IMG/VR virus record: IMGVR_UViG_3300048032_000927
Location: 1 to 64,000 of that record
Source of the DNA: a virus
Strand: one strand, 5' to 3'
Length of the DNA stretch: 64,000 nt
In this document: one piece after another, positions 1-64,000 of the stretch
Position numbering within the stretch: position 1 is the first letter of the stretch
How the letters are laid out: each line of letters starts with the position of its first letter
Translations under genes and position numbers: made by a program
Notes under the pieces: model-generated
The model's input: the letters and a program-made list of their open reading frames with translations, nothing else
Told to the model about the DNA's origin: nothing
Databases searched by the model: none

Positions 1-56
1 CCCAAACCGAAAAAGACGATGTAATTTTTAACAAGAATCATAAACCAGTAAAAACT

Positions 57-761
57 ATGGAAAAAGAAATTCTACAACAAGTAACAGAAACCCTTGAGGC
101 ACAAGCATCTTCCAAGAAATTGTCCGAAGAAGCTATCGCTAATATCACTAAGGTTTTCCATGATGCTATCGTTCAGAAAAATGATCAATGGCAAAAAGAT
201 AAGGAAAACTTGCTCAAGGAAAAAGAAGAGCTCATTGAAGCTTCTAAAGAATCAGCTAAAGAGCTTGAGTCACTAAAAGAAGAATTGGCAAACGTCAATC
301 AGCAAGTTAGTGAATTAAAGTCTGACATCTGTGCCCGCGAAGAAGCCGACAAATTCACTGAAAGAATGAGTGAGCTTGACGACATTTTTGAACTAGAAGA
401 CGAAGATCGCATGATCTTAGCTTCAGAACTCAAAGGTCTTTCTTCGGAAGAATCTTATGCTGAATACAAAGAAAAGCTCGCAGTTGTATGGAAACATAAA
501 ACTAAAGCTTTCAAAGAAGAGCAAGAAAAGATCATCGCCGAAAAGATTGAGGCTGAAGTACAAAAACGTCTTTCCGATCTTTCTGAAAAAGAAGAATCAT
601 CCGAAGCTAGCGAAGAAGAAGCTGAAGAAGTTATTGAAAGCGTGGAAGCTGAAGAAGCTGACGTAGCCAATAACGATGCCGCCGCTGCTCAAGAAGAACT
701 TTCTTTAAGGGATAAATTTAAACAAGCTTTTACAAAAGAAAGCGTAAACATAAAATACTAA
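57..761 (+). CDS. Putative capsid scaffolding (prohead core) protein
   Basis: 234-aa, very acidic, E/K-rich coiled-coil protein directly upstream of the decoration and capsid genes. Call rests on position and composition only. Confidence 0.6.
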   Translation: MEKEILQQVTETLEAQASSKKLSEEAIANITKVFHDAIVQKNDQWQKDKENLLKEKEELIEASKESAKELESLKEELANVNQQVSELKSDICAREEADKFTERMSELDDIFELEDEDRMILASELKGLSSEESYAEYKEKLAVVWKHKTKAFKEEQEKIIAEKIEAEVQKRLSDLSEKEESSEASEEEAEEVIESVEAEEADVANNDAAAAQEELSLRDKFKQAFTKESVNIKY

Positions 762-776
762 TAAGAGGATACTAAA

Positions 777-1430
777 ATGGCTAATAGACTACTACCATTC
801 AGACAATATAACGAACACGACGTTGTCAATCTGTTTTCGCTTGACACTTCAAGTTACACATTCACTAACATGACTCACGCTGGCAACGGCGGATGGGATG
901 CGGGTGTTATCGTAAAAGTAAGCAACGGAGATGCGACACAAGCTCCTGTTGAAGTAACTGGCGCTGCCAACTCACTTCAGAGCTATCTCGGTAAAACCGA
1001 TTACCCCCATGTTGGAGGTAATTTCTACCCAGAAGTTCCTTTGAAAGTTGATGTTGCAGACGGCTCAGACATTCCTTTGGGAATTTCTCTTCGTCAAACT
1101 ATCGCTTTTGATGAAAACGGCGAAAAACTTCTTTACTACAAACAAAAACTTCTTGAACTTCAAGGCGTACTTCCTGGTGAAGCAGTACCTGTTTTAACTA
1201 AAGGTATCATTACTGTGGGTGCTAGCGCTGTAGCCGGAACACCAACTCCAGGAGGAAAAGTTTATGTTGGAGCTGGCCCTAATGCTGGAAAATTTACAAC
1301 TAATAGCTCAAATTCTCAAGTTGGAACATGCCTTGCAGTTGGAGATCGTAGTGATGTAAAAACTAACGACGATTACTTCGCTGGAGACGGTTCAACCGGA
1401 GCATATTACATCATCAAGATTGACCTTTAA
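777..1430 (+). CDS. Putative capsid decoration/cement protein
   Basis: 217 aa, Gly-rich and beta-like (GEAVPVLTKGIITV, PTPGGKVYVG, QVGTCLA). SD AAGAGGA upstream; sits immediately before the capsid gene. Confidence 0.6.
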   Translation: MANRLLPFRQYNEHDVVNLFSLDTSSYTFTNMTHAGNGGWDAGVIVKVSNGDATQAPVEVTGAANSLQSYLGKTDYPHVGGNFYPEVPLKVDVADGSDIPLGISLRQTIAFDENGEKLLYYKQKLLELQGVLPGEAVPVLTKGIITVGASAVAGTPTPGGKVYVGAGPNAGKFTTNSSNSQVGTCLAVGDRSDVKTNDDYFAGDGSTGAYYIIKIDL

Positions 1431-1458
1431 TTTTAATAAAAGAGAGGACATTAATAAC

Positions 1459-2526
1459 ATGAATATTACACTTAAAAGAACAGAAGAACAAGTCGAGCTC
1501 GTTAAGGCTATGGCCTCTCGCAATCGCGATGTTGCCTACGAAGCACAACAAGCATTGGCTGAATTTATCGGACCAGTTTTGGCTGAAGTAGTCAATCAAG
1601 CTCCTACGTTGAGCAACTTGTTCACTAACTTCTCATTCAACGACATGGACAGTCCTAGTATCCCTTTGGATCTTTACTACGACGTTACTGCTCCAGATTA
1701 CGTAAAGGTTTATAGCACATCAGTTCCTGGTGGTCTTCCAACCAATACTGTAACTCCTACCGCTTCCGAAATGAAATTCACCACTTATCGTCTCGATAGT
1801 GCTGTTGACTTCGATAAGCGTTATGCAGCAAAATCCCGTCTTGATGTTGTTGGTAAATCCTTCACTCGTATCGCTCAAGAGATTCTTCTTCGTCAAGAAG
1901 CTACTTCTGCGAATTTGATCATGGGTGCATTATCATCTGCTGAAACAAACGGAGCCGGTCATACAATCTCCGCCAACGGTAGTGATTTAATCCTTGACGA
2001 TTTTAATAAGCTTTTAACTAAGGCTAAAAGAATCAATACCGCATGGACCGGTGGAACTCCAGAAGGTCGCATTAAAGGTGTTACTGATCTTATCATGAGC
2101 CCTGAGGCTGTTCAAGGTCTTCGCGCAATGGCTTACAATCCCATCAATACGAAGCAAGCTACCTCTGGAACAACTTCGATTCCTGCTACCGACGAATTGC
2201 GTAACGCAATTTATCAAAACGCTGGTATTCCTGAGTTCTACGGAATTTCCATCATGGAAATCAATGAGCTTGGCGCAAACCAAAAGTTCACAAATGTTTG
2301 GAATGGTATTGCTGGTAACAGCGACACCGATTTAGTTATCGGTCTTGATCGCTCTCGTGAATCCTTGTTCCGTGCAGTTGCTCTTGACTCCGAAACCGGA
2401 GCTGAGTTCTCGCTTCTTGCTGATGATCAATACAGTGTTCGCCAGCAAAAGATTGGGTACTATGGATCACTTGAAGAAGGCCGCATGATCCTTGATGATC
2501 GCGTTCTTACTGGAATTACTTTGTAA
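1459..2526 (+). CDS. Major capsid protein (probable HK97 fold)
   Basis: About 355 aa from ATG 1459 (SD AGAGAGGA; the 1420 TTG start in the ORF track is less likely). Capsid-like elements include DLIMSPE, IPEFYGISI and a C-terminal QQKIGYYGSLEEG. Strongly biased codon use, followed by a terminator. Confidence 0.8.
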   Translation: MNITLKRTEEQVELVKAMASRNRDVAYEAQQALAEFIGPVLAEVVNQAPTLSNLFTNFSFNDMDSPSIPLDLYYDVTAPDYVKVYSTSVPGGLPTNTVTPTASEMKFTTYRLDSAVDFDKRYAAKSRLDVVGKSFTRIAQEILLRQEATSANLIMGALSSAETNGAGHTISANGSDLILDDFNKLLTKAKRINTAWTGGTPEGRIKGVTDLIMSPEAVQGLRAMAYNPINTKQATSGTTSIPATDELRNAIYQNAGIPEFYGISIMEINELGANQKFTNVWNGIAGNSDTDLVIGLDRSRESLFRAVALDSETGAEFSLLADDQYSVRQQKIGYYGSLEEGRMILDDRVLTGITL

Positions 2527-2549
2527 TTCGGGTGCCTTCAACATATTTG

Positions 2550-2581
2550 CAAAAAGTCCACCCATAGCGGTGGACTTTTTG
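2550..2581 (+). terminator. Rho-independent terminator (potentially bidirectional)
   Basis: CAAAAAGTCCACC-catagc-GGTGGACTTTTTG: perfect 13-bp inverted repeat with A and T tracts, just after the capsid stop. Confidence 0.85.
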
Positions 2582-2629
2582 TTTACAAAGGTTATTATAT
2601 AATTGAACAATTAGGAAAAAGGAAATATT

Positions 2630-3010
2630 ATGGCTAGAAAAAAAACTACAAAAAAATCAAAACCCATGGAGTACAGTGATGGCAAAGATCATTTGCAGGA
2701 AGCTGTAAAAGAAGCTCAAAGCTTAGAAGATATTCTAGGTATCAAGGAAAAAAATCCATTTGGCACAAGTGAAGCATCCAAATTCGAGCAATCAATAGAA
2801 ACAATGCAACTGACTGAATTGCAAGAGCTTGCAGTGAACGCAGGGGTATTCCCTTCAGGCACTAAGCTTACTTTAAAGAATAAACTTAAAAAAGCCTTTC
2901 AACAGTACAATCATGGTGGATCCTCTAAAATAGTTCAGGTAACAAGGCCAATTGTTGATCCTGAGTCTGAGCAAGGTAAAGCTTTGCTCAAAGTAATAAG
3001 GGAACAATAA
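2630..3010 (+). CDS. Hypothetical protein with SAP/HeH (Rho-N-like) motif
   Basis: MQLTELQELAVNAGVFPSGTKLTLKNKLKKA resembles the SAP/HeH consensus (LxxxELkxxLxxxGLxxsGtKxxLixRL). Confidence 0.5.
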   Translation: MARKKTTKKSKPMEYSDGKDHLQEAVKEAQSLEDILGIKEKNPFGTSEASKFEQSIETMQLTELQELAVNAGVFPSGTKLTLKNKLKKAFQQYNHGGSSKIVQVTRPIVDPESEQGKALLKVIREQ

Positions 3011-3778
3011 ATGAGCGTGAATCAAATTGGTCAACTTGCAAGCGGATTGCTTGAATACGAATTTGATTATATAACAGGATCAAGTAATCGATCCTCTGAG
3101 CTAACAACCATATCTGGCTCTCTGAGCGGAAAACTCGGAGAGCTTAACGTGGTTCTCAACCAATCTTTCACGTTTACAGGTGACGATGGCAATCCCTATC
3201 CTAGATTGGGCCAGGAAGAAGGAGATATCCTTCAATTGCTCTACATGAGGGATTATAACTCAAAACAAGCGCAAAAGCTTTTAAGGGGTATCTACGACGC
3301 TAATGTGGACGATTCTATAGTTAATGCTAATGGAGACTGGATAGAATTATCTGAAGGAGACACAACGATACGCAGAAGCCCTACAGCCCTCGCGAACTCT
3401 CCGTCAGCAAGAATGTCTGCAAGTAAAGAGTTTAAAGAAATGGCGAAAGAAGCTGATGCTCAAATTAAAGATTTAGTTTATCGATATAATATGTACGGAG
3501 CTGAACCAGTTCAGGTCGCGGGCAATGATGCGCCAGATTTAGAATTTACAAAAGATTGTGTTTATATGATCAGCTTATATGGAGAGAACGGATCTCAAAG
3601 CGTTGTATCTCCAGAACCTCCTTACAAAGAAGGGCAGCATATAACAATAACTGGAACTCCTTTTTCTGGGTATACTTTTAGCGGATGGGAACCTTTGTCT
3701 CCGACTAGTTTAAATATCAGCAATAATAGTTTTACTATGCCTGCTGAGAATGTATCGATATCTGGAATATACATTTAA
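3011..3778 (+). CDS. Putative head-tail adaptor with C-terminal InlB-B/Listeria-Bacteroides-type repeat
   Basis: Position after the capsid gene. The C-terminus PYKEGQHITITGTPFSGYTFSGW...FTMPAENVSISG matches the InlB B-repeat pattern. Confidence 0.5.
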   Translation: MSVNQIGQLASGLLEYEFDYITGSSNRSSELTTISGSLSGKLGELNVVLNQSFTFTGDDGNPYPRLGQEEGDILQLLYMRDYNSKQAQKLLRGIYDANVDDSIVNANGDWIELSEGDTTIRRSPTALANSPSARMSASKEFKEMAKEADAQIKDLVYRYNMYGAEPVQVAGNDAPDLEFTKDCVYMISLYGENGSQSVVSPEPPYKEGQHITITGTPFSGYTFSGWEPLSPTSLNISNNSFTMPAENVSISGIYI

Positions 3779-4758
3779 GGTCCTTGTAGATCAATAAGAT
3801 CTTTCATTGACAAGCTTCCACCTTTTTCTTTGGCAGCTTCGTGCAAACTTTTTCCTCCAGAGGACGCAACCCCTAGATCTTCTAAATCTTCTTTCGTTGC
3901 TCCCATAATACTGGAACCACCTGTTGTGTTCTCGGCTAATCTTTGTTTGGCCTCATCTCGCTTCTCAGAGGAGTTTGCATAGTCTAATAATGCATCAGGG
4001 TCTTGCTTTGTTTTATCTGGAATATCTGAATGTTGTTCAAAGATATTTTTGAATATTCTAGTGTATAGTATCAAGCTTAATTGAAAATTTGTTAATGCTA
4101 GTATTGGTTTGCCAAAAAAGTCTCTTGAGCTTTCAGAAAATGAATAATATATTTTGTAGAAGTCTTGAATCACAAGATGTTTGATGCTGGATTCTTTAAA
4201 TCTATCATGAAATTCGTTGTAGATTTTAACGAGTTTTGATACTTCTTTTGTGGTTACGTATTCAAATTCTTCTTGAGTATAAAGAGGGATTTTTAATTCA
4301 GGGTCTTTGAAAAAGCTATTAAACATATAGAAATCATTTGCTCGATTAAGTGCGTATGTTTCACAGCAATTCGATGAAAGATTGCGTTTTTTACTTTTTA
4401 GATCATCGAGTTTTTCTTCTGCCTCTTTGATTTGTTTATTCATTTGCTCTATTGCGCTCTTTAAATAAACATTCTTTTTGTTTTTATTTAAGCTTTCTAC
4501 ATAAAATTCTTGCTGCTCAATTTCTGCATCATCTTGCTTGCTCCACATACCTTCTTTCTCAAGGTTTTCAAAGATTTCTGCTTCAGTGGGCAACCCTTTA
4601 CTTTGGGCTTTTTCGTAGTAAACCTGATAGACGTCGTCAAAATCAACGATATCATTAATAGATTGATGCTTTATGTAATGTTTTTTCTCGCCAAGAAAGT
4701 AAGGAGAAAAGCCTTGGACAATCTCTTTAAGGACTTTTCTATAACCCTTGTCGTCCAC
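3775..4758 (-). CDS. Hypothetical protein, candidate tail assembly chaperone (gpT-like part)
   Basis: 327-aa ORF with a GTG start and no SD, in frame with the upstream 254-aa ORF. Helical and acidic, with IPDKTKQDPDALLDY near the C-terminus. Confidence 0.45.
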   Translation of the reverse strand: MDDKGYRKVLKEIVQGFSPYFLGEKKHYIKHQSINDIVDFDDVYQVYYEKAQSKGLPTEAEIFENLEKEGMWSKQDDAEIEQQEFYVESLNKNKKNVYLKSAIEQMNKQIKEAEEKLDDLKSKKRNLSSNCCETYALNRANDFYMFNSFFKDPELKIPLYTQEEFEYVTTKEVSKLVKIYNEFHDRFKESSIKHLVIQDFYKIYYSFSESSRDFFGKPILALTNFQLSLILYTRIFKNIFEQHSDIPDKTKQDPDALLDYANSSEKRDEAKQRLAENTTGGSSIMGATKEDLEDLGVASSGGKSLHEAAKEKGGSLSMKDLIDLQGP

Positions 4759-4761
4759 ACA

Positions 4762-5526
4762 CTACAAGGTGCCGGAATCTATATCTTTTTCGAGGTCTTG
4801 AAAATCTTGCTCTGAAGCATTTTGGCTGAAATACCAAAAACTAATGAAAGTCATTAATTTTTCCTTGGCAAGATCATAAACTTCATCATCAGACTCGTCT
4901 AATTGATAGTATGCATCTTCCTTTTCTTCTGCAGTTTCTCCAGAGAACAAAGGCTGCTCATCGTCTTCTCCAGATTTAATATAGGAAAGATTCAACATAT
5001 ACCAAAGGATTGTTTTATTTTGAGCCTTTGTGTCGGCGGTATGATTAAATACGCTTTGATAGCTAGTTTCAAGATCAACAATTTCTTTACGAATTGCTGC
5101 AAAATTATCAGTAAGTTTCTCTTCTCTTGCTTTCTCTTCATCTGACTTATTTTTCTTGGAAGTTAAGCGGGCAAGATTATTCTGAACTTCTGCGAGTTCT
5201 CTGTACAGTCTTACTAGGCTCTGAGAATCTTCTTCAGAAAGAAGTCCGCCGCTATCACTATATTTTTTAGCGAGCATAGCTTTGGTCAAAATTCCACGCT
5301 TTATGCATTTACTCATTTCAACACTGAACTCCATGTCAGCATCTTCAACTTGGCGCCTTGATGGTTCGTGAATGATAATTTCGTGAGGGATTTCTTTCTT
5401 GACTTTTTTAGTGGTAGTAATTTTTTCTACTTCACCTGTTTCCTCGTTCTTTTTTTCAACAGTAGAGTCTTCGTCTACTTCACGTTCAGTTTTAACTGTA
5501 AACTTGTAAATAATTTTTTTATTCAT
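4762..5526 (-). CDS. Hypothetical protein, candidate tail assembly chaperone (gpG-like part)
   Basis: 254-aa acidic ORF with a clear AAGG-rich leader identical to the tape measure leader. No other chaperone candidate lies between the tube and tape measure genes. Confidence 0.45.
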   Translation of the reverse strand: MNKKIIYKFTVKTEREVDEDSTVEKKNEETGEVEKITTTKKVKKEIPHEIIIHEPSRRQVEDADMEFSVEMSKCIKRGILTKAMLAKKYSDSGGLLSEEDSQSLVRLYRELAEVQNNLARLTSKKNKSDEEKAREEKLTDNFAAIRKEIVDLETSYQSVFNHTADTKAQNKTILWYMLNLSYIKSGEDDEQPLFSGETAEEKEDAYYQLDESDDEVYDLAKEKLMTFISFWYFSQNASEQDFQDLEKDIDSGTL

Positions 5527-5562
5527 GTATTTTTACCTTATACCTTTGTTGTTATAATAACC

Positions 5563-5847
5563 TTAAAACTTAAAACTTATAGTAAAATTTTCAAAACTAC
5601 TTTCTGCATCTCTAATGCTTTCATTCCCCATATCTAGTATTTTTTTACGTAGATATTGTAGTTTGTATTGATCGAAATAGTCAGCCTGCTCGATAAGGGC
5701 TTCGTATTCTGAGGGCAAAGCATCTTTGAGTTTCTTGAAATTAATCAAGTGATCTTTATGGAGATCTTCTATTAGAATCAAAAAAGATTTAAATAGAACT
5801 TTAGTATTTTTACTGTATAGATTGCTAACTAATTCTTTGTCGTTCAC
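5563..5847 (-). CDS. Hypothetical protein
   Basis: 94-aa ORF with GTG start, 6 nt downstream of a sigma70-like -10 box. Confidence 0.6.
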   Translation of the reverse strand: MNDKELVSNLYSKNTKVLFKSFLILIEDLHKDHLINFKKLKDALPSEYEALIEQADYFDQYKLQYLRKKILDMGNESIRDAESSFENFTISFKF

Positions 5848-5853
5848 TGTTTT

Positions 5854-5882
5854 ATATTAAATTCAAGTGTATTGTTTTTCAA
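5854..5882 (-). promoter_or_regulatory. Sigma70-type promoter for the minus-strand cassette
   Basis: Minus strand reads TTGAAA-N17-TAATAT-N6-GTG(5847). Confidence 0.5.
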
Positions 5883-5899
5883 TCATTTAGCTCCACAAG

Positions 5900-5913
5900 G
5901 TGTATAACATATT
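5900..5913 (+). promoter_or_regulatory. Candidate phage-specific (late) promoter, GTGTA motif
   Basis: GTGTA-N9-ATG(5914) with no SD. The same spacing recurs at 9613 and 61101. Confidence 0.55.
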
Positions 5914-6363
5914 ATGTCGTCTTATTTAAACTCTCAGCAAAAAGCCGCATACGAAGCTGTAATGCAGAATATGCACGATACATTCGCCCGAACAATTTAC
6001 GCATACAAAGATTCAAAGAAAGTTATCGTAAGTACAGATCCCAATTTTAATTTCTTGTATAATAATTCAAAGGGCGTAAGCACTACTTTGCGGCAAACAC
6101 AATTTAAATCATTATCTGCAAGGGTTTTATATATGGACAAGCAGAACGAGATAACTTTTGATTCACAAGTAAACAGCCAAATCAAAGTAAGTCACGATAT
6201 TGGCGAAGTAAGAATAAAGTTGGATACCGAGGGTTATGAATATTTCAAAGACGCAAAAAGAGTAGAAATTGATGGCCGCCTTATGTTCAAAGTAACCGAT
6301 GTTAAGAAACACGGATTGTTTCGCCCGAAGTTCTTTACATACTATCTCCAGCCCACGGACTAA
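5914..6363 (+). CDS. Putative head-closure/neck protein
   Basis: 149 aa with beta-rich C-terminus (KRVEIDGRLMFKV...YYLQP). Syntenic position before the tail genes. Confidence 0.5.
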   Translation: MSSYLNSQQKAAYEAVMQNMHDTFARTIYAYKDSKKVIVSTDPNFNFLYNNSKGVSTTLRQTQFKSLSARVLYMDKQNEITFDSQVNSQIKVSHDIGEVRIKLDTEGYEYFKDAKRVEIDGRLMFKVTDVKKHGLFRPKFFTYYLQPTD

Positions 6364-6364
6364 T

Positions 6365-7003
6365 ATGCCCATCAGATATACAGTCAACGCCAAAGGTTTA
6401 CAGCAAGATTTAATTAAATCATTGTCATTAAAAAATAGCTCTACAGCAATAAAAAATAGTTTAAAATTAAATACTGGAGAATTATTGTCAAAAAAAATTG
6501 AAAGATTAAAAGATGAAATGATTAAAGATTTTTTAAATTTACCTGTAACTAGAGAAATACTAGCAGGACCGACCAGCTCAAATATTAGCGGTACTTTGGG
6601 TGGTTATGGAAACTTGTTTTCGTTTATAGGTTTTCAAAAGGGTGCAAATCCAATAGACCCAATCATCAATCTGCTGAATCAGACAACTTACGATATATCA
6701 AGAGTGTCTCCTCGTGGGCAAATTAAATTAACAATTGTTATGCCTTCGAGTAATGATATTTTTAACGTCACGCCTGTACCCTGGGCCCCTGGATTAAGTT
6801 GGGCACAAAGAATAGAGACAGGAATGTCGGGACTTGGAAACTATTTAAATAAGTCTTCATCCTCAAGTAGATCTGGATCAGGTGTACAATCAGGAAATAA
6901 AGCAAGATCAGGAAAATTCTTAAATACAAAATATATTAGTCATTTTTTAAAAAAGTGGCAAAGGGTATTCCTGAAAATAGAAAAGAAAATTAGTTTAGCA
7001 TAA
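6365..7003 (+). CDS. Putative neck/tail-completion protein
   Basis: Basic protein of about 212 aa from ATG 6365, just after the upstream stop. Located in the neck cluster. Confidence 0.45.
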   Translation: MPIRYTVNAKGLQQDLIKSLSLKNSSTAIKNSLKLNTGELLSKKIERLKDEMIKDFLNLPVTREILAGPTSSNISGTLGGYGNLFSFIGFQKGANPIDPIINLLNQTTYDISRVSPRGQIKLTIVMPSSNDIFNVTPVPWAPGLSWAQRIETGMSGLGNYLNKSSSSSRSGSGVQSGNKARSGKFLNTKYISHFLKKWQRVFLKIEKKISLA

Positions 7004-7911
7004 TGAAGCCGCAATTCCAGCACGAAGCAAATACAAGTTTTGCACTATGGTTTGATTATCATTTAATCAATAACGAAGAAGCCTTTTCTAACAAAAACGG
7101 AAACTTTTATTATTTACCAGACGAAAGATTGCCAAATTATCCAGATGATCCTAATGGTTTTGTGTCGTACAATAGCGAGTACAAGCAGTGGGTTTATGAT
7201 TCTGATGTTAATGGCGCGAGTATTCCAAGTGGAGTATACATAGATACCGGAGACGGAAACTATAATTTTTGCCCCAGAGGGCAGAGTGGACTGAGCCTTG
7301 ATTTTGAAAACGGAAGGGTTCTGTTGAGCGGCGCCTACTTTCCAACAAATTATAACACTTTAAATATTCGGGGCGATTTTGCGGTAAAAGATATAAATGT
7401 ATATCTAGCAGACGACACCGAGGAAAATTTAGTTATTCAAAATAAGTATAATGTAAACAGCAGAACTACCCCAGAATATGGACAAGGAGTAGGATTACCT
7501 CCCTACCAGCAAGTTGCTCCTGCCGCTTTTATATCGATGGAAACATCACAAAATCAGCCATTTGCTCTTGGTGGAGAAGACTTAACAACATTAAATTATA
7601 GAATAGTGTTTTTTGCTGAAGACTTATATCAACTAGATGGATTAATGTCTATATGCACGGATGCTTACAACATAGGAATTAAAAATATTGGATACGATCA
7701 TCATCCATTAAATGAATATGGAGACCTTAAGACGGGGCGTTTTAGTTATAAAGATACCGTAAGAAATACGCAAGTCTTGCAGCCCTTGCTTTTTATAGAA
7801 GAAGCTAGAGGATCAAAAATAAGCGATAGATTGAGCAACGGAACAAACCCAGATTTATATCTAGGATTCGTAGATTTCCAGGTCAGTCAATCAAGATTTC
7901 CACGAGCTTAA
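7003..7911 (+). CDS. Putative tail terminator/completion protein
   Basis: 302 aa immediately before the major tail gene. Contains PAAFISME...PFALGG...YRIVFFAE, a tail-terminator-like pattern. Confidence 0.5.
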   Translation: MKPQFQHEANTSFALWFDYHLINNEEAFSNKNGNFYYLPDERLPNYPDDPNGFVSYNSEYKQWVYDSDVNGASIPSGVYIDTGDGNYNFCPRGQSGLSLDFENGRVLLSGAYFPTNYNTLNIRGDFAVKDINVYLADDTEENLVIQNKYNVNSRTTPEYGQGVGLPPYQQVAPAAFISMETSQNQPFALGGEDLTTLNYRIVFFAEDLYQLDGLMSICTDAYNIGIKNIGYDHHPLNEYGDLKTGRFSYKDTVRNTQVLQPLLFIEEARGSKISDRLSNGTNPDLYLGFVDFQVSQSRFPRA

Positions 7912-7987
7912 AAAAAATATTTCCCAATCATAAAAACATAATGTAATTTTATACAAACAATTATTTTCACAAATAGGAGAAAAAATT

Positions 7988-9565
7988 ATGCCTGTACATA
8001 GAAATAGAATCATTTATCAATCAGAAGCTCTTTTCGTGAGCCCTGACTCAACTGGAGCGCACTTCACTGGCGCCAAACTTAGCGCAGATAATCTGGCGGC
8101 TCATGGTACAATCGGAACGGAAGTATTAAGTAATATTGGACCTGGGCCATTTGGTTTAGTAACGCCGCCATTAGGTAGTGGCCAGGCTTTTGGTACTAAC
8201 GCTGGTCAAACCGCTCCCGCTAAAAATCAAAAAGGAAACATTTTAGGATGGCAGGCATCTGACACACTAGCTAACTGGCCAGACTGGAATCCAGAAGGAT
8301 CTGACGCAAGTTTTGCTCAAGGTCACGGAAGCATCATCAAGCAGCTAAAGCGTATTCAAACCGCTAACTATGGATTTACCGTCAATAGGCAGGATGTTAA
8401 TCAGTTTGGACACCTCGGGAGACTTGACTCCTTGATTATCGAAGCTCCAACAGTTAATCTTGATTTTAGCTACTACTTGCTCGACGGATACAATGAGCGT
8501 ATGCTTGAGTTTGTAACTAATGGTCAAATCAATTCATTGAGTGGCGCACTTGCTCCAGAACTTTATCAAGCAGGTAACAACTTCTTTATCTTGACCGTTC
8601 CTGAGGCTAGAGACGCAGTTAATGGAGATGTTGCACTAGAAAACGAAAGTCGTGAGAATCAAAAAAGTGTTATCGCTCTTGGAAATGGTTTCATTACTGA
8701 TTACACGGTTGATATTTCTGTAGGAGCAATTCCAACAGCAAGTGTTACTGTCGAAGGCATGAATATTCGCAGTGATTTTGGTACAACCGGAAGCGATAAT
8801 CCTGGCATTGATATCAATGACGGAAGTCTTATTAGTAAAGCTTGGAAAGTTGATGCAGACGGAGTAAGATCTGCTTACGATGGAGGATGCACAGGTCTTT
8901 ATTCCTTGCCTGCCTCTAACAGTGGTTATACTGGTTGTGATGACATTTCTGCGCTTCGTCCAGGAGATGTTGTTGTGAATATGAGTAACAGCGCCATGAT
9001 ATCAAAGCAAACTTCCGGAACCAATGCGTCCACCAATACATTGCAAGGAAGCGCTCATATTCAGTCTGTTTCTATTAACATCCCAATGGCTCGTACTACA
9101 TTACAGCGTTTAGGAAATACTTTTGGATTCTCTAAGGCTGTTGACGTTCCTGTTAATGTATCAATGACCGTTAGTGCTGTACTCGCAGACCTTAAGGAAA
9201 GCAACCTTATCGATTTAATGTGTACATGCGAAGGTGTCGAAGTTGGTGTTGATTTATATCAACCAGAATGTGGAGCATGTGAACTAAAGCAAGGTGACCC
9301 AGCTATGAGATATACCTTGAAAGGCGCACGTCTTGAATCTGAAAACTTCACAAGCACTATTGGCGACAACAAGACAGTAGAAGTTACATTTACCGCTCAA
9401 GTTGGCGGACCAGATGATCCTACAAATGGATTATTCATCTCAGGAGCTGAAGCCTCACAAGCTGATGCGGTTGGAATGCCACCAGCATGGACCGGGCTTC
9501 CAGGAGCAATGGGTAAAGAATTGCCTTCTGATCCAGTTAGCGGCTTCCTTGGGTATCGCGCATAA
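7988..9565 (+). CDS. Major tail tube protein
   Basis: 525 aa, Gly/Ser/Thr-rich, with strong SD (TAGGAG) and biased codon usage like the capsid gene. Tube-like strands (RIQTANYGFTVNRQDVNQFG; YTLKGARLESENFTSTIGDNKTVEVTF), followed by a hairpin. Confidence 0.7.
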   Translation: MPVHRNRIIYQSEALFVSPDSTGAHFTGAKLSADNLAAHGTIGTEVLSNIGPGPFGLVTPPLGSGQAFGTNAGQTAPAKNQKGNILGWQASDTLANWPDWNPEGSDASFAQGHGSIIKQLKRIQTANYGFTVNRQDVNQFGHLGRLDSLIIEAPTVNLDFSYYLLDGYNERMLEFVTNGQINSLSGALAPELYQAGNNFFILTVPEARDAVNGDVALENESRENQKSVIALGNGFITDYTVDISVGAIPTASVTVEGMNIRSDFGTTGSDNPGIDINDGSLISKAWKVDADGVRSAYDGGCTGLYSLPASNSGYTGCDDISALRPGDVVVNMSNSAMISKQTSGTNASTNTLQGSAHIQSVSINIPMARTTLQRLGNTFGFSKAVDVPVNVSMTVSAVLADLKESNLIDLMCTCEGVEVGVDLYQPECGACELKQGDPAMRYTLKGARLESENFTSTIGDNKTVEVTFTAQVGGPDDPTNGLFISGAEASQADAVGMPPAWTGLPGAMGKELPSDPVSGFLGYRA

Positions 9566-9587
9566 TAAATTAGAAATAATTTAATTT

Positions 9588-9619
9588 AATACACCACAGT
9601 CGCAAGGCTGTGGTGTATT
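9588..9619 (+). terminator. Stem-loop (GCAA tetraloop) after the major tail gene, weak terminator or processing site
   Basis: AATACACCACAGTC-GCAA-GGCTGTGGTGTATT: 14-bp stem with one G:U pair and only a short U tract. Confidence 0.65.
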
Positions 9620-9626
9620 TATATAT

Positions 9627-11048
9627 ATGGGAAAGTCGCGAAATGTAATACAGTATAACTCAGTTGGACTATTCCTTACTGATGCCCCTGCCGCAAACCC
9701 AGAGACTGACAAAGTAAAATTTTTTAATCGTGTACAAAGTGTTGGCATATCCATCGATGTACAGAGACAAAACATAAAACATATTGGCGGCGAAGATTTT
9801 TTAGCCCGAAAGATAGTTCAAGCGCCTGATATTAATATAAATGTCGGATATTTATTGACCGACGGATACGAAGAGAATCTACTCGGATTAAATGTGGCAC
9901 CAGCACCTATCGTAGTGTCACCAAAGTACGGCGTAATAGATAATGATGAAATTCACGAGGGTACAATCTATAAAGATCTCAAAGAAGACAAGAACATGTT
10001 TATGGTTGTTGGTGATGAAGGATTTGATCTAACAGGATACGCAAAACGCCCGCAAGGATATTCTGGAACAGATGCAATTGGTATAGGTAATTGTTTTCTA
10101 ACTAATTATAATGTTAGTGCAAGCGTTGGTGGATTCGCTGAAGCATCAGTGCAAATGGTAGCATCAGATATTAATTATGCATGTATGGGTTCTGGTGAGG
10201 GTGGGTATTCATGGACCCAGCCAATCGAAGAGATATTTGGTTTATTAAGGCAGGTAGACGCATTCGATGAAGACTTTGTGTTGTTGGAGGATGGATCAAT
10301 TATTGGTCTTGGAGAAGAGTTTGGGGAAGTTAATTATGGCGGAGCCATCACTCCTTCTTTAGATTTAGCTAATAAAGGTGCCGTGATCACTGGAACTGGA
10401 TTCGTATTCAATCCAGACATGTACAATTCTGCCACTACAGCGATACATCAAGGGGGTATTAATGTTACGGTTAGAAACCTAGATATGGGCGGGCCTATAT
10501 TAAATGGAATAAATCAAGGAACATGCAACAAGGGAACCGCCAATATACAAAGCTTTGATATATCTGTTCCTTTTGATAGAGAGGATCTTCGCGGATTCGA
10601 GTCTAATAATGTATATGGCCGCAAATTAAAAAAACCGCAAATTGGAACAATAAGTTTTTCATTGTTAGCTAACGCATTTACAAGCGGAAGATTTCAGGAA
10701 TTGTTGTGCAATGATAATGACTATGAGATAGCCATTGATTTAACTAGCCAATGCAAGCTAACTTGTAGATCTAGCGACCCAAAAGACAAGTACATGAAAT
10801 TCACTGTAAATAACGCTAGATTTCAAGGTTACAGTTTTAATGAACAAGTTGGATCTTTCGCTACGGTTGATTGTTCTTTTTCTTTTGGAATGAGTTCTAA
10901 TAATGGACTCTTTGTTAGCGGGTGCTTTGAGAACGAAAGGCACAAAAAATGTGTACCATCTACTATGATGGCACCAAGAAACTTAGAGGTTGATAACGTT
11001 ACCCCGCTAGAAGATCCTATTCGTAACCTACAAATTACAGGCGCATGA
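9627..11048 (+). CDS. Minor tail-tube-like protein (paralogue of 7988-9565)
   Basis: Colinear similarity to the major tube: RNVIQYNSVGLF/RNRIIYQSEALF, YLLTDGYEE/YYLLDGYNE, IGIGNCFLTNYNVSASVG/IALGNGFITDYTVDISVG, GTANIQS/GSAHIQS. Confidence 0.7.
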   Translation: MGKSRNVIQYNSVGLFLTDAPAANPETDKVKFFNRVQSVGISIDVQRQNIKHIGGEDFLARKIVQAPDININVGYLLTDGYEENLLGLNVAPAPIVVSPKYGVIDNDEIHEGTIYKDLKEDKNMFMVVGDEGFDLTGYAKRPQGYSGTDAIGIGNCFLTNYNVSASVGGFAEASVQMVASDINYACMGSGEGGYSWTQPIEEIFGLLRQVDAFDEDFVLLEDGSIIGLGEEFGEVNYGGAITPSLDLANKGAVITGTGFVFNPDMYNSATTAIHQGGINVTVRNLDMGGPILNGINQGTCNKGTANIQSFDISVPFDREDLRGFESNNVYGRKLKKPQIGTISFSLLANAFTSGRFQELLCNDNDYEIAIDLTSQCKLTCRSSDPKDKYMKFTVNNARFQGYSFNEQVGSFATVDCSFSFGMSSNNGLFVSGCFENERHKKCVPSTMMAPRNLEVDNVTPLEDPIRNLQITGA

Positions 11049-12019
11049 AAAAGAAAGCGAGATTATTGATTACTTGGGATCCACCCTTGCACCTTGAAAA
11101 CATTGATTCGATTGTGTTATTGAAAAAGAAATACGGAATTGATTGCGATGAAGTTTTGGAAAGTGGAGAATTATTGTTTGAAACAAAAAACATTTTAGAA
11201 GATAGCTATATTGACGAGTTTGATGATTTTGGGACTTTTAGATACGCGGCTTTTGCAAAAAATGCTTACGGTTATACTCCCTGCACCACCAACTATTACA
11301 CCATAGCTGCTTCGGTGCTTTGGTTTCAGTATTGCGGAGGAGACTTAGTACAGCTTTATGATTTGCAATATAGTTATCAGCCCGCACTTCAATTATGGGA
11401 AGAAATAAATGGGGATTATGTCTTAAGAGATGCTCCTTACGGATCTTCGGATGAATATGCAAAATATTTTGAATTGAATAATGATGGTGATTTGATACCT
11501 ACCGCTTTCCATAACGAAATAATCAACGACTTTGAAGTTGAGGGAAAAGACCAATACTCTTACGATTGCTCGCACATGGGTGTAGTATTAACGACTAATG
11601 CAATAAATGGAACAGCTTCTGGAGCAGGATCTTACGAATATAGAGAGATTGTTCAGCTTAACTGTTTGGCTGGCCCTCAGTACGACTTTAAAAAATGGAC
11701 AACTAATGCAGGAATAATAAGTGATAAATATTCTCAGATTACTACGATTGAGGTAACTGGAAGTGGGTATGCAACAGCAATATTTGAGCTAAAAAGAATG
11801 ACGATCCAGCTGATAGGCAATAATGTAACTCTTCAGGGAGCGGGTACATATGAACATGGTACCACTATAACAATTAGCGCTACTCCTGATTCGGGTTATC
11901 GTTTCGTCAGATGGATGGGCAATAATATACAGAACACCTTAAGTGCCACAACTACTTTATATGTAGATTATTTAGATGGAGATCAAACAATTGCAGCGAT
12001 TATTGAAAGTATCCCGTAA
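11045..12019 (+). CDS. Virion-associated protein with FN3-like N-terminus and two InlB-B-like repeats
   Basis: N-terminal LLITWDPP...FRYAAFAKNAYG. Repeats GTASGAGSYEY...YDFKKW and LQGAGTYEHGTTITISATPDSGYRFVRW. Confidence 0.6.
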   Translation: MKKKARLLITWDPPLHLENIDSIVLLKKKYGIDCDEVLESGELLFETKNILEDSYIDEFDDFGTFRYAAFAKNAYGYTPCTTNYYTIAASVLWFQYCGGDLVQLYDLQYSYQPALQLWEEINGDYVLRDAPYGSSDEYAKYFELNNDGDLIPTAFHNEIINDFEVEGKDQYSYDCSHMGVVLTTNAINGTASGAGSYEYREIVQLNCLAGPQYDFKKWTTNAGIISDKYSQITTIEVTGSGYATAIFELKRMTIQLIGNNVTLQGAGTYEHGTTITISATPDSGYRFVRWMGNNIQNTLSATTTLYVDYLDGDQTIAAIIESIP

Positions 12020-12082
12020 CTATCGTAGTATTATGTGTAAGATAAAATAAGGTTTTAATCACTCTTCGGTATAAGGTAAAAA

Positions 12083-15000
12083 ATGGCAGGAATTAGGGCA
12101 GATGTTTCATTAAATGTAAACACAGCGAATGTTAAGCGTAGTCTTGACAAGGCTACTAATGAAATTAATAAAGTTGTCGGCAAGATAAGCGGCAAACCAG
12201 TAAGCTTTAATGTTAACGGAAAAAGCTTTACTCAGCCCCTGGGTAGGATTACAGCCTCCGCCAATGAGTTCACAAAATCGCTTGAGGCATCAAATGCTCG
12301 TGTTATCGCTTTCGGCGCTTCTGTTGGTATAATAAATGGAGTAAGTGATGCATTCAGGAATCTCGTACTCGAAACAATAAGGTTTGAAAAAGTACTAAGC
12401 GATATCAATGTAGTGCTAGGACTAAGCAACGAATCTATTCAGAGATTCGGTGAAGGCATCTTTGATGTCGCAATGAACACCGCTCAATCATTTAATGTGG
12501 CGGCTGATGCAGCCCTCGAGTTTTCTAGGCAAGGTCTAAGCACGGAAGAAGTGCTAAAAAGAACCAACGACGCATTAATACTTACCAGATTGACTAGTTT
12601 AAATGCAGCTGATGCGGTAGCGGGGCTTACGGCTGCCGTCAATGCGTTTGGGGACGCTGGATTGACCACAACCGATATTATTGATAAATTAGCTGCTGTA
12701 GACGTAAAATTTGCTGTTAGCTCCGAAGATTTGATTAATGGCTTACAAAGAGCTGGTGCTGTTGCCATAGATGCAGGAGTGGAGTTGGATAGCTTGGTTG
12801 GCTTAGTGGCCGCACTCCAACAAACAACGGCTCGTGGTGGTGCTGTTATTGGTAATAGTTTGAAGACCATATTTACAAGGATACAGCGGCCAGAATCGAT
12901 CCGGCAAATTGAGGATCTTGGAGTTGCTGTAAGAAACATCCAGGGCGAAGTTTTATCTGCAGATAAAATACTTTTGAATATGGCAAAGAGTTTCAATACT
13001 CTTACTCAAGCTCAACAATCTAATGTTGTGCAATTTTCCGCAGGTATATTTCAGGCTAACGTCTTTAGATCTATTCTTAGAGATTTAGCTAAAGAGCAAA
13101 GCTTGCATGCGCAAGCCACCGAAGTTTCCGCTAACGCATCCGGAGAGGCCGCTAAAAAGAATGAAATCCTGAATCAAACACTTGCAGCATTAGCATCTCA
13201 AGCTGGAACGGGAATACGAGAATTAGCAGGCATTATAGGCGAGCTTGCAGTAAAGCCTGAAATTGGAGGATTTTTAGAGTTTTTAGTTGGCCAAATTGAA
13301 GGCATCAAAAAGATGCTTGGAGGAGGAGAAGATGAAGGAAGCGCTTTCGCTAAAGGGTTAGTCCGGGGAATAGGGAATGTCTTAACTGGTCCTGCTGCGA
13401 TAGCTTTTGGAGCAGTGTTCATAAAGATGTTCCTGAATATAGCTAAGTTTGCCAGCACTTCACTAAAAGATGTTCTTGGTATTGTTAGCCAGAAAGATAG
13501 AATCAGGCAAATGGAGGAGTCAATCGTTCAAGCTTTATCAGCCAATAAAAACCTTCAGGAATCCTTAAATAATCTAGAGGGAGATAGGCTTGCTCAAGAG
13601 AAGTTCATTCTTGGAATTATTGAGGCACAAACAAGCGCCATGAGAGAGCAACAATTGCTGGCCAGTCGTTTAGCAAAACCTTTAATGAGAAAAGGCGTAA
13701 CCCCCGACTTGACAATAAAAGCTTCCGGGGGTTTAATACCTGAATCTGTAAAAAGCAAAGAAAAGCAAGGCGCAAGAAAGGGTGGTTATGCCCCAGGGTC
13801 AATAGACTCAATGAACATTCCGGGGCTTGGCCCAGTTGTTTATAATAAAGCGGAAACCGTTAAACAATTTCCTGGTATGAAGCAGCCTGCGATTATGCCT
13901 CCAAAACAAAGCAGGGCTGGAGGTGCTTACAAAAGCACTTTTAAAGAAAAACATGGCTTCGATCCTTACGCAAGCCATGGTTTTGTTCCTAATTTCGCGA
14001 TGAAAAGAGGGTCTACTCTCGTCATGGACAAAGCGAAGTTAAAAGTTTTTGGAACAGATGTAGATATAGGACGTGCGGTTAATAAAAAATATCAAGAAAT
14101 ACAAGAACATTTTCAAGCAAAAATTCCAATAAATATTGAAGCTGGACTGCAGCAGATAATAACCTCATCAACTAAAGATAAAAAACAGCCAACAGGCAGA
14201 GAGTCTTTATTCGAAAGTTTCAGCGCCTTATCGGGAGCAGGAATAAAATCAATAGAGCGACCTTTTGATATACGAAACATTGGTGCCGCTAAGTCAAGAG
14301 GCTCAAAACCAAAAGGACTCTCTCCATCTGAATTTAGTGAAAAGAAGGTAATGGGTCTACTCAAGAGAGAGCAAAGCGTTGATAAGGTAGATAAAAAAGA
14401 AGGTTATAGGCTAACGCATGATCCACAAACAAATAAAGGTCTTCCTGATTATCCTGTAGATATCATCTCATACGGCGAAAATTACCCAACCCACGAAGTT
14501 AAGAGTGGTAGTTTCAATCCAGCTAATCTCATATTCAAAAGCTTACGAATGGCTTCTGATCGAGAGTTGCCAAACTGGATGCAACAAAATAAAATAAGCG
14601 GCGGCAAAAAACTACAAGAAAGAAAACTTAAAAAAGCTGAAACCTTATCAAAGAGATTAGATTTATACGATCCCAAGCAAAAGAAAAGTGCCAAAGAAGA
14701 AGGGTTTGAATTTAGTCAAGATTTTGCGGATCAATGGGGATTAAGCCAGGGGTTTGTTCCTAATTTCAAAAAAGATTGGCGACAATTATACTCAAATACG
14801 TTAACAGGATACAAGCAGGGAAAAATAAAATCTCGAGAAGATCTTATGGGTTATTTAGGGGTTAGCCTAAGCGGCCTATCTCAACTAGTTAGCGCTTCAA
14901 GTAATTCAAATAATAAAGCGATCAGGGAACAGTTGTCCGAAGTTCAACTTGATAAATTAAGGGAGATTAATGCATCTGTTTCTGATAAGAACCAGAAAGA

Positions 15001-18000
15001 CTGGAGGAGCCTGTACTCGACTACAATATCAGCCCGAAATCAGGGAAAGATAAATTCCAGAGAAGAACTAGCGAAATCCCTTGGTGTAAGTGCAGTCGGT
15101 CTATCTCAACTAGTTAGCGCTTCAAGTAATTCAAATAATAAAGCGATCAGGGAACAGTTGTCCGAAGTTCAACTTGATAAATTAAGGGAGATAAGTAATT
15201 CTCTCTTAACTGATAAATCAGGAACATTATCCCAAACAAGATTAAAAGGTGATTTATTTGAGAAAGCTATTTCAATTCTTTCTGGGCAACCTTTCAAAAA
15301 AGGCGCAGACGCATTAGACTTTTCAAGAGCACGGGCAAGACCTGTATTAATGGATTCAAAAATTCGCGAACAAATAGATTTAGGCCAAGATGTTCGATAT
15401 GGCGATGCAGAGTCAGGAAGCGGGCACAAAGTCCATATCATGAGGGATAAAGTTATTCGCGAGTTGGAAGAAGGCGGCCAATTATATAATCTCATCCAAA
15501 AAAATGGCGATATTAATTTACCAGGAAAAACGTTCACAGATATTGTTGCTAACGGATCCGACGCTAAACCAAAAGAATCATCTACCATAAAATTAGGTGA
15601 GTTATTAAATACTGGTCGAACAACAGCTGGAACAAAAAATGCGATAGAAAAATCTTTAACAAAAAAATACAAAGGTAAAATAACTCCTGCGCAAAGACAA
15701 AAAGAATACCAAAGAAATGTTAAGTTCGATTATTATGTTGATGATGTTAATTTGGAAAACCTAAAGGTTGACAAAAGAACCAAGCTAGGAAAAGAATTGG
15801 GAGATATAGATAAACAATTTCTTGCAGTATCCGCTCAGACACAGAGTGACGGATTGGTTCCAAATTTCGCATCTCTTAGATCACCTATTAAATTTGATGT
15901 TGGCGATGAAAAAAGCTACGGAAAGTCCTATGTTGCAAGAACAGCGAAATCGGGGAAACTTTTTCTACTAGAGCAAGGCCACAAACATTTCTCTGAATAT
16001 ATGGAGTCTCAGGGTAAACCTACGCCAAAAATGACTAGAGGTGTTATTGGGGGCAGAGAAGGATATTGGGTGAACCAGCACGAAGATGATATACTAGAAT
16101 GGAGTAAAAAGCCAAACATAGAATACATTCGAAAAGAAAAAGAGGTTAAAGAGCAAAGAGAGCAGGAATCAAAAGACTATATGCAGAAGCTTAAGTATGG
16201 ATCTTTTGAGCCTATAAAAAATGCAATGCCATTAAATTTCGGGGGAGATTCGGTCAGATACCAAAGAACATCTGGTTTCGGAAAAGAGCTTATAAATAAA
16301 CTTGGGCCAGACTATAAATACATTTCAGTAAACACTAGAAAAGTAGAAGATTACGCTAAAGCTAATAATATAACCAAGCAACTTCGTTCTGGTTCTACGG
16401 TACCCAATTCCAAATCAGCCTTGCTTAAAATGGTTGACTTACCTAAGTCTAAAATTCAAGAGCTAGATTTTGTTAGGCCAAGAAAAAGAACTGAAGACGA
16501 AAAAAAAGAGGAACTAAGAGAAATTAGTCCAACAAGCCCTATCAAATGGGATGTTCGTCAAAATCCGGGAACAAAAAAGAAAGATTACTCTCTTAAGGGT
16601 AGCGACGACACCTTTAGGCACTTTAGTAATTTCTTAGAAAGAAAAGGTGTTCCCAAGAGAAGTATTCAAAATATTCAAAACGCTATACAGCAGAAAAGAG
16701 AAACTATAAAAGGCCTCGAAGAAGGAGCAAGAAAAAAAAGTCAATCCAGATCAGATAACACTGCATTTCATGAAGCAGCACTAGCGTCTGAAAATATAGA
16801 AAAAAACTTTAGTATACCAACTGATAAATTATACATTAAAAACTTATCTAATTTAATCAAAGAATTTAATAGTACAGTTTATACTGGTTTTAGTGATGGA
16901 TATGTTCCTGATTATGGTGCTGTAGAAATGAATAAAGGATATGTGCCTAATTTTATTGGTTTTAATGTACCGAAGAAGTCGCATCAATTAATTGAAACAT
17001 TTAATCAAATAACTGAAAAGAATAAACTTATTCCTACCGTTGATTCTTTGATGGAGCAAGGCGTGGATCGAGAGACTGCAATTCAGCAAACAAAAGACGA
17101 TCAATTTGGACAAAAGAAATCGATGTTTAAGATTTTGAACACGATGAAGTCCGAAGGTGTTAAGCAGCTATTTTTTGGTCAAGGCGGTAAGATATTTCCT
17201 CATCAATCTGCTGGCACTATACCATTTACAATCGAGAAGATTAAGGATGTAATTAATAACACTGGATACAAGACTGATTTCAAAGCGGATGGATTTGTGC
17301 CCAACTATGCAGTTACTTTATCAGATGATAATTATTATAGCCAGAAAAACGTACAACATGGTATAACTCAACTTTATAAAAAGAGTGGTGGACGACAAAA
17401 ATTAGCCCCGAAAGAATTAGAGTTTGCGTCTGAAAGATATATATCGGCAGTTCAAGACAGTGGAAAAACTTATCCTGGCGGAAACTTTAACGTCGGTGGT
17501 AAGAAGTTCAACTTTAATGAAGTCAGTATGTCATTAATGAAGCATGGTCAGTTTTATCAACCCAAAGAAGGTGAAGCTGTAGATTTATCGGAAGGGTTTG
17601 CTGGAGGCTATGTTCCTAATTTTGCCGACTCTCAAAAGATCCGAAATGGAGCTATTTACCACAGCAAAACAAACAACAAAGCTGTTAGAGTAAAAAGAGC
17701 AGATCAAGCAGAGCGTATTGCATACATTAAGCATCACACTCAGGATCACATGTTTGACCCCGAAGTTCCGTTTTCTGATTTAACGCCTGCCACTAAAAAA
17801 CAAGTTCAGGAATATCTTGGTAGGTCACCAACTAAAGCTAAGGGTTTCGTTCCTAATTTTGCCGACACTACTCTTTATAGAGGTCAGGGCCGCCCAACTT
17901 TGGACACGCCAGACATACTGAGTAATCTTCCGAGTTTTAGTGGCGCTGAAACGCCAGAAGATGTTGTCGGTATTATTCAAAATTTTGTTAAATCTCATGT

Positions 18001-21000
18001 CAGCGGCGAATTGTCGGGACAAAGAAATAAACCTAATCCCGCCAAAAAAGCATCTGGTGCAGTTTCTTTTTCTACAAATGATACAATAGCTAGAGAATTT
18101 TCCGGACTAGGCACAATTAGAAGAAAAGCCACAAATCCAGACGGTAAAGTCTTTGAAAAGAAGGTTCCTCAGAAAAATATATTCAATAAGCGAAAATTAC
18201 TTAAAATTTTAAGTAGAGGCGCCGACCTCGAGAATAATGTTTATCCGAAGGTACAGGAATTTAAGCAGGCAATTTCATCAGGGGCGATACAAAACTGGGC
18301 CCAGGAAAACGGCGGAATTTTCTTAAACGTTTCAGGCGCATATAATGACAAAGAAGCTTACGGAAAAATGGGCAAGATGGAATATGGAAGATTTGAGCAT
18401 AAATTCTTGGGCAAAAGAATGCCTTCAATTGTACCTCCGAAAGAAATTGGTTTTAATAAAAATAAAACATTTGAAATCACCCCAAGAGAAGAAGAGGTTA
18501 TGCAGGTATTTGATGATGGCCTTGTTCCTAACTTCGCAGACCCTCAAAAGATTCGAAATGGCGCCATATATAATAGTAAAACCAATAACAAAGCCGTAAG
18601 AGTTGTTCGGGCAAATCAAGCAGAAAGAATAGCGTATATCAAGCATCATTCTCAGGATCACATGTTTGACCCCGAAGTTCCGTTTTCCGATCTAACGCCC
18701 GCGACAAAGAAACAAGTTCAGGAATATTTAGGCAAGAAACCTAAGGCTAAAGCAAAAGGCTTTGTTCCTAATTATGCATTGACAGGAAAAGAATATGCTA
18801 AGTTTTCAGTTAGTTTGTCTGATTTTGTAAGAAATAATTCTATTACGCCGCCGATAAAATCTCTAAGTAGCCGTGAAATATTTAAAATTCCCCGCAGAAA
18901 TGCAGAGGTTGCAGAACAAACTATTCAAAATATCAGGCAATTTATTTCATCTAATGAATTTGGGGATCTTGACGAAGATATCAGAAGACAGGTCAAGAAA
19001 GATTATAATAGAATTGCACCGAGAGGATTATCAAACCCATTTAGACCATTCGCCAAATATTCTCAAAAAGAATTTAGCGGAAGCATGGATGTAGGGCGCC
19101 CAACATTAAGAAGGGCTGTTGCTAAGGGATTTGTTCCTAATTTCGCAAGCCCGCTAAAAGAAGCTATAAAAAGAGAAAAAGCTGCAGGGGTTCCTGTTTC
19201 AAGTATTCGCGTAGAAAAAAGCCCGCAACTTAAAAGCTCCAAAAATCCAATGGGATTAGCGGTTACTAACACCAGGGATGAGCCTCTTGGTGTTGGCCAA
19301 GGGATTAGACGCGCAAGAAGTATGGGTATTGACCCTAAAAAACATGGGGCCTCAAAAGGGTTAGTGCCTAACTTTGCGGCTGGCATAAAGAATATACAAT
19401 TCAAAGAAGGCGTTCCAGATGCTGTAAAAAAAGCATACAATGAAAGCGCAAAGCATTTAAATAGTTTTAATAAAAACATCGAAACAGCTAGTGATGCATC
19501 CGGCAAAAGGGCTGAAGCAGATAGTAACGCTAGTAATAAAACCGATGATTTTTCAAGCGGAGGCTTGATGAAGCTTTTTGTTTTTCAGTCATTACTGAGT
19601 ACGGCTAATGGGTTCTTGCAGGAATTTGCAGAGAGTGGCGGTGAAACGGCTAAAACATTTGCTCAAATTGGTCAAGCTGGATCTAATTTAATTTCAACTT
19701 TACTGACTACGAAGGAGGTCGGCAACCAATTGATGGAAATGGCTAACATCAAGCCTTCTCAATCTGTGGGGCTAGGTGGGCTAATCCGAGGGGGTGGAGC
19801 TAGGCGTGGGGCAACTAAAGAAATAGCAGGAGGCCTTAAAGCAGCCATAGATTTCAAGGGGGTAAAAAACGCAACTGGAGCAATTTCTAGTTTTGGAAAA
19901 GGATTGTCAATGGCAGGCAAAGGTTTACTGAGATTCACACCAATAGTTGGACAATTACTTCTTTTGGGTACCGGATTAAACGAGGTAATGAAAATGATTA
20001 CGGGTAAGGGTTTGTTTGATTTACTGAAAAGTGACGCAGATAAAGCTGCTGATAAATTAAAAGAATTGGCTGAGGCTGCAGATAAGACAGAAAACGCTCT
20101 TAATGGAGCAAATAAACTACAGAGCACTCAAGAGAAAATCACAGAATTAAAAATTTTAGGTGACTCAAGAAGCCTCAAGCAAGAAAAAGAACTCTGGTCT
20201 TTAAAAACACAAGAAATAAAAAACAGAAATGAGTTAAAGAAATCTATATCAGAAGTTGATACGTCGTATATTCAAAACGAAAGTTTAATACAAAAAATCA
20301 ATCAAGTCAAGGCAGGGGAAATAACAAAAACTGAAGACGTTATTAAGGTTTTAACAGAATACTCTTTCGCCCAACAAGGTCAGATGGGAATCCAAGCTAG
20401 TTCCGAAAGATTCTTTAAGAGTATAGAAGACGTAAAAAGAACTCAAAAAGAAAAGATTGTTACGCCAAAAATGCTTAGCGGAATTCAAGTTGGAGAAACG
20501 GTTGAAAATACAGGTAGAAATATTTTATCAGAAGAATTTAAAAATAAAATAAATGAATCCGCCGCAGATATCGCACAGTCAATTTTAATGCTTAGCCCTA
20601 AACAGCAAGAGTCTGCGAAAAAATCTCTAAAAGAAGGGGAAGTCGGAAAAATTAGAGGGCTGGAAGGATTTGATGAATTAGGTAAAGTAGAGAAAAAATT
20701 TATATCTAGAAAAATATTAGAGTTTACAAAGAAAAAAGGCGCAGAAGGAGAAAAAAATGATGAGGAAGCTAAAGCAGAGGCTGGAGCAAGAGATGAACTG
20801 ATCAAAAGACTATTCTTAATTAAGCAAGGCAGGCAACAAGAAGCTTTAAATCTAAAATTAAGCAACAAGCGGAATGAATTATACCGCAGCCAAAACGCTT
20901 TTCTTCATGGTATACTCTCCGAGTATGAAGGCATTAACGTTGCCGCTAAAATTGAAGCCGATGCAGCCAGAAAAACCGCAAAAATAAGATCTGATTATAA

Positions 21001-24000
21001 CGAAAAACTGTTAGGCGTTAATCAAAAATTAATTCAAGGCACAGAAGGGATACTTGAAGGCGTGATTGGCGAAGGAGGCGCAAGCGCAAGTAGAGTCTTT
21101 GGTGCGGCTGGTGACCCTAATTCTAGCCCCGTACAATTCACTGAAAAGAGCGGTAAAGATTTAGGGCTAAATCAGGAGAAAGTTAAATTAGCTAATAAAA
21201 TTCTACAAGAATCCTCAAAGCAGGCAAGTGCTGCCTCTCAATCAAGGAAATTTTTCGAGGAATTAAATAAAGCAAAAGATGAAGAGTTATACATTGCTAC
21301 GGCTAAGTTGTTTTTTGATCAAGAAAACTTGCAAATCAGTCAAAAGGAGAAAAACAAACTTCAAGAGCTTATTAATACTCGAGATAAGACGCGAGCAATA
21401 CTTGAGCAAGACAACGAAATAGCTTTAGAAAATGTAAATCAAGAAAGAACAAGAAGTTTAATTTCAAAGAAAACAACAGAGGGTGCAATTGCATTGCAAG
21501 AAATTCTAAGTCAAGGAATACCTTATGCTCAAACAGCTATAACTGCAATGGAAGGTAATGCTGCCACGCTCAAGGTTTTAAATAATTTCAGAGGCGCTGA
21601 AATAGAAACAATACTGCAAAGTGCAGCATTACAAGCTGAAGCCACACAATTGCAAAAAGAAAAAAATAGAAATGACCTTATAGCTGTTACTAAGTCTGCC
21701 GCGCAGGCTAAAGCTCAAGCCGAAGTATTTTCCAAAACAGAACAATATGCTCAAATTATTCAAAAAAGACTTGAGCAGGAGATATCTCAATCCGAGATAG
21801 CTGCAAGAGATGCTCAATTAAAAAATGAATTCTATAATATTGAAAGTAATAGGCTTGCTTTAGTTAAAAGTCAATTACAATCTGAAATAGATAATTTAAA
21901 TACTGATAACTTAATTAAGCAATCTAGATTGGAGTTGTTAACTCAGTATGGAAAAATTAATGAATTGGTGGCTGGGCAGATTCAACAAAGCAGATTGCAA
22001 GCGACTACTGATTTAGCTACATCTATTGAAACGGCGCAACAAACAGGAACACCTGAGTCAATGGTTGATGTAGCCGAAAAGATGTCTGCCCTTAATAGAG
22101 AGATGAACACGGGCAGTAGAGCTATGGACGCTCTTAGAGAAAGGCTCGCAGAGGCGCAAGTCAATGCCGCGAACCTCGGGGCAGATTTAGTAAACATTGG
22201 ATTCGATCAAGCAAAGAGTGGATTAAAGCAATTATTTAAAGATATTGGAAGTGGTGCAAAGAGCGCAAGTGAGGCGTGGGAAAGCTTCGGACTGAATATA
22301 GCAGACAGCCTTCTCGATAGAATCATGGAGCATAATATAGACAAAATGATGTCTAATCTATCAGTTGCTTTTACTGGGCAGGATTTACTGGCAGACGCAA
22401 ATCAGAGGCTTGCTGCTACCATACCAACACTTAAGACATCAAATGATACGCTCAACACAACAACTGGAGCATTAAACACAAGCATGGGAACCTTGAATAC
22501 ATCTGTTCAAGGATTAACCACAGCGATAGGAAGCATCAACTTAAATCCTGGTCAGCCTACAGTCGATGTAACTATTCCATCAACTCCAGCTCAAGGTCCA
22601 GCCGCATCCGCCCCGGTAGAAAAGTTTTTGGGAGGCAAAATACAAGCGTTCAATAAAGGAGGCTTTGTTAAAGGTGAACCGGGGATTGACAGGGTTCCAG
22701 CTATGCTGACAGCAGGCGAGTATGTTTTAAACAAAGAACAAGTAAACGAAGTTCAAAAACAAGGGCCATCAACGACTGTATCGAAACCAGATCAGTTTTT
22801 CATGGAAAGCCCGAAGCAAATTTCGAAAAACATTGCCCCGAAAAAGACATTCGAAGATAATATCACAGGTAAGCTCAAACTATTCAAGGGTGGCGTAGTC
22901 CAAATGTTTCAGGATGGCGGTTTAGCTAATAAAAAAATAGACAAGGGAGTTTTTGATGTAGAGAAAAGAATTATTGATAAAAAGCAGGTTCAAGAAATAC
23001 AAAATAAAGAGGTTTTAAATGTCAAGCAAAGCCCAGTACAAGAACTATCCATTAACACTGCAAAGATATCAAATATGGTTTCACCTGAAAAAGCTTTAAA
23101 GGGCAGTAAGGAACTCGGGGATATTAAAAAATTTTACGGCGGGAAAATACAAAAATTTGAAGAAGGAGGAATCGCTAAAAGGGTTAAAGCTGGAGCCAAA
23201 GGAGCTGCACAATTTGCAGTAATGACTGGGGTTAGTAGTGTTCTATCAAAAAAGTTAAATAAAAAGCAAGATAATCCACCACCAAAATTTGATATGCGTA
23301 AGCTTGAGAACTTGGATTTAGGTTCTGATGTTAATATCAAAAGAGGCGACCCAAGATTAAGTGCTAGATTTATTGCGGAAGATCCAGTGATGCAGGAGTA
23401 CAGGGATCATTTGCTTGAACTAGCTACTTATAGGGCTCAAAAAACCAACGAAAAATTTAGAGAAAAACAAGGTACTCTTGCTTCTGTTATGGGAGCGGTC
23501 ATGAGTTTTGCTGTCTCACAATTAGTTTCCGCCGCCGCTAAACCATTGCAAAAAAGCATACAAAAAGGTAAAAACTTTATGGGTAAAACCATGGGTCAGC
23601 ATAAAGATGCCTACAAGAATGCAATGAGTATACCTGGCGGTAAAGACTTAAATTACAGCCAAGTTAGTAAATCAATAAAATCAGGAAAGCCTATCGATAT
23701 TGGTGGAAAAGAATATACCTATCAAAATGGATCATGGCTTAATCCAGTAAAGAAACAAGGCGGAGGCTCGATACCAGCAATGCTTACAGCAGGGGAAGGC
23801 TTCGTCCCGGCTCCTATTGCAAGAAGGATTGGCTACGGTAATTTAAATAAAATGAACCAAACGGGATCCCTTCCTATAATCAATGGACCAGCAGGCATTG
23901 ATAAGGTTGGACCAGTTGGATTAAATGAAGGAGATTTTATAATCAAAAAATCATCAACGGATAAACTACTAAGAGAGAATCCGAATATGATGAAATTCGC

Positions 24001-24379
24001 ATTACAAAACCCAGAAGGTTTCAAGAAGGGAGAAAGAGGATACTATGAAGGTGGGGTAGTAGGTACAGCGACACGCGCTGCGCCTGTTGCATCAAAAACA
24101 TACAAACCTCAATCTGCGCCAGAGCAAAGAAACCGCATAAGTTCATTGATTGAAGAAGTAGATCAAACTAAAGCTCAAGAAAGCGCACAATCCACAAGTA
24201 ATTCAGTAACTAATAATATCAATGTTAATGTAAGCATTGATAAATCTGGCAATGAGTCAGTATCAACAGAACAAACGGGATCTAGCCTGGAGCAGGAAAA
24301 AGATCTAAGCATGAAGATCAAGGCAAAAGTTCTGGAAGTTATCAGGGATGAAAAGAGAATTGGCGGAGAGCTTAGTTAA
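12083..24379 (+). CDS. Tail tape measure protein (4098 aa) with central modular cargo region
   Basis: N-terminal TP901-type tape-measure core (AADAALEFSRQG, IIDKLAAVD, TARGGAVIGNSLKTIFTRI) and long coiled coils. C-terminal FxxGG and PAMLTAGE motifs are typical of tape measures. Located between the tube and tail-tip genes. Confidence 0.9.
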   Translation: MAGIRADVSLNVNTANVKRSLDKATNEINKVVGKISGKPVSFNVNGKSFTQPLGRITASANEFTKSLEASNARVIAFGASVGIINGVSDAFRNLVLETIRFEKVLSDINVVLGLSNESIQRFGEGIFDVAMNTAQSFNVAADAALEFSRQGLSTEEVLKRTNDALILTRLTSLNAADAVAGLTAAVNAFGDAGLTTTDIIDKLAAVDVKFAVSSEDLINGLQRAGAVAIDAGVELDSLVGLVAALQQTTARGGAVIGNSLKTIFTRIQRPESIRQIEDLGVAVRNIQGEVLSADKILLNMAKSFNTLTQAQQSNVVQFSAGIFQANVFRSILRDLAKEQSLHAQATEVSANASGEAAKKNEILNQTLAALASQAGTGIRELAGIIGELAVKPEIGGFLEFLVGQIEGIKKMLGGGEDEGSAFAKGLVRGIGNVLTGPAAIAFGAVFIKMFLNIAKFASTSLKDVLGIVSQKDRIRQMEESIVQALSANKNLQESLNNLEGDRLAQEKFILGIIEAQTSAMREQQLLASRLAKPLMRKGVTPDLTIKASGGLIPESVKSKEKQGARKGGYAPGSIDSMNIPGLGPVVYNKAETVKQFPGMKQPAIMPPKQSRAGGAYKSTFKEKHGFDPYASHGFVPNFAMKRGSTLVMDKAKLKVFGTDVDIGRAVNKKYQEIQEHFQAKIPINIEAGLQQIITSSTKDKKQPTGRESLFESFSALSGAGIKSIERPFDIRNIGAAKSRGSKPKGLSPSEFSEKKVMGLLKREQSVDKVDKKEGYRLTHDPQTNKGLPDYPVDIISYGENYPTHEVKSGSFNPANLIFKSLRMASDRELPNWMQQNKISGGKKLQERKLKKAETLSKRLDLYDPKQKKSAKEEGFEFSQDFADQWGLSQGFVPNFKKDWRQLYSNTLTGYKQGKIKSREDLMGYLGVSLSGLSQLVSASSNSNNKAIREQLSEVQLDKLREINASVSDKNQKDWRSLYSTTISARNQGKINSREELAKSLGVSAVGLSQLVSASSNSNNKAIREQLSEVQLDKLREISNSLLTDKSGTLSQTRLKGDLFEKAISILSGQPFKKGADALDFSRARARPVLMDSKIREQIDLGQDVRYGDAESGSGHKVHIMRDKVIRELEEGGQLYNLIQKNGDINLPGKTFTDIVANGSDAKPKESSTIKLGELLNTGRTTAGTKNAIEKSLTKKYKGKITPAQRQKEYQRNVKFDYYVDDVNLENLKVDKRTKLGKELGDIDKQFLAVSAQTQSDGLVPNFASLRSPIKFDVGDEKSYGKSYVARTAKSGKLFLLEQGHKHFSEYMESQGKPTPKMTRGVIGGREGYWVNQHEDDILEWSKKPNIEYIRKEKEVKEQREQESKDYMQKLKYGSFEPIKNAMPLNFGGDSVRYQRTSGFGKELINKLGPDYKYISVNTRKVEDYAKANNITKQLRSGSTVPNSKSALLKMVDLPKSKIQELDFVRPRKRTEDEKKEELREISPTSPIKWDVRQNPGTKKKDYSLKGSDDTFRHFSNFLERKGVPKRSIQNIQNAIQQKRETIKGLEEGARKKSQSRSDNTAFHEAALASENIEKNFSIPTDKLYIKNLSNLIKEFNSTVYTGFSDGYVPDYGAVEMNKGYVPNFIGFNVPKKSHQLIETFNQITEKNKLIPTVDSLMEQGVDRETAIQQTKDDQFGQKKSMFKILNTMKSEGVKQLFFGQGGKIFPHQSAGTIPFTIEKIKDVINNTGYKTDFKADGFVPNYAVTLSDDNYYSQKNVQHGITQLYKKSGGRQKLAPKELEFASERYISAVQDSGKTYPGGNFNVGGKKFNFNEVSMSLMKHGQFYQPKEGEAVDLSEGFAGGYVPNFADSQKIRNGAIYHSKTNNKAVRVKRADQAERIAYIKHHTQDHMFDPEVPFSDLTPATKKQVQEYLGRSPTKAKGFVPNFADTTLYRGQGRPTLDTPDILSNLPSFSGAETPEDVVGIIQNFVKSHVSGELSGQRNKPNPAKKASGAVSFSTNDTIAREFSGLGTIRRKATNPDGKVFEKKVPQKNIFNKRKLLKILSRGADLENNVYPKVQEFKQAISSGAIQNWAQENGGIFLNVSGAYNDKEAYGKMGKMEYGRFEHKFLGKRMPSIVPPKEIGFNKNKTFEITPREEEVMQVFDDGLVPNFADPQKIRNGAIYNSKTNNKAVRVVRANQAERIAYIKHHSQDHMFDPEVPFSDLTPATKKQVQEYLGKKPKAKAKGFVPNYALTGKEYAKFSVSLSDFVRNNSITPPIKSLSSREIFKIPRRNAEVAEQTIQNIRQFISSNEFGDLDEDIRRQVKKDYNRIAPRGLSNPFRPFAKYSQKEFSGSMDVGRPTLRRAVAKGFVPNFASPLKEAIKREKAAGVPVSSIRVEKSPQLKSSKNPMGLAVTNTRDEPLGVGQGIRRARSMGIDPKKHGASKGLVPNFAAGIKNIQFKEGVPDAVKKAYNESAKHLNSFNKNIETASDASGKRAEADSNASNKTDDFSSGGLMKLFVFQSLLSTANGFLQEFAESGGETAKTFAQIGQAGSNLISTLLTTKEVGNQLMEMANIKPSQSVGLGGLIRGGGARRGATKEIAGGLKAAIDFKGVKNATGAISSFGKGLSMAGKGLLRFTPIVGQLLLLGTGLNEVMKMITGKGLFDLLKSDADKAADKLKELAEAADKTENALNGANKLQSTQEKITELKILGDSRSLKQEKELWSLKTQEIKNRNELKKSISEVDTSYIQNESLIQKINQVKAGEITKTEDVIKVLTEYSFAQQGQMGIQASSERFFKSIEDVKRTQKEKIVTPKMLSGIQVGETVENTGRNILSEEFKNKINESAADIAQSILMLSPKQQESAKKSLKEGEVGKIRGLEGFDELGKVEKKFISRKILEFTKKKGAEGEKNDEEAKAEAGARDELIKRLFLIKQGRQQEALNLKLSNKRNELYRSQNAFLHGILSEYEGINVAAKIEADAARKTAKIRSDYNEKLLGVNQKLIQGTEGILEGVIGEGGASASRVFGAAGDPNSSPVQFTEKSGKDLGLNQEKVKLANKILQESSKQASAASQSRKFFEELNKAKDEELYIATAKLFFDQENLQISQKEKNKLQELINTRDKTRAILEQDNEIALENVNQERTRSLISKKTTEGAIALQEILSQGIPYAQTAITAMEGNAATLKVLNNFRGAEIETILQSAALQAEATQLQKEKNRNDLIAVTKSAAQAKAQAEVFSKTEQYAQIIQKRLEQEISQSEIAARDAQLKNEFYNIESNRLALVKSQLQSEIDNLNTDNLIKQSRLELLTQYGKINELVAGQIQQSRLQATTDLATSIETAQQTGTPESMVDVAEKMSALNREMNTGSRAMDALRERLAEAQVNAANLGADLVNIGFDQAKSGLKQLFKDIGSGAKSASEAWESFGLNIADSLLDRIMEHNIDKMMSNLSVAFTGQDLLADANQRLAATIPTLKTSNDTLNTTTGALNTSMGTLNTSVQGLTTAIGSINLNPGQPTVDVTIPSTPAQGPAASAPVEKFLGGKIQAFNKGGFVKGEPGIDRVPAMLTAGEYVLNKEQVNEVQKQGPSTTVSKPDQFFMESPKQISKNIAPKKTFEDNITGKLKLFKGGVVQMFQDGGLANKKIDKGVFDVEKRIIDKKQVQEIQNKEVLNVKQSPVQELSINTAKISNMVSPEKALKGSKELGDIKKFYGGKIQKFEEGGIAKRVKAGAKGAAQFAVMTGVSSVLSKKLNKKQDNPPPKFDMRKLENLDLGSDVNIKRGDPRLSARFIAEDPVMQEYRDHLLELATYRAQKTNEKFREKQGTLASVMGAVMSFAVSQLVSAAAKPLQKSIQKGKNFMGKTMGQHKDAYKNAMSIPGGKDLNYSQVSKSIKSGKPIDIGGKEYTYQNGSWLNPVKKQGGGSIPAMLTAGEGFVPAPIARRIGYGNLNKMNQTGSLPIINGPAGIDKVGPVGLNEGDFIIKKSSTDKLLRENPNMMKFALQNPEGFKKGERGYYEGGVVGTATRAAPVASKTYKPQSAPEQRNRISSLIEEVDQTKAQESAQSTSNSVTNNINVNVSIDKSGNESVSTEQTGSSLEQEKDLSMKIKAKVLEVIRDEKRIGGELS
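14876..15192 (+). repeat. Perfect 92-bp direct repeat (14876-14967 and 15101-15192) within a 225-bp tandem duplication
   Basis: CTATCTCAACTAGTTAGC...AAATTAAGGGAGAT occurs twice with identical sequence. It encodes the second half of a duplicated HTH-like unit. Confidence 0.95.
17624..18775 (+). repeat. Duplicated ~79-aa module (about 17624-17842 and 18536-18757)
   Basis: ADSQKIRNGAIYHSKTNNKAVRV...DPEVPFSDLTPATKKQVQEYLG versus ADPQKIRNGAIYNSKTNNKAVRV...DPEVPFSDLTPATKKQVQEYLG. Confidence 0.95.
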
Positions 24380-25392
24380 TGAAGCAGACTCACTTAGGAT
24401 ACGAGCAAAAGTTTTATTTGAATGGCACCCAACTTTCGGGTGTTCAGAGCGTTAATGGATCTTATGGAATACAAGAGCAGCCAATTAATATTTTAGGATG
24501 GGGTCATGTTGGCGGAAAGTATTATCCAAACCCTGACTATATCCTAGATCAACAGAATGGTTTTATATTGAATGAAGAGGGCTTCAAAATGGTTGCCGAC
24601 AATCCATGTGTTGATGTTGATAAAATTTATCCAGACAGTTTGGCGGTTTTAAGTGCTCCACTAGAAGGTTCTTTTTCTATAAATTCTGCACTTGTTAGCC
24701 GAGATATGCTCATCGATTTCACTGGAGATAATCCTTTTACCGGAAGCATTCATTATGCGAGTAATTATTTCGGGTTTGAAAGCGGTTACATAACGGACCA
24801 TTCTGTAAGCTGTGCGATTGGTCAATTACCGACCACATCTACTAATATTCGAGTTTTTGGAGATATTGGAGGTGCCCCAGACTTCATAAGGACAGAAGAT
24901 GATTCTAACGTCAACCAAGAAACTGAATACGGAATGGTTACAGAAGACTCAAGAAAAGAAGGCTTATATAATGCATCTGGCAAAAACCCTTTTCCTGAAA
25001 TAGTGATACCAAGTCAAGGATCAATAAGCGTGGAATGCTTTGGTGCAGAAACAGACAGGGTTACGGCATTCACTCACTCGATTAATGTGCCCATTGACCC
25101 AATATATATAGTTGGCTCATCTAGAGCTATACAGGTTGATGTATCTTGGCCCATCACAACCACAACTTCAGTATCTTTAGATGTTGATGAATACGAATAT
25201 CATTCGTTAAGAGAATATTTGGTATCCCCAAACCTTGAAGATGTTAAAATAAAAATAAATGACTGCTTTGGCAGGCCAGTGCATCATTACATAGTATCAT
25301 CAGCGAGATTAGTGGGTGAGTCGATGTCAGCATCATCAGAGGGCAGAATGACTGTAAATTTAGAGTACAAATCTTATCATAATAAGAGATGA
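24379..25392 (+). CDS. Tail-tube-like protein (tube initiator / tail-tip component)
   Basis: LSGVQSVNGSYGIQEQPINILG, FESGYITDHSVSCAIGQLPT and YIVSSARLVGESMS echo the major tube motifs. Coupled to the tape measure stop. Confidence 0.55.
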   Translation: MKQTHLGYEQKFYLNGTQLSGVQSVNGSYGIQEQPINILGWGHVGGKYYPNPDYILDQQNGFILNEEGFKMVADNPCVDVDKIYPDSLAVLSAPLEGSFSINSALVSRDMLIDFTGDNPFTGSIHYASNYFGFESGYITDHSVSCAIGQLPTTSTNIRVFGDIGGAPDFIRTEDDSNVNQETEYGMVTEDSRKEGLYNASGKNPFPEIVIPSQGSISVECFGAETDRVTAFTHSINVPIDPIYIVGSSRAIQVDVSWPITTTTSVSLDVDEYEYHSLREYLVSPNLEDVKIKINDCFGRPVHHYIVSSARLVGESMSASSEGRMTVNLEYKSYHNKR

Positions 25393-26597
25393 AGAAGCCT
25401 TTTTTTAGATATGAAGACGTGCCACTAATATTGGCTCGGGGGGATGAAAGAGCTGCTGCAATCTTTGCGAACAGCGCGAGTATATCTGTAGATCAATCAT
25501 TATCGGTGAAGAAAACTGTTGATGATTATAATATATCTTTCGCTTTGCAAACTGGGGATGTGTATTTTCCAGAGGCTCAAGAATCGGGATTCCTTATGGG
25601 GCCTGTTGATGGGCCGGCAATAAAAGCTCAAGAATCAATAGAGGTAATAAAAAGTGGCTCAAGAATATCATACCCAAATGGAGCTTCTTTGTATTTAACC
25701 GAAGATCTATTACCTGGAGATTATTATGTTAATGTTCGCTCTACCGGCGAAACTTTATTAAGGAAAGATGAAGACGTTCCATATGGAGAAGTTGAGGTTT
25801 TAAGAAATTATGCGGCAAATGATATAGCAAGAGGGACACTAAACATCAGTTACTACATGAACACGGGAAATCTAGAATCTTTTTCTGATGTAACTGGATT
25901 GATGGATTTGCAAAGCTATCCACATACTGATGAAGGAAAGATAACAGGCTCCTTGGGAGATTATATGTTTTATGACGCATATATTAAAGAAGTTAGCTTT
26001 TCGGCGCAACCTTTTCAGCCAATTCAAACAAATGTAACTCTTGACATATACGGGGCACTTGATGTAAAGGAGGGCCTTTCCGAAGAAATTATAGAGAATT
26101 ATGGATGTTATGGGTATATTCTTCCTCCACAAAAAAATATACCACATGCAATGAATACTAAAATAGTTGGGTCAGAATCTGCAGGGATGAAGTATCCACT
26201 TAGTTTTAGTTATAAAATAACTGCAGAACGAAAACCTGAGGTATATTTACCCATAAGTGGCAGATATGATACTGGAGGAGAAATTCCAGATAGAGTCACA
26301 AAAGAAGATATAGAGGTCGTTATAGAACTTGCAGGAGAGAGACTCGATCCGCATTTAAAACTTGACGGTCAAAGAGCTGATGTATCAATAAAATTATCAG
26401 ATTTAGGTTTTGATCCAGAATATACGGATAATAACGCTGGGTCAATGAAGGAATTTAAATTATTAAGAGATCCAAACGATAGGCAACCATACGCAACACC
26501 TTATCAAGCTTATGGTGTCATCGAATCAAATAAATTAACAATATCTGATCAAGGCTATCTACAGGGATCTGTGACAATAAGGCAATCTTATAGATAA
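25389..26597 (+). CDS. Tail protein, probably distant tube-fold paralogue
   Basis: 402 aa with ATGA coupling. GTLNISYY and FYDAYIKEVSFSAQPFQPIQTNVTL resemble tube strands. Confidence 0.45.
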   Translation: MKKPFFRYEDVPLILARGDERAAAIFANSASISVDQSLSVKKTVDDYNISFALQTGDVYFPEAQESGFLMGPVDGPAIKAQESIEVIKSGSRISYPNGASLYLTEDLLPGDYYVNVRSTGETLLRKDEDVPYGEVEVLRNYAANDIARGTLNISYYMNTGNLESFSDVTGLMDLQSYPHTDEGKITGSLGDYMFYDAYIKEVSFSAQPFQPIQTNVTLDIYGALDVKEGLSEEIIENYGCYGYILPPQKNIPHAMNTKIVGSESAGMKYPLSFSYKITAERKPEVYLPISGRYDTGGEIPDRVTKEDIEVVIELAGERLDPHLKLDGQRADVSIKLSDLGFDPEYTDNNAGSMKEFKLLRDPNDRQPYATPYQAYGVIESNKLTISDQGYLQGSVTIRQSYR

Positions 26598-29500
26598 TGG
26601 ACATATCAGCAAAAGACTGGCAGACGGGAATATCGTATAAAAAAGACGATATCGTAAGGATAGATAATCTCTCCACGCCAAACTATGTTGATATAAATGC
26701 TGAGCGAGCAATAGGAGAAATCTTATTAAATCTTACTGATGATCAGGAAAATTTCTTACAAACAGACGCAAATGAATTTATTGGTGTTGATGTAGGAGAT
26801 TTATACAAAGGAGATGTTTCGCCGCAAGTTTTAATTAGCTCAAGCAAAGAAACGAAATACGGATTTTTATTTAAAGTTGATCCAAGTATTGGGTATTCAG
26901 CCCAAGCAATGATAAAAAAGAATACAGAGGAATCTGATTTAAATGATGCTTATACAACTTATTTATTTACCGAAGAGGGGCAAATTAATAAAGAAACTTC
27001 AATTGGTGTTGGAGTAGGAATAAAATTTTACGATAAAAGTTTGAACGGCTTATCGGTGGCTGATGAAAGAAAAACAAATCGAGCAATGGCTTCATCTGAG
27101 CTTAATCATCTCGAATGGTATAACGCTCAACTCGATATAGCCTCAGAAGATATTCCTCAGCAAGCTGCTTATGGTATAGCTTTTGTTTTTGTATATGGAC
27201 ACAAGTCTGGCGGTTTTGATTTTAAACAAATTAAAGCATCTCCACTTAGTCAATATTTTTATTGCACAGAAGATAATATTTCATCTTTAGATTCAGTACC
27301 TCCTCAAAGTGGATATTGGACTCAAGAGTTTCATTGGCGTCCTTCGTATAATACGCGGGCTGCGTTTTCAGCAATCAACGAGTACATGAAACTTGGTGAC
27401 GGAAACGACTATATTACTAATAGTAGTATCAATTCTTTGCCTCTTGAATTAAGTTTAAATTTTAATAATAGAACGGATAAGCAATCTAAGGCTATTATAC
27501 ATTTTTTACAAGAAAAGCATTTTCCTTATGATTCTATATTTTCACTTAGTTATAATGCTAACAAGTTGTTGTCTGAGGAGACTGGTTCATTTAGATTCAA
27601 ATATACTTATCCATACAGAAAAGATTTAAAGTTTACTTGTACTAATTTTTCGCATAATATTGCGTCCAGAAACAATAATAATATCGCAGCAACATTCGTT
27701 TGCAACACTGAGAGTACATTAAAAAGTGTTGATAGTCACGAAGGGTTCAATATGCGAACAGATGCATTATTGCCTGTTTACATCGACCAAGATACTGAAT
27801 TTAAAAAAGGAGAAAAAATAACACTAAACACTTTCTCTCTTGAAGAGCCTGCGGCATCTGAGCTTGAGGGTGCATTAAGCATCGAAGGATCTGACTTTGA
27901 GAATGGCGTACCCAGGTCAGCTATTGTTAAGTTTACTGAAGCGCAAAATTTAGATACTCAAGATTGTGTTTACATTACTGCCCCCGAAAATTCTATATAC
28001 AACGTAGGCAAAGTAAAGGTTACCGAGGTAACCAGTGATACTGAATTTAAAGTTGGCCCAATACTGGAAGAAGGTGATACTGAAAAAGTTCAAAATTACC
28101 AGCAGATACAATATTTGTTTATCAAGCAGTTAGATAGATGTCCTGAGGACTGCTTAAACTCAAGGCCTTTATTTCCTGATGGGGCCTCAATTATTAATCC
28201 TGAAATTATAGATCCACAATCAGGTGAAGCTAGAAAAAGAATCGTATTCTTAAAGAATTACCGCCGACTCATATTAGAGTCTCCGATTACTCAGTCAACT
28301 TCGTCGGTAACATTTACCCCTGTAGAGAATTTTACTCTTCGCGCCGAAGAAGATTTCAAGCTTATTATTCCTGCAGTTACAGGGCGTAGTAGTATATATA
28401 TTGAAGACCCCGAAGGTATTCCTAAATATCCATGGTTGAAGGTTCGCGCTTTCGAGCATAAGCCGTCTTTTGCGTTTAGTGTCAATCAGGCTCCAGAGCA
28501 TATAAGTACAGATTTTCTGGATAGCTATGTAAAGAAATATAAAAAAGGGATAAATCAAAATTTGTTTACTTTGAATCTTGTGTTTGATCTAAAGACTGAC
28601 AGGGAAGCTGCTGAGATATTACAATTTCTAGAAAGTCACTTAGGTTACAAAAAATTTAGGTATGATCTACCAAGGCCATATATCAAAGACCTTGACTATA
28701 TAACAACTCCTAATAGACAACTCAATTCAATTTTTTACTGTCCAGCTTGGGAGCATACAGTTGTTTATAAAAACAACCACACTATTACGGCTACATTTGT
28801 AGAATCCGTCACCTCTCATCCTGAAGACCTTAGGGATGTTTACGGTTTATACGGAAGAGATGAAGAAGGTCCTTGTTTTGCAGCTAAATTAGCAAATCCA
28901 ATTACAGAGCATTATTTATGTACATTTTCCTCAAACTTACAAATGGCGGAAGGGTCAGGATTTAGCTTGGACGCTGACGGCAACAAACGTTTAGGGGCAA
29001 AAAATAAAGCAGTAGATTTAGTGTTTATCGTTGATATGACTGGTAGTATGCAGTCCACTTTGACCACAGGCGGAACTACTGTGACGAAACAACAAGCCGC
29101 TATTGACACTATACTCAAAATGATAGTCGCTCATGATGATTATGTAATGCCCGGGACTTATAGTTACGGCGGAGAGTTTGAGGCTCCAGCGATTTCTTTT
29201 CAAGATATTTCGGGCGATTCCAATGTTCCGCCCTGGCCCGTTGATGCAAGTCAAAAAAGTTTGATTGATATTAATGCTGGCGATGTAAATAGTAATCTCA
29301 AAGAAAAAGGTTATCGAGTAAACAATCTAGAGAGATTTAAAATCAAAGTAGACCAGAAAAGAGTGAATATTGGTTTCATCTTGATGGCTGACCAATCACA
29401 AACAGTGATCGATTTAAGTGAGATCCCCGATGCTTTTGATAAAGATATTGTTTACGATTCGGTTATTAAAGTCAAGGATAATAGGATACCTTACGGAGAT

Positions 29501-31807
29501 GGAGAGTATTTTTCAAAAGTAATAAGTAAAGCACTTGCTCAGATGTACAATACTCCAAGGGCTGAATATGTTACTGATAGAATCATTATTATTCTAAGTG
29601 ACGGAGAAACTTATACTGGGGATACCAGCGGGGGTCGTGGCAGTAAATACAGCCCCTCTGCCTTGCAAATGTGTGCAGCTCTAAGAAAAAATGGCGCACT
29701 TGCAAAAAGAAGACCAACTGATAGTGTTTTGGGCCAGTATGGACATGGAGGAAATACTCCGGCCTCAAAAATGCAAGAGTATCAATATCAAGAAAAAGAT
29801 GGTAAATCCAGGTTGATAAATCCAGATTTAGGCAGCTCTAATCCATCGTGGTATTCAGAAGACTTACCTACTATTGTTATGTTTGCGGGAATTGGCTCAC
29901 CTAGTTCTGGTGTTTCTAGCTTGGCAAAAAATTATGTTTACGACTACGATGGTGCTTCTCCGTATACAGCGGCACCAACAAAGACTCCTCAGTTTTATTT
30001 TCCGATCACCGATGGAGGTGTTCAATCGAAAGAATTAGAAAGATTGATGGATTTAATCAAGACTGTAGAAATCTTGACTAGCGATTCTGGGTTCAACAAT
30101 TTATTCTCATTAACCCTGCACAATTGCGGGCCGCATGAAGTAGAGATACTGAATACTCTTATAAATATAAAATCACAAGCAGGACCGCTACAATGGACTA
30201 CAGAACTTTTGCGCCAAGGAATACCAAAGGGCGGTGACATAAAAGAGCTAGAGTTATTGGAATCTAGTGAAACCTCTAGTAATGTTACAAGGGGTAAGGG
30301 CGGTCAATATTATAATGACCCAAATAATCAAAGTTTGTTTCAAGAAGCGGGAGGTGGGTCAAATATATTGTGGGAATCTTTCAACACAAAATACGAAGTA
30401 TACAGACAAGGAAAAATACACGAGATTGATGGTGGCTGGAATCCGTTGAAGGAGAGTTTTAGCCTGATTACTGATAGTGGTGAAAATCTTGTGTTAGATT
30501 CAGGTGAGGAAATAATAACCGATCCTGAAGCCGCCGGCCCAATAAAAACCAGAGGAGTATTAAATACGGGAGTTGCATTCAAAGGCATGCCTGTCAGAGT
30601 TTTTAGAGCAGAATCGGGGTTAGAAATAGTTGATTATAACATAGGTAACGTAAATCAGTCAAATAATTTCAAGGGTGATTATTCTCATTTGCCAAAATTA
30701 AAACCAAATGAATCACTAGATTTATTCTTCGGTCTTCGAGTTGGTAGGCTTAGTGACATCAGTGAAGAGGTTCAGTTTGTGGTACATACAGACGACGGAA
30801 CTCTCAATAAAACAGATTGCTATGGAAATATAAACTTCAACATAGGATCAACAAAGAAACTAGAGTATCAAAAACCGACTCAGGAGCCATTAAAAAGAAT
30901 AGTTAGTGATTTGGTTCATTTTAGTGATGGAGCTATAGGGGCAGCAATGTCCATGGCTCCAGAGCTAGAAATAAAGCAATTAACAACCAATGGGAGTGTT
31001 GGTAGATATTATAGTGCCTCCGGAAGAAGTAGATCTGGTAATGTATTTAGAGTTACTCAAAAGAATCCAATAACATCAAGAGCAATAGATGTCTCTATAG
31101 GAAAACAAAGAAATGCTCCCGCACAAGCGACATCGTATCCCTCGGGATTTCCTGTAAACTCTACTTTATTGGCTGATGGTTTTGTTATAGCTAATTCCGA
31201 AAAACAAATAATTGACCTATATAAAAAAGAAGGTATAGGAATAAGTTTAAAGGACACTGATGGTGGAGCTGAGTTTAGTTATAGGTCATCAGAGTATTCA
31301 AGATACTTCATGATGAAAGACAGTGATTATATAGCAGCTAGATTCGTAAAGAAATTGAACCGATGGGGTTATGGGGCTATCAATCTTAAAGCAAATAAAA
31401 TACCAACAGGCCCTTCGCTTAAATCAGGCTATTCCCCGGAAGAAGCAGAAAAAGGGTTTATGCCTGAAGATGTATCTAATATGTTGGGTAGCGGAGAATA
31501 TAAAAGCGCAACATCAAGTTTAAAAAATGTAACAGAAACTCTTGACTCGATACTAATTAAGGAAGATGCATTATTAACGATGTATGACCAACCTGATTTC
31601 GCTGGTAATGTAGTTCTTAAAGAAACGGGTCCGTTATTAGTTTATTCTAAAAACGCATCAGAGTACATTAATTCAATTGATACTGAAGCTTTAAAAGACA
31701 CAGGTATAGTAGATGAAAACGGAAATCTTATTAGGTCTAAGATTAAATCAGTAGATAATCTTAATGCATACCTTAACGGATCATTCAAAATAGAATACAT
31801 ACGATGA
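26597..31807 (+). CDS. Large tail protein: two lambda gpM-like distal-tail domains, VWA domain, C-terminal beta/gamma-crystallin-like module
   Basis: gpM-like segments LSLNFNNRTDKQSKAIIHFL...NNIAATF and LNLVFDLKTDREAAEILQFLESHLGYKKF...HTITATFVES. VWA MIDAS DLVFIVDMTGSM...IIIILSDG. C-terminal SILIKEDALLTMYDQPDFAG...SFKIE. Confidence 0.7.
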   Translation: MDISAKDWQTGISYKKDDIVRIDNLSTPNYVDINAERAIGEILLNLTDDQENFLQTDANEFIGVDVGDLYKGDVSPQVLISSSKETKYGFLFKVDPSIGYSAQAMIKKNTEESDLNDAYTTYLFTEEGQINKETSIGVGVGIKFYDKSLNGLSVADERKTNRAMASSELNHLEWYNAQLDIASEDIPQQAAYGIAFVFVYGHKSGGFDFKQIKASPLSQYFYCTEDNISSLDSVPPQSGYWTQEFHWRPSYNTRAAFSAINEYMKLGDGNDYITNSSINSLPLELSLNFNNRTDKQSKAIIHFLQEKHFPYDSIFSLSYNANKLLSEETGSFRFKYTYPYRKDLKFTCTNFSHNIASRNNNNIAATFVCNTESTLKSVDSHEGFNMRTDALLPVYIDQDTEFKKGEKITLNTFSLEEPAASELEGALSIEGSDFENGVPRSAIVKFTEAQNLDTQDCVYITAPENSIYNVGKVKVTEVTSDTEFKVGPILEEGDTEKVQNYQQIQYLFIKQLDRCPEDCLNSRPLFPDGASIINPEIIDPQSGEARKRIVFLKNYRRLILESPITQSTSSVTFTPVENFTLRAEEDFKLIIPAVTGRSSIYIEDPEGIPKYPWLKVRAFEHKPSFAFSVNQAPEHISTDFLDSYVKKYKKGINQNLFTLNLVFDLKTDREAAEILQFLESHLGYKKFRYDLPRPYIKDLDYITTPNRQLNSIFYCPAWEHTVVYKNNHTITATFVESVTSHPEDLRDVYGLYGRDEEGPCFAAKLANPITEHYLCTFSSNLQMAEGSGFSLDADGNKRLGAKNKAVDLVFIVDMTGSMQSTLTTGGTTVTKQQAAIDTILKMIVAHDDYVMPGTYSYGGEFEAPAISFQDISGDSNVPPWPVDASQKSLIDINAGDVNSNLKEKGYRVNNLERFKIKVDQKRVNIGFILMADQSQTVIDLSEIPDAFDKDIVYDSVIKVKDNRIPYGDGEYFSKVISKALAQMYNTPRAEYVTDRIIIILSDGETYTGDTSGGRGSKYSPSALQMCAALRKNGALAKRRPTDSVLGQYGHGGNTPASKMQEYQYQEKDGKSRLINPDLGSSNPSWYSEDLPTIVMFAGIGSPSSGVSSLAKNYVYDYDGASPYTAAPTKTPQFYFPITDGGVQSKELERLMDLIKTVEILTSDSGFNNLFSLTLHNCGPHEVEILNTLINIKSQAGPLQWTTELLRQGIPKGGDIKELELLESSETSSNVTRGKGGQYYNDPNNQSLFQEAGGGSNILWESFNTKYEVYRQGKIHEIDGGWNPLKESFSLITDSGENLVLDSGEEIITDPEAAGPIKTRGVLNTGVAFKGMPVRVFRAESGLEIVDYNIGNVNQSNNFKGDYSHLPKLKPNESLDLFFGLRVGRLSDISEEVQFVVHTDDGTLNKTDCYGNINFNIGSTKKLEYQKPTQEPLKRIVSDLVHFSDGAIGAAMSMAPELEIKQLTTNGSVGRYYSASGRSRSGNVFRVTQKNPITSRAIDVSIGKQRNAPAQATSYPSGFPVNSTLLADGFVIANSEKQIIDLYKKEGIGISLKDTDGGAEFSYRSSEYSRYFMMKDSDYIAARFVKKLNRWGYGAINLKANKIPTGPSLKSGYSPEEAEKGFMPEDVSNMLGSGEYKSATSSLKNVTETLDSILIKEDALLTMYDQPDFAGNVVLKETGPLLVYSKNASEYINSIDTEALKDTGIVDENGNLIRSKIKSVDNLNAYLNGSFKIEYIR

Positions 31808-33393
31808 GCTTTATAACAGAAGAGTCAGGTATATGTCTTGGTCACAGTGGCGAAGTTGCGTATCCTTTTTGCGGCGAACTTGTAAGAGAGGGAGAATTAA
31901 AATATATCCTAGAAGAAGGCGGCAAAGTATTATTAACTGATACTCCATGTGGTGGCCCGATACCTGAATTTGATTGTAATTTTGACAGAAAAGTTGTTGA
32001 CACTGGAAAGTTCATCACTTTAACGAATGTCTGTACGTTACCTATTACAGTGACAGGTTTCACTATGTCTGATCCAGCTAGATTTTCCTTGTTTGAATAT
32101 CCACTACATAAGGGAACGCAAATTTATACCTCAGGAAATACCGCCGACCTTCCTTTTACTTTACAGCCAAATGAATTTAAAAGAATAAACACATATTTTC
32201 ATCCTCTTATATCAGAGTTAACGAATGGAACGCCCGGAACTTTTGATAATCGAGTCGGCGATTCTTTTGAATCAAGGGTAGAAATTTATCCAGGATTCCC
32301 TATACAAAATTGTACAAATGATCCAAATAGCTGTGACGCATACTTTACTTTAAGTGGAGAGTTTGTGTGCGAAGAGCCTGACAAAGATTGGATGTATAAT
32401 AATGAGAATTTTATAACCCCGAACTTATCTGATTTAGGTGGGATAGATGCTGATTATTGCATACCAATCACAGATCCAATAGAAATGGTTAAGGATGGCG
32501 GGCTTCATATTGAAAATACATTTTCGGGGCTAAGAGATACAGCTATTGCTTACGGAAAAGTACTGGATGATGGTGGCAGGCTTCACGAGAAATATCAAGA
32601 TATCGGAATGGCTGGATCGCTTGCAGGTTTCGGGGCAATATGCCAAGGCTTGATTGACTCCAATAACCATAACAATATAAATAATTTGTTTGGGGCTACA
32701 TTAACCAACCATTCATATACCTATAATGATGGCGAGAATGAATACCCGCTAAATATTAGCTATACTCCAAATAATACAGCAGTTAAGTCGTTTAATGATA
32801 TACCTCATACAGGGATGCTCTTTAATGTGTTTTCAGAAGACCCATCAAGGGAAACTTATTACAGTACGGTATTTATAAATGTCGGCGCAAAAGATGCACA
32901 AAGACAATTAAATAGAATGTTTACTGCGCAAAAAGGAGAGTATACTTTGGAAGATTTCTGTACTCCAGAAAAGTTTGAGAATAAAAATATTTCAACTGAT
33001 TTAGTTTATATTAGTGATGGATTTATAGGTCATGCAGAGGCGTGGCTACCCTCAGTAGCTGCAATATTCAATAAAGGAGTATATACTAAAGAGGATATAG
33101 AGCCAGAAGTCAGTAGGGACTTTGAATCAATATTGATACGGGAAAATGTAAAACTGACAATGTATTCAAAAGAAAACTTAAGCGGAGATGTACTACTAGA
33201 AAAGGAAGGTCCAGTCATATTCTATATAGCAGGGCGTTTCAACGCGGATGATATAAGCGAACAAATCTTAATTGATCAAGGTTTAACCGAGGGGCTTCTC
33301 GATAATGATGGTTTATTTATAGACAGTAAGTTGGAGTTTTTTGACTGGAATCGTTCGCAATTAAATTCTTTCAAAATAGAATATTTAGGATGA
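31804..33393 (+). CDS. Tail-associated protein with Ig-like N-terminal domain and crystallin-like C-terminal module
   Basis: ITLTNVCTLPITVTGF...LPFTLQPNE (Ig/ASH-like). C-terminus SILIRENVKLTMYSKENLSG...SFKIEYL is paralogous to that of the upstream gene. Confidence 0.55.
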   Translation: MSFITEESGICLGHSGEVAYPFCGELVREGELKYILEEGGKVLLTDTPCGGPIPEFDCNFDRKVVDTGKFITLTNVCTLPITVTGFTMSDPARFSLFEYPLHKGTQIYTSGNTADLPFTLQPNEFKRINTYFHPLISELTNGTPGTFDNRVGDSFESRVEIYPGFPIQNCTNDPNSCDAYFTLSGEFVCEEPDKDWMYNNENFITPNLSDLGGIDADYCIPITDPIEMVKDGGLHIENTFSGLRDTAIAYGKVLDDGGRLHEKYQDIGMAGSLAGFGAICQGLIDSNNHNNINNLFGATLTNHSYTYNDGENEYPLNISYTPNNTAVKSFNDIPHTGMLFNVFSEDPSRETYYSTVFINVGAKDAQRQLNRMFTAQKGEYTLEDFCTPEKFENKNISTDLVYISDGFIGHAEAWLPSVAAIFNKGVYTKEDIEPEVSRDFESILIRENVKLTMYSKENLSGDVLLEKEGPVIFYIAGRFNADDISEQILIDQGLTEGLLDNDGLFIDSKLEFFDWNRSQLNSFKIEYLG

Positions 33394-34940
33394 TAAACAT
33401 TTATAATATATCTTCTGGTGATTCAGATTCTAATAATGATTACATTAATATTCATGCGTCTATGGATGCGTCAGAAACTTCTTTTGTAAGTGTTTATAAT
33501 GTGGATGGAACTGGTGTCATTCAATATAATACAAGGTCTGATTATTTATGGAAAGTAGAAAGAAAAAAATACTTTTCGGAAAGTAATGTAAATTTAAAGT
33601 CATCTCAATCTAGTAAATTAGGATATCCTGAATATTTTTCATGGGCTCCTGGTGGTAATATTTCGGTACTATCCAATGATGAAAGAATTGAAAATAACGA
33701 ATATTTACCTTTAACGCAAAAAAATGATATATCTGACGCTGATATTGAAAAGTCCAATATATTAGTGTTGTCTGATTATTATGATGATCCTTGGGTGCCA
33801 AGCGGCGCAGTTGTTGTAGATCAGGTTTATTCAACTAAAATCGGCGCTGATAGTTCTGTGGGTGATCCGCCTTTTGTTAGTTTGACTACTGGAGAATCGA
33901 CTCAACCGGTATCAGGGTTTATGGATACACTACAGCCTATACTTGGACTTAGTGAAGCTGAAAAAGAGGCGGTTAAACAAAACACTAAACAAATTTGTAA
34001 ATTTCAATTAAGTTCCTCTAGTTTAGAAGGCTCTGTATTCTCTTTTAATATTGTTAAAAATTTTCTTGGCAATGATTATTTTGGAGTTGGTAGTGAGAAC
34101 TTGCCGATTCAGTTTGGTAGAATAAAACTAAACAAAACCGACAATCTATCTACTCTAAGAGAATGGAACAGTATCTTTACTATCAATGACGATTGTAATG
34201 TTGACTCAATCTTCAGAGACGGAACAAATAGAGATACGGTGTTTTACTCAGAGCTCGAACAATACATAAATGATAACTGGTCAGGCAGATTAAAGGATCA
34301 TCTTTGGGGTAAATACATTAATGACGAAACATGCCCTTTAAGCACGAGAGATCCAAGCAAATTAAAGAGACACATATTGTATTGTTATTATTATTTTGGC
34401 GTTTCTGATGATATTTACAATTTAGCATTAAAAGCTTATCCTGATTACAAAGCTCAGGTCGGTATTCAAACAGTTATGCGTTGGCACATAGGACTTGGTG
34501 GAAAAAGTAAGTATTCGAAAAACAGAAGATTTATTACGGAAGAGTATTCTTATTTGCCCGCAATATCTGAATATAAAACTGTAAGCAAAGTTATGGGCTT
34601 GCCGCCCCGAACATTATACATTTATAGTGTTGCAAATAACCGAAATATCGCTAACGTAATAGGAGATGCGCCTGTAGAAGTACAAACCGTTGACCTTGAT
34701 TTTGAGGCATTACTGCAAGCCAGATCTATGTTATGGTGGGAGGGCGTTGATTCTTATTTACAAATGCGGGAGCAATCACTCGAGACATCCTTTCCATCTG
34801 TGGAATTATTTGAAGAAGTTGATGATAATAACTATATGCCAAGAGAGTCTAGTTTTGAATCAGATGCAGGTAACAAGCAATATTTCGAGCCAACAGGAAG
34901 CGATATTACAATAACCGAAGATACTGAAATCTATGATTAA
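33390..34940 (+). CDS. Hypothetical tail-region protein
   Basis: 516-aa ORF overlapping its neighbours on both sides. No motif recognised. Confidence 0.6.
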   Translation: MINIYNISSGDSDSNNDYINIHASMDASETSFVSVYNVDGTGVIQYNTRSDYLWKVERKKYFSESNVNLKSSQSSKLGYPEYFSWAPGGNISVLSNDERIENNEYLPLTQKNDISDADIEKSNILVLSDYYDDPWVPSGAVVVDQVYSTKIGADSSVGDPPFVSLTTGESTQPVSGFMDTLQPILGLSEAEKEAVKQNTKQICKFQLSSSSLEGSVFSFNIVKNFLGNDYFGVGSENLPIQFGRIKLNKTDNLSTLREWNSIFTINDDCNVDSIFRDGTNRDTVFYSELEQYINDNWSGRLKDHLWGKYINDETCPLSTRDPSKLKRHILYCYYYFGVSDDIYNLALKAYPDYKAQVGIQTVMRWHIGLGGKSKYSKNRRFITEEYSYLPAISEYKTVSKVMGLPPRTLYIYSVANNRNIANVIGDAPVEVQTVDLDFEALLQARSMLWWEGVDSYLQMREQSLETSFPSVELFEEVDDNNYMPRESSFESDAGNKQYFEPTGSDITITEDTEIYD

Positions 34941-35964
34941 AAAAGAACATGTGCAAACTCTTTTTGAGCTGGACCCTTCGGCTATAATATCTTTGTACCA
35001 GATAGATCTAAAGGAAAAAGGAAAGTATTTGTTTCATGCTGGAGAAAATGGATATAAAAATAAAATAATATTTAACTCTCAAGCTTACGATTTTTTTCCT
35101 ATTCAAGCGGAAGGCTTCGAGATTAAAGGCGATGGCAGGCTTCCTAGGCCAACACTCACATTATCTAATCATGGCGGAGTGATATCAATGCGCTTGAATT
35201 ATTTCAAAGACTTTATTAATTACAAGGTTACAAGAATCAAAACGTTTGTTAAATATTTAGACAACGCAAACTTTCCGAACAATTTAAACCCACACTCAGA
35301 GCCGGATCCTGATGCAGCATTCGAGCAGGATGTTTTCTTTATTAATCAGAAGACCAAAGAAGATGATAACATTGTAGAGTTTGAGTTGGTTTCATTATTG
35401 GAGTTACAAAACGCAAACACTCCAAATAGAACAGTATATTCAAACCACTGCCCCTGGCAATATAGGGGTGACATAGGATGCGGGTACAAAGGAAAGCCTA
35501 TAGCTGACGAAAAAAATGTAAGATTTGTTCCCAGTGGCTACAATGGAGCAATGGTTGGTGAAGAAGTTTACTTTGGCTCTGAATTTGGATCAACAGAATT
35601 TGCACCTTTGAACTCTAATGAATCTTATAATGATTGGAATGTAAATTCTACATACAATAAAGGAGACGTTGTTAAGATTGTACCATTCGATTACGATTCA
35701 TCTTTAAATCCAGTCGCAATTTACGTATGCATCAAAGACGCAGTAAAGTCAAACCCTATATTTGATAGAGAAAGTTGGCGGCTAGATGAATGTGACAGAA
35801 CTTTATGTGGTTGCAGGCTTAGATTTTCAGATCCAGCCACAGGCGCAGGAGGAGGATTGCGTATATCTGATAACGCAAATAGCCAAGATGCTTTTTGGAC
35901 AGAATCAGAAGAGGGTTTACCGTTTGGAGGATTTCCTGGAGTTGATCCTTATGACTTCAAGTAA
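34933..35964 (+). CDS. Lambda gpL-like minor tail (tail tip) protein, Fe-S binding
   Basis: PIQAEGFE...GRLPRPTLTLSN, KVTRIKTFVKYLD, CPWQYRGDIGCGY, CDRTLCGCRLRF and LPFGGFPG are hallmark gpL motifs with the conserved cysteines. Confidence 0.9.
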   Translation: MIKKEHVQTLFELDPSAIISLYQIDLKEKGKYLFHAGENGYKNKIIFNSQAYDFFPIQAEGFEIKGDGRLPRPTLTLSNHGGVISMRLNYFKDFINYKVTRIKTFVKYLDNANFPNNLNPHSEPDPDAAFEQDVFFINQKTKEDDNIVEFELVSLLELQNANTPNRTVYSNHCPWQYRGDIGCGYKGKPIADEKNVRFVPSGYNGAMVGEEVYFGSEFGSTEFAPLNSNESYNDWNVNSTYNKGDVVKIVPFDYDSSLNPVAIYVCIKDAVKSNPIFDRESWRLDECDRTLCGCRLRFSDPATGAGGGLRISDNANSQDAFWTESEEGLPFGGFPGVDPYDFK

Positions 35965-36676
35965 TTTCTGCGACAAAATTATAACTCACGCCAAATCTAA
36001 TAATCAAGAAGAGGTTTGTGGATTAATTGTTTTAAATCAAGATTTAACTATTTCAGTTGAGCCGATGATCAATGAACATTCAAGCCCAGACAAATGTTTC
36101 TCAATGTCGGCGGCCAAATTCATCAATTTTAAAATAAACAAAACGATATTAGGTGTTTATCATTCTCACCCTAATCACAATGAAGAACCATCAGAGCACG
36201 ATATTAATACTTGTGAAGAATTAGGTATACCTTATTTGATTTACAGCTTAGTTACTGATAAATTTTTTCTTTATTGCCCCGAATCTTATGAGCCTGAAGA
36301 TCTTATAGGAAGACCTTACGTCGAAGGATTCTACGAATGCACCTCTATCTTCCGCGACTACTTTCACCTAAAACTAAACAAAAACATATCAACCTATAAT
36401 AAAAACTACTGGCTACCAAAAGAAGATAAAAAAGCTAATGATTTATTGTACAATGTATTAGATAAGTATTTTAATAAAGTCAGCGACCAAGATATTAAAA
36501 AGCATGATATATTAGTGTTTCAATTAAAAGAATCTAAAAGATGTCATGTCGGGGTCTATTTAGGTAATGATTATTTCATTCATCAGCCATCAAAAGCACT
36601 ATCATGCAATCAAATGCTAGACGAAAGATGGCAAAGCAAAATAAAAGAAACCTACCGCCACCATTCTTTGGTGTAA
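35951..36676 (+). CDS. Lambda gpK-like tail assembly protein (JAB/MPN + NlpC/P60)
   Basis: Probable start ATG 35951. JAMM motif EEVCG...YHSHP...PSEHD. NlpC/P60 motif ECTSIFRDY...HVGVYLG...FIH. Confidence 0.9.
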   Translation: MTSSNFCDKIITHAKSNNQEEVCGLIVLNQDLTISVEPMINEHSSPDKCFSMSAAKFINFKINKTILGVYHSHPNHNEEPSEHDINTCEELGIPYLIYSLVTDKFFLYCPESYEPEDLIGRPYVEGFYECTSIFRDYFHLKLNKNISTYNKNYWLPKEDKKANDLLYNVLDKYFNKVSDQDIKKHDILVFQLKESKRCHVGVYLGNDYFIHQPSKALSCNQMLDERWQSKIKETYRHHSLV

Positions 36677-36693
36677 ATATACAAGGCAAAAGG

Positions 36694-39600
36694 ATGAAAA
36701 AAATTTATTTACATGGAGCTTTAGGTAAGCGTTTTGGCAAAGAGTGGAGCCTTGACGTTAGTTCCGCATCTGAAGCCATATCTGCCCTTTTTGCTAATGA
36801 GCCAAAAATCGCGAAATATATAAACAAAAAATATCAAGAAGGGATATCATATGGAGTAAAAAAAGGCGACAACAAAAATTTTCTACAAAAAGAAGATTAT
36901 ACCTTAAATACAAATAAGGATTTACATGTTTTTCCTGTACCTGAAGGTTCTGCAGATTTTGCTATTAATTTAGCTATTATGGCAGTGACTACTGCTGCAA
37001 GCATGATGATCCAGAAAAAAATGGCAGAGGCTATGAGAAGAGATGATTCTACTTTGGTAGCACAAACTCAGTCATTTATTTATTCCGGTGGAGATAATAG
37101 ATTTCAGCAAGGATCAAACATTCCTGTTGGTTATGGAAGAATGAAAATCGGAAGCAATGTTATATCTTCTTGCGTAGTTAATTATGATTTTAACTCTAAT
37201 AAACAAAAAATATTTAAATTTGAAAACGGAATACCTGGGCTAGTTCCTGCATATCACAAATACTATGACAATTCATTAGGGCCATTAGGCTCTTCTTTCG
37301 ATAATAATACATTTGATGGAAAAAGCAGCTTTAAAAATGCAAGCCCCAAAGCTAAATATATAAAAAGTTTGGAATTTCTGAGCCAACTTGGTTCAAACGA
37401 TGGAATATATGGGTCTTATCCTCCAAGTCAACAAGCTGAGACTAATAAATGGGTAGGTAATGCTTTTGGGGGTTATTATAGTTATAAGGCGAATTTCGCG
37501 AAAGGTATAGATAAGACAAAACTGCCGAATTTTAAAGAAGGGCAATGGTTCCCTAATCCTTTAGGGTCAAATATACAAGGCTTTCCTTATGGTTTAAAGG
37601 AAGATTCTGCAAATAAAAGTTCGTACATATGCACTCAAAGTGTTCCTATTAGAGATGGGCAGTTGGAGGAAAGAATATTTTACCCTATAATATTTAGCGA
37701 AGAAACTATTAAAGATCTAAAAAACGGATCTTATGCAGGAGCTCCTTTCCCTATACAAGTAGGAGAAAGATGGATTGGCGGAAGCAAGGCAAACGGAATT
37801 GGTTGGTTTAAATTAGAATCTACATCGATCTATAAAGCTATAGATCTAATATCTGAGGGGCCTATCGAAGGATTCTGCAATAAAAACGGAACCAGTTTTA
37901 ATTTTGACAAAGAATTTAAATTAAACCCAAACCCTTCTCCGAATGACCCAGACTTTTTAAGAAATGAAAAAGATGATTACCTACAAGGTGTTTTTTTAGA
38001 TGATTTACAAGTAAAAGAAGTAAATTACTCAGCGGGAGAAGATTCTTACAATATAAGCGAATTTGATATTGATTTGGGAATGGATTCTAAGGGGATTATT
38101 GGTGGTGAATCGCAAGGTCTTCTCGATAACCAATATTTATTGACAGCAAATACAAAAGAAATAAATTCACCTCTTTATGGACCAAGAGCTATAAATTACG
38201 CTAATGTAAATTTGTCGTCTATAGAAACCAAGGACTTTATAAAAAATAAAGCGTACTCTAATAATGCAAGGGTAGCGCATTCTCAAAACGGAGAAGAGTA
38301 TACGTATGTTGTAAAAAAATCTTTATCAGATAAGTTAGAGCAAAATAATGAATATAAGGCAGGGGGTGGTGATATATATTACCTAGGTGAAGAAAATCAA
38401 GCAGAGTTTTATACGCCATTAGAAGGATTTAAGAATTTTGAAATATTTAGCGGAGAGGGCGCAAACTATATAGAGGGAGGGCAATCAGAGTATTACGAGC
38501 CAGGGGATTTAATTAAGGGAAGAACATTTGGTGGAGATACTCGTTATTATGAAATGGGTAATAATGCTGATCATTTTTTAGGCGTATTTGATTCATCAAA
38601 AACCTACACAAATCAAGTGGGTAAAATATTAATGCTAGATCAATCTTCAAGCGCAGACATAAATACCATTTCACAAATTGTAAAAATTACAGGTAATTAT
38701 ACTCCTGGTGATACTATATCAAGTTTCACTGAGTCATTGACGGCGGAATACGAAGATGAAAAAGGGGAGGTGCATATAGTGGTCAATGACCCTTGGTTTG
38801 TAGCTACGTACACTCAAACACCAGGAGTACCAAAGAATGTTTTTGGCGCAGAAATCGACATAACTCCAAGCTCCCCTAAATCTCAGGAATTAAATTTATG
38901 GGAAAAAATAATCATTAATGATCCGAAAAATATCACTAATGAAAATGGAGAAGACAAAAAAAACTTAAATTTATTTCAAAAACTAGAAAAAGGCGTAAAA
39001 ACAAATGCAATTGATCCAGCTGAAGAGAATTTTATAGCGCATAAAATTATCAATTTAAATGTAGAAGAAGTTTTTGTTAGCCTACAAATAGATGAGTTAT
39101 CTTACATATATGAGGGTGATTTTCTGGAGGCTGAATATAAATTAGGTGAAATGATGGGTGCAATAATGGGCGGATTAGTTGGGCTAGGTATAGCCGGATC
39201 AGTACAGAACCCTTTTGACTCAATTAGTGGGGCTGCATTTATGGGGCTAAGTGCATTGCTTGGGGCTATAGTTGGTTTTGTAGGTGCAAAATCTGCTAAA
39301 TTTAGCATAGGCACTAAAATGGAGAATAGTGGAGAAATTTGGCCCAATAGAGCTAAGTTTAGAATTAAATATGGCAATGAGGGTGAAGCTCTCTATTCTA
39401 CTGATGTTTATATTTATGGAATAGCAACTTCCGCGTACAGAAAAGACATTAAGGTGTATTTACCGAAAAACCCTCACCAAAAGGACCGAGAAATAAAAGT
39501 GTATAAACTAAATAGAGAAAGGAACTTTGTTAAAGAAGGTGAAATGTCAGCAAGGTATAAAGAACGATTCTCTTTAGCTAGCATTACCGAAGTATCTCAT

Positions 39601-41856
39601 GTTAATTTAAGTTATCCAAATTCGGTAATTATAGGCACTAGAATAAATGCAAGAGATTACTCTAAGATGCCAACGAGAACTTTTCATTTGAAGCTCAAGA
39701 AAGTCGCGATTCCATCTAATTACGATCCTGTTACAAGAAAATATTCTGGTAATTGGGATGGACTTTTTAAGGGGCAAAAAAATAAAAATGATTCTATACC
39801 AGAGAGCGCGTTACACTGGACAGATAACCCAGCTTGGTGTCTTTATGATTTGATATCAAATAAAAGATACGGGGTTGGTAAATTTGGAATTAAGCCCGAA
39901 CATGTTGATCGGTGGACATTATATAGGATAGCAAAATATTGTGATGATTATGTTCCCACTGGATATAGCCCCAAATATACAAAAAGATCTTTTAATGCAA
40001 ACGGATCAAAAGCAATTAAGATTGATGGTGGCGCCAACTATGACTCAGTTGACTTTAGTGGGGAATTTAATTATCCGGGAAAAAAGATAGCCATTTTTTA
40101 CGAAGACAATACATACGAATCAATTACTATTGATAATGTGGATTCTTCCGAAAAAATTGTATATCTAGAAAATGATCCCGTTCAAAAATCAGGAGCCTGC
40201 GCTGTCTCGATAGACTATCCAATCGTGGAGCCAAGATACACTATGAACGCATTCATCATGGATCAGCAAAATGCATTTAAATTGATTAATGAATTCGCAT
40301 CTATATTTAGAGCATTTGCTTATTGGTCTGGTGGAGCAATTAACTTCTTTCAGGATGAAAAAAGAGATTCTGTAATGTTATTTACGAATAACAATATTTC
40401 TGATCAAGGATTTAGTTACTCTAGCACCCCAAAAACAAGTCGAACTAACGCTTGTAAAATAAAATACTTAGACAGGTACAATATGTATCGACCTAAAATA
40501 GAGTACTCAGAAGATAAAGAAGCAATAAAAGACAACAATATTATAGAGCAAACAGTTGACGGTTTTGGAATTACTTCTCAAGCGCAAGCAAAAAGAGCTG
40601 CCGACTTTGTCGTTAAAACCGCAAACTCAGAAACAGAACTCATATCTTTTGATACTAGCTCGATTGGATCTTATTTAAAACCGGGCGATATAGTAGAAGT
40701 TTTAGATCAAAAAAGAAATTTAGGTAAATTTTCAGGAAAAGTATTAAATTTAAACATAGCTGATGACGGTAAATCTGCAGAAATAGATATAGATTATCCA
40801 ATTAGAACTATCATAGATCCATTAAACAAAGAAACATGGAAAAAAATAACCTTATACCTGCCAGAACAAAACCAAAGCATATCATCGTTAGACGAAGCCG
40901 GACAAGTAACCGATCAGGATATATTAAATATAAGAGCGCCCCAAATTCAAGAATATCTAATATCTGAGATAACTGAAAATGATACAAAACTAATACTCAC
41001 AAATAATACTTACAGTTACATCGATGGAGAATTCACATGGACAAAAGCAATAAGTAATGCTAAAGAGAGAGGTGGCATACTCGCAACCATAGAGAATGAG
41101 CAAGATCAAAAATTCGCTAATTTTGTATTGCCGCAAAATAAAAAAGCCTGGATAGCTGGTTTTAAAAATGATAACAATGAATATGCTTGGTTCAATTCAG
41201 AGGCATGCGAAGATGGAGGATCCGCTTTAAATTATCAAAACTGGGCAAGCGGGCAACCTGATACCAGTGAAGATTACATATATATACAAGGTTCCACTGA
41301 TAATTCTCATGGAAATTGGCTAACAGATAATCATGCAGATTTAAAAGGTTATATTTTAGATAAACCAAGTGATAGTCCACTATTTGATTTAAGGGATTCT
41401 GAAGGGGTTTCTTTCATAATGGAAGATAATGTTCATTTCGCGAATAAGAAAAAATACAAGATATTGAGTATCGAAGAATCAGGACAGGGAACTTTCAAGG
41501 TTCAAGGATTAGAATATGACGAAGAAAAGTTTGATAATATAGAGAAAGATATATCGATTAAGCCTCCAGAGTCACCAGTGATATTTACAGAACAGCCATT
41601 AGACGCGCCATCTAATGTAACATTGCAAATTCTAAGTGAAGATGTAGATCAAGAAGTTTCTTATGGATTAAGAGCGATATGGGATGAAGTCGCAGGCGCA
41701 GTTAGCTATAGAGTTCAGTTCTTTAGTGGTAATGTTTTATTGGCAAGTTTTGAGATACCAAGCAAAAACCAATCGTCTATGCAATATGATTTCAGGGACC
41801 CAAGGATTACAGAAAATGGATCTTACTACGCCAGAATATATACAAGAGGAAGATAA
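36694..41856 (+). CDS. Fused lambda gpI-like/gpJ-like central tail tip protein with C-type lectin and FN3 domains
   Basis: Start ATG 36694 (AAGG upstream). gpI motifs: KIYLHGALGKRFG, SASEAISAL, IPVGYGRMKIGSNVIS. gpJ motifs: IDLISEGPIEG, WTDNPAWCLYDL...RYGVG, EPRY. C-type lectin at about 41011-41361 and a terminal FN3. Confidence 0.85.
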   Translation: MKKIYLHGALGKRFGKEWSLDVSSASEAISALFANEPKIAKYINKKYQEGISYGVKKGDNKNFLQKEDYTLNTNKDLHVFPVPEGSADFAINLAIMAVTTAASMMIQKKMAEAMRRDDSTLVAQTQSFIYSGGDNRFQQGSNIPVGYGRMKIGSNVISSCVVNYDFNSNKQKIFKFENGIPGLVPAYHKYYDNSLGPLGSSFDNNTFDGKSSFKNASPKAKYIKSLEFLSQLGSNDGIYGSYPPSQQAETNKWVGNAFGGYYSYKANFAKGIDKTKLPNFKEGQWFPNPLGSNIQGFPYGLKEDSANKSSYICTQSVPIRDGQLEERIFYPIIFSEETIKDLKNGSYAGAPFPIQVGERWIGGSKANGIGWFKLESTSIYKAIDLISEGPIEGFCNKNGTSFNFDKEFKLNPNPSPNDPDFLRNEKDDYLQGVFLDDLQVKEVNYSAGEDSYNISEFDIDLGMDSKGIIGGESQGLLDNQYLLTANTKEINSPLYGPRAINYANVNLSSIETKDFIKNKAYSNNARVAHSQNGEEYTYVVKKSLSDKLEQNNEYKAGGGDIYYLGEENQAEFYTPLEGFKNFEIFSGEGANYIEGGQSEYYEPGDLIKGRTFGGDTRYYEMGNNADHFLGVFDSSKTYTNQVGKILMLDQSSSADINTISQIVKITGNYTPGDTISSFTESLTAEYEDEKGEVHIVVNDPWFVATYTQTPGVPKNVFGAEIDITPSSPKSQELNLWEKIIINDPKNITNENGEDKKNLNLFQKLEKGVKTNAIDPAEENFIAHKIINLNVEEVFVSLQIDELSYIYEGDFLEAEYKLGEMMGAIMGGLVGLGIAGSVQNPFDSISGAAFMGLSALLGAIVGFVGAKSAKFSIGTKMENSGEIWPNRAKFRIKYGNEGEALYSTDVYIYGIATSAYRKDIKVYLPKNPHQKDREIKVYKLNRERNFVKEGEMSARYKERFSLASITEVSHVNLSYPNSVIIGTRINARDYSKMPTRTFHLKLKKVAIPSNYDPVTRKYSGNWDGLFKGQKNKNDSIPESALHWTDNPAWCLYDLISNKRYGVGKFGIKPEHVDRWTLYRIAKYCDDYVPTGYSPKYTKRSFNANGSKAIKIDGGANYDSVDFSGEFNYPGKKIAIFYEDNTYESITIDNVDSSEKIVYLENDPVQKSGACAVSIDYPIVEPRYTMNAFIMDQQNAFKLINEFASIFRAFAYWSGGAINFFQDEKRDSVMLFTNNNISDQGFSYSSTPKTSRTNACKIKYLDRYNMYRPKIEYSEDKEAIKDNNIIEQTVDGFGITSQAQAKRAADFVVKTANSETELISFDTSSIGSYLKPGDIVEVLDQKRNLGKFSGKVLNLNIADDGKSAEIDIDYPIRTIIDPLNKETWKKITLYLPEQNQSISSLDEAGQVTDQDILNIRAPQIQEYLISEITENDTKLILTNNTYSYIDGEFTWTKAISNAKERGGILATIENEQDQKFANFVLPQNKKAWIAGFKNDNNEYAWFNSEACEDGGSALNYQNWASGQPDTSEDYIYIQGSTDNSHGNWLTDNHADLKGYILDKPSDSPLFDLRDSEGVSFIMEDNVHFANKKKYKILSIEESGQGTFKVQGLEYDEEKFDNIEKDISIKPPESPVIFTEQPLDAPSNVTLQILSEDVDQEVSYGLRAIWDEVAGAVSYRVQFFSGNVLLASFEIPSKNQSSMQYDFRDPRITENGSYYARIYTRGR

Positions 41857-44420
41857 TGTCGTTTTCAGATTCACAACCAGTAAAAATAGCTTTATCTAAT
41901 CCTGTAGATAAGTTCGGGAAAACATATCAGATTTCTAATATATTTTTAGCTGATTCTTCTTATGAACAAGAAATTAATAATGTACCTGAAGCTTATACTT
42001 TATTATCCAATTTTCATCAAAATTTAGATGGCAGGCAAATTAATTTAAAGTGGGAGATAATCGACCCACGAGATGGACACACGATAAAAACAACAGAAGA
42101 AGTATCAAAAAACCCATATATTAGTGGTTTAGATATTACTGTTTACCAAAACTCAGGAGAACTTCGCGGAAAAGATGTTATAAACAACAGAACTAAGGTA
42201 TTTGAAACAGGAGTAAAAGATGTTAAGTTCAATTATTCTATTCCTGAAGATACTGATATTAGAAATTATTCTGTTGATGTTAAATTGACTGATGTTTTTC
42301 AGAATCAAAACAATGGATTATTTACAACAAGGAATCTAGAGCCAGATTTTGATATTTATAGTACCTCTTTTAATAGTGGATTTTATGAAATAGGTTACAG
42401 CGGGAGAATAGATACCAATAATAATGACATATCCAATGGGTTAGAATATATCAAGGTATACAATTTTACAGGATTAAATAGTGGTACAAGCGGAATTTTT
42501 TCTCAAGATCAAGATTTCTTAGATACAAGCGTAAATTATGTAACGGGTGAATACGGCTCAGCAAGAATAGAGTTATCACCTGGAGATAATAATTATGTAA
42601 TGGTTCTTGGTGTAGATGGATTTGGCACGGGGCATCATAAAGGGATTTATACATACAGGCAATACGTCACAGGAGAGGGTTTTAGTGGGATCAGCGGAAA
42701 TGCAGAAGAACCTAGGTTACTAAGATATGATCCTGAAGTCACTAACCTACAAGACGAAAGAATATCTGGTGGCGACGCATTATATTTTTCTTTTGATGGT
42801 AACTACAATACAGGAAGTAGTTTGCTGAAAACCTGCTATGGCATAAGTGGAACAGGCGCAAGCTCGCGAGCTGTACGAGGGTACAATGATCCTATATTTT
42901 TAGCTAGCGGAATATTCTATGGAGAAGATGATGGTTATGGAATACCAAATACTGGGCAAGAATTACTCTATGACAATTCATTATATTGGCAAAGTGGATT
43001 TTATACTGGAGAGTTTTACCAAGACGCTACCGTTAGTGGTGTAGATTTTACTGGCTCCGGGACTTTTGGCAGTGGGGCTGGATATCTATGGCTCGCAGAT
43101 TGCCCTAAGTATAGTGGTTATGAGTTCGTAACGGGAGATTCTTTTGAGGGAGGTATTTTTCATTATGGATACTATAATCCTGATGCTCAAGGGTTTGGGT
43201 GCGCATCAAGGAAAGAAGCTTTATCAGGAACTTATGAAATCAGTGGAATATATTCAATGCCTGTAAATGAGCCTAATAGCTATGAAATTGAATATCACAC
43301 TGGACCTAGGTTTAACAAAACATACGAACAGGCAGCTTCTTATTTAAACGCAATAGGTAAAATGCCTGCAGTTATACTCAATCAATCTCAATTAAGCAAA
43401 ATCCAAAGCATGAACGCAGGAAAAGGATGGGTGGGGTTGAGAAGAAAAAAAGTAGGAGTATTACAAAATGTATTCTCTGAAGAATTTATAAATCAAGCGT
43501 TTTTTAATGGCACAGAATTTACCGAGGAAGAAAGTCGTCCAGTACAGGCAGTTAATTCGTTAAATCAACTTGAAACCTCAATGATCGTAATTAATGACGT
43601 AGGAGATCATTGGGCGTGGGTAAACAGTAGTGGAACTCATATATATAAATACGCAGGATCAGGTTACGAAAAAATACGAGAAGCAAGCCTATCAATAGAC
43701 ATCACAAGAAACAGAGATGATCAAGTTTTGTTTAGCACTGGGTATACCGGAAACATTAAACCAATAGGGTTTAATGAAATAACTTTTGAGCTTAGTGAAG
43801 GAATTATCAATTTTGAATATAATTTTGTTGATAATTATTATCAGGATCAGCCAGAAAGTGAGCTTTACCAAGAAAACTACAACATAGTAGGATTGGATTT
43901 ATTCACTGGATACGAGCCTAACTTTGTGGCTAACGAGAATAGTTTCATGGATAGATATGATATCCAATATAATGACGCTATTGAGCCTAGCGGGATAATC
44001 GTAGATACCACTAAAATGCAGACAGGTATATCTGTAGATTTTAGTCAAACATTGACTAGGCCGCCAAGTTATTATAAAATGCTTCCTTACGATACAGTTG
44101 GGTCTGGAGTATTAGCTGATGCTAATGAAAAAGCTGGAGGCATAGAAATAAAACCAGCAATAACAGATCAAGTATCAATACTAAGTTTAGATAGTGCAAA
44201 ACAATCAAATTCTAATTGCGTAAATCTTGAATTTCAATATAATCATTTAACCCCGCCAATTGTTACTTTTGGATTAAGTTATACAGGTACTAAAGATGCA
44301 ATGTCTTATTTAGGAGCAATGATTAAAGGAACTCCAACTGTTTCAAATGTAGAATTTATACTAACAGAAGTTCCGCCTGACACAGGCTACTGCTTGTATG
44401 TGCATAGCTCTAATAGCTAA
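41856..44420 (+). CDS. Tail fibre/tail-associated protein, [S/T]G-rich, with degenerate C-type lectin-like segment
   Basis: 854 aa, coupled to gpJ. KTYEQAASYL...PAVI...GWVGLRR...WAWVNS resembles a C-type lectin domain. Confidence 0.55.
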   Translation: MSFSDSQPVKIALSNPVDKFGKTYQISNIFLADSSYEQEINNVPEAYTLLSNFHQNLDGRQINLKWEIIDPRDGHTIKTTEEVSKNPYISGLDITVYQNSGELRGKDVINNRTKVFETGVKDVKFNYSIPEDTDIRNYSVDVKLTDVFQNQNNGLFTTRNLEPDFDIYSTSFNSGFYEIGYSGRIDTNNNDISNGLEYIKVYNFTGLNSGTSGIFSQDQDFLDTSVNYVTGEYGSARIELSPGDNNYVMVLGVDGFGTGHHKGIYTYRQYVTGEGFSGISGNAEEPRLLRYDPEVTNLQDERISGGDALYFSFDGNYNTGSSLLKTCYGISGTGASSRAVRGYNDPIFLASGIFYGEDDGYGIPNTGQELLYDNSLYWQSGFYTGEFYQDATVSGVDFTGSGTFGSGAGYLWLADCPKYSGYEFVTGDSFEGGIFHYGYYNPDAQGFGCASRKEALSGTYEISGIYSMPVNEPNSYEIEYHTGPRFNKTYEQAASYLNAIGKMPAVILNQSQLSKIQSMNAGKGWVGLRRKKVGVLQNVFSEEFINQAFFNGTEFTEEESRPVQAVNSLNQLETSMIVINDVGDHWAWVNSSGTHIYKYAGSGYEKIREASLSIDITRNRDDQVLFSTGYTGNIKPIGFNEITFELSEGIINFEYNFVDNYYQDQPESELYQENYNIVGLDLFTGYEPNFVANENSFMDRYDIQYNDAIEPSGIIVDTTKMQTGISVDFSQTLTRPPSYYKMLPYDTVGSGVLADANEKAGGIEIKPAITDQVSILSLDSAKQSNSNCVNLEFQYNHLTPPIVTFGLSYTGTKDAMSYLGAMIKGTPTVSNVEFILTEVPPDTGYCLYVHSSNS

Positions 44421-45195
44421 TTAATCCTAGCATAACCCTTGTTTCTTTCGGCGGAATATCATCCCAAGTTTCAGCGTTTTTAATCGCTTCATTTTGGTAG
44501 ATTCCTTCGATTTTATCTTGCCACCAAACTTTTATATGATTTTTTCTAAATTCTTCAAAAGAATCGCAGTCTAGAACCTCTTTAGCTTTATTTTGTAATA
44601 ATGATGTTGGGCTCAATGGATTGCCTTTTGATTTAGACTTAGGCGCAATAGATTGGGATGAATCAGATTTATCAATTTCATCGTCACCAACAATATGCAC
44701 TTGTAGGAAATTCCTGACACATCTTACAAAAGCTCTATTGCATGCTATTGTTTCAAGGAACTTAGTTGCAAAGCTGCTGGTATTATTTAATGTAGCATTA
44801 GCCATGTCTTGAAAAACAACAGGTTCTCCGAATGTTTCGTAATTTGGTAGGAACTTCATTTGACAAGTTACAGCCACATGATCTTCTTCACATTTTATAA
44901 CATCATAAGATACATCGGAGAACCCTCTTAGTTTGGCTAGTTCTTTAATGCCGCTAAGTTTTATAAGCAGTTGATGATCCGCTAATCCTTCTATTGATCT
45001 AGGAGTGTCTTTACCTCTCATTTGGAACCAGCTTCTATTAGGAAAAAGATGCTCTTCTCCTACCATGGCCCTCCAGTTTATTGATCCATCTTCATTGAAT
45101 TCATATTCAACGTTTTTAAGTAAACCATTCTCATCCCTTACGAAAAGATTGGGGCCAGTTGAATTATCTATTTCAGTCTTTTTTGTCTTCGGCAT
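44410..45195 (-). CDS. Hypothetical protein, possible single-strand annealing protein (Rad52/RecT-like fold)
   Basis: LIKLSGIKELA...VAVTCQM...ANAT...LETIACNRAFVRCVRNFL...DEI resembles the annealase core pattern. Same operon as ssb. Confidence 0.4.
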   Translation of the reverse strand: MPKTKKTEIDNSTGPNLFVRDENGLLKNVEYEFNEDGSINWRAMVGEEHLFPNRSWFQMRGKDTPRSIEGLADHQLLIKLSGIKELAKLRGFSDVSYDVIKCEEDHVAVTCQMKFLPNYETFGEPVVFQDMANATLNNTSSFATKFLETIACNRAFVRCVRNFLQVHIVGDDEIDKSDSSQSIAPKSKSKGNPLSPTSLLQNKAKEVLDCDSFEEFRKNHIKVWWQDKIEGIYQNEAIKNAETWDDIPPKETRVMLGLISY

Positions 45196-46357
45196 AATTG
45201 TATATGTTTAAGTGTTCTACTTCTTCCCAAAATTCATCTGAATCTATAGCTTTTTGATGGTCTTCTGTTTTTTCTATTCCTGATTTCCATGCTGCTTTGC
45301 TGTAGTATTCTTTATTATTTGAGATCAATGTTTTATTACTATGATAGAACGTATTATCACACAATTCCGAAATAAAGTCAAGATCTTTTTTATTAGGGGT
45401 AGAATACTCTTCGACAACTAAATCAAAGAACTCCATTCTAATATCTGAAATTAGATCTTTATATTTACAAATTAAATTATATTTTAAACCTATTTGTGTT
45501 AAAAAGTCTAGGTAATCTTTTTTGATTGTGCCTTTATCCATGAATATTGTCATTCCTGCAATGTTTTTTCTGTTTTCATAGATAACGTTGGGATCAATTT
45601 TGTCGTCAATCATGAGGTTGACTTTATATTTCATCCAATGCTCAAGAGACTCAGGAAGAAGCTCGTAATCGCATCTGAGATTGATAACGGTTTCAGGCTT
45701 AAAGTCAGCGGCTGGAACAAAGTCAGGCACAACTTCTGTAACTTTATTATTATAATATTTGCCGATGTTTATTGTTTCATAAGAGTCTAGATTAAAATCA
45801 ATATTTAAAACAGACAAAATGTATTTAGCTATATCTTCTGGCGCAATTTCATTGATTCTTTTAATTGCCTCATTAGGATTAAACGAAGGCTTAATTTCAG
45901 AAAAGTCCGGGGTTAGCTTTATAGACTTGGATTGTTTATTCCAAACTTGCGCCGAACATTCAGGGTAAGAGTTTCCGTATAGAATGATTGAGTTGATATC
46001 AAAAGCGCTTGCGATGTGAGATATAAAAGTGTCTGGGCCAAAGTGCAACTTAGAATTTTTAATTATATATGCCATTTGTTTTAGGCTAACCCCTAATATA
46101 GAGCAGTCAACACATTTCAAAGGTAAATCTTCTGCACCCCCAACCTGTACAACATCAATATTATTTTCTTTTAATTTATGTCTTATAAGTTCAAAAACAA
46201 TAACCCAATGATCATAATTTTTAGATGTAAACTTTTTGTTATCAGTATTGATTGTGATATAATTGTCACTCGGTACAGGATAGAAGTGTTCAGATATAAC
46301 TGGTTGCCCTATTTTTACTCCTAGGCATTTGGCGTATTCTTCGATAGCGTGACTCAT
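45173..46357 (-). CDS. Glycosyltransferase family 9-like protein (C-terminal half of GT9 plus extra domain)
   Basis: SKNYDHW...VVQVGG...SLKQMAYIIKNSKLHFGPDTFISHIASAFDINSIILYG is the heptosyltransferase-family C-domain signature. Confidence 0.7.
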   Translation of the reverse strand: MSHAIEEYAKCLGVKIGQPVISEHFYPVPSDNYITINTDNKKFTSKNYDHWVIVFELIRHKLKENNIDVVQVGGAEDLPLKCVDCSILGVSLKQMAYIIKNSKLHFGPDTFISHIASAFDINSIILYGNSYPECSAQVWNKQSKSIKLTPDFSEIKPSFNPNEAIKRINEIAPEDIAKYILSVLNIDFNLDSYETINIGKYYNNKVTEVVPDFVPAADFKPETVINLRCDYELLPESLEHWMKYKVNLMIDDKIDPNVIYENRKNIAGMTIFMDKGTIKKDYLDFLTQIGLKYNLICKYKDLISDIRMEFFDLVVEEYSTPNKKDLDFISELCDNTFYHSNKTLISNNKEYYSKAAWKSGIEKTEDHQKAIDSDEFWEEVEHLNIYNYAEDKKD

Positions 46358-48276
46358 GATTGATTATAAAGTTCTAAGGCTGTTACATCTTTTCCATTGT
46401 GAACGTAATTCACGCTCTTTTGCGTAGAGACTGTCGGCATATAAGCGACTTGAAAATAACCCGTATGATCTGACTTACCCTCTAGAAAAAACAAACTATC
46501 CATACTAGGCGAATAAGGTATCAATTGATGAACAGCAGGATTATCTTCAATCAAACTATAAAAATCAGGATTAGTGATTACATATAAATTATGATCAGGA
46601 TAAAGTTGTTTAAGGTTTTCGAGTAAAGAATTAACCAAAATAACATCTGATGCGGCCATTGGAATAACTACAGCTATTCTTTTATCAGGGCCTTCATTAT
46701 CTAAATATTCTTCGATTGCATTAGTTTGATTAACTTCGTCATTATTTTTTTGAGCAACCTGCTTGAAGTATTTTAATACATCTTCCCTGCTTCTTCCTTT
46801 CGATATTTCATTCATCCAATATTTGTGGCCATCATCACTAGTTGGATCACATTCAACATTTAAAATGTTTGTATATAAATCAACCAGCCAATCTGAATCA
46901 GACTCTATATGAGGAGGGTTATAATCAGGGTTTTTAAGTTTTTCGGAAAAGTCAAAATCCCAATCTACCTCTGGCAGATCATCTATGAATTTTTCAAGTT
47001 TCCCACCAACCACTTTCGGTGAATAATTATTCAGAACAAACTGTCTAGCTCTCCTCCCGAACTCTTTCTTTTTTGAGTCTTTCATTTTGTAAACTTTATT
47101 TAATTGTTTACAGATACTAGAAGGGAATGTACTTGCTTTTATAAATTGTGTTCCTGGTTCGCGATATTCCGCCCATTCCAGAGGGAAGCCGCCGCTCTCG
47201 CTTGTTACGTGTTCTTCTCCACAGCTATAATTTGTCACAAGAGTAATAAGCTCGGTTAGTTTAGCCTCCTGAATAGGTATCTCTTGTCCGCCGCTAGTAA
47301 AAGGGTGACAATATACATCCATCAGGTTATAGATTTCATTGAGTTGATTCTCGGAAACACCTGCGGTAACATTTGTGGTATTTACAGTTTTTGAACTTTT
47401 ACAAAACTTGCAGTCAAGTTCTTGACCAGCAAAAGGTTTAACCTCGAAGCTCTTGCATTTCTTGCAGAAATAAGTAGTCAAAATATCAGAGGGATTAATG
47501 TTTTTTTCTTTTATTAATCTCTTGATGTCCCATCCTTCTGCCCAATTCGTATGCAATAGTAATTTCGTGTCAAGAGAAGGGTTCTGCTTTTTAAACTGAA
47601 CAAATCCATCGAGTAAGTTTGGTACGCTTTTCCTTAATTGATTGCGAAAAACAAAACCAATGACAAAACAATCTTGAGCTATACCGTAGGCATTTCTAGA
47701 TGTTAACTTAAATTCATCTGAAAGTTTGAAGAAGTTTTGATCTTCAACTATTCCATGCATAGTCTTCACATGGGCATGCCCGAGTTTACCCATTTCTCTT
47801 TCAGCGAAACCGGCCCAAGTAAAATAATTTTTTATATGAGGCGCAGCTTCTACAGCTAACGGTAATATTGGTTCAGAGTCCAAAGTTGTCCAGACTGCAC
47901 AATGCATTTTATTCCACCATTTCCTCTCCCAATATTTATTAAAAGCCCAAATATCTTCGGCGCCAATATAAATGTCGGGTTGAATTTCTTTGATTAGTTC
48001 ATCAATCATTTCAGAACCATAACCTGCAGCTCTTGCGAGACCTTGGTCTTGATTGATTTTTTGCATTCTAGCTTTATCGTCAGGAAGCGTTCCAAAGCAT
48101 TTCCATGGTAATTTAGATAAGGAAGGATGTGACTTCGAGAAACCGTTACATGCTTCAATTATTTCATACTTACCTGTCTTATACAAATAGCTTAAAACAT
48201 TTTTGCAATTTTTGCCAAACCCAGTAAATGCTTTACTATGGTTACTGTGAAATAATATTTTTTTCTTCTTAGGCAT
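46354..48276 (-). CDS. Multidomain glycosyltransferase: GT4 (with Zn-ribbon insert) + DUF4214-like helical domain + GT9 N-terminal domain
   Basis: TGFG; IGFVFRNQLRK; CKKC...CKFC; LNEIYNLMDVYCHPFTSGGQEIPIQEA; LVDLYTNILN...DDGHKYW...SREDVLKYF; IAVVIPMAASDVILVNSLLENLKQLYPD...LIEDNPAV. Confidence 0.75.
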   Translation of the reverse strand: MPKKKKILFHSNHSKAFTGFGKNCKNVLSYLYKTGKYEIIEACNGFSKSHPSLSKLPWKCFGTLPDDKARMQKINQDQGLARAAGYGSEMIDELIKEIQPDIYIGAEDIWAFNKYWERKWWNKMHCAVWTTLDSEPILPLAVEAAPHIKNYFTWAGFAEREMGKLGHAHVKTMHGIVEDQNFFKLSDEFKLTSRNAYGIAQDCFVIGFVFRNQLRKSVPNLLDGFVQFKKQNPSLDTKLLLHTNWAEGWDIKRLIKEKNINPSDILTTYFCKKCKSFEVKPFAGQELDCKFCKSSKTVNTTNVTAGVSENQLNEIYNLMDVYCHPFTSGGQEIPIQEAKLTELITLVTNYSCGEEHVTSESGGFPLEWAEYREPGTQFIKASTFPSSICKQLNKVYKMKDSKKKEFGRRARQFVLNNYSPKVVGGKLEKFIDDLPEVDWDFDFSEKLKNPDYNPPHIESDSDWLVDLYTNILNVECDPTSDDGHKYWMNEISKGRSREDVLKYFKQVAQKNNDEVNQTNAIEEYLDNEGPDKRIAVVIPMAASDVILVNSLLENLKQLYPDHNLYVITNPDFYSLIEDNPAVHQLIPYSPSMDSLFFLEGKSDHTGYFQVAYMPTVSTQKSVNYVHNGKDVTALELYNQS

Positions 48277-48799
48277 CGAAGGGTTCTGTATAGGACTTAT
48301 TGAATCTGTGTTGATAGATTTTATTTAATAGTAACTTTAGAAATGAAACTACGCATTCGCATTCTCCCGGTTCAAGGGAAAGCTTGAAACTATTACCTCC
48401 CGACTTAGATATCGTCATACCAAAAGCTGGAACTGTTTGTTTTGATTCTGAGAATTCTTTAGTTTTAGGATTATAACTTTTGATCGTAGCTACTTTATCC
48501 CAAGGTGTGAATTTGATAGTGGTTTTGTTGTCATTGCTTTGATGGTATGTGCTCCATTCGTATCGTTTTTCAATGCAGTTGATAATTGCGCCACACTCAA
48601 ACTCATTAAATTTTACTGTAACAGTTTTTTCTGGATTATTTGAGTTACCCTGAAAGGTTCCTGAGCCGTTATTCCATGAATATTGAGATATTCCGTTTAC
48701 GAACAAAACAGGTTCACCGCTTTTTTTATCGTTACCGACTGAAAATGAAAAGCCGAAGCCTGAGTTACTTTTATTTGGTTTGTATATTTGAATACTCAT
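48269..48799 (-). CDS. Hypothetical protein resembling Whirly/PC4-type ssDNA-binding fold
   Basis: Probable start ATG 48799. Duplicated beta-beta-beta-beta-alpha pattern: IQIYK...TVKFNEFECGAII...YH...FKLSLEPGECECVVSFL. Confidence 0.45.
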   Translation of the reverse strand: MSIQIYKPNKSNSGFGFSFSVGNDKKSGEPVLFVNGISQYSWNNGSGTFQGNSNNPEKTVTVKFNEFECGAIINCIEKRYEWSTYHQSNDNKTTIKFTPWDKVATIKSYNPKTKEFSESKQTVPAFGMTISKSGGNSFKLSLEPGECECVVSFLKLLLNKIYQHRFNKSYTEPFDA

Positions 48800-48800
48800 A

Positions 48801-49187
48801 TTAATCAAAGTCTATTTTTACGTTCTTACTCTCATATGTTTGCTTTACTTGATCAGGATGTTTGGCGCCATTTCTTTCTTTGGAGTAATTGTTATAGTAT
48901 TTTTGTTTCAATGGATCAACGCCTCCATTTTCACTTGCTCTTTTAGCTGAAAGTTCGGCACTGCGATCCAAAAGATCGCCCATAGTTCCTTTGCCATTCG
49001 ATGTTTTGTTTACGAAATCTGCATTGCTCCATGGATCAATTGAGGCTTCAGTATTTAACTGCGGTGAAGAGTATAATCTTTTCCATTCCAAACCATTTTC
49101 ATCTATATATTTTTTTTCATCATTCATCCCGAAGAAAGCTTCTACAACTTCTTCTGTTTTAGGATTCTGGAATAAATAAATAGGCAT
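48801..49187 (-). CDS. FmdB-like (degenerate zinc-ribbon) phage protein
   Basis: N-terminal MPIYLFQNPKTEEVVE...WKRLYSSP resembles the FmdB MPxY family but lacks the cysteines. Confidence 0.5.
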   Translation of the reverse strand: MPIYLFQNPKTEEVVEAFFGMNDEKKYIDENGLEWKRLYSSPQLNTEASIDPWSNADFVNKTSNGKGTMGDLLDRSAELSAKRASENGGVDPLKQKYYNNYSKERNGAKHPDQVKQTYESKNVKIDFD

Positions 49188-49195
49188 TGTCTCAG

Positions 49196-49224
49196 ATTAT
49201 ATCACGCAAACACCTAAAAGTCAA
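49196..49224 (-). promoter_or_regulatory. Strong sigma70-type promoter
   Basis: Minus strand reads TTGACT-N17-TATAAT with an extended TGn, ending 8 nt before ATG 49187. Confidence 0.8.
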
Positions 49225-49521
49225 TTACTTTTTATCTAATTTATTGGCGCCCAATTGTATTAGATCTAATAAGGAATCGAAAAACCAACAAAGCGCAGCC
49301 GAAGCAAAAGGAAAAGTAAAATAATAAACCTCCTGCTCTATATTATAAAACAATCCACCGATAAAAAGACCACACCAGAAACCAAGACATAAACTACAAT
49401 TAAATAATTCTTTAATTATTGAGAATTTATTGCATATAAAATTTCTTGGTTTGTTTAATATAGATCCATATCTAAGAATCCACATTAAACCAAGGCATGA
49501 GACTAATTTAAGAGTTATCAA
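49225..49521 (-). CDS. Small membrane protein with CxxC (DUF1360-like)
   Basis: Hydrophobic segments and ELFNCSLCLGFWCG. Confidence 0.55.
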   Translation of the reverse strand: MITLKLVSCLGLMWILRYGSILNKPRNFICNKFSIIKELFNCSLCLGFWCGLFIGGLFYNIEQEVYYFTFPFASAALCWFFDSLLDLIQLGANKLDKK

Positions 49522-49696
49522 GCTCTTCTAACGCTTCTTGTATAACAGTTAGTTGTTCTTTCGAAAGTAAAACTTGACCCCCGAAATCATCAGTTAAGGA
49601 ATACATTTCCTCTTGATCTTCAGATTTTTTGAGCGCAGGGCAGCGACCTTTTCCACAGCATAATAATACGGAATTTCCTTCTCTTTTTACATTCAT
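49508..49696 (-). CDS. Small hypothetical protein
   Basis: 62 aa, overlap-coupled in the operon. Contains LCCGKGRCP and TDDFGG. Confidence 0.6.
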   Translation of the reverse strand: MNVKREGNSVLLCCGKGRCPALKKSEDQEEMYSLTDDFGGQVLLSKEQLTVIQEALEELDNS

Positions 49697-50778
49697 GATT
49701 TTATTAGTTTTAGTATTTGGTTTACAGTGTTTGAGTAAGTAAATGTTTCTTTTAATTTAACGCCTTCTTCATTTCTTTTTTGATATCTATTCAAGGATTC
49801 ATCTATGGCACTGTAAAAGCTTTCGTTTGAAAAGCAGTTTAGTTTGCCTTGATTGAATTCCTGACCTTTTTGAAAGAATACGTTATCATAAATTTCTTCT
49901 TGAGATGAGGGTTCTATCAAGATGGAGTTTTCTTTTGTTGCCCAATCTTTATGGGATGTTGAGTTTAAAACTATACTCCATTTACCGAGACAGGTGGAAT
50001 TAAATGCAGGTAGGTTCCATCCTTCGGCTCCACTTAAACCGCTAAGATTAATGTCGATAGAGTTGTAGAGCTCATTCATTTCTTGGTTTGTCTTGAGGTA
50101 AGGTAGGAAATTTATATTAGTATACCGTTTTCCTTTCAAGGCTTGAGCAATTAAACCCTTCATTTGGTCTTCCTTGAAGAAAGGATTTGTTATGCAGCAA
50201 GTTAATTGATAGTCATTATTGTTGCCGTATTTTTCAGCCCAAAGATTAATAATAGCGGCGGTATGTTTTCTTTTTTCAAATTTACCGACTAAGCCAAAGT
50301 GAACCTTGTTTTCTAAATAAGTCTTTCCGGTCTCTTCGAAATCCTCATCAAAGCCAATTGGTATATATTCAGTATTCTCGCATCCGGAGTCTTTGAAGCA
50401 GTCTTGAGCATGAGTGCTACTAAAAATAGTCTTTTCATTTAGCTTAGTTAAGCTTATTTCTGCAGTAGTAGGCTCATCACATTCATAAAAAGTATAAAGA
50501 AAACTTCTTGAGCCAACAGAAGATTCTGAGCCATTCAGGTGCCACATTCTTAATGATGGATTATTTTTATCTAAGTTTTTAAATCTAGATTCATAAGAGT
50601 CAAGAACCCACTTTTTGAAATCCTCAGAGATTTTATCGTAAGCATCAAAGTCTAGCTTATTCCCTATTGGGAAGAAACAGATTTTTTGATCTAATTTATG
50701 AAGCTCTCTTAACATATTGATAGATACGTTGCCAAAGCTAAGTGAGTTTATCGGTCCGCTAAAATTTAAGTATTCCAT
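49693..50778 (-). CDS. Glycosyltransferase family 4
   Basis: Probable start ATG 50778. SLSFG, IPIGFD, VGKFEKRK, MNELYNSID...AEGWNLPAF. Confidence 0.85.
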   Translation of the reverse strand: MEYLNFSGPINSLSFGNVSINMLRELHKLDQKICFFPIGNKLDFDAYDKISEDFKKWVLDSYESRFKNLDKNNPSLRMWHLNGSESSVGSRSFLYTFYECDEPTTAEISLTKLNEKTIFSSTHAQDCFKDSGCENTEYIPIGFDEDFEETGKTYLENKVHFGLVGKFEKRKHTAAIINLWAEKYGNNNDYQLTCCITNPFFKEDQMKGLIAQALKGKRYTNINFLPYLKTNQEMNELYNSIDINLSGLSGAEGWNLPAFNSTCLGKWSIVLNSTSHKDWATKENSILIEPSSQEEIYDNVFFQKGQEFNQGKLNCFSNESFYSAIDESLNRYQKRNEEGVKLKETFTYSNTVNQILKLIKS

Positions 50779-50779
50779 A

Positions 50780-51163
50780 TTAAAAGGGCATATCTGCCTC
50801 GTCAATTATTTCTTTTATACTATCTGAAGGTTTTGGGTTTTCAATTTTTTTATCTTCTTCTCTTTTGCCGTTAGGTAGGAACCTTACGAGATCTGCGCCG
50901 ATGTAAAATTTTTGACGCTTGGTTCCGTTTTTATCTTCCCATTTGTTTACCTTAACTTTACCCTCTACGTAAACACAGGATCCTTTTGAGAGATATTTCG
51001 CGCAATTATCTGCAACCTTATTCCAGCACTCAATATCCATGAATATAACTTCATCTTTGGATGAGTTGATTGCTATCGGGAAACTACATTTATTGTAGTC
51101 TCCTAATTCTTTCATTTCTGGAGATCTTGTTAAATTTCCTATTCCGATGAATTTATTGATCAT
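50780..51163 (-). CDS. ssb: Single-stranded DNA-binding protein
   Basis: INKFIGIGNLTRSPE, ECWNKVA...YLSKGSCVYVEG, W..K.G, and an acidic tail DEADMPF. Confidence 0.95.
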   Translation of the reverse strand: MINKFIGIGNLTRSPEMKELGDYNKCSFPIAINSSKDEVIFMDIECWNKVADNCAKYLSKGSCVYVEGKVKVNKWEDKNGTKRQKFYIGADLVRFLPNGKREEDKKIENPKPSDSIKEIIDEADMPF

Positions 51164-51768
51164 ATGTCTCTACTTAGTTCTTTCTTGATTTTAGTTATAG
51201 CTTTATTGTGAATATTTATGCAGCCTTGTATGCTTAGGTCTAGGCTGTCTCCGATTTGTTTCCAAGGAGTCACTTTATTAGTCCCGGGATCCATGTATCT
51301 CATTTTGAATATTCTTGATATTCTTGGATCAGGATCTTTTGAGGCGATAGACATAACTTTGTCTAGGAATTCTTTGGTGATTGATTTTTCGTTTTCATTT
51401 TCTTCCTCAGGTATATCTTTCATCTCTGGCTTGTCTATCTCTATTTCCTTGGAGGATTTATTTTTTGTTTTATTATAAAGGTTTAAACACATCCATCTCG
51501 TTTCATTCCCCAAGTATGTTGAGAATTTAGTGTTTTTTGATTCATCGTATTTCAGAGCGGCTTGATAAATGTAATAATTTTTATCGGAAATAAGCTCTGA
51601 CTTGTAAGTCGGCGTTGAGCTGGTGACACTTGGCGTATAGTTATGAACCATGGTCATGTATATTCCGCTATGCCGCGAAACTAACTCCATCAGGCATTCA
51701 CCTGAATTGCTTTCTTGCCTTAAGCTATCAATAAGCTCTGCATCTGACATGTCTTCGATATTTTTCAT
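51160..51768 (-). CDS. Phage-encoded sigma70-family RNA polymerase sigma factor
   Basis: Region 2-like YQAALKYDESKNTKFSTY. Region 4-like IFKMRY...TPWKQIGDSLDLSIQGCINIHNKAITKIK. Confidence 0.8.
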   Translation of the reverse strand: MKNIEDMSDAELIDSLRQESNSGECLMELVSRHSGIYMTMVHNYTPSVTSSTPTYKSELISDKNYYIYQAALKYDESKNTKFSTYLGNETRWMCLNLYNKTKNKSSKEIEIDKPEMKDIPEEENENEKSITKEFLDKVMSIASKDPDPRISRIFKMRYMDPGTNKVTPWKQIGDSLDLSIQGCINIHNKAITKIKKELSRDI

Positions 51769-51862
51769 AATTGAATTTTCTCCATGTTAACATAACATCT
51801 ATAGTAATGTCAACATTATTATTAGGTTTACGTGAGAATACATAAGATATACGTAAGATATA

Positions 51863-51884
51863 TCCTTAAACTAAAGTTTAAGGA
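51863..51884. other. Inverted repeat in the divergent intergenic region
   Basis: TCCTTAAACT-AA-AGTTTAAGGA, preceded by a tandem TAAGATATA at 51843 and 51854. Confidence 0.7.
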
Positions 51885-51889
51885 ATAAT

Positions 51890-51917
51890 ATTATAACAGA
51901 TTTTTAAAAAATGTCAA
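51890..51917 (-). promoter_or_regulatory. Consensus sigma70 promoter driving the sigma/ssb operon
   Basis: Minus strand reads TTGACA-N16-TATAAT with TGn. A second TTGACA-N18-TAACAT lies at 51813-51784. Confidence 0.7.
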
Positions 51918-52783
51918 CAAAAAAATTTAAAATTATTCTCATAAGTGATTTTAACTGCGATCAAAGTCCCGGCGGGGCGCAAGTAAGCAACGACCTAATT
52001 ATACAAGAGGGCTTAAAAAGAGGGCACGATATTAGACTTCATAACTATGATAGCTCGCCAGTGAATTTCTTGAGCAGCTATGACATTGTGATTAGCTCCA
52101 ACCTGGAGGTTATATATCAGGCGAGTAAAAATATTTTTGATTTCATCATTGACCACCCAAATCATGTTAGACTAGAACACGATTCATGTCTTTATTTGTC
52201 AACAGATGATAGAGTTAAGCTGTTTGAATCATCTAAGTTGAACTTCTTTCTCTCACAATACCATCTTGATTTTTTTATTTCAATGTATGGCGATATTTTT
52301 GGAGAAACAAAAATCGTAAGTGACCCCATAGATACAGATCTGTTCAATAAAAATAAATCAATTGAAAAGACGTATGATATAATTTATTGCGGACTAATAC
52401 ATGAGCTTAAGGGAATTAACAAACTACTTGAGTTTTCAAATAAAAATCCCAACAGACAGATAGATGTTTTTGGTTGGGGTAGGGCAAATATAAAATCAAT
52501 TTTCGAAAATTATCCTAATATCAATTTTAACGGTAAAATCAAACACAGCGAGATGCCAAAAGTATTTCAATCCTGCCAATCGGTTTTTCACAGTCCTATA
52601 GTTAATGAGCCTTTCTGTAGAATGGTTGCCGAATCTATATTGTGCGGAGTTGAAAGTATTATAGGTTCTCCAGAAAGAATTGGATCATATCTTGAGTATA
52701 AAAGATTGGGGCTTGATAAATTTAGAGATAATTGCGCAAATGCTCTAACTAATTTTTGGGAATCGCTGGAGAGTATAACATGA
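51911..52783 (+). CDS. Glycosyltransferase family 4
   Basis: PGGAQ; YCGLIHELKG; NEPFCRMVAESILCG (EX7E). Confidence 0.85.
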   Translation: MSTKKFKIILISDFNCDQSPGGAQVSNDLIIQEGLKRGHDIRLHNYDSSPVNFLSSYDIVISSNLEVIYQASKNIFDFIIDHPNHVRLEHDSCLYLSTDDRVKLFESSKLNFFLSQYHLDFFISMYGDIFGETKIVSDPIDTDLFNKNKSIEKTYDIIYCGLIHELKGINKLLEFSNKNPNRQIDVFGWGRANIKSIFENYPNINFNGKIKHSEMPKVFQSCQSVFHSPIVNEPFCRMVAESILCGVESIIGSPERIGSYLEYKRLGLDKFRDNCANALTNFWESLESIT

Positions 52784-53463
52784 TTACGGTTATATGTTCG
52801 GTCTATAACTCGGAAGAGTACCTGCCTAAATACTTAACTTATGTTAACGAACAATTTCTTAAGTGTTTTGAAATTATTTTTGTAGATGCAAACTCTAACG
52901 ATAGATCTTTACAATTGATTGAAGATTTTAAATTCAGAGATAACATATCAGTGAAGGTAATTAAAGAAAAATCAAGAGTTACAATATACGAAGCATGGAA
53001 CATAGCCATCAAAAATGCTTCGGGCGAATATATTGTCAATTGGAATACAGATGACATACTTTTCCAGTCTTCACTCCAAACATACAAATCGTATACAGAA
53101 AAACATCCAGACATAGATTTATTTTACGGACCGTGTTTTCTCTGCAAGTCTCAAGAAATCTCATCAATATTTAACATATACAATTGGCCTGAATATAGTC
53201 ACCGAACCCTACTTCAAAGATGCATTTGCGGTCCCTTTCCATTGGTCAGAAAATCTGCTATCGAGGACGTGAATTATTTTAGTGAAAAATATGTATCAAG
53301 CGGAGACTATGAAATGTGGCTTAAATTATCGAAAAACAATTATAAGTTTCAAAAAATACCCGAAACAATAGGGTGCTTTATGGATCGGCCTAATTCTGTC
53401 TCTCAGCAAAAAATACAGTTGGCGCAACAAGAAGATCGAGAAATACAAAATAAATATGCCTAG
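52780..53463 (+). CDS. Glycosyltransferase family 2
   Basis: Start ATG 52780 (ATGA overlap). ITVICSVYN, IIFVDANSND, IYEAWN, WNTDD, GDYEMWL. Confidence 0.9.
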   Translation: MITVICSVYNSEEYLPKYLTYVNEQFLKCFEIIFVDANSNDRSLQLIEDFKFRDNISVKVIKEKSRVTIYEAWNIAIKNASGEYIVNWNTDDILFQSSLQTYKSYTEKHPDIDLFYGPCFLCKSQEISSIFNIYNWPEYSHRTLLQRCICGPFPLVRKSAIEDVNYFSEKYVSSGDYEMWLKLSKNNYKFQKIPETIGCFMDRPNSVSQQKIQLAQQEDREIQNKYA

Positions 53464-54172
53464 ACCATTCGAAGCCTGCAATTATATTGATATAAATGGA
53501 ATTGACTACATGTATCTCAATGACGATTCCCCAGATCTCGCTTATCAATCAAGCGAAATAAGTTTTGTAGCACAACCGATAGCCGATAAAATCACAAACA
53601 AGCGTCATAATGTAATAACCGTCCCCCTTATGATGACGGATGAATGGGAGATAATAAAAGAAAACCCTGCGTTAATACCAAAACTTAGATCAAATAAAAA
53701 AATACACACATTTAATTTTGTCGGTCAGTGCAATTATATGGGTAGGCACATATTTAAATCACTAAATTTATCTAATTACGATTTCGAGGAAACACAAACA
53801 GTCTACAACCTCAAAAAACCAGAAAAAAAACAAAAATTAATCCACTTCCTAAATCGAATATCAGAATCTAAGTTCGTATTTTGCCCAAGAGGAATTGGAT
53901 CCAGTTCTTTTCGAGCATACCAATCGATGATGTCTGGGTCTATTCCGATCATAACAGGAATGAATGATTATCCATTTGAAGATGAAGTAGACTGGGATGA
54001 AATATCAATCAGAGGTAGCTTGGAAAATATTAAATTATTAATTGATACTGCTTTAAATATGCAAGATTTTGAATACAATAAAATGAAGAAAAAATGCACT
54101 TGGTTTTGGGACAATTACTGCAAGCACGATATGTTATATAATTTTTTAGCGCAAAAAGTAAATGAGCAATAG
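53456..54172 (+). CDS. Exostosin-like glycosyltransferase (GT47)
   Basis: SKFVFCPRGIGSSSFRAYQSMMSGSIPII...YPFEDEVDW. Confidence 0.8.
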   Translation: MPRPFEACNYIDINGIDYMYLNDDSPDLAYQSSEISFVAQPIADKITNKRHNVITVPLMMTDEWEIIKENPALIPKLRSNKKIHTFNFVGQCNYMGRHIFKSLNLSNYDFEETQTVYNLKKPEKKQKLIHFLNRISESKFVFCPRGIGSSSFRAYQSMMSGSIPIITGMNDYPFEDEVDWDEISIRGSLENIKLLIDTALNMQDFEYNKMKKKCTWFWDNYCKHDMLYNFLAQKVNEQ

Positions 54173-54950
54173 CTTAATAATTAATGGTTCTCGCGCTGGA
54201 TTCTTTTCTATGTTTAGAGGTACAGTGGGTACACTATTAATATGCGAACAACAAGCATTAACACCATTCATTGATTGGAAAAATACTCTATATAACGATA
54301 GCCCAAACGATAATGCATGGGAATATTATTTTGAAAATATATCTGATCTTGATCCTGAAAATTATACTACAGCAAGATGTCACAACATTCTCCCAAGAGA
54401 ATACAACACTAGACTAACCATGAACAGGTTAATAAATAAATATGTCAAAATCAAGTCTGATATAAATAAAAAAATCGAAATTATAGTCAAAGAATTAGGA
54501 AAAAATCCGCTTGGTGTTCATATAAGGATGACTGATAAAATAAACTGCACTTCTCATGGCGAGCCTGAAAGCGGAAAACCAATTTCAATTGATTTATACA
54601 AAAAGCATATTGATAAAAATTTACAAGAACATGGCTCTAAATTTTTTCTAGCAACTGACGATGAGTCTGCGGCTGAAGAAATTAAAACTGAATATGGCGA
54701 AAATGTCATAACCACTAATTCAATTAGATCAACAGGCACAAAAAGCATTCACCATCACTTGGCTGGAAATAACAGAATAAAGGGTGAGCAAGTTTTAATT
54801 GACTGCCTTGTATTAAGTAGATGCAAACATATCATTAAAGGTATTAGTAATGTTGCTTTATGCGCCATGTTCTGGAATCTAGACTTGACATGCGATAATC
54901 TCAATTCTATATACAACGGCGACTCGAGAGAAGATTTTGTGCATGAATAA
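54162..54950 (+). CDS. Fucosyltransferase, NodZ/GT23-like
   Basis: AGFFS; NAWEYYFE; LGVHIRMTDK; FFLATDD; IDCLVLSRCKHII...SNVA. Confidence 0.8.
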   Translation: MSNSLIINGSRAGFFSMFRGTVGTLLICEQQALTPFIDWKNTLYNDSPNDNAWEYYFENISDLDPENYTTARCHNILPREYNTRLTMNRLINKYVKIKSDINKKIEIIVKELGKNPLGVHIRMTDKINCTSHGEPESGKPISIDLYKKHIDKNLQEHGSKFFLATDDESAAEEIKTEYGENVITTNSIRSTGTKSIHHHLAGNNRIKGEQVLIDCLVLSRCKHIIKGISNVALCAMFWNLDLTCDNLNSIYNGDSREDFVHE

Positions 54951-55794
54951 GATTAGTAGTGAGCCGTTTTTGAGTGGATATACTTATCGTTCACTAGCAA
55001 GTCAGGCAATATGTGACAATGGCGATACTCGTTACATGAAATCTACATGTAATGGTATAAATCCTAATGAAGTTATTGAAAACGAACTCTTATATGTAAC
55101 CGGAAATCAAACCAAAAGATTTTTTATAGAAATCGCGCCAAAAATTAAAAACAAGTTTTCGGTTATCACAGCTCAAACGGACCCAGGGGTTGATGCTTCT
55201 TATGTCAAATTACTCCCAGATAATTTAGTTACTTGGTGGTCAATTAATGTTCACGTAGATCACTCAAAAATTAAACCAATTCCACTAGGCTTACAAAATT
55301 TGCACTGGCGGTATAATGGAAATATTCAAAGTGACCCAGAAACTTATAAGAAATACCAACCTAACCCTAAAGAAAAAAAAATACTAGGCTCCTTTTCGGT
55401 TCAGAACAACCATCATGAAAGAAGTACATGTTTAAACGCAGCAAAAAAAATCAACTGTGACTTCAGAATGTTCAAATCCGAAGATAGAAAAAATGAAAGT
55501 TACGTTGATGATTATTTTAATACAGTGTCAAGATATAAATTTGTGCTGTGTCCTTGGGGTGCAGGAATTGACACCCATAGATTATGGGAAACCTTGTATT
55601 TAGGTTCAATACCCATCACCAGACGTCACAGAGTTTATCGTGATTTTGAGGATTTTCCTATATTATTTCTGGACGATTGGCTAGAACTTATTGAAATAGA
55701 TTTTGAATCAACGTACAATTACTACAAAGAGAAATTACAAACAGAAAATAGAATTTATTTTGAATACTGGAATAATAAAATTATTTCAACATAA
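54943..55794 (+). CDS. Exostosin-like (GT47-related) glycosyltransferase
   Basis: PIPLGL; YKFVLCPWGAGIDTHRLWETLYLGSIPI; PILFLDDW. Confidence 0.75.
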   Translation: MNKISSEPFLSGYTYRSLASQAICDNGDTRYMKSTCNGINPNEVIENELLYVTGNQTKRFFIEIAPKIKNKFSVITAQTDPGVDASYVKLLPDNLVTWWSINVHVDHSKIKPIPLGLQNLHWRYNGNIQSDPETYKKYQPNPKEKKILGSFSVQNNHHERSTCLNAAKKINCDFRMFKSEDRKNESYVDDYFNTVSRYKFVLCPWGAGIDTHRLWETLYLGSIPITRRHRVYRDFEDFPILFLDDWLELIEIDFESTYNYYKEKLQTENRIYFEYWNNKIIST

Positions 55795-55837
55795 AGAAGA
55801 GAAGGCTTCTGTTAATTAGTGAATATAATTATATGAT

Positions 55838-56518
55838 ATGAAAATAGGGTTTGTAGTTACAACACATTATAGTGATATTTGTCCAACTGGTATGGATAGT
55901 ATTATTACTTACATAGATAGTTTCGTAAAGATAAGGAAGAATAATTATTTTCTCTACGTGATAGATAATACATCTGTAAAAAAAATAACACACCCTGAAA
56001 TGGAATTTTCTTGGTTTAATTATGAATATATTGAAGATCAAAAAATAAGTGGCTTAACAGGTGCTTGGAACAAAGGGATTAAAAAAGCAATTGATGACAG
56101 TTGTGATATTATTTTAAATACTAATAACGATTTAATTTTAAATGAATCAACACATTCGTTAATTGAGATAATATCAACGCATGAGCATTCTGATAAATCC
56201 TTATACGGTCCAGTTACAACTAGAGATGGTGTTTCTACTGATCATCAAGCTAGAAACGGTGTTGGTGATAGACTTATTGAAACATCAGATCATTACGCAT
56301 TAAACGGATTTTTTAATGCTTTTACAAAAGAATTTTTTAATAATTTTAATATAGAGGGTAATCTCTACAGTACCGATATAAAAGAAATGTGGTGTGGTCA
56401 AGAAGTGGAATTATATAACAGAGGTAAAACAAATGGTATGAAAAGTTTCATTGTAGAACATTGTTTTGTAGAACATATTAAACATAGGTCTTGGATATCA
56501 GCAAAAAATAAATTATAA
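55838..56518 (+). CDS. GT-A fold (GT2-like) glycosyltransferase
   Basis: YVIDNTS; GLTGAWNKG; ILNTNND; FVEH. Confidence 0.7.
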   Translation: MKIGFVVTTHYSDICPTGMDSIITYIDSFVKIRKNNYFLYVIDNTSVKKITHPEMEFSWFNYEYIEDQKISGLTGAWNKGIKKAIDDSCDIILNTNNDLILNESTHSLIEIISTHEHSDKSLYGPVTTRDGVSTDHQARNGVGDRLIETSDHYALNGFFNAFTKEFFNNFNIEGNLYSTDIKEMWCGQEVELYNRGKTNGMKSFIVEHCFVEHIKHRSWISAKNKL

Positions 56519-57513
56519 TGAAAAATATATTAATAACAGGAGTTGCTGGTTTAATAGGCAGTAGGTTAGCAGATTGGATAATAGATAATACTGACTATAA
56601 TGTAATTGGTGTCGATAATCTGAGTGGAGGTTACGTTGATAATGTACATGAGGGTGTTAAGTTCTATCAGATGGATGTGAAAGATTCGGCGATTGGAGAT
56701 ATTTTTAAAGAATATAAACCTATATATGTTTTCCACTTTGCAGCATATGCTGCAGAAGGTTTAAGTCCATTCATTAGATGTTTTAATTATGAAAATAATT
56801 TAGTAGCAACTACAAATATCGTCAATAATTGTATTAATTATGATACTAAAAGATTGATATTTACATCTACTATGGCAGTATACGGTAAAGGAAATCCACC
56901 GTTTAATGAATCTGATCAACCAAATCCAATAGACCCATACGGTGTTGCTAAATTTGCTTGTGAATCAGATATACAAATCGCTGGTGAACAACATGGGTTA
57001 GACTGGTGCATTATTCGACCACATAATGTTTATGGTATTAAACAAAACATATGGGATAAATATAGAAATGTTTTAGGAATATGGATGTACCAGCACATGA
57101 ATGATATTAGTATGACTATCTTTGGGGACGGTGAACAAAAACGAGCGTTTAGTTTTATCGATGATTGTTTAGAACCTTTATGGAAATCAGCAGTTAAGAA
57201 AGAAGCTAGTAAAGAAATTATAAATTTAGGTTCTAGTAAATTCTATACCATTAACGAAGCCAATAGAATCTTAAAGAGCGTGATTGGTGGTGGTAGTACT
57301 AAATATGAGAAAAAAAGACATGAAGTAAAAAATGCGCACCCAACATGGGAAAAATCAATGAGGATATTAGATTATCGAGACAAGATTTCGTTAAAAGATG
57401 GTTTAAATCTTATGTGGGAATGGGCGAAATCTCAACCGGATAGAGAAAGATTTGTTTGGAATAAATACGAAATAGAAAGAGGTATCTACGATTTTTGGAA
57501 AATAAAAAAATAA
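56518..57513 (+). CDS. NAD-dependent nucleotide-sugar epimerase/dehydratase
   Basis: ILITGVAGLIG; DNLSGG; FTSTMAVYG; PYGVAK (YxxxK); RPHNVYG. Confidence 0.9.
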   Translation: MKNILITGVAGLIGSRLADWIIDNTDYNVIGVDNLSGGYVDNVHEGVKFYQMDVKDSAIGDIFKEYKPIYVFHFAAYAAEGLSPFIRCFNYENNLVATTNIVNNCINYDTKRLIFTSTMAVYGKGNPPFNESDQPNPIDPYGVAKFACESDIQIAGEQHGLDWCIIRPHNVYGIKQNIWDKYRNVLGIWMYQHMNDISMTIFGDGEQKRAFSFIDDCLEPLWKSAVKKEASKEIINLGSSKFYTINEANRILKSVIGGGSTKYEKKRHEVKNAHPTWEKSMRILDYRDKISLKDGLNLMWEWAKSQPDRERFVWNKYEIERGIYDFWKIKK

Positions 57514-57530
57514 AACAAAGTTTAAAAATT

Positions 57531-58130
57531 ATGGAAAGAAGTGATATAATAAACAAGTATGTTGAAAATTATGGTTATGAGACATATTTAGAGGTTGGAT
57601 TACAAAGTGGTAGTAATAGAGATAAGATCAAAGTTAACCCTAAAAATAAAACCACTGTTGACCCTGATATTACATCTAATAACCCTACACACAGAATGAC
57701 ATCAGATGAGTTTTTTATGGGTAATAATAAAACATTTGATGCAATTTTTATTGATGGGTTACATTATTCCGATCAGGTATTAAGAGATATTTTAAATGGG
57801 TTAGAGATTCTTAATGAAGGGGGTACAATTTTTTGTCATGATATGTTACCTGAGAATGAAGATATGGCTAAAGTACCTAGAATTACAAGTACATGGACAG
57901 GTGACTGTTGGAAGGCTTGGTTTAAATTATTAGGTACTAGGGATGATTTAGAGATGTTCATTGTTGATACTGATTTAGGTGTTGGTGTTATAAGAAGAGG
58001 TAAAAATATACCTTTAAAAGAATTAAATATACCTATGGAGAATATGCAGTGGAGTCTATTCGCTGAACACTCAATAAAAAATACTATCAATAAAATTAGT
58101 ACTTCTGAATTTATTGAAAAATGGAAATGA
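57531..58130 (+). CDS. Class I SAM-dependent methyltransferase (Methyltransf_24-like)
   Basis: Probable start ATG 57531. YLEVGLQSG; TSDEFF; FDAIFIDGLH; GGTIFCHD; WTGDCWK. Confidence 0.85.
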   Translation: MERSDIINKYVENYGYETYLEVGLQSGSNRDKIKVNPKNKTTVDPDITSNNPTHRMTSDEFFMGNNKTFDAIFIDGLHYSDQVLRDILNGLEILNEGGTIFCHDMLPENEDMAKVPRITSTWTGDCWKAWFKLLGTRDDLEMFIVDTDLGVGVIRRGKNIPLKELNIPMENMQWSLFAEHSIKNTINKISTSEFIEKWK

Positions 58131-58828
58131 AACTAATAACAATATTCAATTTTCCCAATCAAAATAATTACAACAATCTTTGTCAATGGTGGATTAGTCA
58201 ATGCCTAAAAAATTCGGAATTAGATATTGAAATTTGGTATAGAGACAGCATTGATCACCTTAAAATTTTAGATAAAAGAATCAGGTGCATTAAAAAAGAT
58301 GAAGTCAAAATATCTAGTCTATTAAAATCAAACTTAATCTCAGATAAAGCTCAACATAATATTGGATTCAAGCTTTACAATCTTTGTCAAGAGTCCGATC
58401 CCTTTATATTTATAGACGCCGACGCTATTTTATTTAAAGATATTACCCCATTAATCAACGCCTCTAAAGATAAGCCTTTTATAGCTATAAACCACCAAGA
58501 TATACCCGGACACACTTCTCATATACCTTATAAGTTCTTAAATAGCGGGGTCCAGATTTGCAGTGACTCCAGTGTATTAGATTTTAATGAAATTGTTAAA
58601 GCCCAAAATCTTCATGATTATTTTATTGTTCCCGGCACGGATCAATCAATGCTTTGGACGTACTTTAACCATATTAAATATAATTATACGCACAAAGATA
58701 TTGGTCGCGAATGGAATAACTGCGCAGGATTAAAGAGTGGCGAAAGTGACATTTGCATAAACCATTATTGGTACAACTTTAAACCATGGAATATTAAATG
58801 TAAATTCTGGGAATCTTTTTTATCATAG
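58127..58828 (+). CDS. GT8-like glycosyltransferase
   Basis: FIFIDAD (DxD); FLNSGV; GTDQSML; EWN; INHY...KPW. Confidence 0.75.
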   Translation: MKLITIFNFPNQNNYNNLCQWWISQCLKNSELDIEIWYRDSIDHLKILDKRIRCIKKDEVKISSLLKSNLISDKAQHNIGFKLYNLCQESDPFIFIDADAILFKDITPLINASKDKPFIAINHQDIPGHTSHIPYKFLNSGVQICSDSSVLDFNEIVKAQNLHDYFIVPGTDQSMLWTYFNHIKYNYTHKDIGREWNNCAGLKSGESDICINHYWYNFKPWNIKCKFWESFLS

Positions 58829-58833
58829 CATAA

Positions 58834-59865
58834 ATGAAAAAAATAATTATTACAGGAGTCACAGGTCAGGACGGCAGTCATATGGCTGACTATTTATTAA
58901 AAAATACTAATTTTAAAATCTACGGAGCAGTTCGTCGTCTTAGTGTTAAGAATCACGAGAACATTTTACATTTAGAAAATGAGCCGCGCTTTGAGTTAAT
59001 AAATATGGACCTTAACGACGCTCATAGCATGAGAGATGTCATCATAGATCTTCAGCCTGATTATTTTATTAATTTCGCCGCCCAATCTTTTGTTGCCGGT
59101 AGCTGGGATTACCCAATCCAAACATGGGACACCGATGCAGATGCAGTTCTGCATATACTAGAATCAATCAGAAGATTTTCGCCAGCTTGTCGTTTTTATA
59201 ATGCAGGATCCTCCGAAGAATTTGGCGATGTTATTTATAGCCCCCAAAATGAAGAGCATCCATTACGACCACAATCTCCTTATGGCGCAGCAAAATGCGC
59301 GGCTCGTCATATTGTGAGGGTCTACAGAGAATCTTACGGTTTGTTTGCGATTCAAGGTTGGCTATTTAATCACGAGGGCACAAGAAGAGGTCTCGATTTT
59401 GTTACAAGGAAAATCAGCAACGGTGTCGCAAAAATTAAACATGCAATTGAAAGCGGTCAAGAAATTCCTACCCTGCAGCTCGGCAATATTGACGCTCAAC
59501 GAGATTGGACTGACGCAGAAGATTTTATGGAAGGAGTTTGGATGATGCTGAACAGAGACAAGCCCAAAAACTATGTTCTCGCTAGCGGCAAGATGTATAC
59601 TGTTCGTGAGTTTTTGAATGAAAGTTTAAAATGTGCTGATATTAAATTTATAGCAAAAGGCTCCGAAGAAAACGAAGAATATTATACCGAAGACGGCAAA
59701 CTAATCTTTAAGGTTAATTCAAAATTTTATAGGCCCGCTGAAGTTCATGAGCTTTGCGGAGATTGCTCTCTGGCAGAGCAGGAGATGGGCTGGACTCGTA
59801 AAACTGACTTCTACGGTTTGGTTAAAAAAATGTACGATAACGATTACAAGCTTCTCTCAAAGTGA
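58834..59865 (+). CDS. gmd: GDP-mannose 4,6-dehydratase
   Basis: ITGVTGQDGS; AAQSFV; SSEEFG; PQSPYGAAK; LFNHE; FVTRKI; LGNIDAQRDW; YRPAEV. Confidence 0.95.
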   Translation: MKKIIITGVTGQDGSHMADYLLKNTNFKIYGAVRRLSVKNHENILHLENEPRFELINMDLNDAHSMRDVIIDLQPDYFINFAAQSFVAGSWDYPIQTWDTDADAVLHILESIRRFSPACRFYNAGSSEEFGDVIYSPQNEEHPLRPQSPYGAAKCAARHIVRVYRESYGLFAIQGWLFNHEGTRRGLDFVTRKISNGVAKIKHAIESGQEIPTLQLGNIDAQRDWTDAEDFMEGVWMMLNRDKPKNYVLASGKMYTVREFLNESLKCADIKFIAKGSEENEEYYTEDGKLIFKVNSKFYRPAEVHELCGDCSLAEQEMGWTRKTDFYGLVKKMYDNDYKLLSK

Positions 59866-60806
59866 AAGAAAGTAAAGTCTTTGTGGCCGGCCATAGAGGA
59901 ATGGTCGGCTCTGCAGTATTAGATAATCTAAAATCAAAAGGCTACAATAACATAGTAACAAAGACTAGAAATGAAGTAGATTTAACTAGTCAGCAAGATG
60001 TTGATGAATTATTTGGTAATGAAAGCATCGATTATGTTATTTTATGTGCTGCTAAAGTTGGTGGTATATTAGCTAACAATACTTACAGGGGCGATTTCAT
60101 ATATGAAAATTTACAAATAGCCTCAAACATTATCAAGTCATCGCAAGTTCATGGTGTATCAAAATTAATCAACCTTGGATCTTCATGCATTTACCCAAGA
60201 GATGCAAAAATACCCATTAAGGAAGAATCGCTACTTACTGGTATACTAGAAAAAACAAATGAGCCTTACGCTATCGCTAAAATAGCGGCGCTTAAAATGT
60301 GCGAAGCATTCAATACTCAATACGGTAGTAATTTTTATTCACTTATGCCGTGCAATCTTTACGGTCCCCGAGATAATTTTGACCTTAAAACATCCCATGT
60401 TCTTCCGGCGTTTATTAATAAAGTTCATGCCGCAAAACTTTCGGGGCAAAAAGAAATAGAGGTCTGGGGTAGTGGCAAACCGTTAAGAGAATTTCTTTAC
60501 GTAGATGATTTAGCTAGCGCAGTAATATATTGCTTAGAGAATATTGAAGCTAAAGATATATACGAGCAAGGAATATCTCACATTAACTGTGGGTCTGAAG
60601 ACGAGGTTTCGATTTCTGAACTCATGTATATCATACAAGACGCCGTTAATTATAACGGTAAGATTGTCTTTGATAAAACGAAACCCGACGGAACCTTTCG
60701 GAAGAAAATGGATAACACAAGAATACAAAACCTAGGGTATAAAAATACTACATCATTAGCAGATGGAATAAAAAAAACATATTCTTGGTTTAAAAATAAT
60801 TTTTAA
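59862..60806 (+). CDS. fcl: GDP-L-fucose synthase
   Basis: VAGHRGMVGSA; AAKVGGILAN; LGSSCIYP; TNEPYAIAK; PCNLYGP; SHVLPA; WGSGKPLREFLYVDD; KPDG. Confidence 0.95.
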   Translation: MKESKVFVAGHRGMVGSAVLDNLKSKGYNNIVTKTRNEVDLTSQQDVDELFGNESIDYVILCAAKVGGILANNTYRGDFIYENLQIASNIIKSSQVHGVSKLINLGSSCIYPRDAKIPIKEESLLTGILEKTNEPYAIAKIAALKMCEAFNTQYGSNFYSLMPCNLYGPRDNFDLKTSHVLPAFINKVHAAKLSGQKEIEVWGSGKPLREFLYVDDLASAVIYCLENIEAKDIYEQGISHINCGSEDEVSISELMYIIQDAVNYNGKIVFDKTKPDGTFRKKMDNTRIQNLGYKNTTSLADGIKKTYSWFKNNF

Positions 60807-60826
60807 CAATTATAATCTAATTAATC

Positions 60827-61084
60827 ATGGCTACTAAAAGTAAAAAGCAAGAAAAAGCAGAAGCGACTGACGCTGAAGTTCAAAACGAAAACGCCGGAAA
60901 AACTTCTATAGTTTTTGACGATAAAGAATACTTCCTTGAAGATATGACTCAAGAGCAGCAAGCTATCATCAGTCATATTAGCGACCTAGAAGGAAAGATT
61001 CAAAAGGCGCAATTCGACTTAAATCAGCATAACGTTGGTAAACAAGCGTTTGTTGACATGCTAAAAAAAGCTCTAGAAGCTTAA
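60827..61084 (+). CDS. Small coiled-coil hypothetical protein
   Basis: 85 aa; IVFDDKEYFLEDMTQEQ followed by a helical segment, a pattern common in phage proteins. Confidence 0.65.
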   Translation: MATKSKKQEKAEATDAEVQNENAGKTSIVFDDKEYFLEDMTQEQQAIISHISDLEGKIQKAQFDLNQHNVGKQAFVDMLKKALEA

Positions 61085-61114
61085 TTTTGTCTTTTTTTAC
61101 GTGTATAATTCTGT

Positions 61115-62026
61115 ATGCGTAAAATAAAATCTCTAGTTACTGGTGGGGCTGGCTTCATAGGCAGTCATCTTGTTGAACGCCTGCTCAAAGCAGGGCACGA
61201 AGTCGTAGTGGTTGACGATGAGTCTTCTACTGCTAATTCAAATTTTAACTGGAGAGACGATACCGAGAATCATAAAGTTGACATTTGTGATTTCGATAAA
61301 CTTGAACCTTTATTTAAAGGAGTAGATTTAGTTTTTCATTTAGCTGCAAGATCAAGAATACAGATTTGCGTCCAAGACCCTTCTGACGCAGTTAAAAATA
61401 ATTCTCTCGGGACCGTTAATGTTTTGCAGTCTGCGAGATTAAACAAATGCAAGCGAGTAATGTTCGCAGGAACCTCCTCTTGCTATGGTTTAGCGAATCC
61501 TATTCCATTAACAGAGGATATGCCAAATGATTGTTTAAATCCATATTCAGTCAGTAAAGCTAATTGTGAAGAATTATGCAAAATGTATACAAAGCTTTTT
61601 GGGCTTGAAACTGTACTCTTTAGATTTTTTAATGTTTATGGCGAGCGCCAACCCTTAAGCGGAGACTACGCTCCTGTTGTTGGTTTATTCTTTAGGCAAA
61701 AAGAAGCTGGCGAATCGATGACTGTAGTTGGAGACGGCCTTCAAACTAGAGATTACACATATGTAAAAGATATAGCTGAAGCGATGTATCTGGCGGGCGA
61801 GTCTAAAAATAAAGAAATCATCGGAGAGCTTTTTAATCTAGGTACAGGCAGAAATCATTCTGTGTTAGATATAGTTAAACTAGTGGAAGGCGAATATATA
61901 CACATAGATGCAAGGCCGGGTGAAGCGCGAGAAACCTTAGCTGATAATACAAAGGCAAAGGCTATGCTTAATTGGAGCCCTACTCAGATATTTGAAGATT
62001 GGGTAAAAAATAACAGGCCTCAATGA
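61115..62026 (+). CDS. NAD-dependent nucleotide-sugar epimerase/dehydratase
   Basis: LVTGGAGFIGSH; VFHLAA; NPYSVSK; RFFNVYG; GDGLQTRDYTYVKD. Confidence 0.9.
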   Translation: MRKIKSLVTGGAGFIGSHLVERLLKAGHEVVVVDDESSTANSNFNWRDDTENHKVDICDFDKLEPLFKGVDLVFHLAARSRIQICVQDPSDAVKNNSLGTVNVLQSARLNKCKRVMFAGTSSCYGLANPIPLTEDMPNDCLNPYSVSKANCEELCKMYTKLFGLETVLFRFFNVYGERQPLSGDYAPVVGLFFRQKEAGESMTVVGDGLQTRDYTYVKDIAEAMYLAGESKNKEIIGELFNLGTGRNHSVLDIVKLVEGEYIHIDARPGEARETLADNTKAKAMLNWSPTQIFEDWVKNNRPQ

Positions 62027-62853
62027 AAATCGGCGTAATCGGTAACGGGTTTGTTGGTTCCGCAATTGCGAACGGATTCATTAATTATGACACAAAAGTC
62101 TTTGACAAGAATCCGGACATCTCAAAAAACTCGCTAGAAGAAGTATTATCTCAGGATTTTGTTTTCGTTTCTGTGCCGACTCCAATGAAGGATGCTATGG
62201 GTGCAGATTGCAATCTTTCAATAATAGAGTCTTGCTTTAATGAGGTAGAATCCTTGGGTTCAAACGCTGTTTTTATCATCAAATCTACTGTTCCAATAGG
62301 TACGACCAAATCCTTGCAGCGTAAACATAAAAACTTAAAGATAATACATTCGCCTGAATTCCTAACTGCTAAATTTGCTAAAGAAGATTTCATTAATGCT
62401 GATAGGCATATCATTGGATATACAAACAAGAAATCAATCGGCGAAAAAGCGATTAAACTTTTCAACAAAGCATTCCCAAATATACAAACAGTATTAATGA
62501 AAAGCGATGAATCTGAATCTGTTAAATATATTGCGAATTGTTTCTTTGCCACCAAGGTTAGTTTTTTTAATGAAGTATATTGTTTAATCGAAAAGCTTGG
62601 CCTTGACTGGCATTCAATTATTAACGGAGTTATCAGCGACAAAAGAATAGGTCAATCGCACTTTCAAGTTCCTGGCCATGATGGAGACAAGGGTTTCGGC
62701 GGAACTTGTTTCCCCAAGGATATCAATGCCTTAATTAAAACTTTTGAAAAAAATGGATTAGACCCTAAATTATTAACGGCGGCTTGGGATGTAAACCTCA
62801 ATGTAAGAAGTGACTTAGATTGGGCTAGATCAGAATCTGCGGTCAAAAAATAG
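62023..62853 (+). CDS. UDP-glucose/GDP-mannose dehydrogenase family protein (short form lacking the C-terminal domain)
   Basis: IGNGFVG; VSVPTP; IKSTVPIGTT; SPEFL; VKYIANCFFATKVSFFNE; GFGGTCFPKD (catalytic Cys). Confidence 0.9.
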   Translation: MKIGVIGNGFVGSAIANGFINYDTKVFDKNPDISKNSLEEVLSQDFVFVSVPTPMKDAMGADCNLSIIESCFNEVESLGSNAVFIIKSTVPIGTTKSLQRKHKNLKIIHSPEFLTAKFAKEDFINADRHIIGYTNKKSIGEKAIKLFNKAFPNIQTVLMKSDESESVKYIANCFFATKVSFFNEVYCLIEKLGLDWHSIINGVISDKRIGQSHFQVPGHDGDKGFGGTCFPKDINALIKTFEKNGLDPKLLTAAWDVNLNVRSDLDWARSESAVKK

Positions 62854-62881
62854 ATTGTTAATAACTCAGCAAGGATTGTTC

Positions 62882-62910
62882 TTGCAATACACAATTTTCT
62901 ATGTTATCAT
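62882..62910 (+). promoter_or_regulatory. Sigma70-type promoter upstream of nrdA
   Basis: TTGCAA-N17-TATCAT with TGn. Confidence 0.55.
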
Positions 62911-62973
62911 AGGAAAATCAGTCAAATATTTATTTTTTTTGAAATCCCAAATACCCCTGTGTAAAATAGCTTC

Positions 62974-64000
62974 ATGGACATAAAAGTTAAGAAAAGAAAT
63001 GGTCGCCTAGAAAACTTCGAAGTAGATAAAATCAACGCAAGCGCCCAAAGAGCATGCGAAGAAATAGAGGACGTTTCAGCGAGTGAAATAGTTCTCGACG
63101 CCCAACTTCAACTATTCGATAAAATTACCACAAAAGAGATAGATCAAGCTCTTATTTTGTCGGCCAGAGAGAAAATCGAAAAAGAACCAAACTATTCTTT
63201 CGCTGCAGCAAGGCTTTTATTGAATTGTCTATACAAGGAGGTTTTCAAAGAAGGCGTTGATTCTGACGCATTCAGACTACAATACAGAAAAAGCTTTATA
63301 CAAAACATTAAAAAACTAGTTAAACAAAATAGACTAGATAAAAGACTACTAGATTTTGATTTAAATAAATTATCAGAAGCAATAAAAATCAGGAGAGATA
63401 AAGATTTCAAATACTTAGGTATACAAATATTATTTGATAGATATCTCCTTAGATCTGAAGATAAAATCATGGAAACTCCTCAGGCTTTCTGGATGAGGGT
63501 TGCGATGGGATTATCTATTAATGAAGAAAATAAAGAAGAAAAAGCTATAGAGTTCTACAATCTCTTTAGTCAGTTCTTATACACTCCCTCTACCCCTACC
63601 CTTTTTAACAGTGGAACTACTCACTCACAGCTTAGTTCTTGCTACCTTAATACTTTTGATGATAGTATTGACGGCATTTTTGACGGCGCTTGGCAAGAAG
63701 CTCGAAAATCAAAGTACGCCGGTGGCCTTGGCCTTGATGTTACCCCTTTTCGTTCTACAGGTTCTCATATTCAAGGAACTAACGGTATATCTAGCGGCTT
63801 GGTGCCTTGGCTTAAAATATACAACGATTTACTGGTAGCAGTTAATCAGGGCGGGAAGAGGCCCGGAGCAGGGTGCGCTTACTTAGAGCCTTGGCATTTA
63901 GACTTTGAAGATTTCTTGAACTTACGCAGAAATACCGGAGACGATAGGTTGCGCTGTCATGATATGAATACAGCCGCTTGGATTCCTGACGAGTTCATGC
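62974..64000 (+). CDS. nrdA: Ribonucleoside-diphosphate reductase class I alpha subunit with N-terminal ATP cone (truncated by window end)
   Basis: Absent from the ORF track because it runs off the end. My translation from ATG 62974 gives MDIKVKKRNG...DRYL...ETPQ...PSTPTLFNSGT...QLSSCYL...GGLG...VNQGGKRPGA...YLEPWHLD...RRNTGDD...HDMNTA. Confidence 0.95.
   Translation, partial: MDIKVKKRNGRLENFEVDKINASAQRACEEIEDVSASEIVLDAQLQLFDKITTKEIDQALILSAREKIEKEPNYSFAAARLLLNCLYKEVFKEGVDSDAFRLQYRKSFIQNIKKLVKQNRLDKRLLDFDLNKLSEAIKIRRDKDFKYLGIQILFDRYLLRSEDKIMETPQAFWMRVAMGLSINEENKEEKAIEFYNLFSQFLYTPSTPTLFNSGTTHSQLSSCYLNTFDDSIDGIFDGAWQEARKSKYAGGLGLDVTPFRSTGSHIQGTNGISSGLVPWLKIYNDLLVAVNQGGKRPGAGCAYLEPWHLDFEDFLNLRRNTGDDRLRCHDMNTAAWIPDEFM

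What the first reader, a model, noticed from the sequence alone, without database searches (positions are those of the whole stretch)
13727..19375. Tape measure protein carrying a cassette array of effector-like modules delimited by a repeated GFVPNF motif: candidate injected polyprotein system
Seen: between the N-terminal tape-measure core and the C-terminal coiled-coil region, about 1800 aa are divided by 12 copies of G-[FLY]-V-P-[ND]-[FY]-(A), at aa 633, 890, 1257, 1606, 1619, 1737, 1842, 1921, 2146, 2226, 2349 and 2426. The segments are 257, 367, 349, 13, 118, 105, 79, 225, 80, 123 and 77 aa long. They are Lys-rich, globular-looking and mutually unrelated except for one duplicated module, and domain boundaries coincide with the motif. 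The motif is conserved as peptide while its codons vary, so selection acts on the protein. Established: tape measure proteins are ejected into the host and are often proteolytically processed, and phages inject host-takeover enzymes such as T4 Alt. Inference: the motif is a protease-recognition or chaperone/threading signal, and possibly a recombination joint. It would let the phage load a variable magazine of anti-host or anti-defence effectors into the tail lumen and release them at infection. I do not know of a description of this arrangement.
Basis: partly seen in the sequence, partly recalled or inferred. Interest (0 to 1): 0.92.

Follow-up and report, generated by a model that had tools for sequence, protein, structure and literature searches.

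The report
Tape measure protein with motif-fenced cassettes
The 4,098-residue tail "ruler" protein of this uncultured marine phage carries ten separate modules, some enzyme-like, each fenced by one seven-residue peptide. Related phages add, drop, swap and reorder modules exactly at that peptide, so the tail probably carries a changeable set of ready-made proteins into the host, though neither cutting nor delivery is shown.

Summary
ORF 12083-24379 encodes a 4,098-aa TP901-type tape measure protein (TMP). It has 12 copies of G-[FLY]-V-P-[ND]-[FY] at the stated residues, and none elsewhere in the 115-kb genome.

The motif, consensus (A)(S/A)xG[FLY][VI]PNF(A), marks a large uncultured TMP lineage. 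Basal members (about 2,000-2,500 aa) have four copies. Giants insert more modules.

Homology blocks start and stop at the motif. In 213 relatives I counted 191 module families and 137 architectures, and 41 of 286 recurrent family pairs occur in both orders. Against the nearest DNA relative, identity jumps at the motifs and one module is a clean indel.

In AlphaFold2 models s1, s8 and s11 are confident domains, and all eight modelled motif copies lie in low-confidence coil.

Module identities are only partly supported:
- s1 has a conserved E..D..ExK pattern.
- s8 has a conserved R / S-x-S-T / E-x-E pattern.
- s2 carries CI-type HTH repeats.
- A close relative has a Pfam SNase cassette instead of s8+s9.

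Fold searches gave nothing usable. Cleavage, docking and delivery remain untested.

I found no published description. This scan has already reported the same architecture on at least ten other genomes. Class: new variant of a known kind (enzyme-bearing TMPs, polyvalent proteins).

The parts
12083..24379 (+). Tape measure protein gene, 4,098 aa (stop included)
   Evidence: Single ORF. PF10145 84.8 bits at aa 121-316. PHROG TMP families. Followed by lambda-like gpM (PF05939) and gpL (PF05100) genes.
12083..13729 (+). N-terminal TMP core (aa 1-549), conserved across the lineage
   Evidence: 109 of 120 homologues match it. The mis-built profile search hit 24,680 cluster representatives through it. 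Only 26-29% identity to cultured-phage TMPs.
13730..13978 (+). Conserved small module 'A' (aa 550-632). Its N-side fence has decayed to GLIPES
   Evidence: Relatives have a true motif at about aa 540-560 and the next at about 620-650. GLIPES at aa 550.
13979..14749 (+). Motif 1 + module s1 (aa 633-889): PD-(D/E)xK-like, residues E753, D793, E805, K807
   Evidence: Model B, pLDDT mostly above 90. Residues nearly invariant in 34 sequences and verified in the sequence. Largest variable family: 107 proteins.
14750..15850 (+). Motif 2 + module s2 (aa 890-1256): two tandem CI-type HTH units plus a C-terminal part
   Evidence: PF07022 22.6 bits here and 36.5 bits in relative P0003. Tandem repeat 75% identical.
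15851..16897 (+). Motif 3 + module s3 (aa 1257-1605), unknown function
   Evidence: Homologues in 14 proteins, bounded by motifs. No Pfam or Atlas match.
16898..16936 (+). Motif 4 (GYVPDY) + 7-residue spacer: an 'empty slot'
   Evidence: 19 such motif pairs under 30 aa apart in 239 TMPs.
16937..17290 (+). Motif 5 + module s5 (aa 1619-1736), unknown
17291..17605 (+). Motif 6 + module s6 (aa 1737-1841), unknown
   Evidence: 22 homologues, motif-bounded.
17606..17842 (+). Motif 7 + module s7 (aa 1842-1920), first copy of the duplicated 79-aa module
   Evidence: 89% identical to s9. 79% nucleotide identity over 233 nt.
17843..18517 (+). Motif 8 + module s8 (aa 1921-2145): R-S-E ADP-ribosyltransferase-like, residues R1933, S1995/S1997/T1998, E2136/E2138
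   Evidence: These residues are invariant in 8 sequences. pLDDT mostly 70-97. Found in 27 proteins at aa 85-2300. Weak Atlas lead to NarE.
18518..18757 (+). Motif 9 + module s9 (aa 2146-2225), second copy of the duplicated module
   Evidence: Low pLDDT.
18758..19126 (+). Motif 10 + module s10 (aa 2226-2348), helical
   Evidence: Helical in model A. Absent as a clean whole-module indel in L006.
19127..19357 (+). Motif 11 + universal module s11 (aa 2349-2425), with the invariant core NPMGLAVTNTRDEP
   Evidence: Present in 120 of 120 homologues and in 193 IMG/VR contigs. Alignment A6. pLDDT 75-91.
19358..19378 (+). Motif 12 (GLVPNFA), closing the cassette bay
19379..24376 (+). C-terminal part (aa 2433-4098): conserved GL..LF..QS stretch, long region that I read as helical, GGxIQxFxxGG and PAMLTAGE units
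   Evidence: Translation. Conserved in alignment consensus. Weak PF20155 TMP_3 match.

Best explanation
This is the tape measure protein of an uncultured marine siphovirus with a lambda-like tail tip. It belongs to a large lineage of TP901-type TMPs whose middle is a cassette bay. The bay lies between the N-terminal core and the C-terminal ruler part. It holds a row of independently folding, basic, Lys-rich modules, each preceded by the heptapeptide G-[FLY]-[VI]-P-N-[FY]-(A). Shown: the motif is real, specific to TMPs and conserved as a peptide; it lies in low-confidence coil between confident domains; modules are gained, lost, duplicated, replaced and reordered exactly at it. Inferred: because a TMP fills the tail lumen and leaves it ahead of the DNA, the modules travel into the host as ready-made proteins. 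They include a PD-(D/E)xK-like nuclease, HTH DNA binders and an R-S-E ART-like enzyme here, and an SNase in relatives. They would act on host nucleic acids, transcription or defences. Most likely mechanism for the motif (inferred, not shown): it is a standard processing site, cut at or next to the invariant Asn either during tail maturation or after ejection. Each module would then act on its own. Its short conserved coding core would double as the register at which cassettes recombine in frame.
For: Motif count and specificity. Family-wide consensus with Asn at 94%. Homology blocks begin at offset 0 from a motif and end 1-2 aa before the next, in very different positions. There are 191 module families and 137 architectures in 213 TMPs, and 41 of 286 family pairs occur in both orders. 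Basal four-motif plan, and length correlated with motif number (r=0.65). Mosaic against L006: identity jumps at motifs 890 and 1619, s10 is a whole-module indel, and cassettes s5-s9 are 87-95% identical while the C-terminal part is 24-52%. AF2 gives s1, s8 and s11 as confident domains, with all eight modelled motif copies in low-confidence coil (seven under 50, one partly). Enzyme-like content: SNase PF00565 in P0003 and P0051, PF07022 HTH, conserved E..D..ExK in s1, conserved R/SxST/ExE in s8. Precedents from papers: P23-45 gp96 is a TMP-fused virion RNA polymerase that acts in the host (PMC10770324). T5 pb2 is a trimer in the lumen and is cut after R1127, which separates its enzyme domain (PMC10038345). 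Polyvalent proteins are proposed to be processed into units (PMC5512222).
Against: No cleavage, ejection or enzymatic activity has been shown for any member, and no cultured phage carries the family. No protease was found in the TMP, its neighbours or the 82%-complete genome. P23-45 gp96 stays full-length in virions, so a cargo TMP need not be cut. Cutting at the first and last motifs would sever the N-core from the ruler part. Folded modules of 25-40 kDa in three copies would not fit side by side in a lumen about 4 nm wide (my own knowledge), so the modules must be staggered or not fully folded there. A seven-residue site conserved this deeply is also what a docking motif looks like. Most modules have no recognisable family, and the fold searches did not confirm the nuclease or ART assignments.
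Confidence: 0.4

Rival explanations
1. Uncut docking or threading joint. The heptapeptide is a short linear motif that binds a repeated partner, such as the inner wall of the tail tube, the tail assembly chaperone or a conserved TMP module. Every inserted globular module then brings its own handle, tube polymerisation can pass over it, and the chain can be threaded out. Modules stay part of the TMP and work as tethered domains, as in P23-45 gp96.
For: The motif is hydrophobic and aromatic with a Gly and a Pro-Asn turn, sits in low-confidence coil, is extremely conserved and occurs only in TMPs. gp96 remains full-length in virions. No protease was found. Tandem motif pairs 8-30 aa apart exist.
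Against: No partner has been identified. The spacing is irregular, from 8 to over 600 aa, so there is no match to the tube repeat. Near-invariance of Asn suggests chemistry rather than mere packing.
Confidence: 0.3
2. Structural filler rather than cargo. The modules are spacer or envelope-spanning parts of the ruler or channel, setting tail length, periplasm span or host-envelope fit. The motif is a structural hinge, and the enzyme-like patterns are relics or coincidences.
For: Most modules have no recognisable enzymatic family. Fold searches confirmed none. TMP length rises with motif number. s10 and much of s2 are helical.
Against: Catalytic-type residues are invariant across 50%-identical homologues in s1 and s8. 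A bona fide SNase domain scores above the Pfam cut-off in relatives. HTH units are present. Rapid swapping among otherwise 80-97% identical proteins is typical of conflict genes, not of rulers.
Confidence: 0.12
3. Recombination scar only. The motif is kept because its coding sequence is the microhomology at which cassettes are exchanged, and it has no role as a peptide.
For: GTT-CCT-AAT is used in 7 of 12 copies against 14.5% expected. Motif copies are 65-92% identical over 25-31 nt. Breakpoints fall at the motifs.
Against: Across 395 copies in 86 TMPs all synonymous codons are used, near background frequencies, while the peptide stays fixed. A DNA signal would not need to conserve Gly, Pro and Asn in frame.
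Confidence: 0.05

Closest known systems
Thermus phage P23-45 gp96 (and P74-26, G20c homologues): giant TMP fused to a virion RNA polymerase (Chaban et al. 2024, PMC10770324; read)
   Same: A giant (5,002 aa) TMP that carries a working enzyme in the tail. The enzyme acts on the phage genome in the host minutes after infection. This is experimental proof that a TMP can deliver an enzyme.
   Different: It has one fixed N-terminal enzyme and stays full-length in virions. It has no repeated fencing peptide and no array of exchangeable modules. Sequence likeness was not tested here.
Phage T5 pb2 and lambda gpH maturation (Linares et al. 2023, PMC10038345; read)
   Same: The TMP is a trimer in the lumen. 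It is cleaved during tail morphogenesis (T5: after R1127) at a point that separates an enzymatic (muralytic) domain from the ruler.
   Different: There is a single cut and a single C-terminal cell-wall enzyme. The site is not GxVPNF, and there is no module shuffling.
Polyvalent proteins of phages and conjugative elements (Iyer, Burroughs, Anand, de Souza, Aravind 2017, PMC5512222; searched)
   Same: Very large proteins that string together unrelated conflict domains (ARTs, nucleases, DNA binders). They are thought to be delivered with the DNA and processed into units, and their architecture is highly mosaic.
   Different: Those are mostly head-packaged or conjugation-delivered, and they rely on embedded metallopeptidase (MPTase) domains. 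The paper never mentions tape measure proteins (0 occurrences) or a fencing heptapeptide. No peptidase domain was detected here.
TMPs with embedded cell-wall hydrolases: Bacillus SPbeta YomI and staphylococcal SPbeta-like TMPs (annotations seen); mycobacteriophage TM4 (my own knowledge)
   Same: A PF10145-type N-terminal core (26-29% identity to this protein) with enzymatic domains inserted in the ruler.
   Different: The inserts are peptidoglycan hydrolases for envelope passage. They are few and fixed, without the motif. None of these records matches the cassette region.
T4 Alt, an injected ADP-ribosyltransferase (my own knowledge; cited in PMC7824862)
   Same: A ready-made R-S-E type ART carried in the virion and injected to reprogram the host.
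   Different: Alt is packaged in the head as a separate protein. s8 here is part of the tail ruler, and its ART fold is not confirmed.

Membership tests
TP901-1-type tape measure protein (Pfam PF10145 PhageMin_Tail) | PF10145 domain above the gathering score | tested here: met
   84.8 bits against a cut-off of 33.2, aa 121-316. PHROG TMP families reach 8e-48.
TP901-1-type tape measure protein (Pfam PF10145 PhageMin_Tail) | Position in the tail module, upstream of the distal-tail or tip genes | tested here: met
   Downstream genes carry PF05939 (gpM-like) and PF05100 (gpL-like).
TP901-1-type tape measure protein (Pfam PF10145 PhageMin_Tail) | Tail length proportional to TMP length; protein located in the tube lumen | not testable with these tools
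   No virion is available and there is no cultured relative.
Polyvalent proteins (Iyer et al. 2017) | Several unrelated conflict-type domains in one giant polypeptide, with mosaic architectures | tested here: met
   Ten modules, unrelated except for one pair. 137 architectures among 213 relatives. SNase and HTH domains recognised, ART-like and PD-(D/E)xK-like patterns present.
Polyvalent proteins (Iyer et al. 2017) | Embedded processing peptidase (MPTase or another peptidase) | tested here: inconclusive
   Pfam found no peptidase family in the whole protein or its segments. Remote homologues could be missed.
Polyvalent proteins (Iyer et al. 2017) | Delivery into the recipient cell with the DNA | not testable with these tools
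   Inferred only from the known behaviour of TMPs.
R-S-E (cholera-toxin-like) mono-ADP-ribosyltransferases, for module s8 | Arg after strand 1, S-x-S/T motif on a strand followed by a helix, and E-x-E at the start of a strand, in this order and conserved | tested here: met
   LYR(1933)G, S1995-F-S1997-T1998 and E2136-E-E2138 are invariant in 8 sequences. The secondary-structure context in model A fits: strand 13-16 then R19; strand 80-83 then helix 86-92; strand 224-228.
R-S-E (cholera-toxin-like) mono-ADP-ribosyltransferases, for module s8 | ART fold matched to a solved or modelled ART | tested here: inconclusive
   The model held four modules, and its helical part filled the hit lists. Pfam, PHROG and PDB profile searches found nothing. 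The Atlas gave only weak leads: NarE 0.85, DUF4765 0.88.
R-S-E (cholera-toxin-like) mono-ADP-ribosyltransferases, for module s8 | NAD-dependent transferase activity | not testable with these tools
   Needs an assay.
PD-(D/E)xK nucleases, for module s1 | Conserved E on a helix, D at the start of a strand, and E-x-K on the next strand | tested here: met
   E753, D793, E805 and K807 are at least 90% conserved in 34 sequences. Model B has a helix at 124-141, strands at 170-171 and 180-182, and a helix at 189-197.
PD-(D/E)xK nucleases, for module s1 | Restriction-endonuclease-like fold matched to a solved structure | tested here: inconclusive
Staphylococcal nuclease (PF00565) cassette | PF00565 above the gathering score inside a motif-bounded module | tested here: not met
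   Not present in this protein. Present in close relatives: P0003 (25.1 bits, aa 2191-2288) and P0051 (31.3 bits), cut-off 21.
CI-repressor-type HTH (PF07022), for module s2 | PF07022 above the gathering score | tested here: met
   22.6 bits against 22 on the isolated segment. 36.5 bits in P0003. The margin here is small.
Viral polyprotein with defined cleavage sites | Demonstrated cleavage at the repeated site and a cognate protease | not testable with these tools
   No proteomic data. No protease family found in the 82%-complete genome.

The most novel reading that the evidence does not exclude
The heptapeptide is an assembly-dependent self-cleavage site. The invariant Asn, followed by Phe/Tyr-Ala, would cut the chain by cyclisation once the TMP is locked in the tube, as Asn-Phe and Asn-Ala sites do in tetravirus and nodavirus capsids (my own knowledge). 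The tail would then become a magazine of free, exchangeable effector proteins fired ahead of the DNA, and the same peptide would serve as a universal in-frame plug-in joint. That would be a natural modular protein-delivery system in a large group of marine phages.
Probability: 0.15. Interest if true: 0.9.

Novelty: new variant of a known kind. Interest (0 to 1): 0.72.

Why it matters
TMPs are usually seen as rulers and channel formers with, at most, a fixed cell-wall enzyme or, in one studied case, a polymerase. Here a very large uncultured lineage uses the ruler as a standard rack for exchangeable proteins. The N-core profile hit 24,680 cluster representatives, and 133 of 136 newly listed ones carry the motif. 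One conserved heptapeptide marks every slot.

If the modules are delivered, three things follow:
- Tail-borne effectors would be a widespread and fast-evolving layer of phage-host conflict.
- The roughly 190 module families, almost all without annotation, would be a catalogue of candidate host-takeover or anti-defence proteins.
- The motif would be a simple search key and a possible engineering joint.

It also raises a physical question: how are folded 10-40 kDa domains accommodated in, and expelled through, a narrow tail tube?

Tried and rejected

2. The PDB profile search with the s8 alignment gave only chance hits. PHROG scans of s8 homologues gave nothing. The Atlas gave nothing for s3.

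3. The one exhaustive representative search was meant for s8, but five full-length rows turned the N-terminal core into profile positions. It therefore reported TMP cores and only gave the family size.

4. Word-based searches for stand-alone s8 homologues found only two fragments on contigs under 600 nt.

5. Complex prediction on three copies of s11 with both flanking motifs returned no verdict. It counts neither way.

6. Host assignment. The genome scan found six hits, all in MAGs of unrelated taxa (Cellvibrionales, Halobacteriovorax, Flavobacteriaceae, Verrucomicrobiales, Puniceicoccaceae). These are probably binning artefacts, so the host stays unknown.

7. No INPHARED phage matches the cassette region by DNA or protein.

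8. Prohead-protease families S78, ClpP and S77 were not found in the 82%-complete record. The S77 control rang nowhere, so that result is uninformative.

9. Literature searches for the motif strings and for TMP cassette or effector arrays found nothing relevant.

Full report
**What is there.** The window holds one uninterrupted ORF, 12083-24379 on the + strand, of 4,098 aa. Its N-terminus is a TP901-type tape measure core: PF10145 scores 84.8 bits against a cut-off of 33.2 at aa 121-316, and PHROG TMP families reach E 8e-48. Downstream genes carry lambda gpM-like (PF05939) and gpL-like (PF05100) domains. The gene is therefore the TMP of a siphovirus with a lambda-like tip. The window is the first 64 kb of a 115-kb IMG/VR virus record estimated 82% complete.

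**Checking the observation.**
- The motif occurs in no other ORF, in any frame, of the whole 115-kb genome.
- In 80 related loci (1.2 Mb) it occurs 298 times inside TMP ORFs and once outside, in a TMP fragment.
- The segments are unrelated to each other except s7 and s9, which are 89% identical.
- s2 also contains a tandem repeat of an HTH-like unit, 75% identical, with a 96-nt stretch that is 99% identical.
- All modules of 77 aa or more are basic (pI 8.1-10.8), with 7-14% Lys.

**The motif defines a lineage.** A search with aa 620-2450 returned 120 metagenomic TMPs of 2,265-6,389 aa, and nearly all carry the motif. Over 915 instances the consensus is (A)(S/A)xG[FLY][VI]PNF(A). Gly and Pro are fixed by the search pattern, and Asn is 94% conserved.

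The universal module s11 alone finds 193 IMG/VR contigs. A profile search that ended up querying the N-terminal core found 24,680 cluster representatives at E<=0.001, and 133 of the 136 newly listed ones have the motif.

Basal members of about 2,000-2,500 aa have four motifs, at about aa 542, 624, 890 and 955. Their plan is core, small module A, one variable module, s11, then the C-terminal part. Longer proteins have more motifs (r=0.65). In this protein the first of these fences has decayed to GLIPES at aa 550.

**Modules are cassettes.** BLASTP of each segment against the 120 homologues shows that homology starts at offset 0 from a motif and stops 1-2 residues before the next one. This holds although the module sits at very different positions. 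s8, for example, is found in 27 proteins, starting anywhere between aa 85 and 2300.

I cut 213 TMPs at the motif, which gave 1,116 modules. They cluster into 191 families, 87 of them with more than one member, and each family has a tight length range. There are 137 different architectures. Of 286 recurrent family pairs, 41 occur in both orders. The s8 family has 27 different upstream and 17 different downstream neighbours.

In the close relative P0003 (segments 71-99% identical), s8+s9 are replaced by a module with a Pfam SNase domain, and an extra module sits between s5 and s6.

Against the nearest relative with DNA in hand (L006), identity changes abruptly at the motifs:

| Position | Change against L006 |
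|---|---|
| Motif at aa 890 | about 95% drops to 10-40% |
| Motif at aa 1619 | about 55% rises to about 97% |
| s10 | clean whole-module indel |
| Cassettes s5-s9 | 87-95% identical |
| C-terminal part | only 24-52% identical |

Blocks of cassettes therefore move between otherwise diverged rulers. 'Empty slots', meaning two motifs 8-30 aa apart such as aa 1606/1619 here, occur 19 times in 239 TMPs.

**Peptide or DNA signal?** Across 395 motif copies in 86 TMPs every synonymous codon is used at near-background frequency while the peptide is fixed, so selection acts on the peptide. In this gene, however, GTT-CCT-AAT is used in 7 of 12 copies against 14.5% expected (P about 5e-4). Motif copies share 65-92% identity over 25-31 nt. 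That microhomology could help in-frame exchange.

**Structure.** I made AlphaFold2 models of aa 1915-2435 and aa 625-1265.
- s1 is a confident domain (pLDDT mostly above 90). s8 scores mostly 70-97 and s11 75-91.
- s10 is helical. s9 and much of s2 are uncertain.
- All eight motif copies in the models lie in low-confidence coil between domains; seven are under pLDDT 50 and one partly.

This fits a linker signal, not a core strand of the domains.

**What the modules are.**
- **s2:** Pfam recognises a CI-type HTH, marginal here at 22.6 against 22 bits, and 36.5 bits in P0003.
- **s1:** E753, D793, E805 and K807 are nearly invariant. They sit on a helix, at a strand start and on the next strand, as in PD-(D/E)xK nucleases.
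- **s8:** LYR(1933)G, S1995-F-S-T1998 and E2136-E-E2138 are invariant. Their secondary-structure context is that of R-S-E ADP-ribosyltransferases. The Atlas gave only weak leads, NarE at 0.85.
- **Fold searches:** none confirmed these readings. My models held several modules, and helical parts filled the lists.
- **Other modules:** twenty further module families from relatives have no Pfam match. No stand-alone s8 homologue was found.

**Mechanism.** The cassette architecture and its evolutionary behaviour are shown. Delivery is inferred from the known behaviour of TMPs. T5 pb2 is a trimer in the lumen, is expelled on receptor binding, and is cut after R1127, which separates its enzyme domain (PMC10038345). 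P23-45 gp96 is a 5,002-aa TMP whose fused RNA polymerase transcribes phage genes within minutes of infection (PMC10770324).

I favour the motif as a processing site that frees the modules (confidence 0.4). The grounds are its position, its length, the near-invariant Asn and the T5 and polyvalent-protein precedents (PMC5512222). An uncut docking or threading joint is nearly as likely (0.3): no protease was found, and gp96 stays intact. A purely structural role (0.12) or a purely DNA-level role (0.05) fit the data less well.

**Novelty.** I found no paper with the motif or with a TMP cassette array. The polyvalent-protein paper does not mention tape measure proteins. No cultured phage carries the family.

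Within this scan, the same architecture has already been reported by other agents on at least ten other genomes. This window is therefore a further, rich example (12 motifs, ten modules) rather than a first sighting.

I class it as a new variant of a known kind: TMPs with embedded enzymes, and polyvalent proteins.

Noticed in passing
window 13730-13747 (aa 550-555): GLIPES is a decayed copy of the motif.
   Followed up: partly
window 14872-14967 and 15097-15192: A 96-nt stretch is 99% identical between the two HTH-like repeats of s2, while the rest of the repeat has diverged (75% aa identity overall). This suggests recent gene conversion or a partial re-duplication.
   Followed up: partly
window about 22700-23800 (about aa 3540-3910): The C-terminal part has three GG-x-[IV]-Q-x-F-x-x-GG units and two [IV]-P-A-M-L-T-A-G-E units. 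The second is followed by GFVPAP. G-x-[IV]-P-A-M-L and G-F-V-P-N-F-A share G-x-[IV]-P-x-hydrophobic, so the fencing motif may derive from this C-terminal TMP unit.
   Followed up: no
window 19244-19285 (aa 2388-2401): The universal module s11 has an invariant core, N-P-M-G-L-A-V-T-N-T-R-D-E-P. It is kept even in the 55-aa minimal form and has no Pfam or PHROG match. It is the most conserved piece of the cassette bay, and its function is unknown.
   Followed up: partly
window 26597-31807: A 1,736-aa protein carries the lambda gpM-like domain (PF05939, aa 619-736) plus weak VWA matches. That is far larger than gpM.
   Followed up: no
window 3011-3778 and 11045-12019: Two proteins end in InlB B-repeat / Flg_new_2 Ig-like domains (E 1e-12 and 4e-19). 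The second lies directly upstream of the TMP, where a tail assembly chaperone would be expected.
   Followed up: no
P0233: One family member is 7,702 aa long, with 10 motif copies spread to aa 7484. Some giants also carry motif pairs about 90 aa apart near the C-terminus.
   Followed up: no
L096-L101: TMPs of this family sit in MAGs assigned to five unrelated bacterial groups. This looks like phage contigs binned by chance, a caution for host prediction from MAG labels.
   Followed up: no

What the first reader, a model, noticed from the sequence alone, without database searches (positions are those of the whole stretch)
17861..18517. R-S-E ADP-ribosyltransferase-like domain embedded in the tape measure protein
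Seen: the 225-aa unit starts TTLYRG (Arg codon 17879), has GAVSFSTNDTIAREFS (18065-18076 SFST) and ends PREEEVMQV (E-x-E at 18488-18496) right before the next motif. Established: [YF]-R, S-x-S and [QE]-x-E in this order define cholera-toxin-like ARTs, including T4 Alt/ModA/ModB. Inference: a virion-delivered ART that modifies host proteins or nucleic acids at the moment of infection, delivered through the tail rather than the head.
Basis: partly seen in the sequence, partly recalled or inferred. Interest (0 to 1): 0.8.

Follow-up and report, generated by a model that had tools for sequence, protein, structure and literature searches.

The report
ADP-ribosyltransferase module inside phage tape measure
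A 219-residue module inside the 4,098-residue tail "ruler" protein of an uncultured phage is predicted to fold like cholera-toxin-type ADP-ribosylating enzymes and keeps their catalytic residues, so the phage probably brings a host-modifying enzyme in with its tail contents; neither activity nor delivery has been tested.

Summary
Window 17861-18517 is aa 1927-2145 of one 4,098-aa ORF (12083-24379, +), a tape measure protein (TMP; PF10145, E 9e-24). The module sits exactly between two G[FL]VPNF motifs. It carries Y-R-G (R at 17879), S-F-S-T (18065-18076) and E-E-E (18488-18496) as reported.

No Pfam, PHROG, NCBIfam or PDB sequence search recognises it. Its only relatives are about 35 modules in other giant phage TMPs. 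In these, the Arg is kept wherever that segment is present, and the Ser/Thr pair and both Glu are invariant; dN/dS is 0.06-0.29.

An AlphaFold model built from 19 sequences (pLDDT 78, pTM 0.78) puts Arg at the end of strand 1, S-x-S-T on strand 2 before a helix, and E-x-E at the start of a late strand. Of 48,161 PDB chains, 46 match at Z >= 2, and about 43 of these are ADP-ribosyltransferase-superfamily folds. The best is the T6SS toxin TreX (Z 6.1), and the catalytic Arg aligns in register with TreX, cholera toxin and pertussis toxin.

Best reading: a sequence-orphan, probably arginine-specific R-S-E ADP-ribosyltransferase cassette carried by the TMP. Activity, target, processing and delivery are inferred.

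This scan has already reported the same module family in other phage genomes, with the same conclusion. I found no published description of a TMP-borne ART in the papers searched.

The parts
12083..24379 (+). Giant tape measure protein ORF (4,098 aa), the carrier of the module
   Evidence: One open frame. PF10145 PhageMin_Tail at aa 121-316, E 9.4e-24. PHROG TMP families down to E 8e-48. tblastn of aa 1-632 hits annotated TMPs in 194 phage records. No cysteine in 4,098 aa.
13979..19375 (+). Array of modules (aa 633-2431) delimited by 12 G[FLY]VP[ND][FY] motifs; the ART unit is one module
   Evidence: Motif map. The same motif delimits modules in all relatives. The order and neighbours of modules differ between relatives.
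17843..17860 (+). Upstream boundary motif GFVPNF (aa 1921-1926)
   Evidence: Low-confidence, unstructured segment in the model.
17861..18517 (+). ART-fold module (aa 1927-2145, 219 aa)
   Evidence: AF2 model with pLDDT 77.9 and pTM 0.78. Structural matches almost exclusively to ART-superfamily chains; best are TreX at Z 6.1 and TreTu at Z 6.2. dN/dS 0.06-0.29.
17879..17881 (+). Predicted catalytic Arg (R7 of the unit, aa 1933) in L-Y-R-G-Q, at the end of strand 1
   Evidence: Conserved in every relative that covers it. Model residue 19 lies in strand 14-21. If strand 1 is ungapped, it aligns in register with TreX R15, cholera toxin R7 and pertussis toxin R9.
18065..18076 (+). S-F-S-T (aa 1995-1998), the S-T-S-type motif on strand 2, followed by a helix with conserved A..F
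   Evidence: S69 and T72 are invariant and S71 is S/T. Model strand 80-83 is followed by helix 86-93, block pLDDT 91.
18188..18310 (+). Helical insertion (aa 2036-2076) that accounts for part of the unusually long gap between the S motif and E-x-E (137 residues from T72 to E210)
   Evidence: Model helices 122-129, 141-152 and 154-162 have pLDDT about 95. From S to the second Glu is 141 residues here, against 48 in TreX and 51 in cholera toxin (own knowledge of its residue numbers).
18488..18496 (+). E-E-E (aa 2136-2138), read as E-x-E with both outer Glu invariant, at the start of the last strand
   Evidence: E210 and E212 are invariant in 19 sequences, followed by V/I/L. Model strand 224-229 begins at E224, block pLDDT 88.
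18518..18535 (+). Downstream boundary motif GLVPNF (aa 2146-2151), only 7 residues after the E-x-E strand
   Evidence: pLDDT is below 50 in the model, but structural alignments run on to model residues 239-240, that is through this motif.
17624..17842 (+). 74-aa repeat module, copy 1 (aa 1848-1920), flanking the ART module
   Evidence: It clusters with the copy at aa 2152-2225. This arrangement occurs only here and in the 91%-identical relative L003.
18536..18757 (+). 74-aa repeat module, copy 2 (aa 2152-2225)
   Evidence: sequences seen.

Best explanation
aa 1927-2145 of the tape measure protein is a catalytically competent mono-ADP-ribosyltransferase of the R-S-E (cholera-toxin-like) clade. 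Its sequence is too divergent for any family model to recognise. It has an E-x-E dyad, which in characterised enzymes goes with arginine-specific protein modification. It is one exchangeable cassette in an array of modules spliced into the middle of the TMP, each delimited by a G[LF][VI]PNF motif.

Because the TMP fills the tail lumen and leaves the virion ahead of the DNA, a few copies of the enzyme would enter the host with it. They would travel unfolded or extended, then refold in the cytoplasm, where NAD+ is available, and modify a host protein at the very start of infection. This would be the functional counterpart of head-packaged T4 Alt.

Shown here: the module is inside a TMP; it is under purifying selection; its predicted fold and motif placement are those of an ART. 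Inferred: enzymatic activity, Arg specificity, the target, release at the motifs, and entry into the cytoplasm.
For: - TMP identity: PF10145 E 9.4e-24, PHROG TMP families and 194 annotated TMP hits.
- Fold: the AF2 model from a 19-sequence alignment has pLDDT 77.9 and pTM 0.78, with blocks of 81, 91 and 88 at the R, S and E sites.
- Structural search: an all-against-48,161-chain search gives 46 chains at Z >= 2, about 43 of them ART-superfamily (TreX, TccC3, Scabin, PltA, pertussis, LT, CARDS, PARPs, Arr, pierisin, DT, ParT, DarT, ExoS, ART2.2). The best is TreX at Z 6.1, rmsd 3.2 A, 103 of 128 residues. TreTu scores Z 6.2 and cholera toxin A1 Z 4.8. Foldseek's weak top list is also dominated by ARTs.
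- Register: alignment start points place model R19 on TreX R15, cholera toxin R7 and pertussis toxin R9 (TreX residues from PMC11606950).
- Topology matches TreX: R at the end of beta1, S in beta2, E-x-E at the start of beta5.
- Conservation: the catalytic residues are invariant across relatives down to 36% identity; dN/dS is 0.06-0.29.
- Language-model neighbours among named clusters include NarE, Arr, Scabin-like and Pertussis_S1 families, at 0.83-0.84, which is lead-level only.
- Translocation constraint: the TMP has 0 Cys in 4,098 aa against 1.17% in the 32 other ORFs. The 17 related TMPs have 9 Cys in about 72,000 aa, and the 19 ART modules checked have none. This fits a polypeptide, cargo included, that must travel unfolded and refold.
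Against: - No sequence or profile method finds an ART: Pfam, PHROG and NCBIfam on up to 15 members, and PDB by phmmer and by profile.
- hhalign against T4 ModA/ModB gives a probability of 8% or less.
- Structural Z scores are modest (at most 6.2), and Foldseek has no hit at E <= 1e-3.
- The module ends 7 residues after E-x-E, whereas TreX has about 34 more residues with two strands. The core may therefore be incomplete unless the boundary motif or the inserted strands complete it.
- From S to the second Glu is 141 residues, far longer than in known enzymes.
- A folded 25-kDa domain in three or more copies does not obviously fit a tail lumen (own knowledge).
- No activity, virion proteomics or host is known; the phage is uncultured.
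Confidence: 0.55

Rival explanations
1. The module is an active ART-fold enzyme but is not delivered. The giant ORF works as a polyprotein. The modules are cut out at the G[LF][VI]PNF motifs in the producing cell and act late in infection, or on phage proteins, while only the TMP core parts enter the tail.
For: - Twelve regularly formed boundary motifs look like processing sites.
- Folded globular modules fit poorly in a tail lumen (own knowledge).
- Relatives' TMPs range from 3,444 to more than 6,505 aa, which would imply very different tail lengths if every residue counted.
Against: - Cutting at all the motifs would also separate the N-terminal TMP core from the C-terminal half.
- The cargo array shares the near-total absence of cysteine with the rest of the TMP, as expected if it travels with it.
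- No protease or cleavage has been shown.
- No standalone copies of the module exist in 5.8 billion clustered proteins or in 185,579 prokaryote genomes.
Confidence: 0.15
2. The module is an ART-fold enzyme with a different chemistry or target from protein-arginine modification: an NAD+ glycohydrolase, or an ADP-ribosyltransferase for DNA, RNA or a small molecule.
For: Structural neighbours include DNA-targeting Scabin and pierisin, Arr (rifampin), the RES/ParT/MbcT NAD-consuming toxins and Tpt1. T6SS ARTs of similar fold hit rRNA and tRNA (PMC11606950; PMC13617354). Many extra invariant residues (H46, S52-G53, K105-N106, Y128-P129, G151-G152, N156) have no assigned role.
Against: The invariant E-x-E dyad, rather than Q-x-E, typifies arginine-specific transferases such as TreX, Tre1 and cholera toxin (PMC11606950). 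The best structural matches, TreX and TreTu, are R-S-E transferases; TreX modifies the protein FtsZ, and TreTu's target was not checked here.
Confidence: 0.15
3. The module is a catalytically dead ART-fold relic. It serves as a spacer, a length-adding element or a binding domain in the TMP.
For: The core looks truncated after E-x-E, the S to E-x-E insertion is very long, and there is no profile match to active families.
Against: Pseudoenzymes usually lose catalytic residues. Here R, S/T and both Glu are invariant across relatives down to 36% identity, with dN/dS 0.06-0.29.
Confidence: 0.08
4. The module is not an ART at all. The motif triad is coincidental and the AF2 model drifted to a common alpha/beta arrangement.
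For: The loose triad occurs in 7% of shuffles. The best Z is only about 6, and the tool notes that Z below 8 can reflect a common arrangement. The single-sequence model failed, with pLDDT 40.
Against: About 43 of the 46 chains at Z >= 2, out of 48,161, belong to one superfamily. The catalytic Arg is in register in three independent alignments. The extended motif pattern occurs in 0 of 5,000 shuffles. Sequence-only language-model neighbours also list ART families.
Confidence: 0.07

Closest known systems
TreX / TreTu (and Tre1): T6SS Rhs-delivered antibacterial R-S-E ADP-ribosyltransferases (PDB 8S2M, 8S2N; PMC11606950)
   Same: They are the best structural matches: Z 6.1-6.2, rmsd 2.9-3.2 A, 103-104 of 128-130 residues. 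The placement of R (end of beta1), S (beta2) and E-x-E (start of beta5) is the same. Both are compact toxin domains carried as the cargo of a large injected protein. TreX contains no cysteine and is thought to need refolding, by TrxA, after transport.
   Different: Sequence identity is 14-16% and no profile link exists. The module here has about 90 extra residues between S and E-x-E and lacks the C-terminal strands that follow E-x-E. The carrier is a phage tape measure protein, not Rhs/T6SS. No immunity gene, macro domain or ARH was found in the 115-kb record.
T4 Alt (head-packaged, injected ART) and ModA/ModB
   Same: These are phage R-S-E ARTs that modify host proteins at the onset of infection, and Alt is carried in the virion (PMC9503650). 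The local motifs resemble each other: L-Y-R-G here against ModB Q-L-Y-R-G, and the S-F-S-T...A..F-S stretch against the S motifs of ModA and ModB.
   Different: hhalign is not significant, with probability 0.2-7.8%. Alt is a separate head protein released with the DNA, whereas this enzyme is an internal segment of the tail's ruler protein.
MuF-VIP2 fusions and polyvalent proteins of phages (PMC7302621, PMC5512222, PMC9503650)
   Same: In both, effector enzymes, most often ARTs, are fused to a virion structural protein, in multi-domain and shuffled architectures, and are predicted to be injected with the DNA.
   Different: Those anchors are head proteins (MuF, portal), and their ARTs are recognisable Alt/VIP2, N4-ART or PolyVal families. 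Here the anchor is a TMP (PF10145) and the ART is a sequence orphan. The word 'tape' does not occur in the viral NAD-ADPr survey, and 'tape measure' does not occur in the polyvalent-protein paper.
Sle1-type tape-measure-related effectors of actinobacterial contractile injection systems (PMC13277306, PMC11126660)
   Same: A TMP-like scaffold packaged in a tail-like tube carries exchangeable functional or toxin domains.
   Different: Those are bacterial CIS cargo rather than phage TMPs, with a single functional domain. No ART and no motif-delimited array is mentioned in the abstract, which is the only part I read.
Cholera toxin A1 / LT / pertussis toxin S1 (ARTC, R-S-E)
   Same: The fold matches at Z 4.1-4.8 over 104-124 residues, with the N-terminal Arg in register. 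The order R, S-T-S, E-x-E is the same.
   Different: Identity is 15-21% and there is no Pfam PF01375 or PF02917 match. This is a phage protein from environmental metagenomes with no A-B toxin architecture.

Membership tests
ADP-ribosyltransferase superfamily (fold level) | Split beta-sheet ART core fold | tested here: met
   This rests on a predicted model (pLDDT 77.9, pTM 0.78). 46 of 48,161 chains reach Z >= 2 and about 43 of them are ART-superfamily; the best Z is 6.1-6.2, covering about 80% of TreX/TreTu. The Z values are modest, so the argument rests on the exclusivity of the list and on the residue register.
R-S-E (cholera-toxin-like) ART clade | Arg preceded by an aromatic residue at the end of beta1 | tested here: met
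   Y-R-G: R7 is conserved in all relatives that cover it. It lies in model strand 14-21, in register with TreX R15, CT R7 and PT R9.
R-S-E (cholera-toxin-like) ART clade | S-T-S-type motif on beta2, followed by a helix | tested here: met
   S-[FYW]-[ST]-T, with S69 and T72 invariant. Model strand 80-83 is followed by helix 86-93.
R-S-E (cholera-toxin-like) ART clade | [QE]-x-E at the start of the strand after the ARTT loop | tested here: met
   E210-x-E212 is invariant and followed by V/I/L. Model strand 224-229 starts at the second Glu.
R-S-E (cholera-toxin-like) ART clade | Significant sequence-profile match to a curated ART family (for example PF01129, PF03496, PF01375, PF02917, PF22596, PF21641) | tested here: not met
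   No Pfam or NCBIfam ART hit at E <= 10 for any of 15 members. No PHROG hit. PF03496 is not found in the record. The profile search against PDB gives no ART.
R-S-E (cholera-toxin-like) ART clade | NAD+-dependent ADP-ribosyl transfer that depends on the catalytic Glu | not testable with these tools
   Needs a biochemical assay.
R-S-E (cholera-toxin-like) ART clade | R, S and E side chains converge on one NAD+ cleft | tested here: inconclusive
   Only secondary structure and alignment ranges are returned; the coordinates are not exposed. Topology and register are consistent.
T4 ModA/ModB (PF26816) / Alt family | Detectable homology to ModA/ModB | tested here: inconclusive
   hhalign probabilities are 0.7%, 0.2% and 7.8%. 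The aligned segments are the R or S motifs, but both profiles are shallow, with Neff 1.9-2.6. Alt itself was not compared.
TreX/Tre1-type T6SS ART toxins | Rhs/T6SS carrier and an adjacent cognate immunity gene | tested here: not met
   The carrier is a TMP. No macro domain or ARH hydrolase is present in the 115-kb record. A small non-enzymatic immunity protein was not excluded.
Phage polyvalent proteins / MuF-toxin fusions | Head-associated anchor (MuF, portal) carrying the effector domains | tested here: not met
   The only recognised domain of the 4,098-aa protein is PF10145, a tail tape measure domain.
Tail tape measure protein | PhageMin_Tail/TP901-type TMP core, in a giant ORF within the structural gene block | tested here: met
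   PF10145 E 9.4e-24. PHROG TMP E 8e-48. Hits to annotated TMPs of Lactococcus phage 949 and SPbeta-like phages. A cement protein lies upstream and a minor tail protein downstream.

The most novel reading that the evidence does not exclude
The tape measure protein of this phage lineage is an injected effector polyprotein. It carries a recombining array of up to about a dozen cysteine-free cargo cassettes, each bounded by [SA]-x-G-[LFY]-[VI]-P-N-[FY]-A. These travel through the tail lumen ahead of the DNA and are released or activated at the motifs. The ART is one such cassette and ADP-ribosylates a host protein before any phage gene is expressed. This would be a tail-lumen counterpart of polymorphic toxin and polyvalent protein systems, and a delivery route not described for phage ARTs in the papers searched.
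Probability: 0.35. Interest if true: 0.85.

Novelty: new variant of a known kind. Interest (0 to 1): 0.62.

Why it matters
Virion-borne ADP-ribosyltransferases are known from phage heads: T4 Alt, MuF-VIP2 fusions and polyvalent proteins. If a tape measure protein also carries an active ART, the tail lumen is a second route for pre-made host-takeover or anti-defence enzymes. TMP length would then reflect cargo as well as tail length.

The module is also a sequence-orphan branch of the R-S-E clade, with a large insertion and a shortened C-terminus. It is missed by Pfam, PHROGs and NCBIfam, so ARTs of this kind are undercounted in phage surveys.

The motif-bounded, shuffled cassette architecture offers a way to find further injected effectors.

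Tried and rejected
- Pfam, PHROGs and NCBIfam on the unit, on the whole TMP and on 15 family members gave no ART family.
- phmmer and a profile search against PDB sequences gave only chance hits at E about 1.
- tblastn of the unit against 50,697 phage records found no match.
- Single-sequence AF2 was unusable, with pLDDT 40.
- Foldseek against PDB and BFVD gave nothing at E <= 1e-3.
- A first fold search failed because the machine did not answer, and was repeated.
- A profile search for standalone homologues of 113-384 aa found only a 136-aa fragment of the same module.
- A scan of 185,579 prokaryote genomes found no relative, so there is no prophage copy and no host clue.
- PF03496, macro and ADP-ribosylglycohydrolase families were not found in the phage's own 115-kb record.
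- hhalign against T4 ModA, ModB and a small ModB family was not significant.
- The capsid-size ORF 1420-2526 had no tblastn match in the phage collection, so there is no cultured relative.
Genomic context for the protein-database hits was taken from IMG/VR loci instead.
- The H-Y-E reading (H46, Y128, E212) was considered because these residues are conserved. It was set aside because R-G follows strand 1 in register with the R-S-E toxins, and because the best structural matches are R-S-E enzymes.

Full report
**What is there.** The window is the first 64 kb of a 115-kb IMG/VR virus record, classed as linear with about 82% estimated completeness. The finding lies in one 12,297-nt ORF (12083-24379, +; 4,098 aa).

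This ORF is a tape measure protein:
- PF10145 covers aa 121-316 at E 9.4e-24.
- Several PHROG TMP families match aa 20-450, down to E 8e-48.
- tblastn of aa 1-632 finds annotated TMPs in 194 phage records at about 26% identity, for example Lactococcus phage 949 and SPbeta-like phages.
- The flanking ORFs are structural: a cement protein upstream and a phrog_14 minor tail protein downstream.

Between aa 633 and 2431 the protein is cut into modules by 12 copies of G[FLY]VP[ND][FY]. The finding is the module between the 8th and 9th copies: aa 1927-2145, window 17861-18517.

**The observation.** R is at 17879, S-F-S-T at 18065-18076 and E-E-E at 18488-18496.

The loose triad by itself is weak evidence. 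It appears in 7% of shuffles of the unit and at two other places in the TMP. The extended pattern [YF]RG ... S[FYW][ST]T ... E.E[VIL] appears in 0 of 5,000 shuffles and only here.

**Relatives.**
- A phmmer search of 1.84 billion representative proteins found only 16 hits, 11 below 1e-10. The stronger ones lie inside very long proteins or fragments of them, and 12 of the 16 also carry the boundary motif.
- A word-indexed search added six more, five of them annotated PF10145.
- A pattern scan of IMG/VR gave 16 loci. In each, the module lies in a giant ORF of 3,444 to more than 6,505 aa where the ORF is complete.
- No standalone form exists among proteins of 113-384 aa.
- No copy exists in 185,579 prokaryote species genomes.
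- Nothing similar is present in 50,697 cultured-phage records.

The modules next to the ART module differ from phage to phage, so it behaves as a cassette.

**Conservation.** In 19 sequences at 36-97% identity to the query, 25 columns are invariant and 17 nearly so. These include R7 (nearly invariant), S69, T72, E210 and E212; S71 is S or T. The most distant members keep the same motifs: L-K-R-G-Q or I-Q-R-G-Q, S-[YW]-T-T and E-x-E-[VIL].

Pairwise dN/dS over the module is 0.06-0.29. It is therefore a real domain under purifying selection, and its putative catalytic residues are among its most constrained positions. Other invariant residues have no assigned role: H46, S52-G53, K105-N106, Y128-P129, G151-G152, N156 and N162-D163.

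**Sequence-level family assignment fails.**
- No Pfam, PHROG or NCBIfam model matches the unit or any of 15 members, even at E <= 10.
- phmmer and a family profile against all PDB sequences give only chance hits.
- hhalign against T4 ModB and ModA, fetched from AF158101, and against a small ModB family is not significant, with probabilities of 0.7%, 0.2% and 7.8%.
- The segments hhalign picks are the L-Y-R-G and S-F-S-T...A..F stretches, set against ModB's Q-L-Y-R-G and the S motifs of ModA and ModB. I treat that as anecdotal.

**Fold.** A single-sequence AF2 run failed, with pLDDT 40. With a 19-row alignment and 12-15 flanking residues on each side (aa 1915-2160), the model has pLDDT 77.9 and pTM 0.78.

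In model numbering (unit numbering plus 12):
- Strand 14-21 carries R19.
- Strand 80-83 carries S81 and S83, with T84 just after it, followed by helix 86-93.
- A confident helical insertion spans residues 122-162.
- Strand 224-229 starts at E224, with E222 in the loop just before it.
- Both boundary motifs are of low confidence.

This is the arrangement described for TreX: R15 at the end of beta1, S54 in beta2, and E100/E102 at the start of beta5 (PMC11606950).

**Structure searches.**
- Foldseek finds nothing at E <= 1e-3, but its weak top list consists of ParT, PltA, pertussis toxin, cholera toxin and CARDS toxin.
- The Foldseek-independent search of 48,161 representative chains returns 46 chains at Z >= 2. 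About 43 of these belong to the ART superfamily: R-S-E toxins, diphtheria-type toxins, PARPs, Arr, DarT, RES/ParT/MbcT and Tpt1. The best is TreX at Z 6.1, rmsd 3.2 A, 103 of 128 residues.
- Re-alignment of Foldseek's list gives TreTu at Z 6.2 and cholera toxin A1 at Z 4.8.
- The alignment start points are model 13 to TreX 9, model 13 to CT 1 and model 12 to PT 2. These place R19 on TreX R15, CT R7 and PT R9, which are the catalytic arginines. The CT and PT residue numbers come from my own knowledge.
- The Z values are modest, and the tool warns that Z below 8 can reflect a common arrangement. The case rests on the near-exclusive ART content of the list, the residue register and the conservation.
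- A language-model neighbour search, using sequence only, lists NarE, Arr, Scabin-like and Pertussis_S1 families among named clusters at 0.83-0.84. That is lead-level only.

**How it differs from known ARTs.**
- From S to the second Glu is 141 residues, against 48 in TreX and 51 in cholera toxin. Part of this is the helical insertion.
- The module ends 7 residues after E-x-E, where TreX has two more strands.
- Structural alignments run on into the downstream G-L-V-P-N-F segment (model 232-238), so the boundary motif may complete the sheet. The confidence there is below 50, so this stays open.

**Delivery.** This part is inference.
- TMPs occupy the tail lumen and leave ahead of the DNA (established knowledge; summarised in PMC7824862).
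- NAD+ is cytoplasmic, so an ART in a TMP makes sense only if that part reaches the cytoplasm, or if it acts in the producing cell.
- One observation here bears on it. The TMP has no cysteine in 4,098 residues, while the 32 other ORFs of the window average 1.17%, which would predict about 48.
- The 17 related TMPs have 9 Cys in about 72,000 residues, and the 19 ART modules checked have none.
- The cargo array thus shares the constraint of its carrier, as expected for a chain that travels unfolded through an oxidising compartment and refolds.
- TreX, the nearest structure, also has no cysteine and needs a cytoplasmic chaperone after transport.
- No macro-domain or ARH hydrolase is encoded in the 115-kb record.

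**Known and new.** Head-packaged phage ARTs are well described: T4 Alt, MuF-VIP2 fusions, polyvalent proteins and N4-ART (PMC9503650, PMC5512222 and PMC7302621). The large survey of viral NAD-ADPr systems never uses the word 'tape', and the polyvalent-protein paper never mentions a tape measure. Full-text searches pairing 'tape measure' with ADP-ribosyltransferase, VIP2 or toxin domain found no TMP-borne ART.

TMP-related scaffolds carrying exchangeable effector domains are known for actinobacterial contractile injection systems (PMC13277306). I therefore class the finding as a new variant of a known kind: a virion-borne phage ART on a new carrier, from a sequence-orphan branch.

**Earlier notes of this scan.** The same module family was already followed up in other phage genomes, with the same fold call and the same closest structure. 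These include the 214-kb phage whose module is 91% identical to this one. Many other TMP-borne ART-like domains of other families were also noted. These notes agree with my result, which I reached before reading them, but they are not independent evidence.

**Verdict.**
- ART fold with an intact R-S-E/E-x-E site: about 0.9.
- Active enzyme: about 0.7.
- Active enzyme delivered with the TMP at infection: about 0.55.

Noticed in passing
window 13979-19375 (aa 633-2431 of the TMP); also L003-L018: Twelve boundary motifs in this TMP. Over 136 occurrences in 15 related TMPs (two near-duplicates left out) the logo is [SA]-x-G-[LFY]-[VI]-P-N-[FY]-A, with G and P invariant and N in 130 of 136. Module order and content differ between relatives, so the array is shuffled. 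Whether the motif is a cleavage site, a strand-donating linker or a recombination joint is unknown.
   Followed up: partly
window 12083-24379: There is no cysteine in the 4,098-aa TMP, against 1.17% (167 of 14,287 residues) in the 32 other ORFs of the window. The 17 related TMPs have 9 Cys in about 72,000 residues.
   Followed up: yes
window 17624-17842 and 18536-18757: Two copies of a 74-aa module (containing H-H-x-Q-D-H) flank the ART module. This arrangement occurs only here and in the 91%-identical relative L003; other relatives have different neighbours.
   Followed up: partly
window 19145-19357 (aa 2355-2425): A 71-aa module containing N-P-x-G-L-A-V-T-N-T-R-D-E-P is the most widely shared cassette (16 copies in 13 of 17 TMPs). 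It is usually the last module before the C-terminal half. No family match.
   Followed up: no
window 13367-13435 and 23477-23533 (aa 429-451 and 3799-3817): These are the only strongly hydrophobic 19-residue stretches of the TMP (Kyte-Doolittle >= 1.6) apart from one at aa 227-245, inside the PF10145 core. They are candidate membrane-inserting segments on either side of the cargo array.
   Followed up: no
window 17996-18340 (unit residues 46-160): Invariant residues outside the R-S-E triad (H46, S52-G53, K105-N106, Y128-P129, G151-G152, N156) suggest further NAD- or substrate-binding elements particular to this family.
   Followed up: no
PDB 9k3a chain B residues 1418-1594 (cyanophage A4 pre-ejectosome): An ejection protein of a podophage appears among the ART-fold matches at Z 2.7. 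The paper describing it never mentions ADP-ribosylation (0 occurrences). This is a weak hint of an ART-like domain in a head-packaged ejection protein.
   Followed up: no
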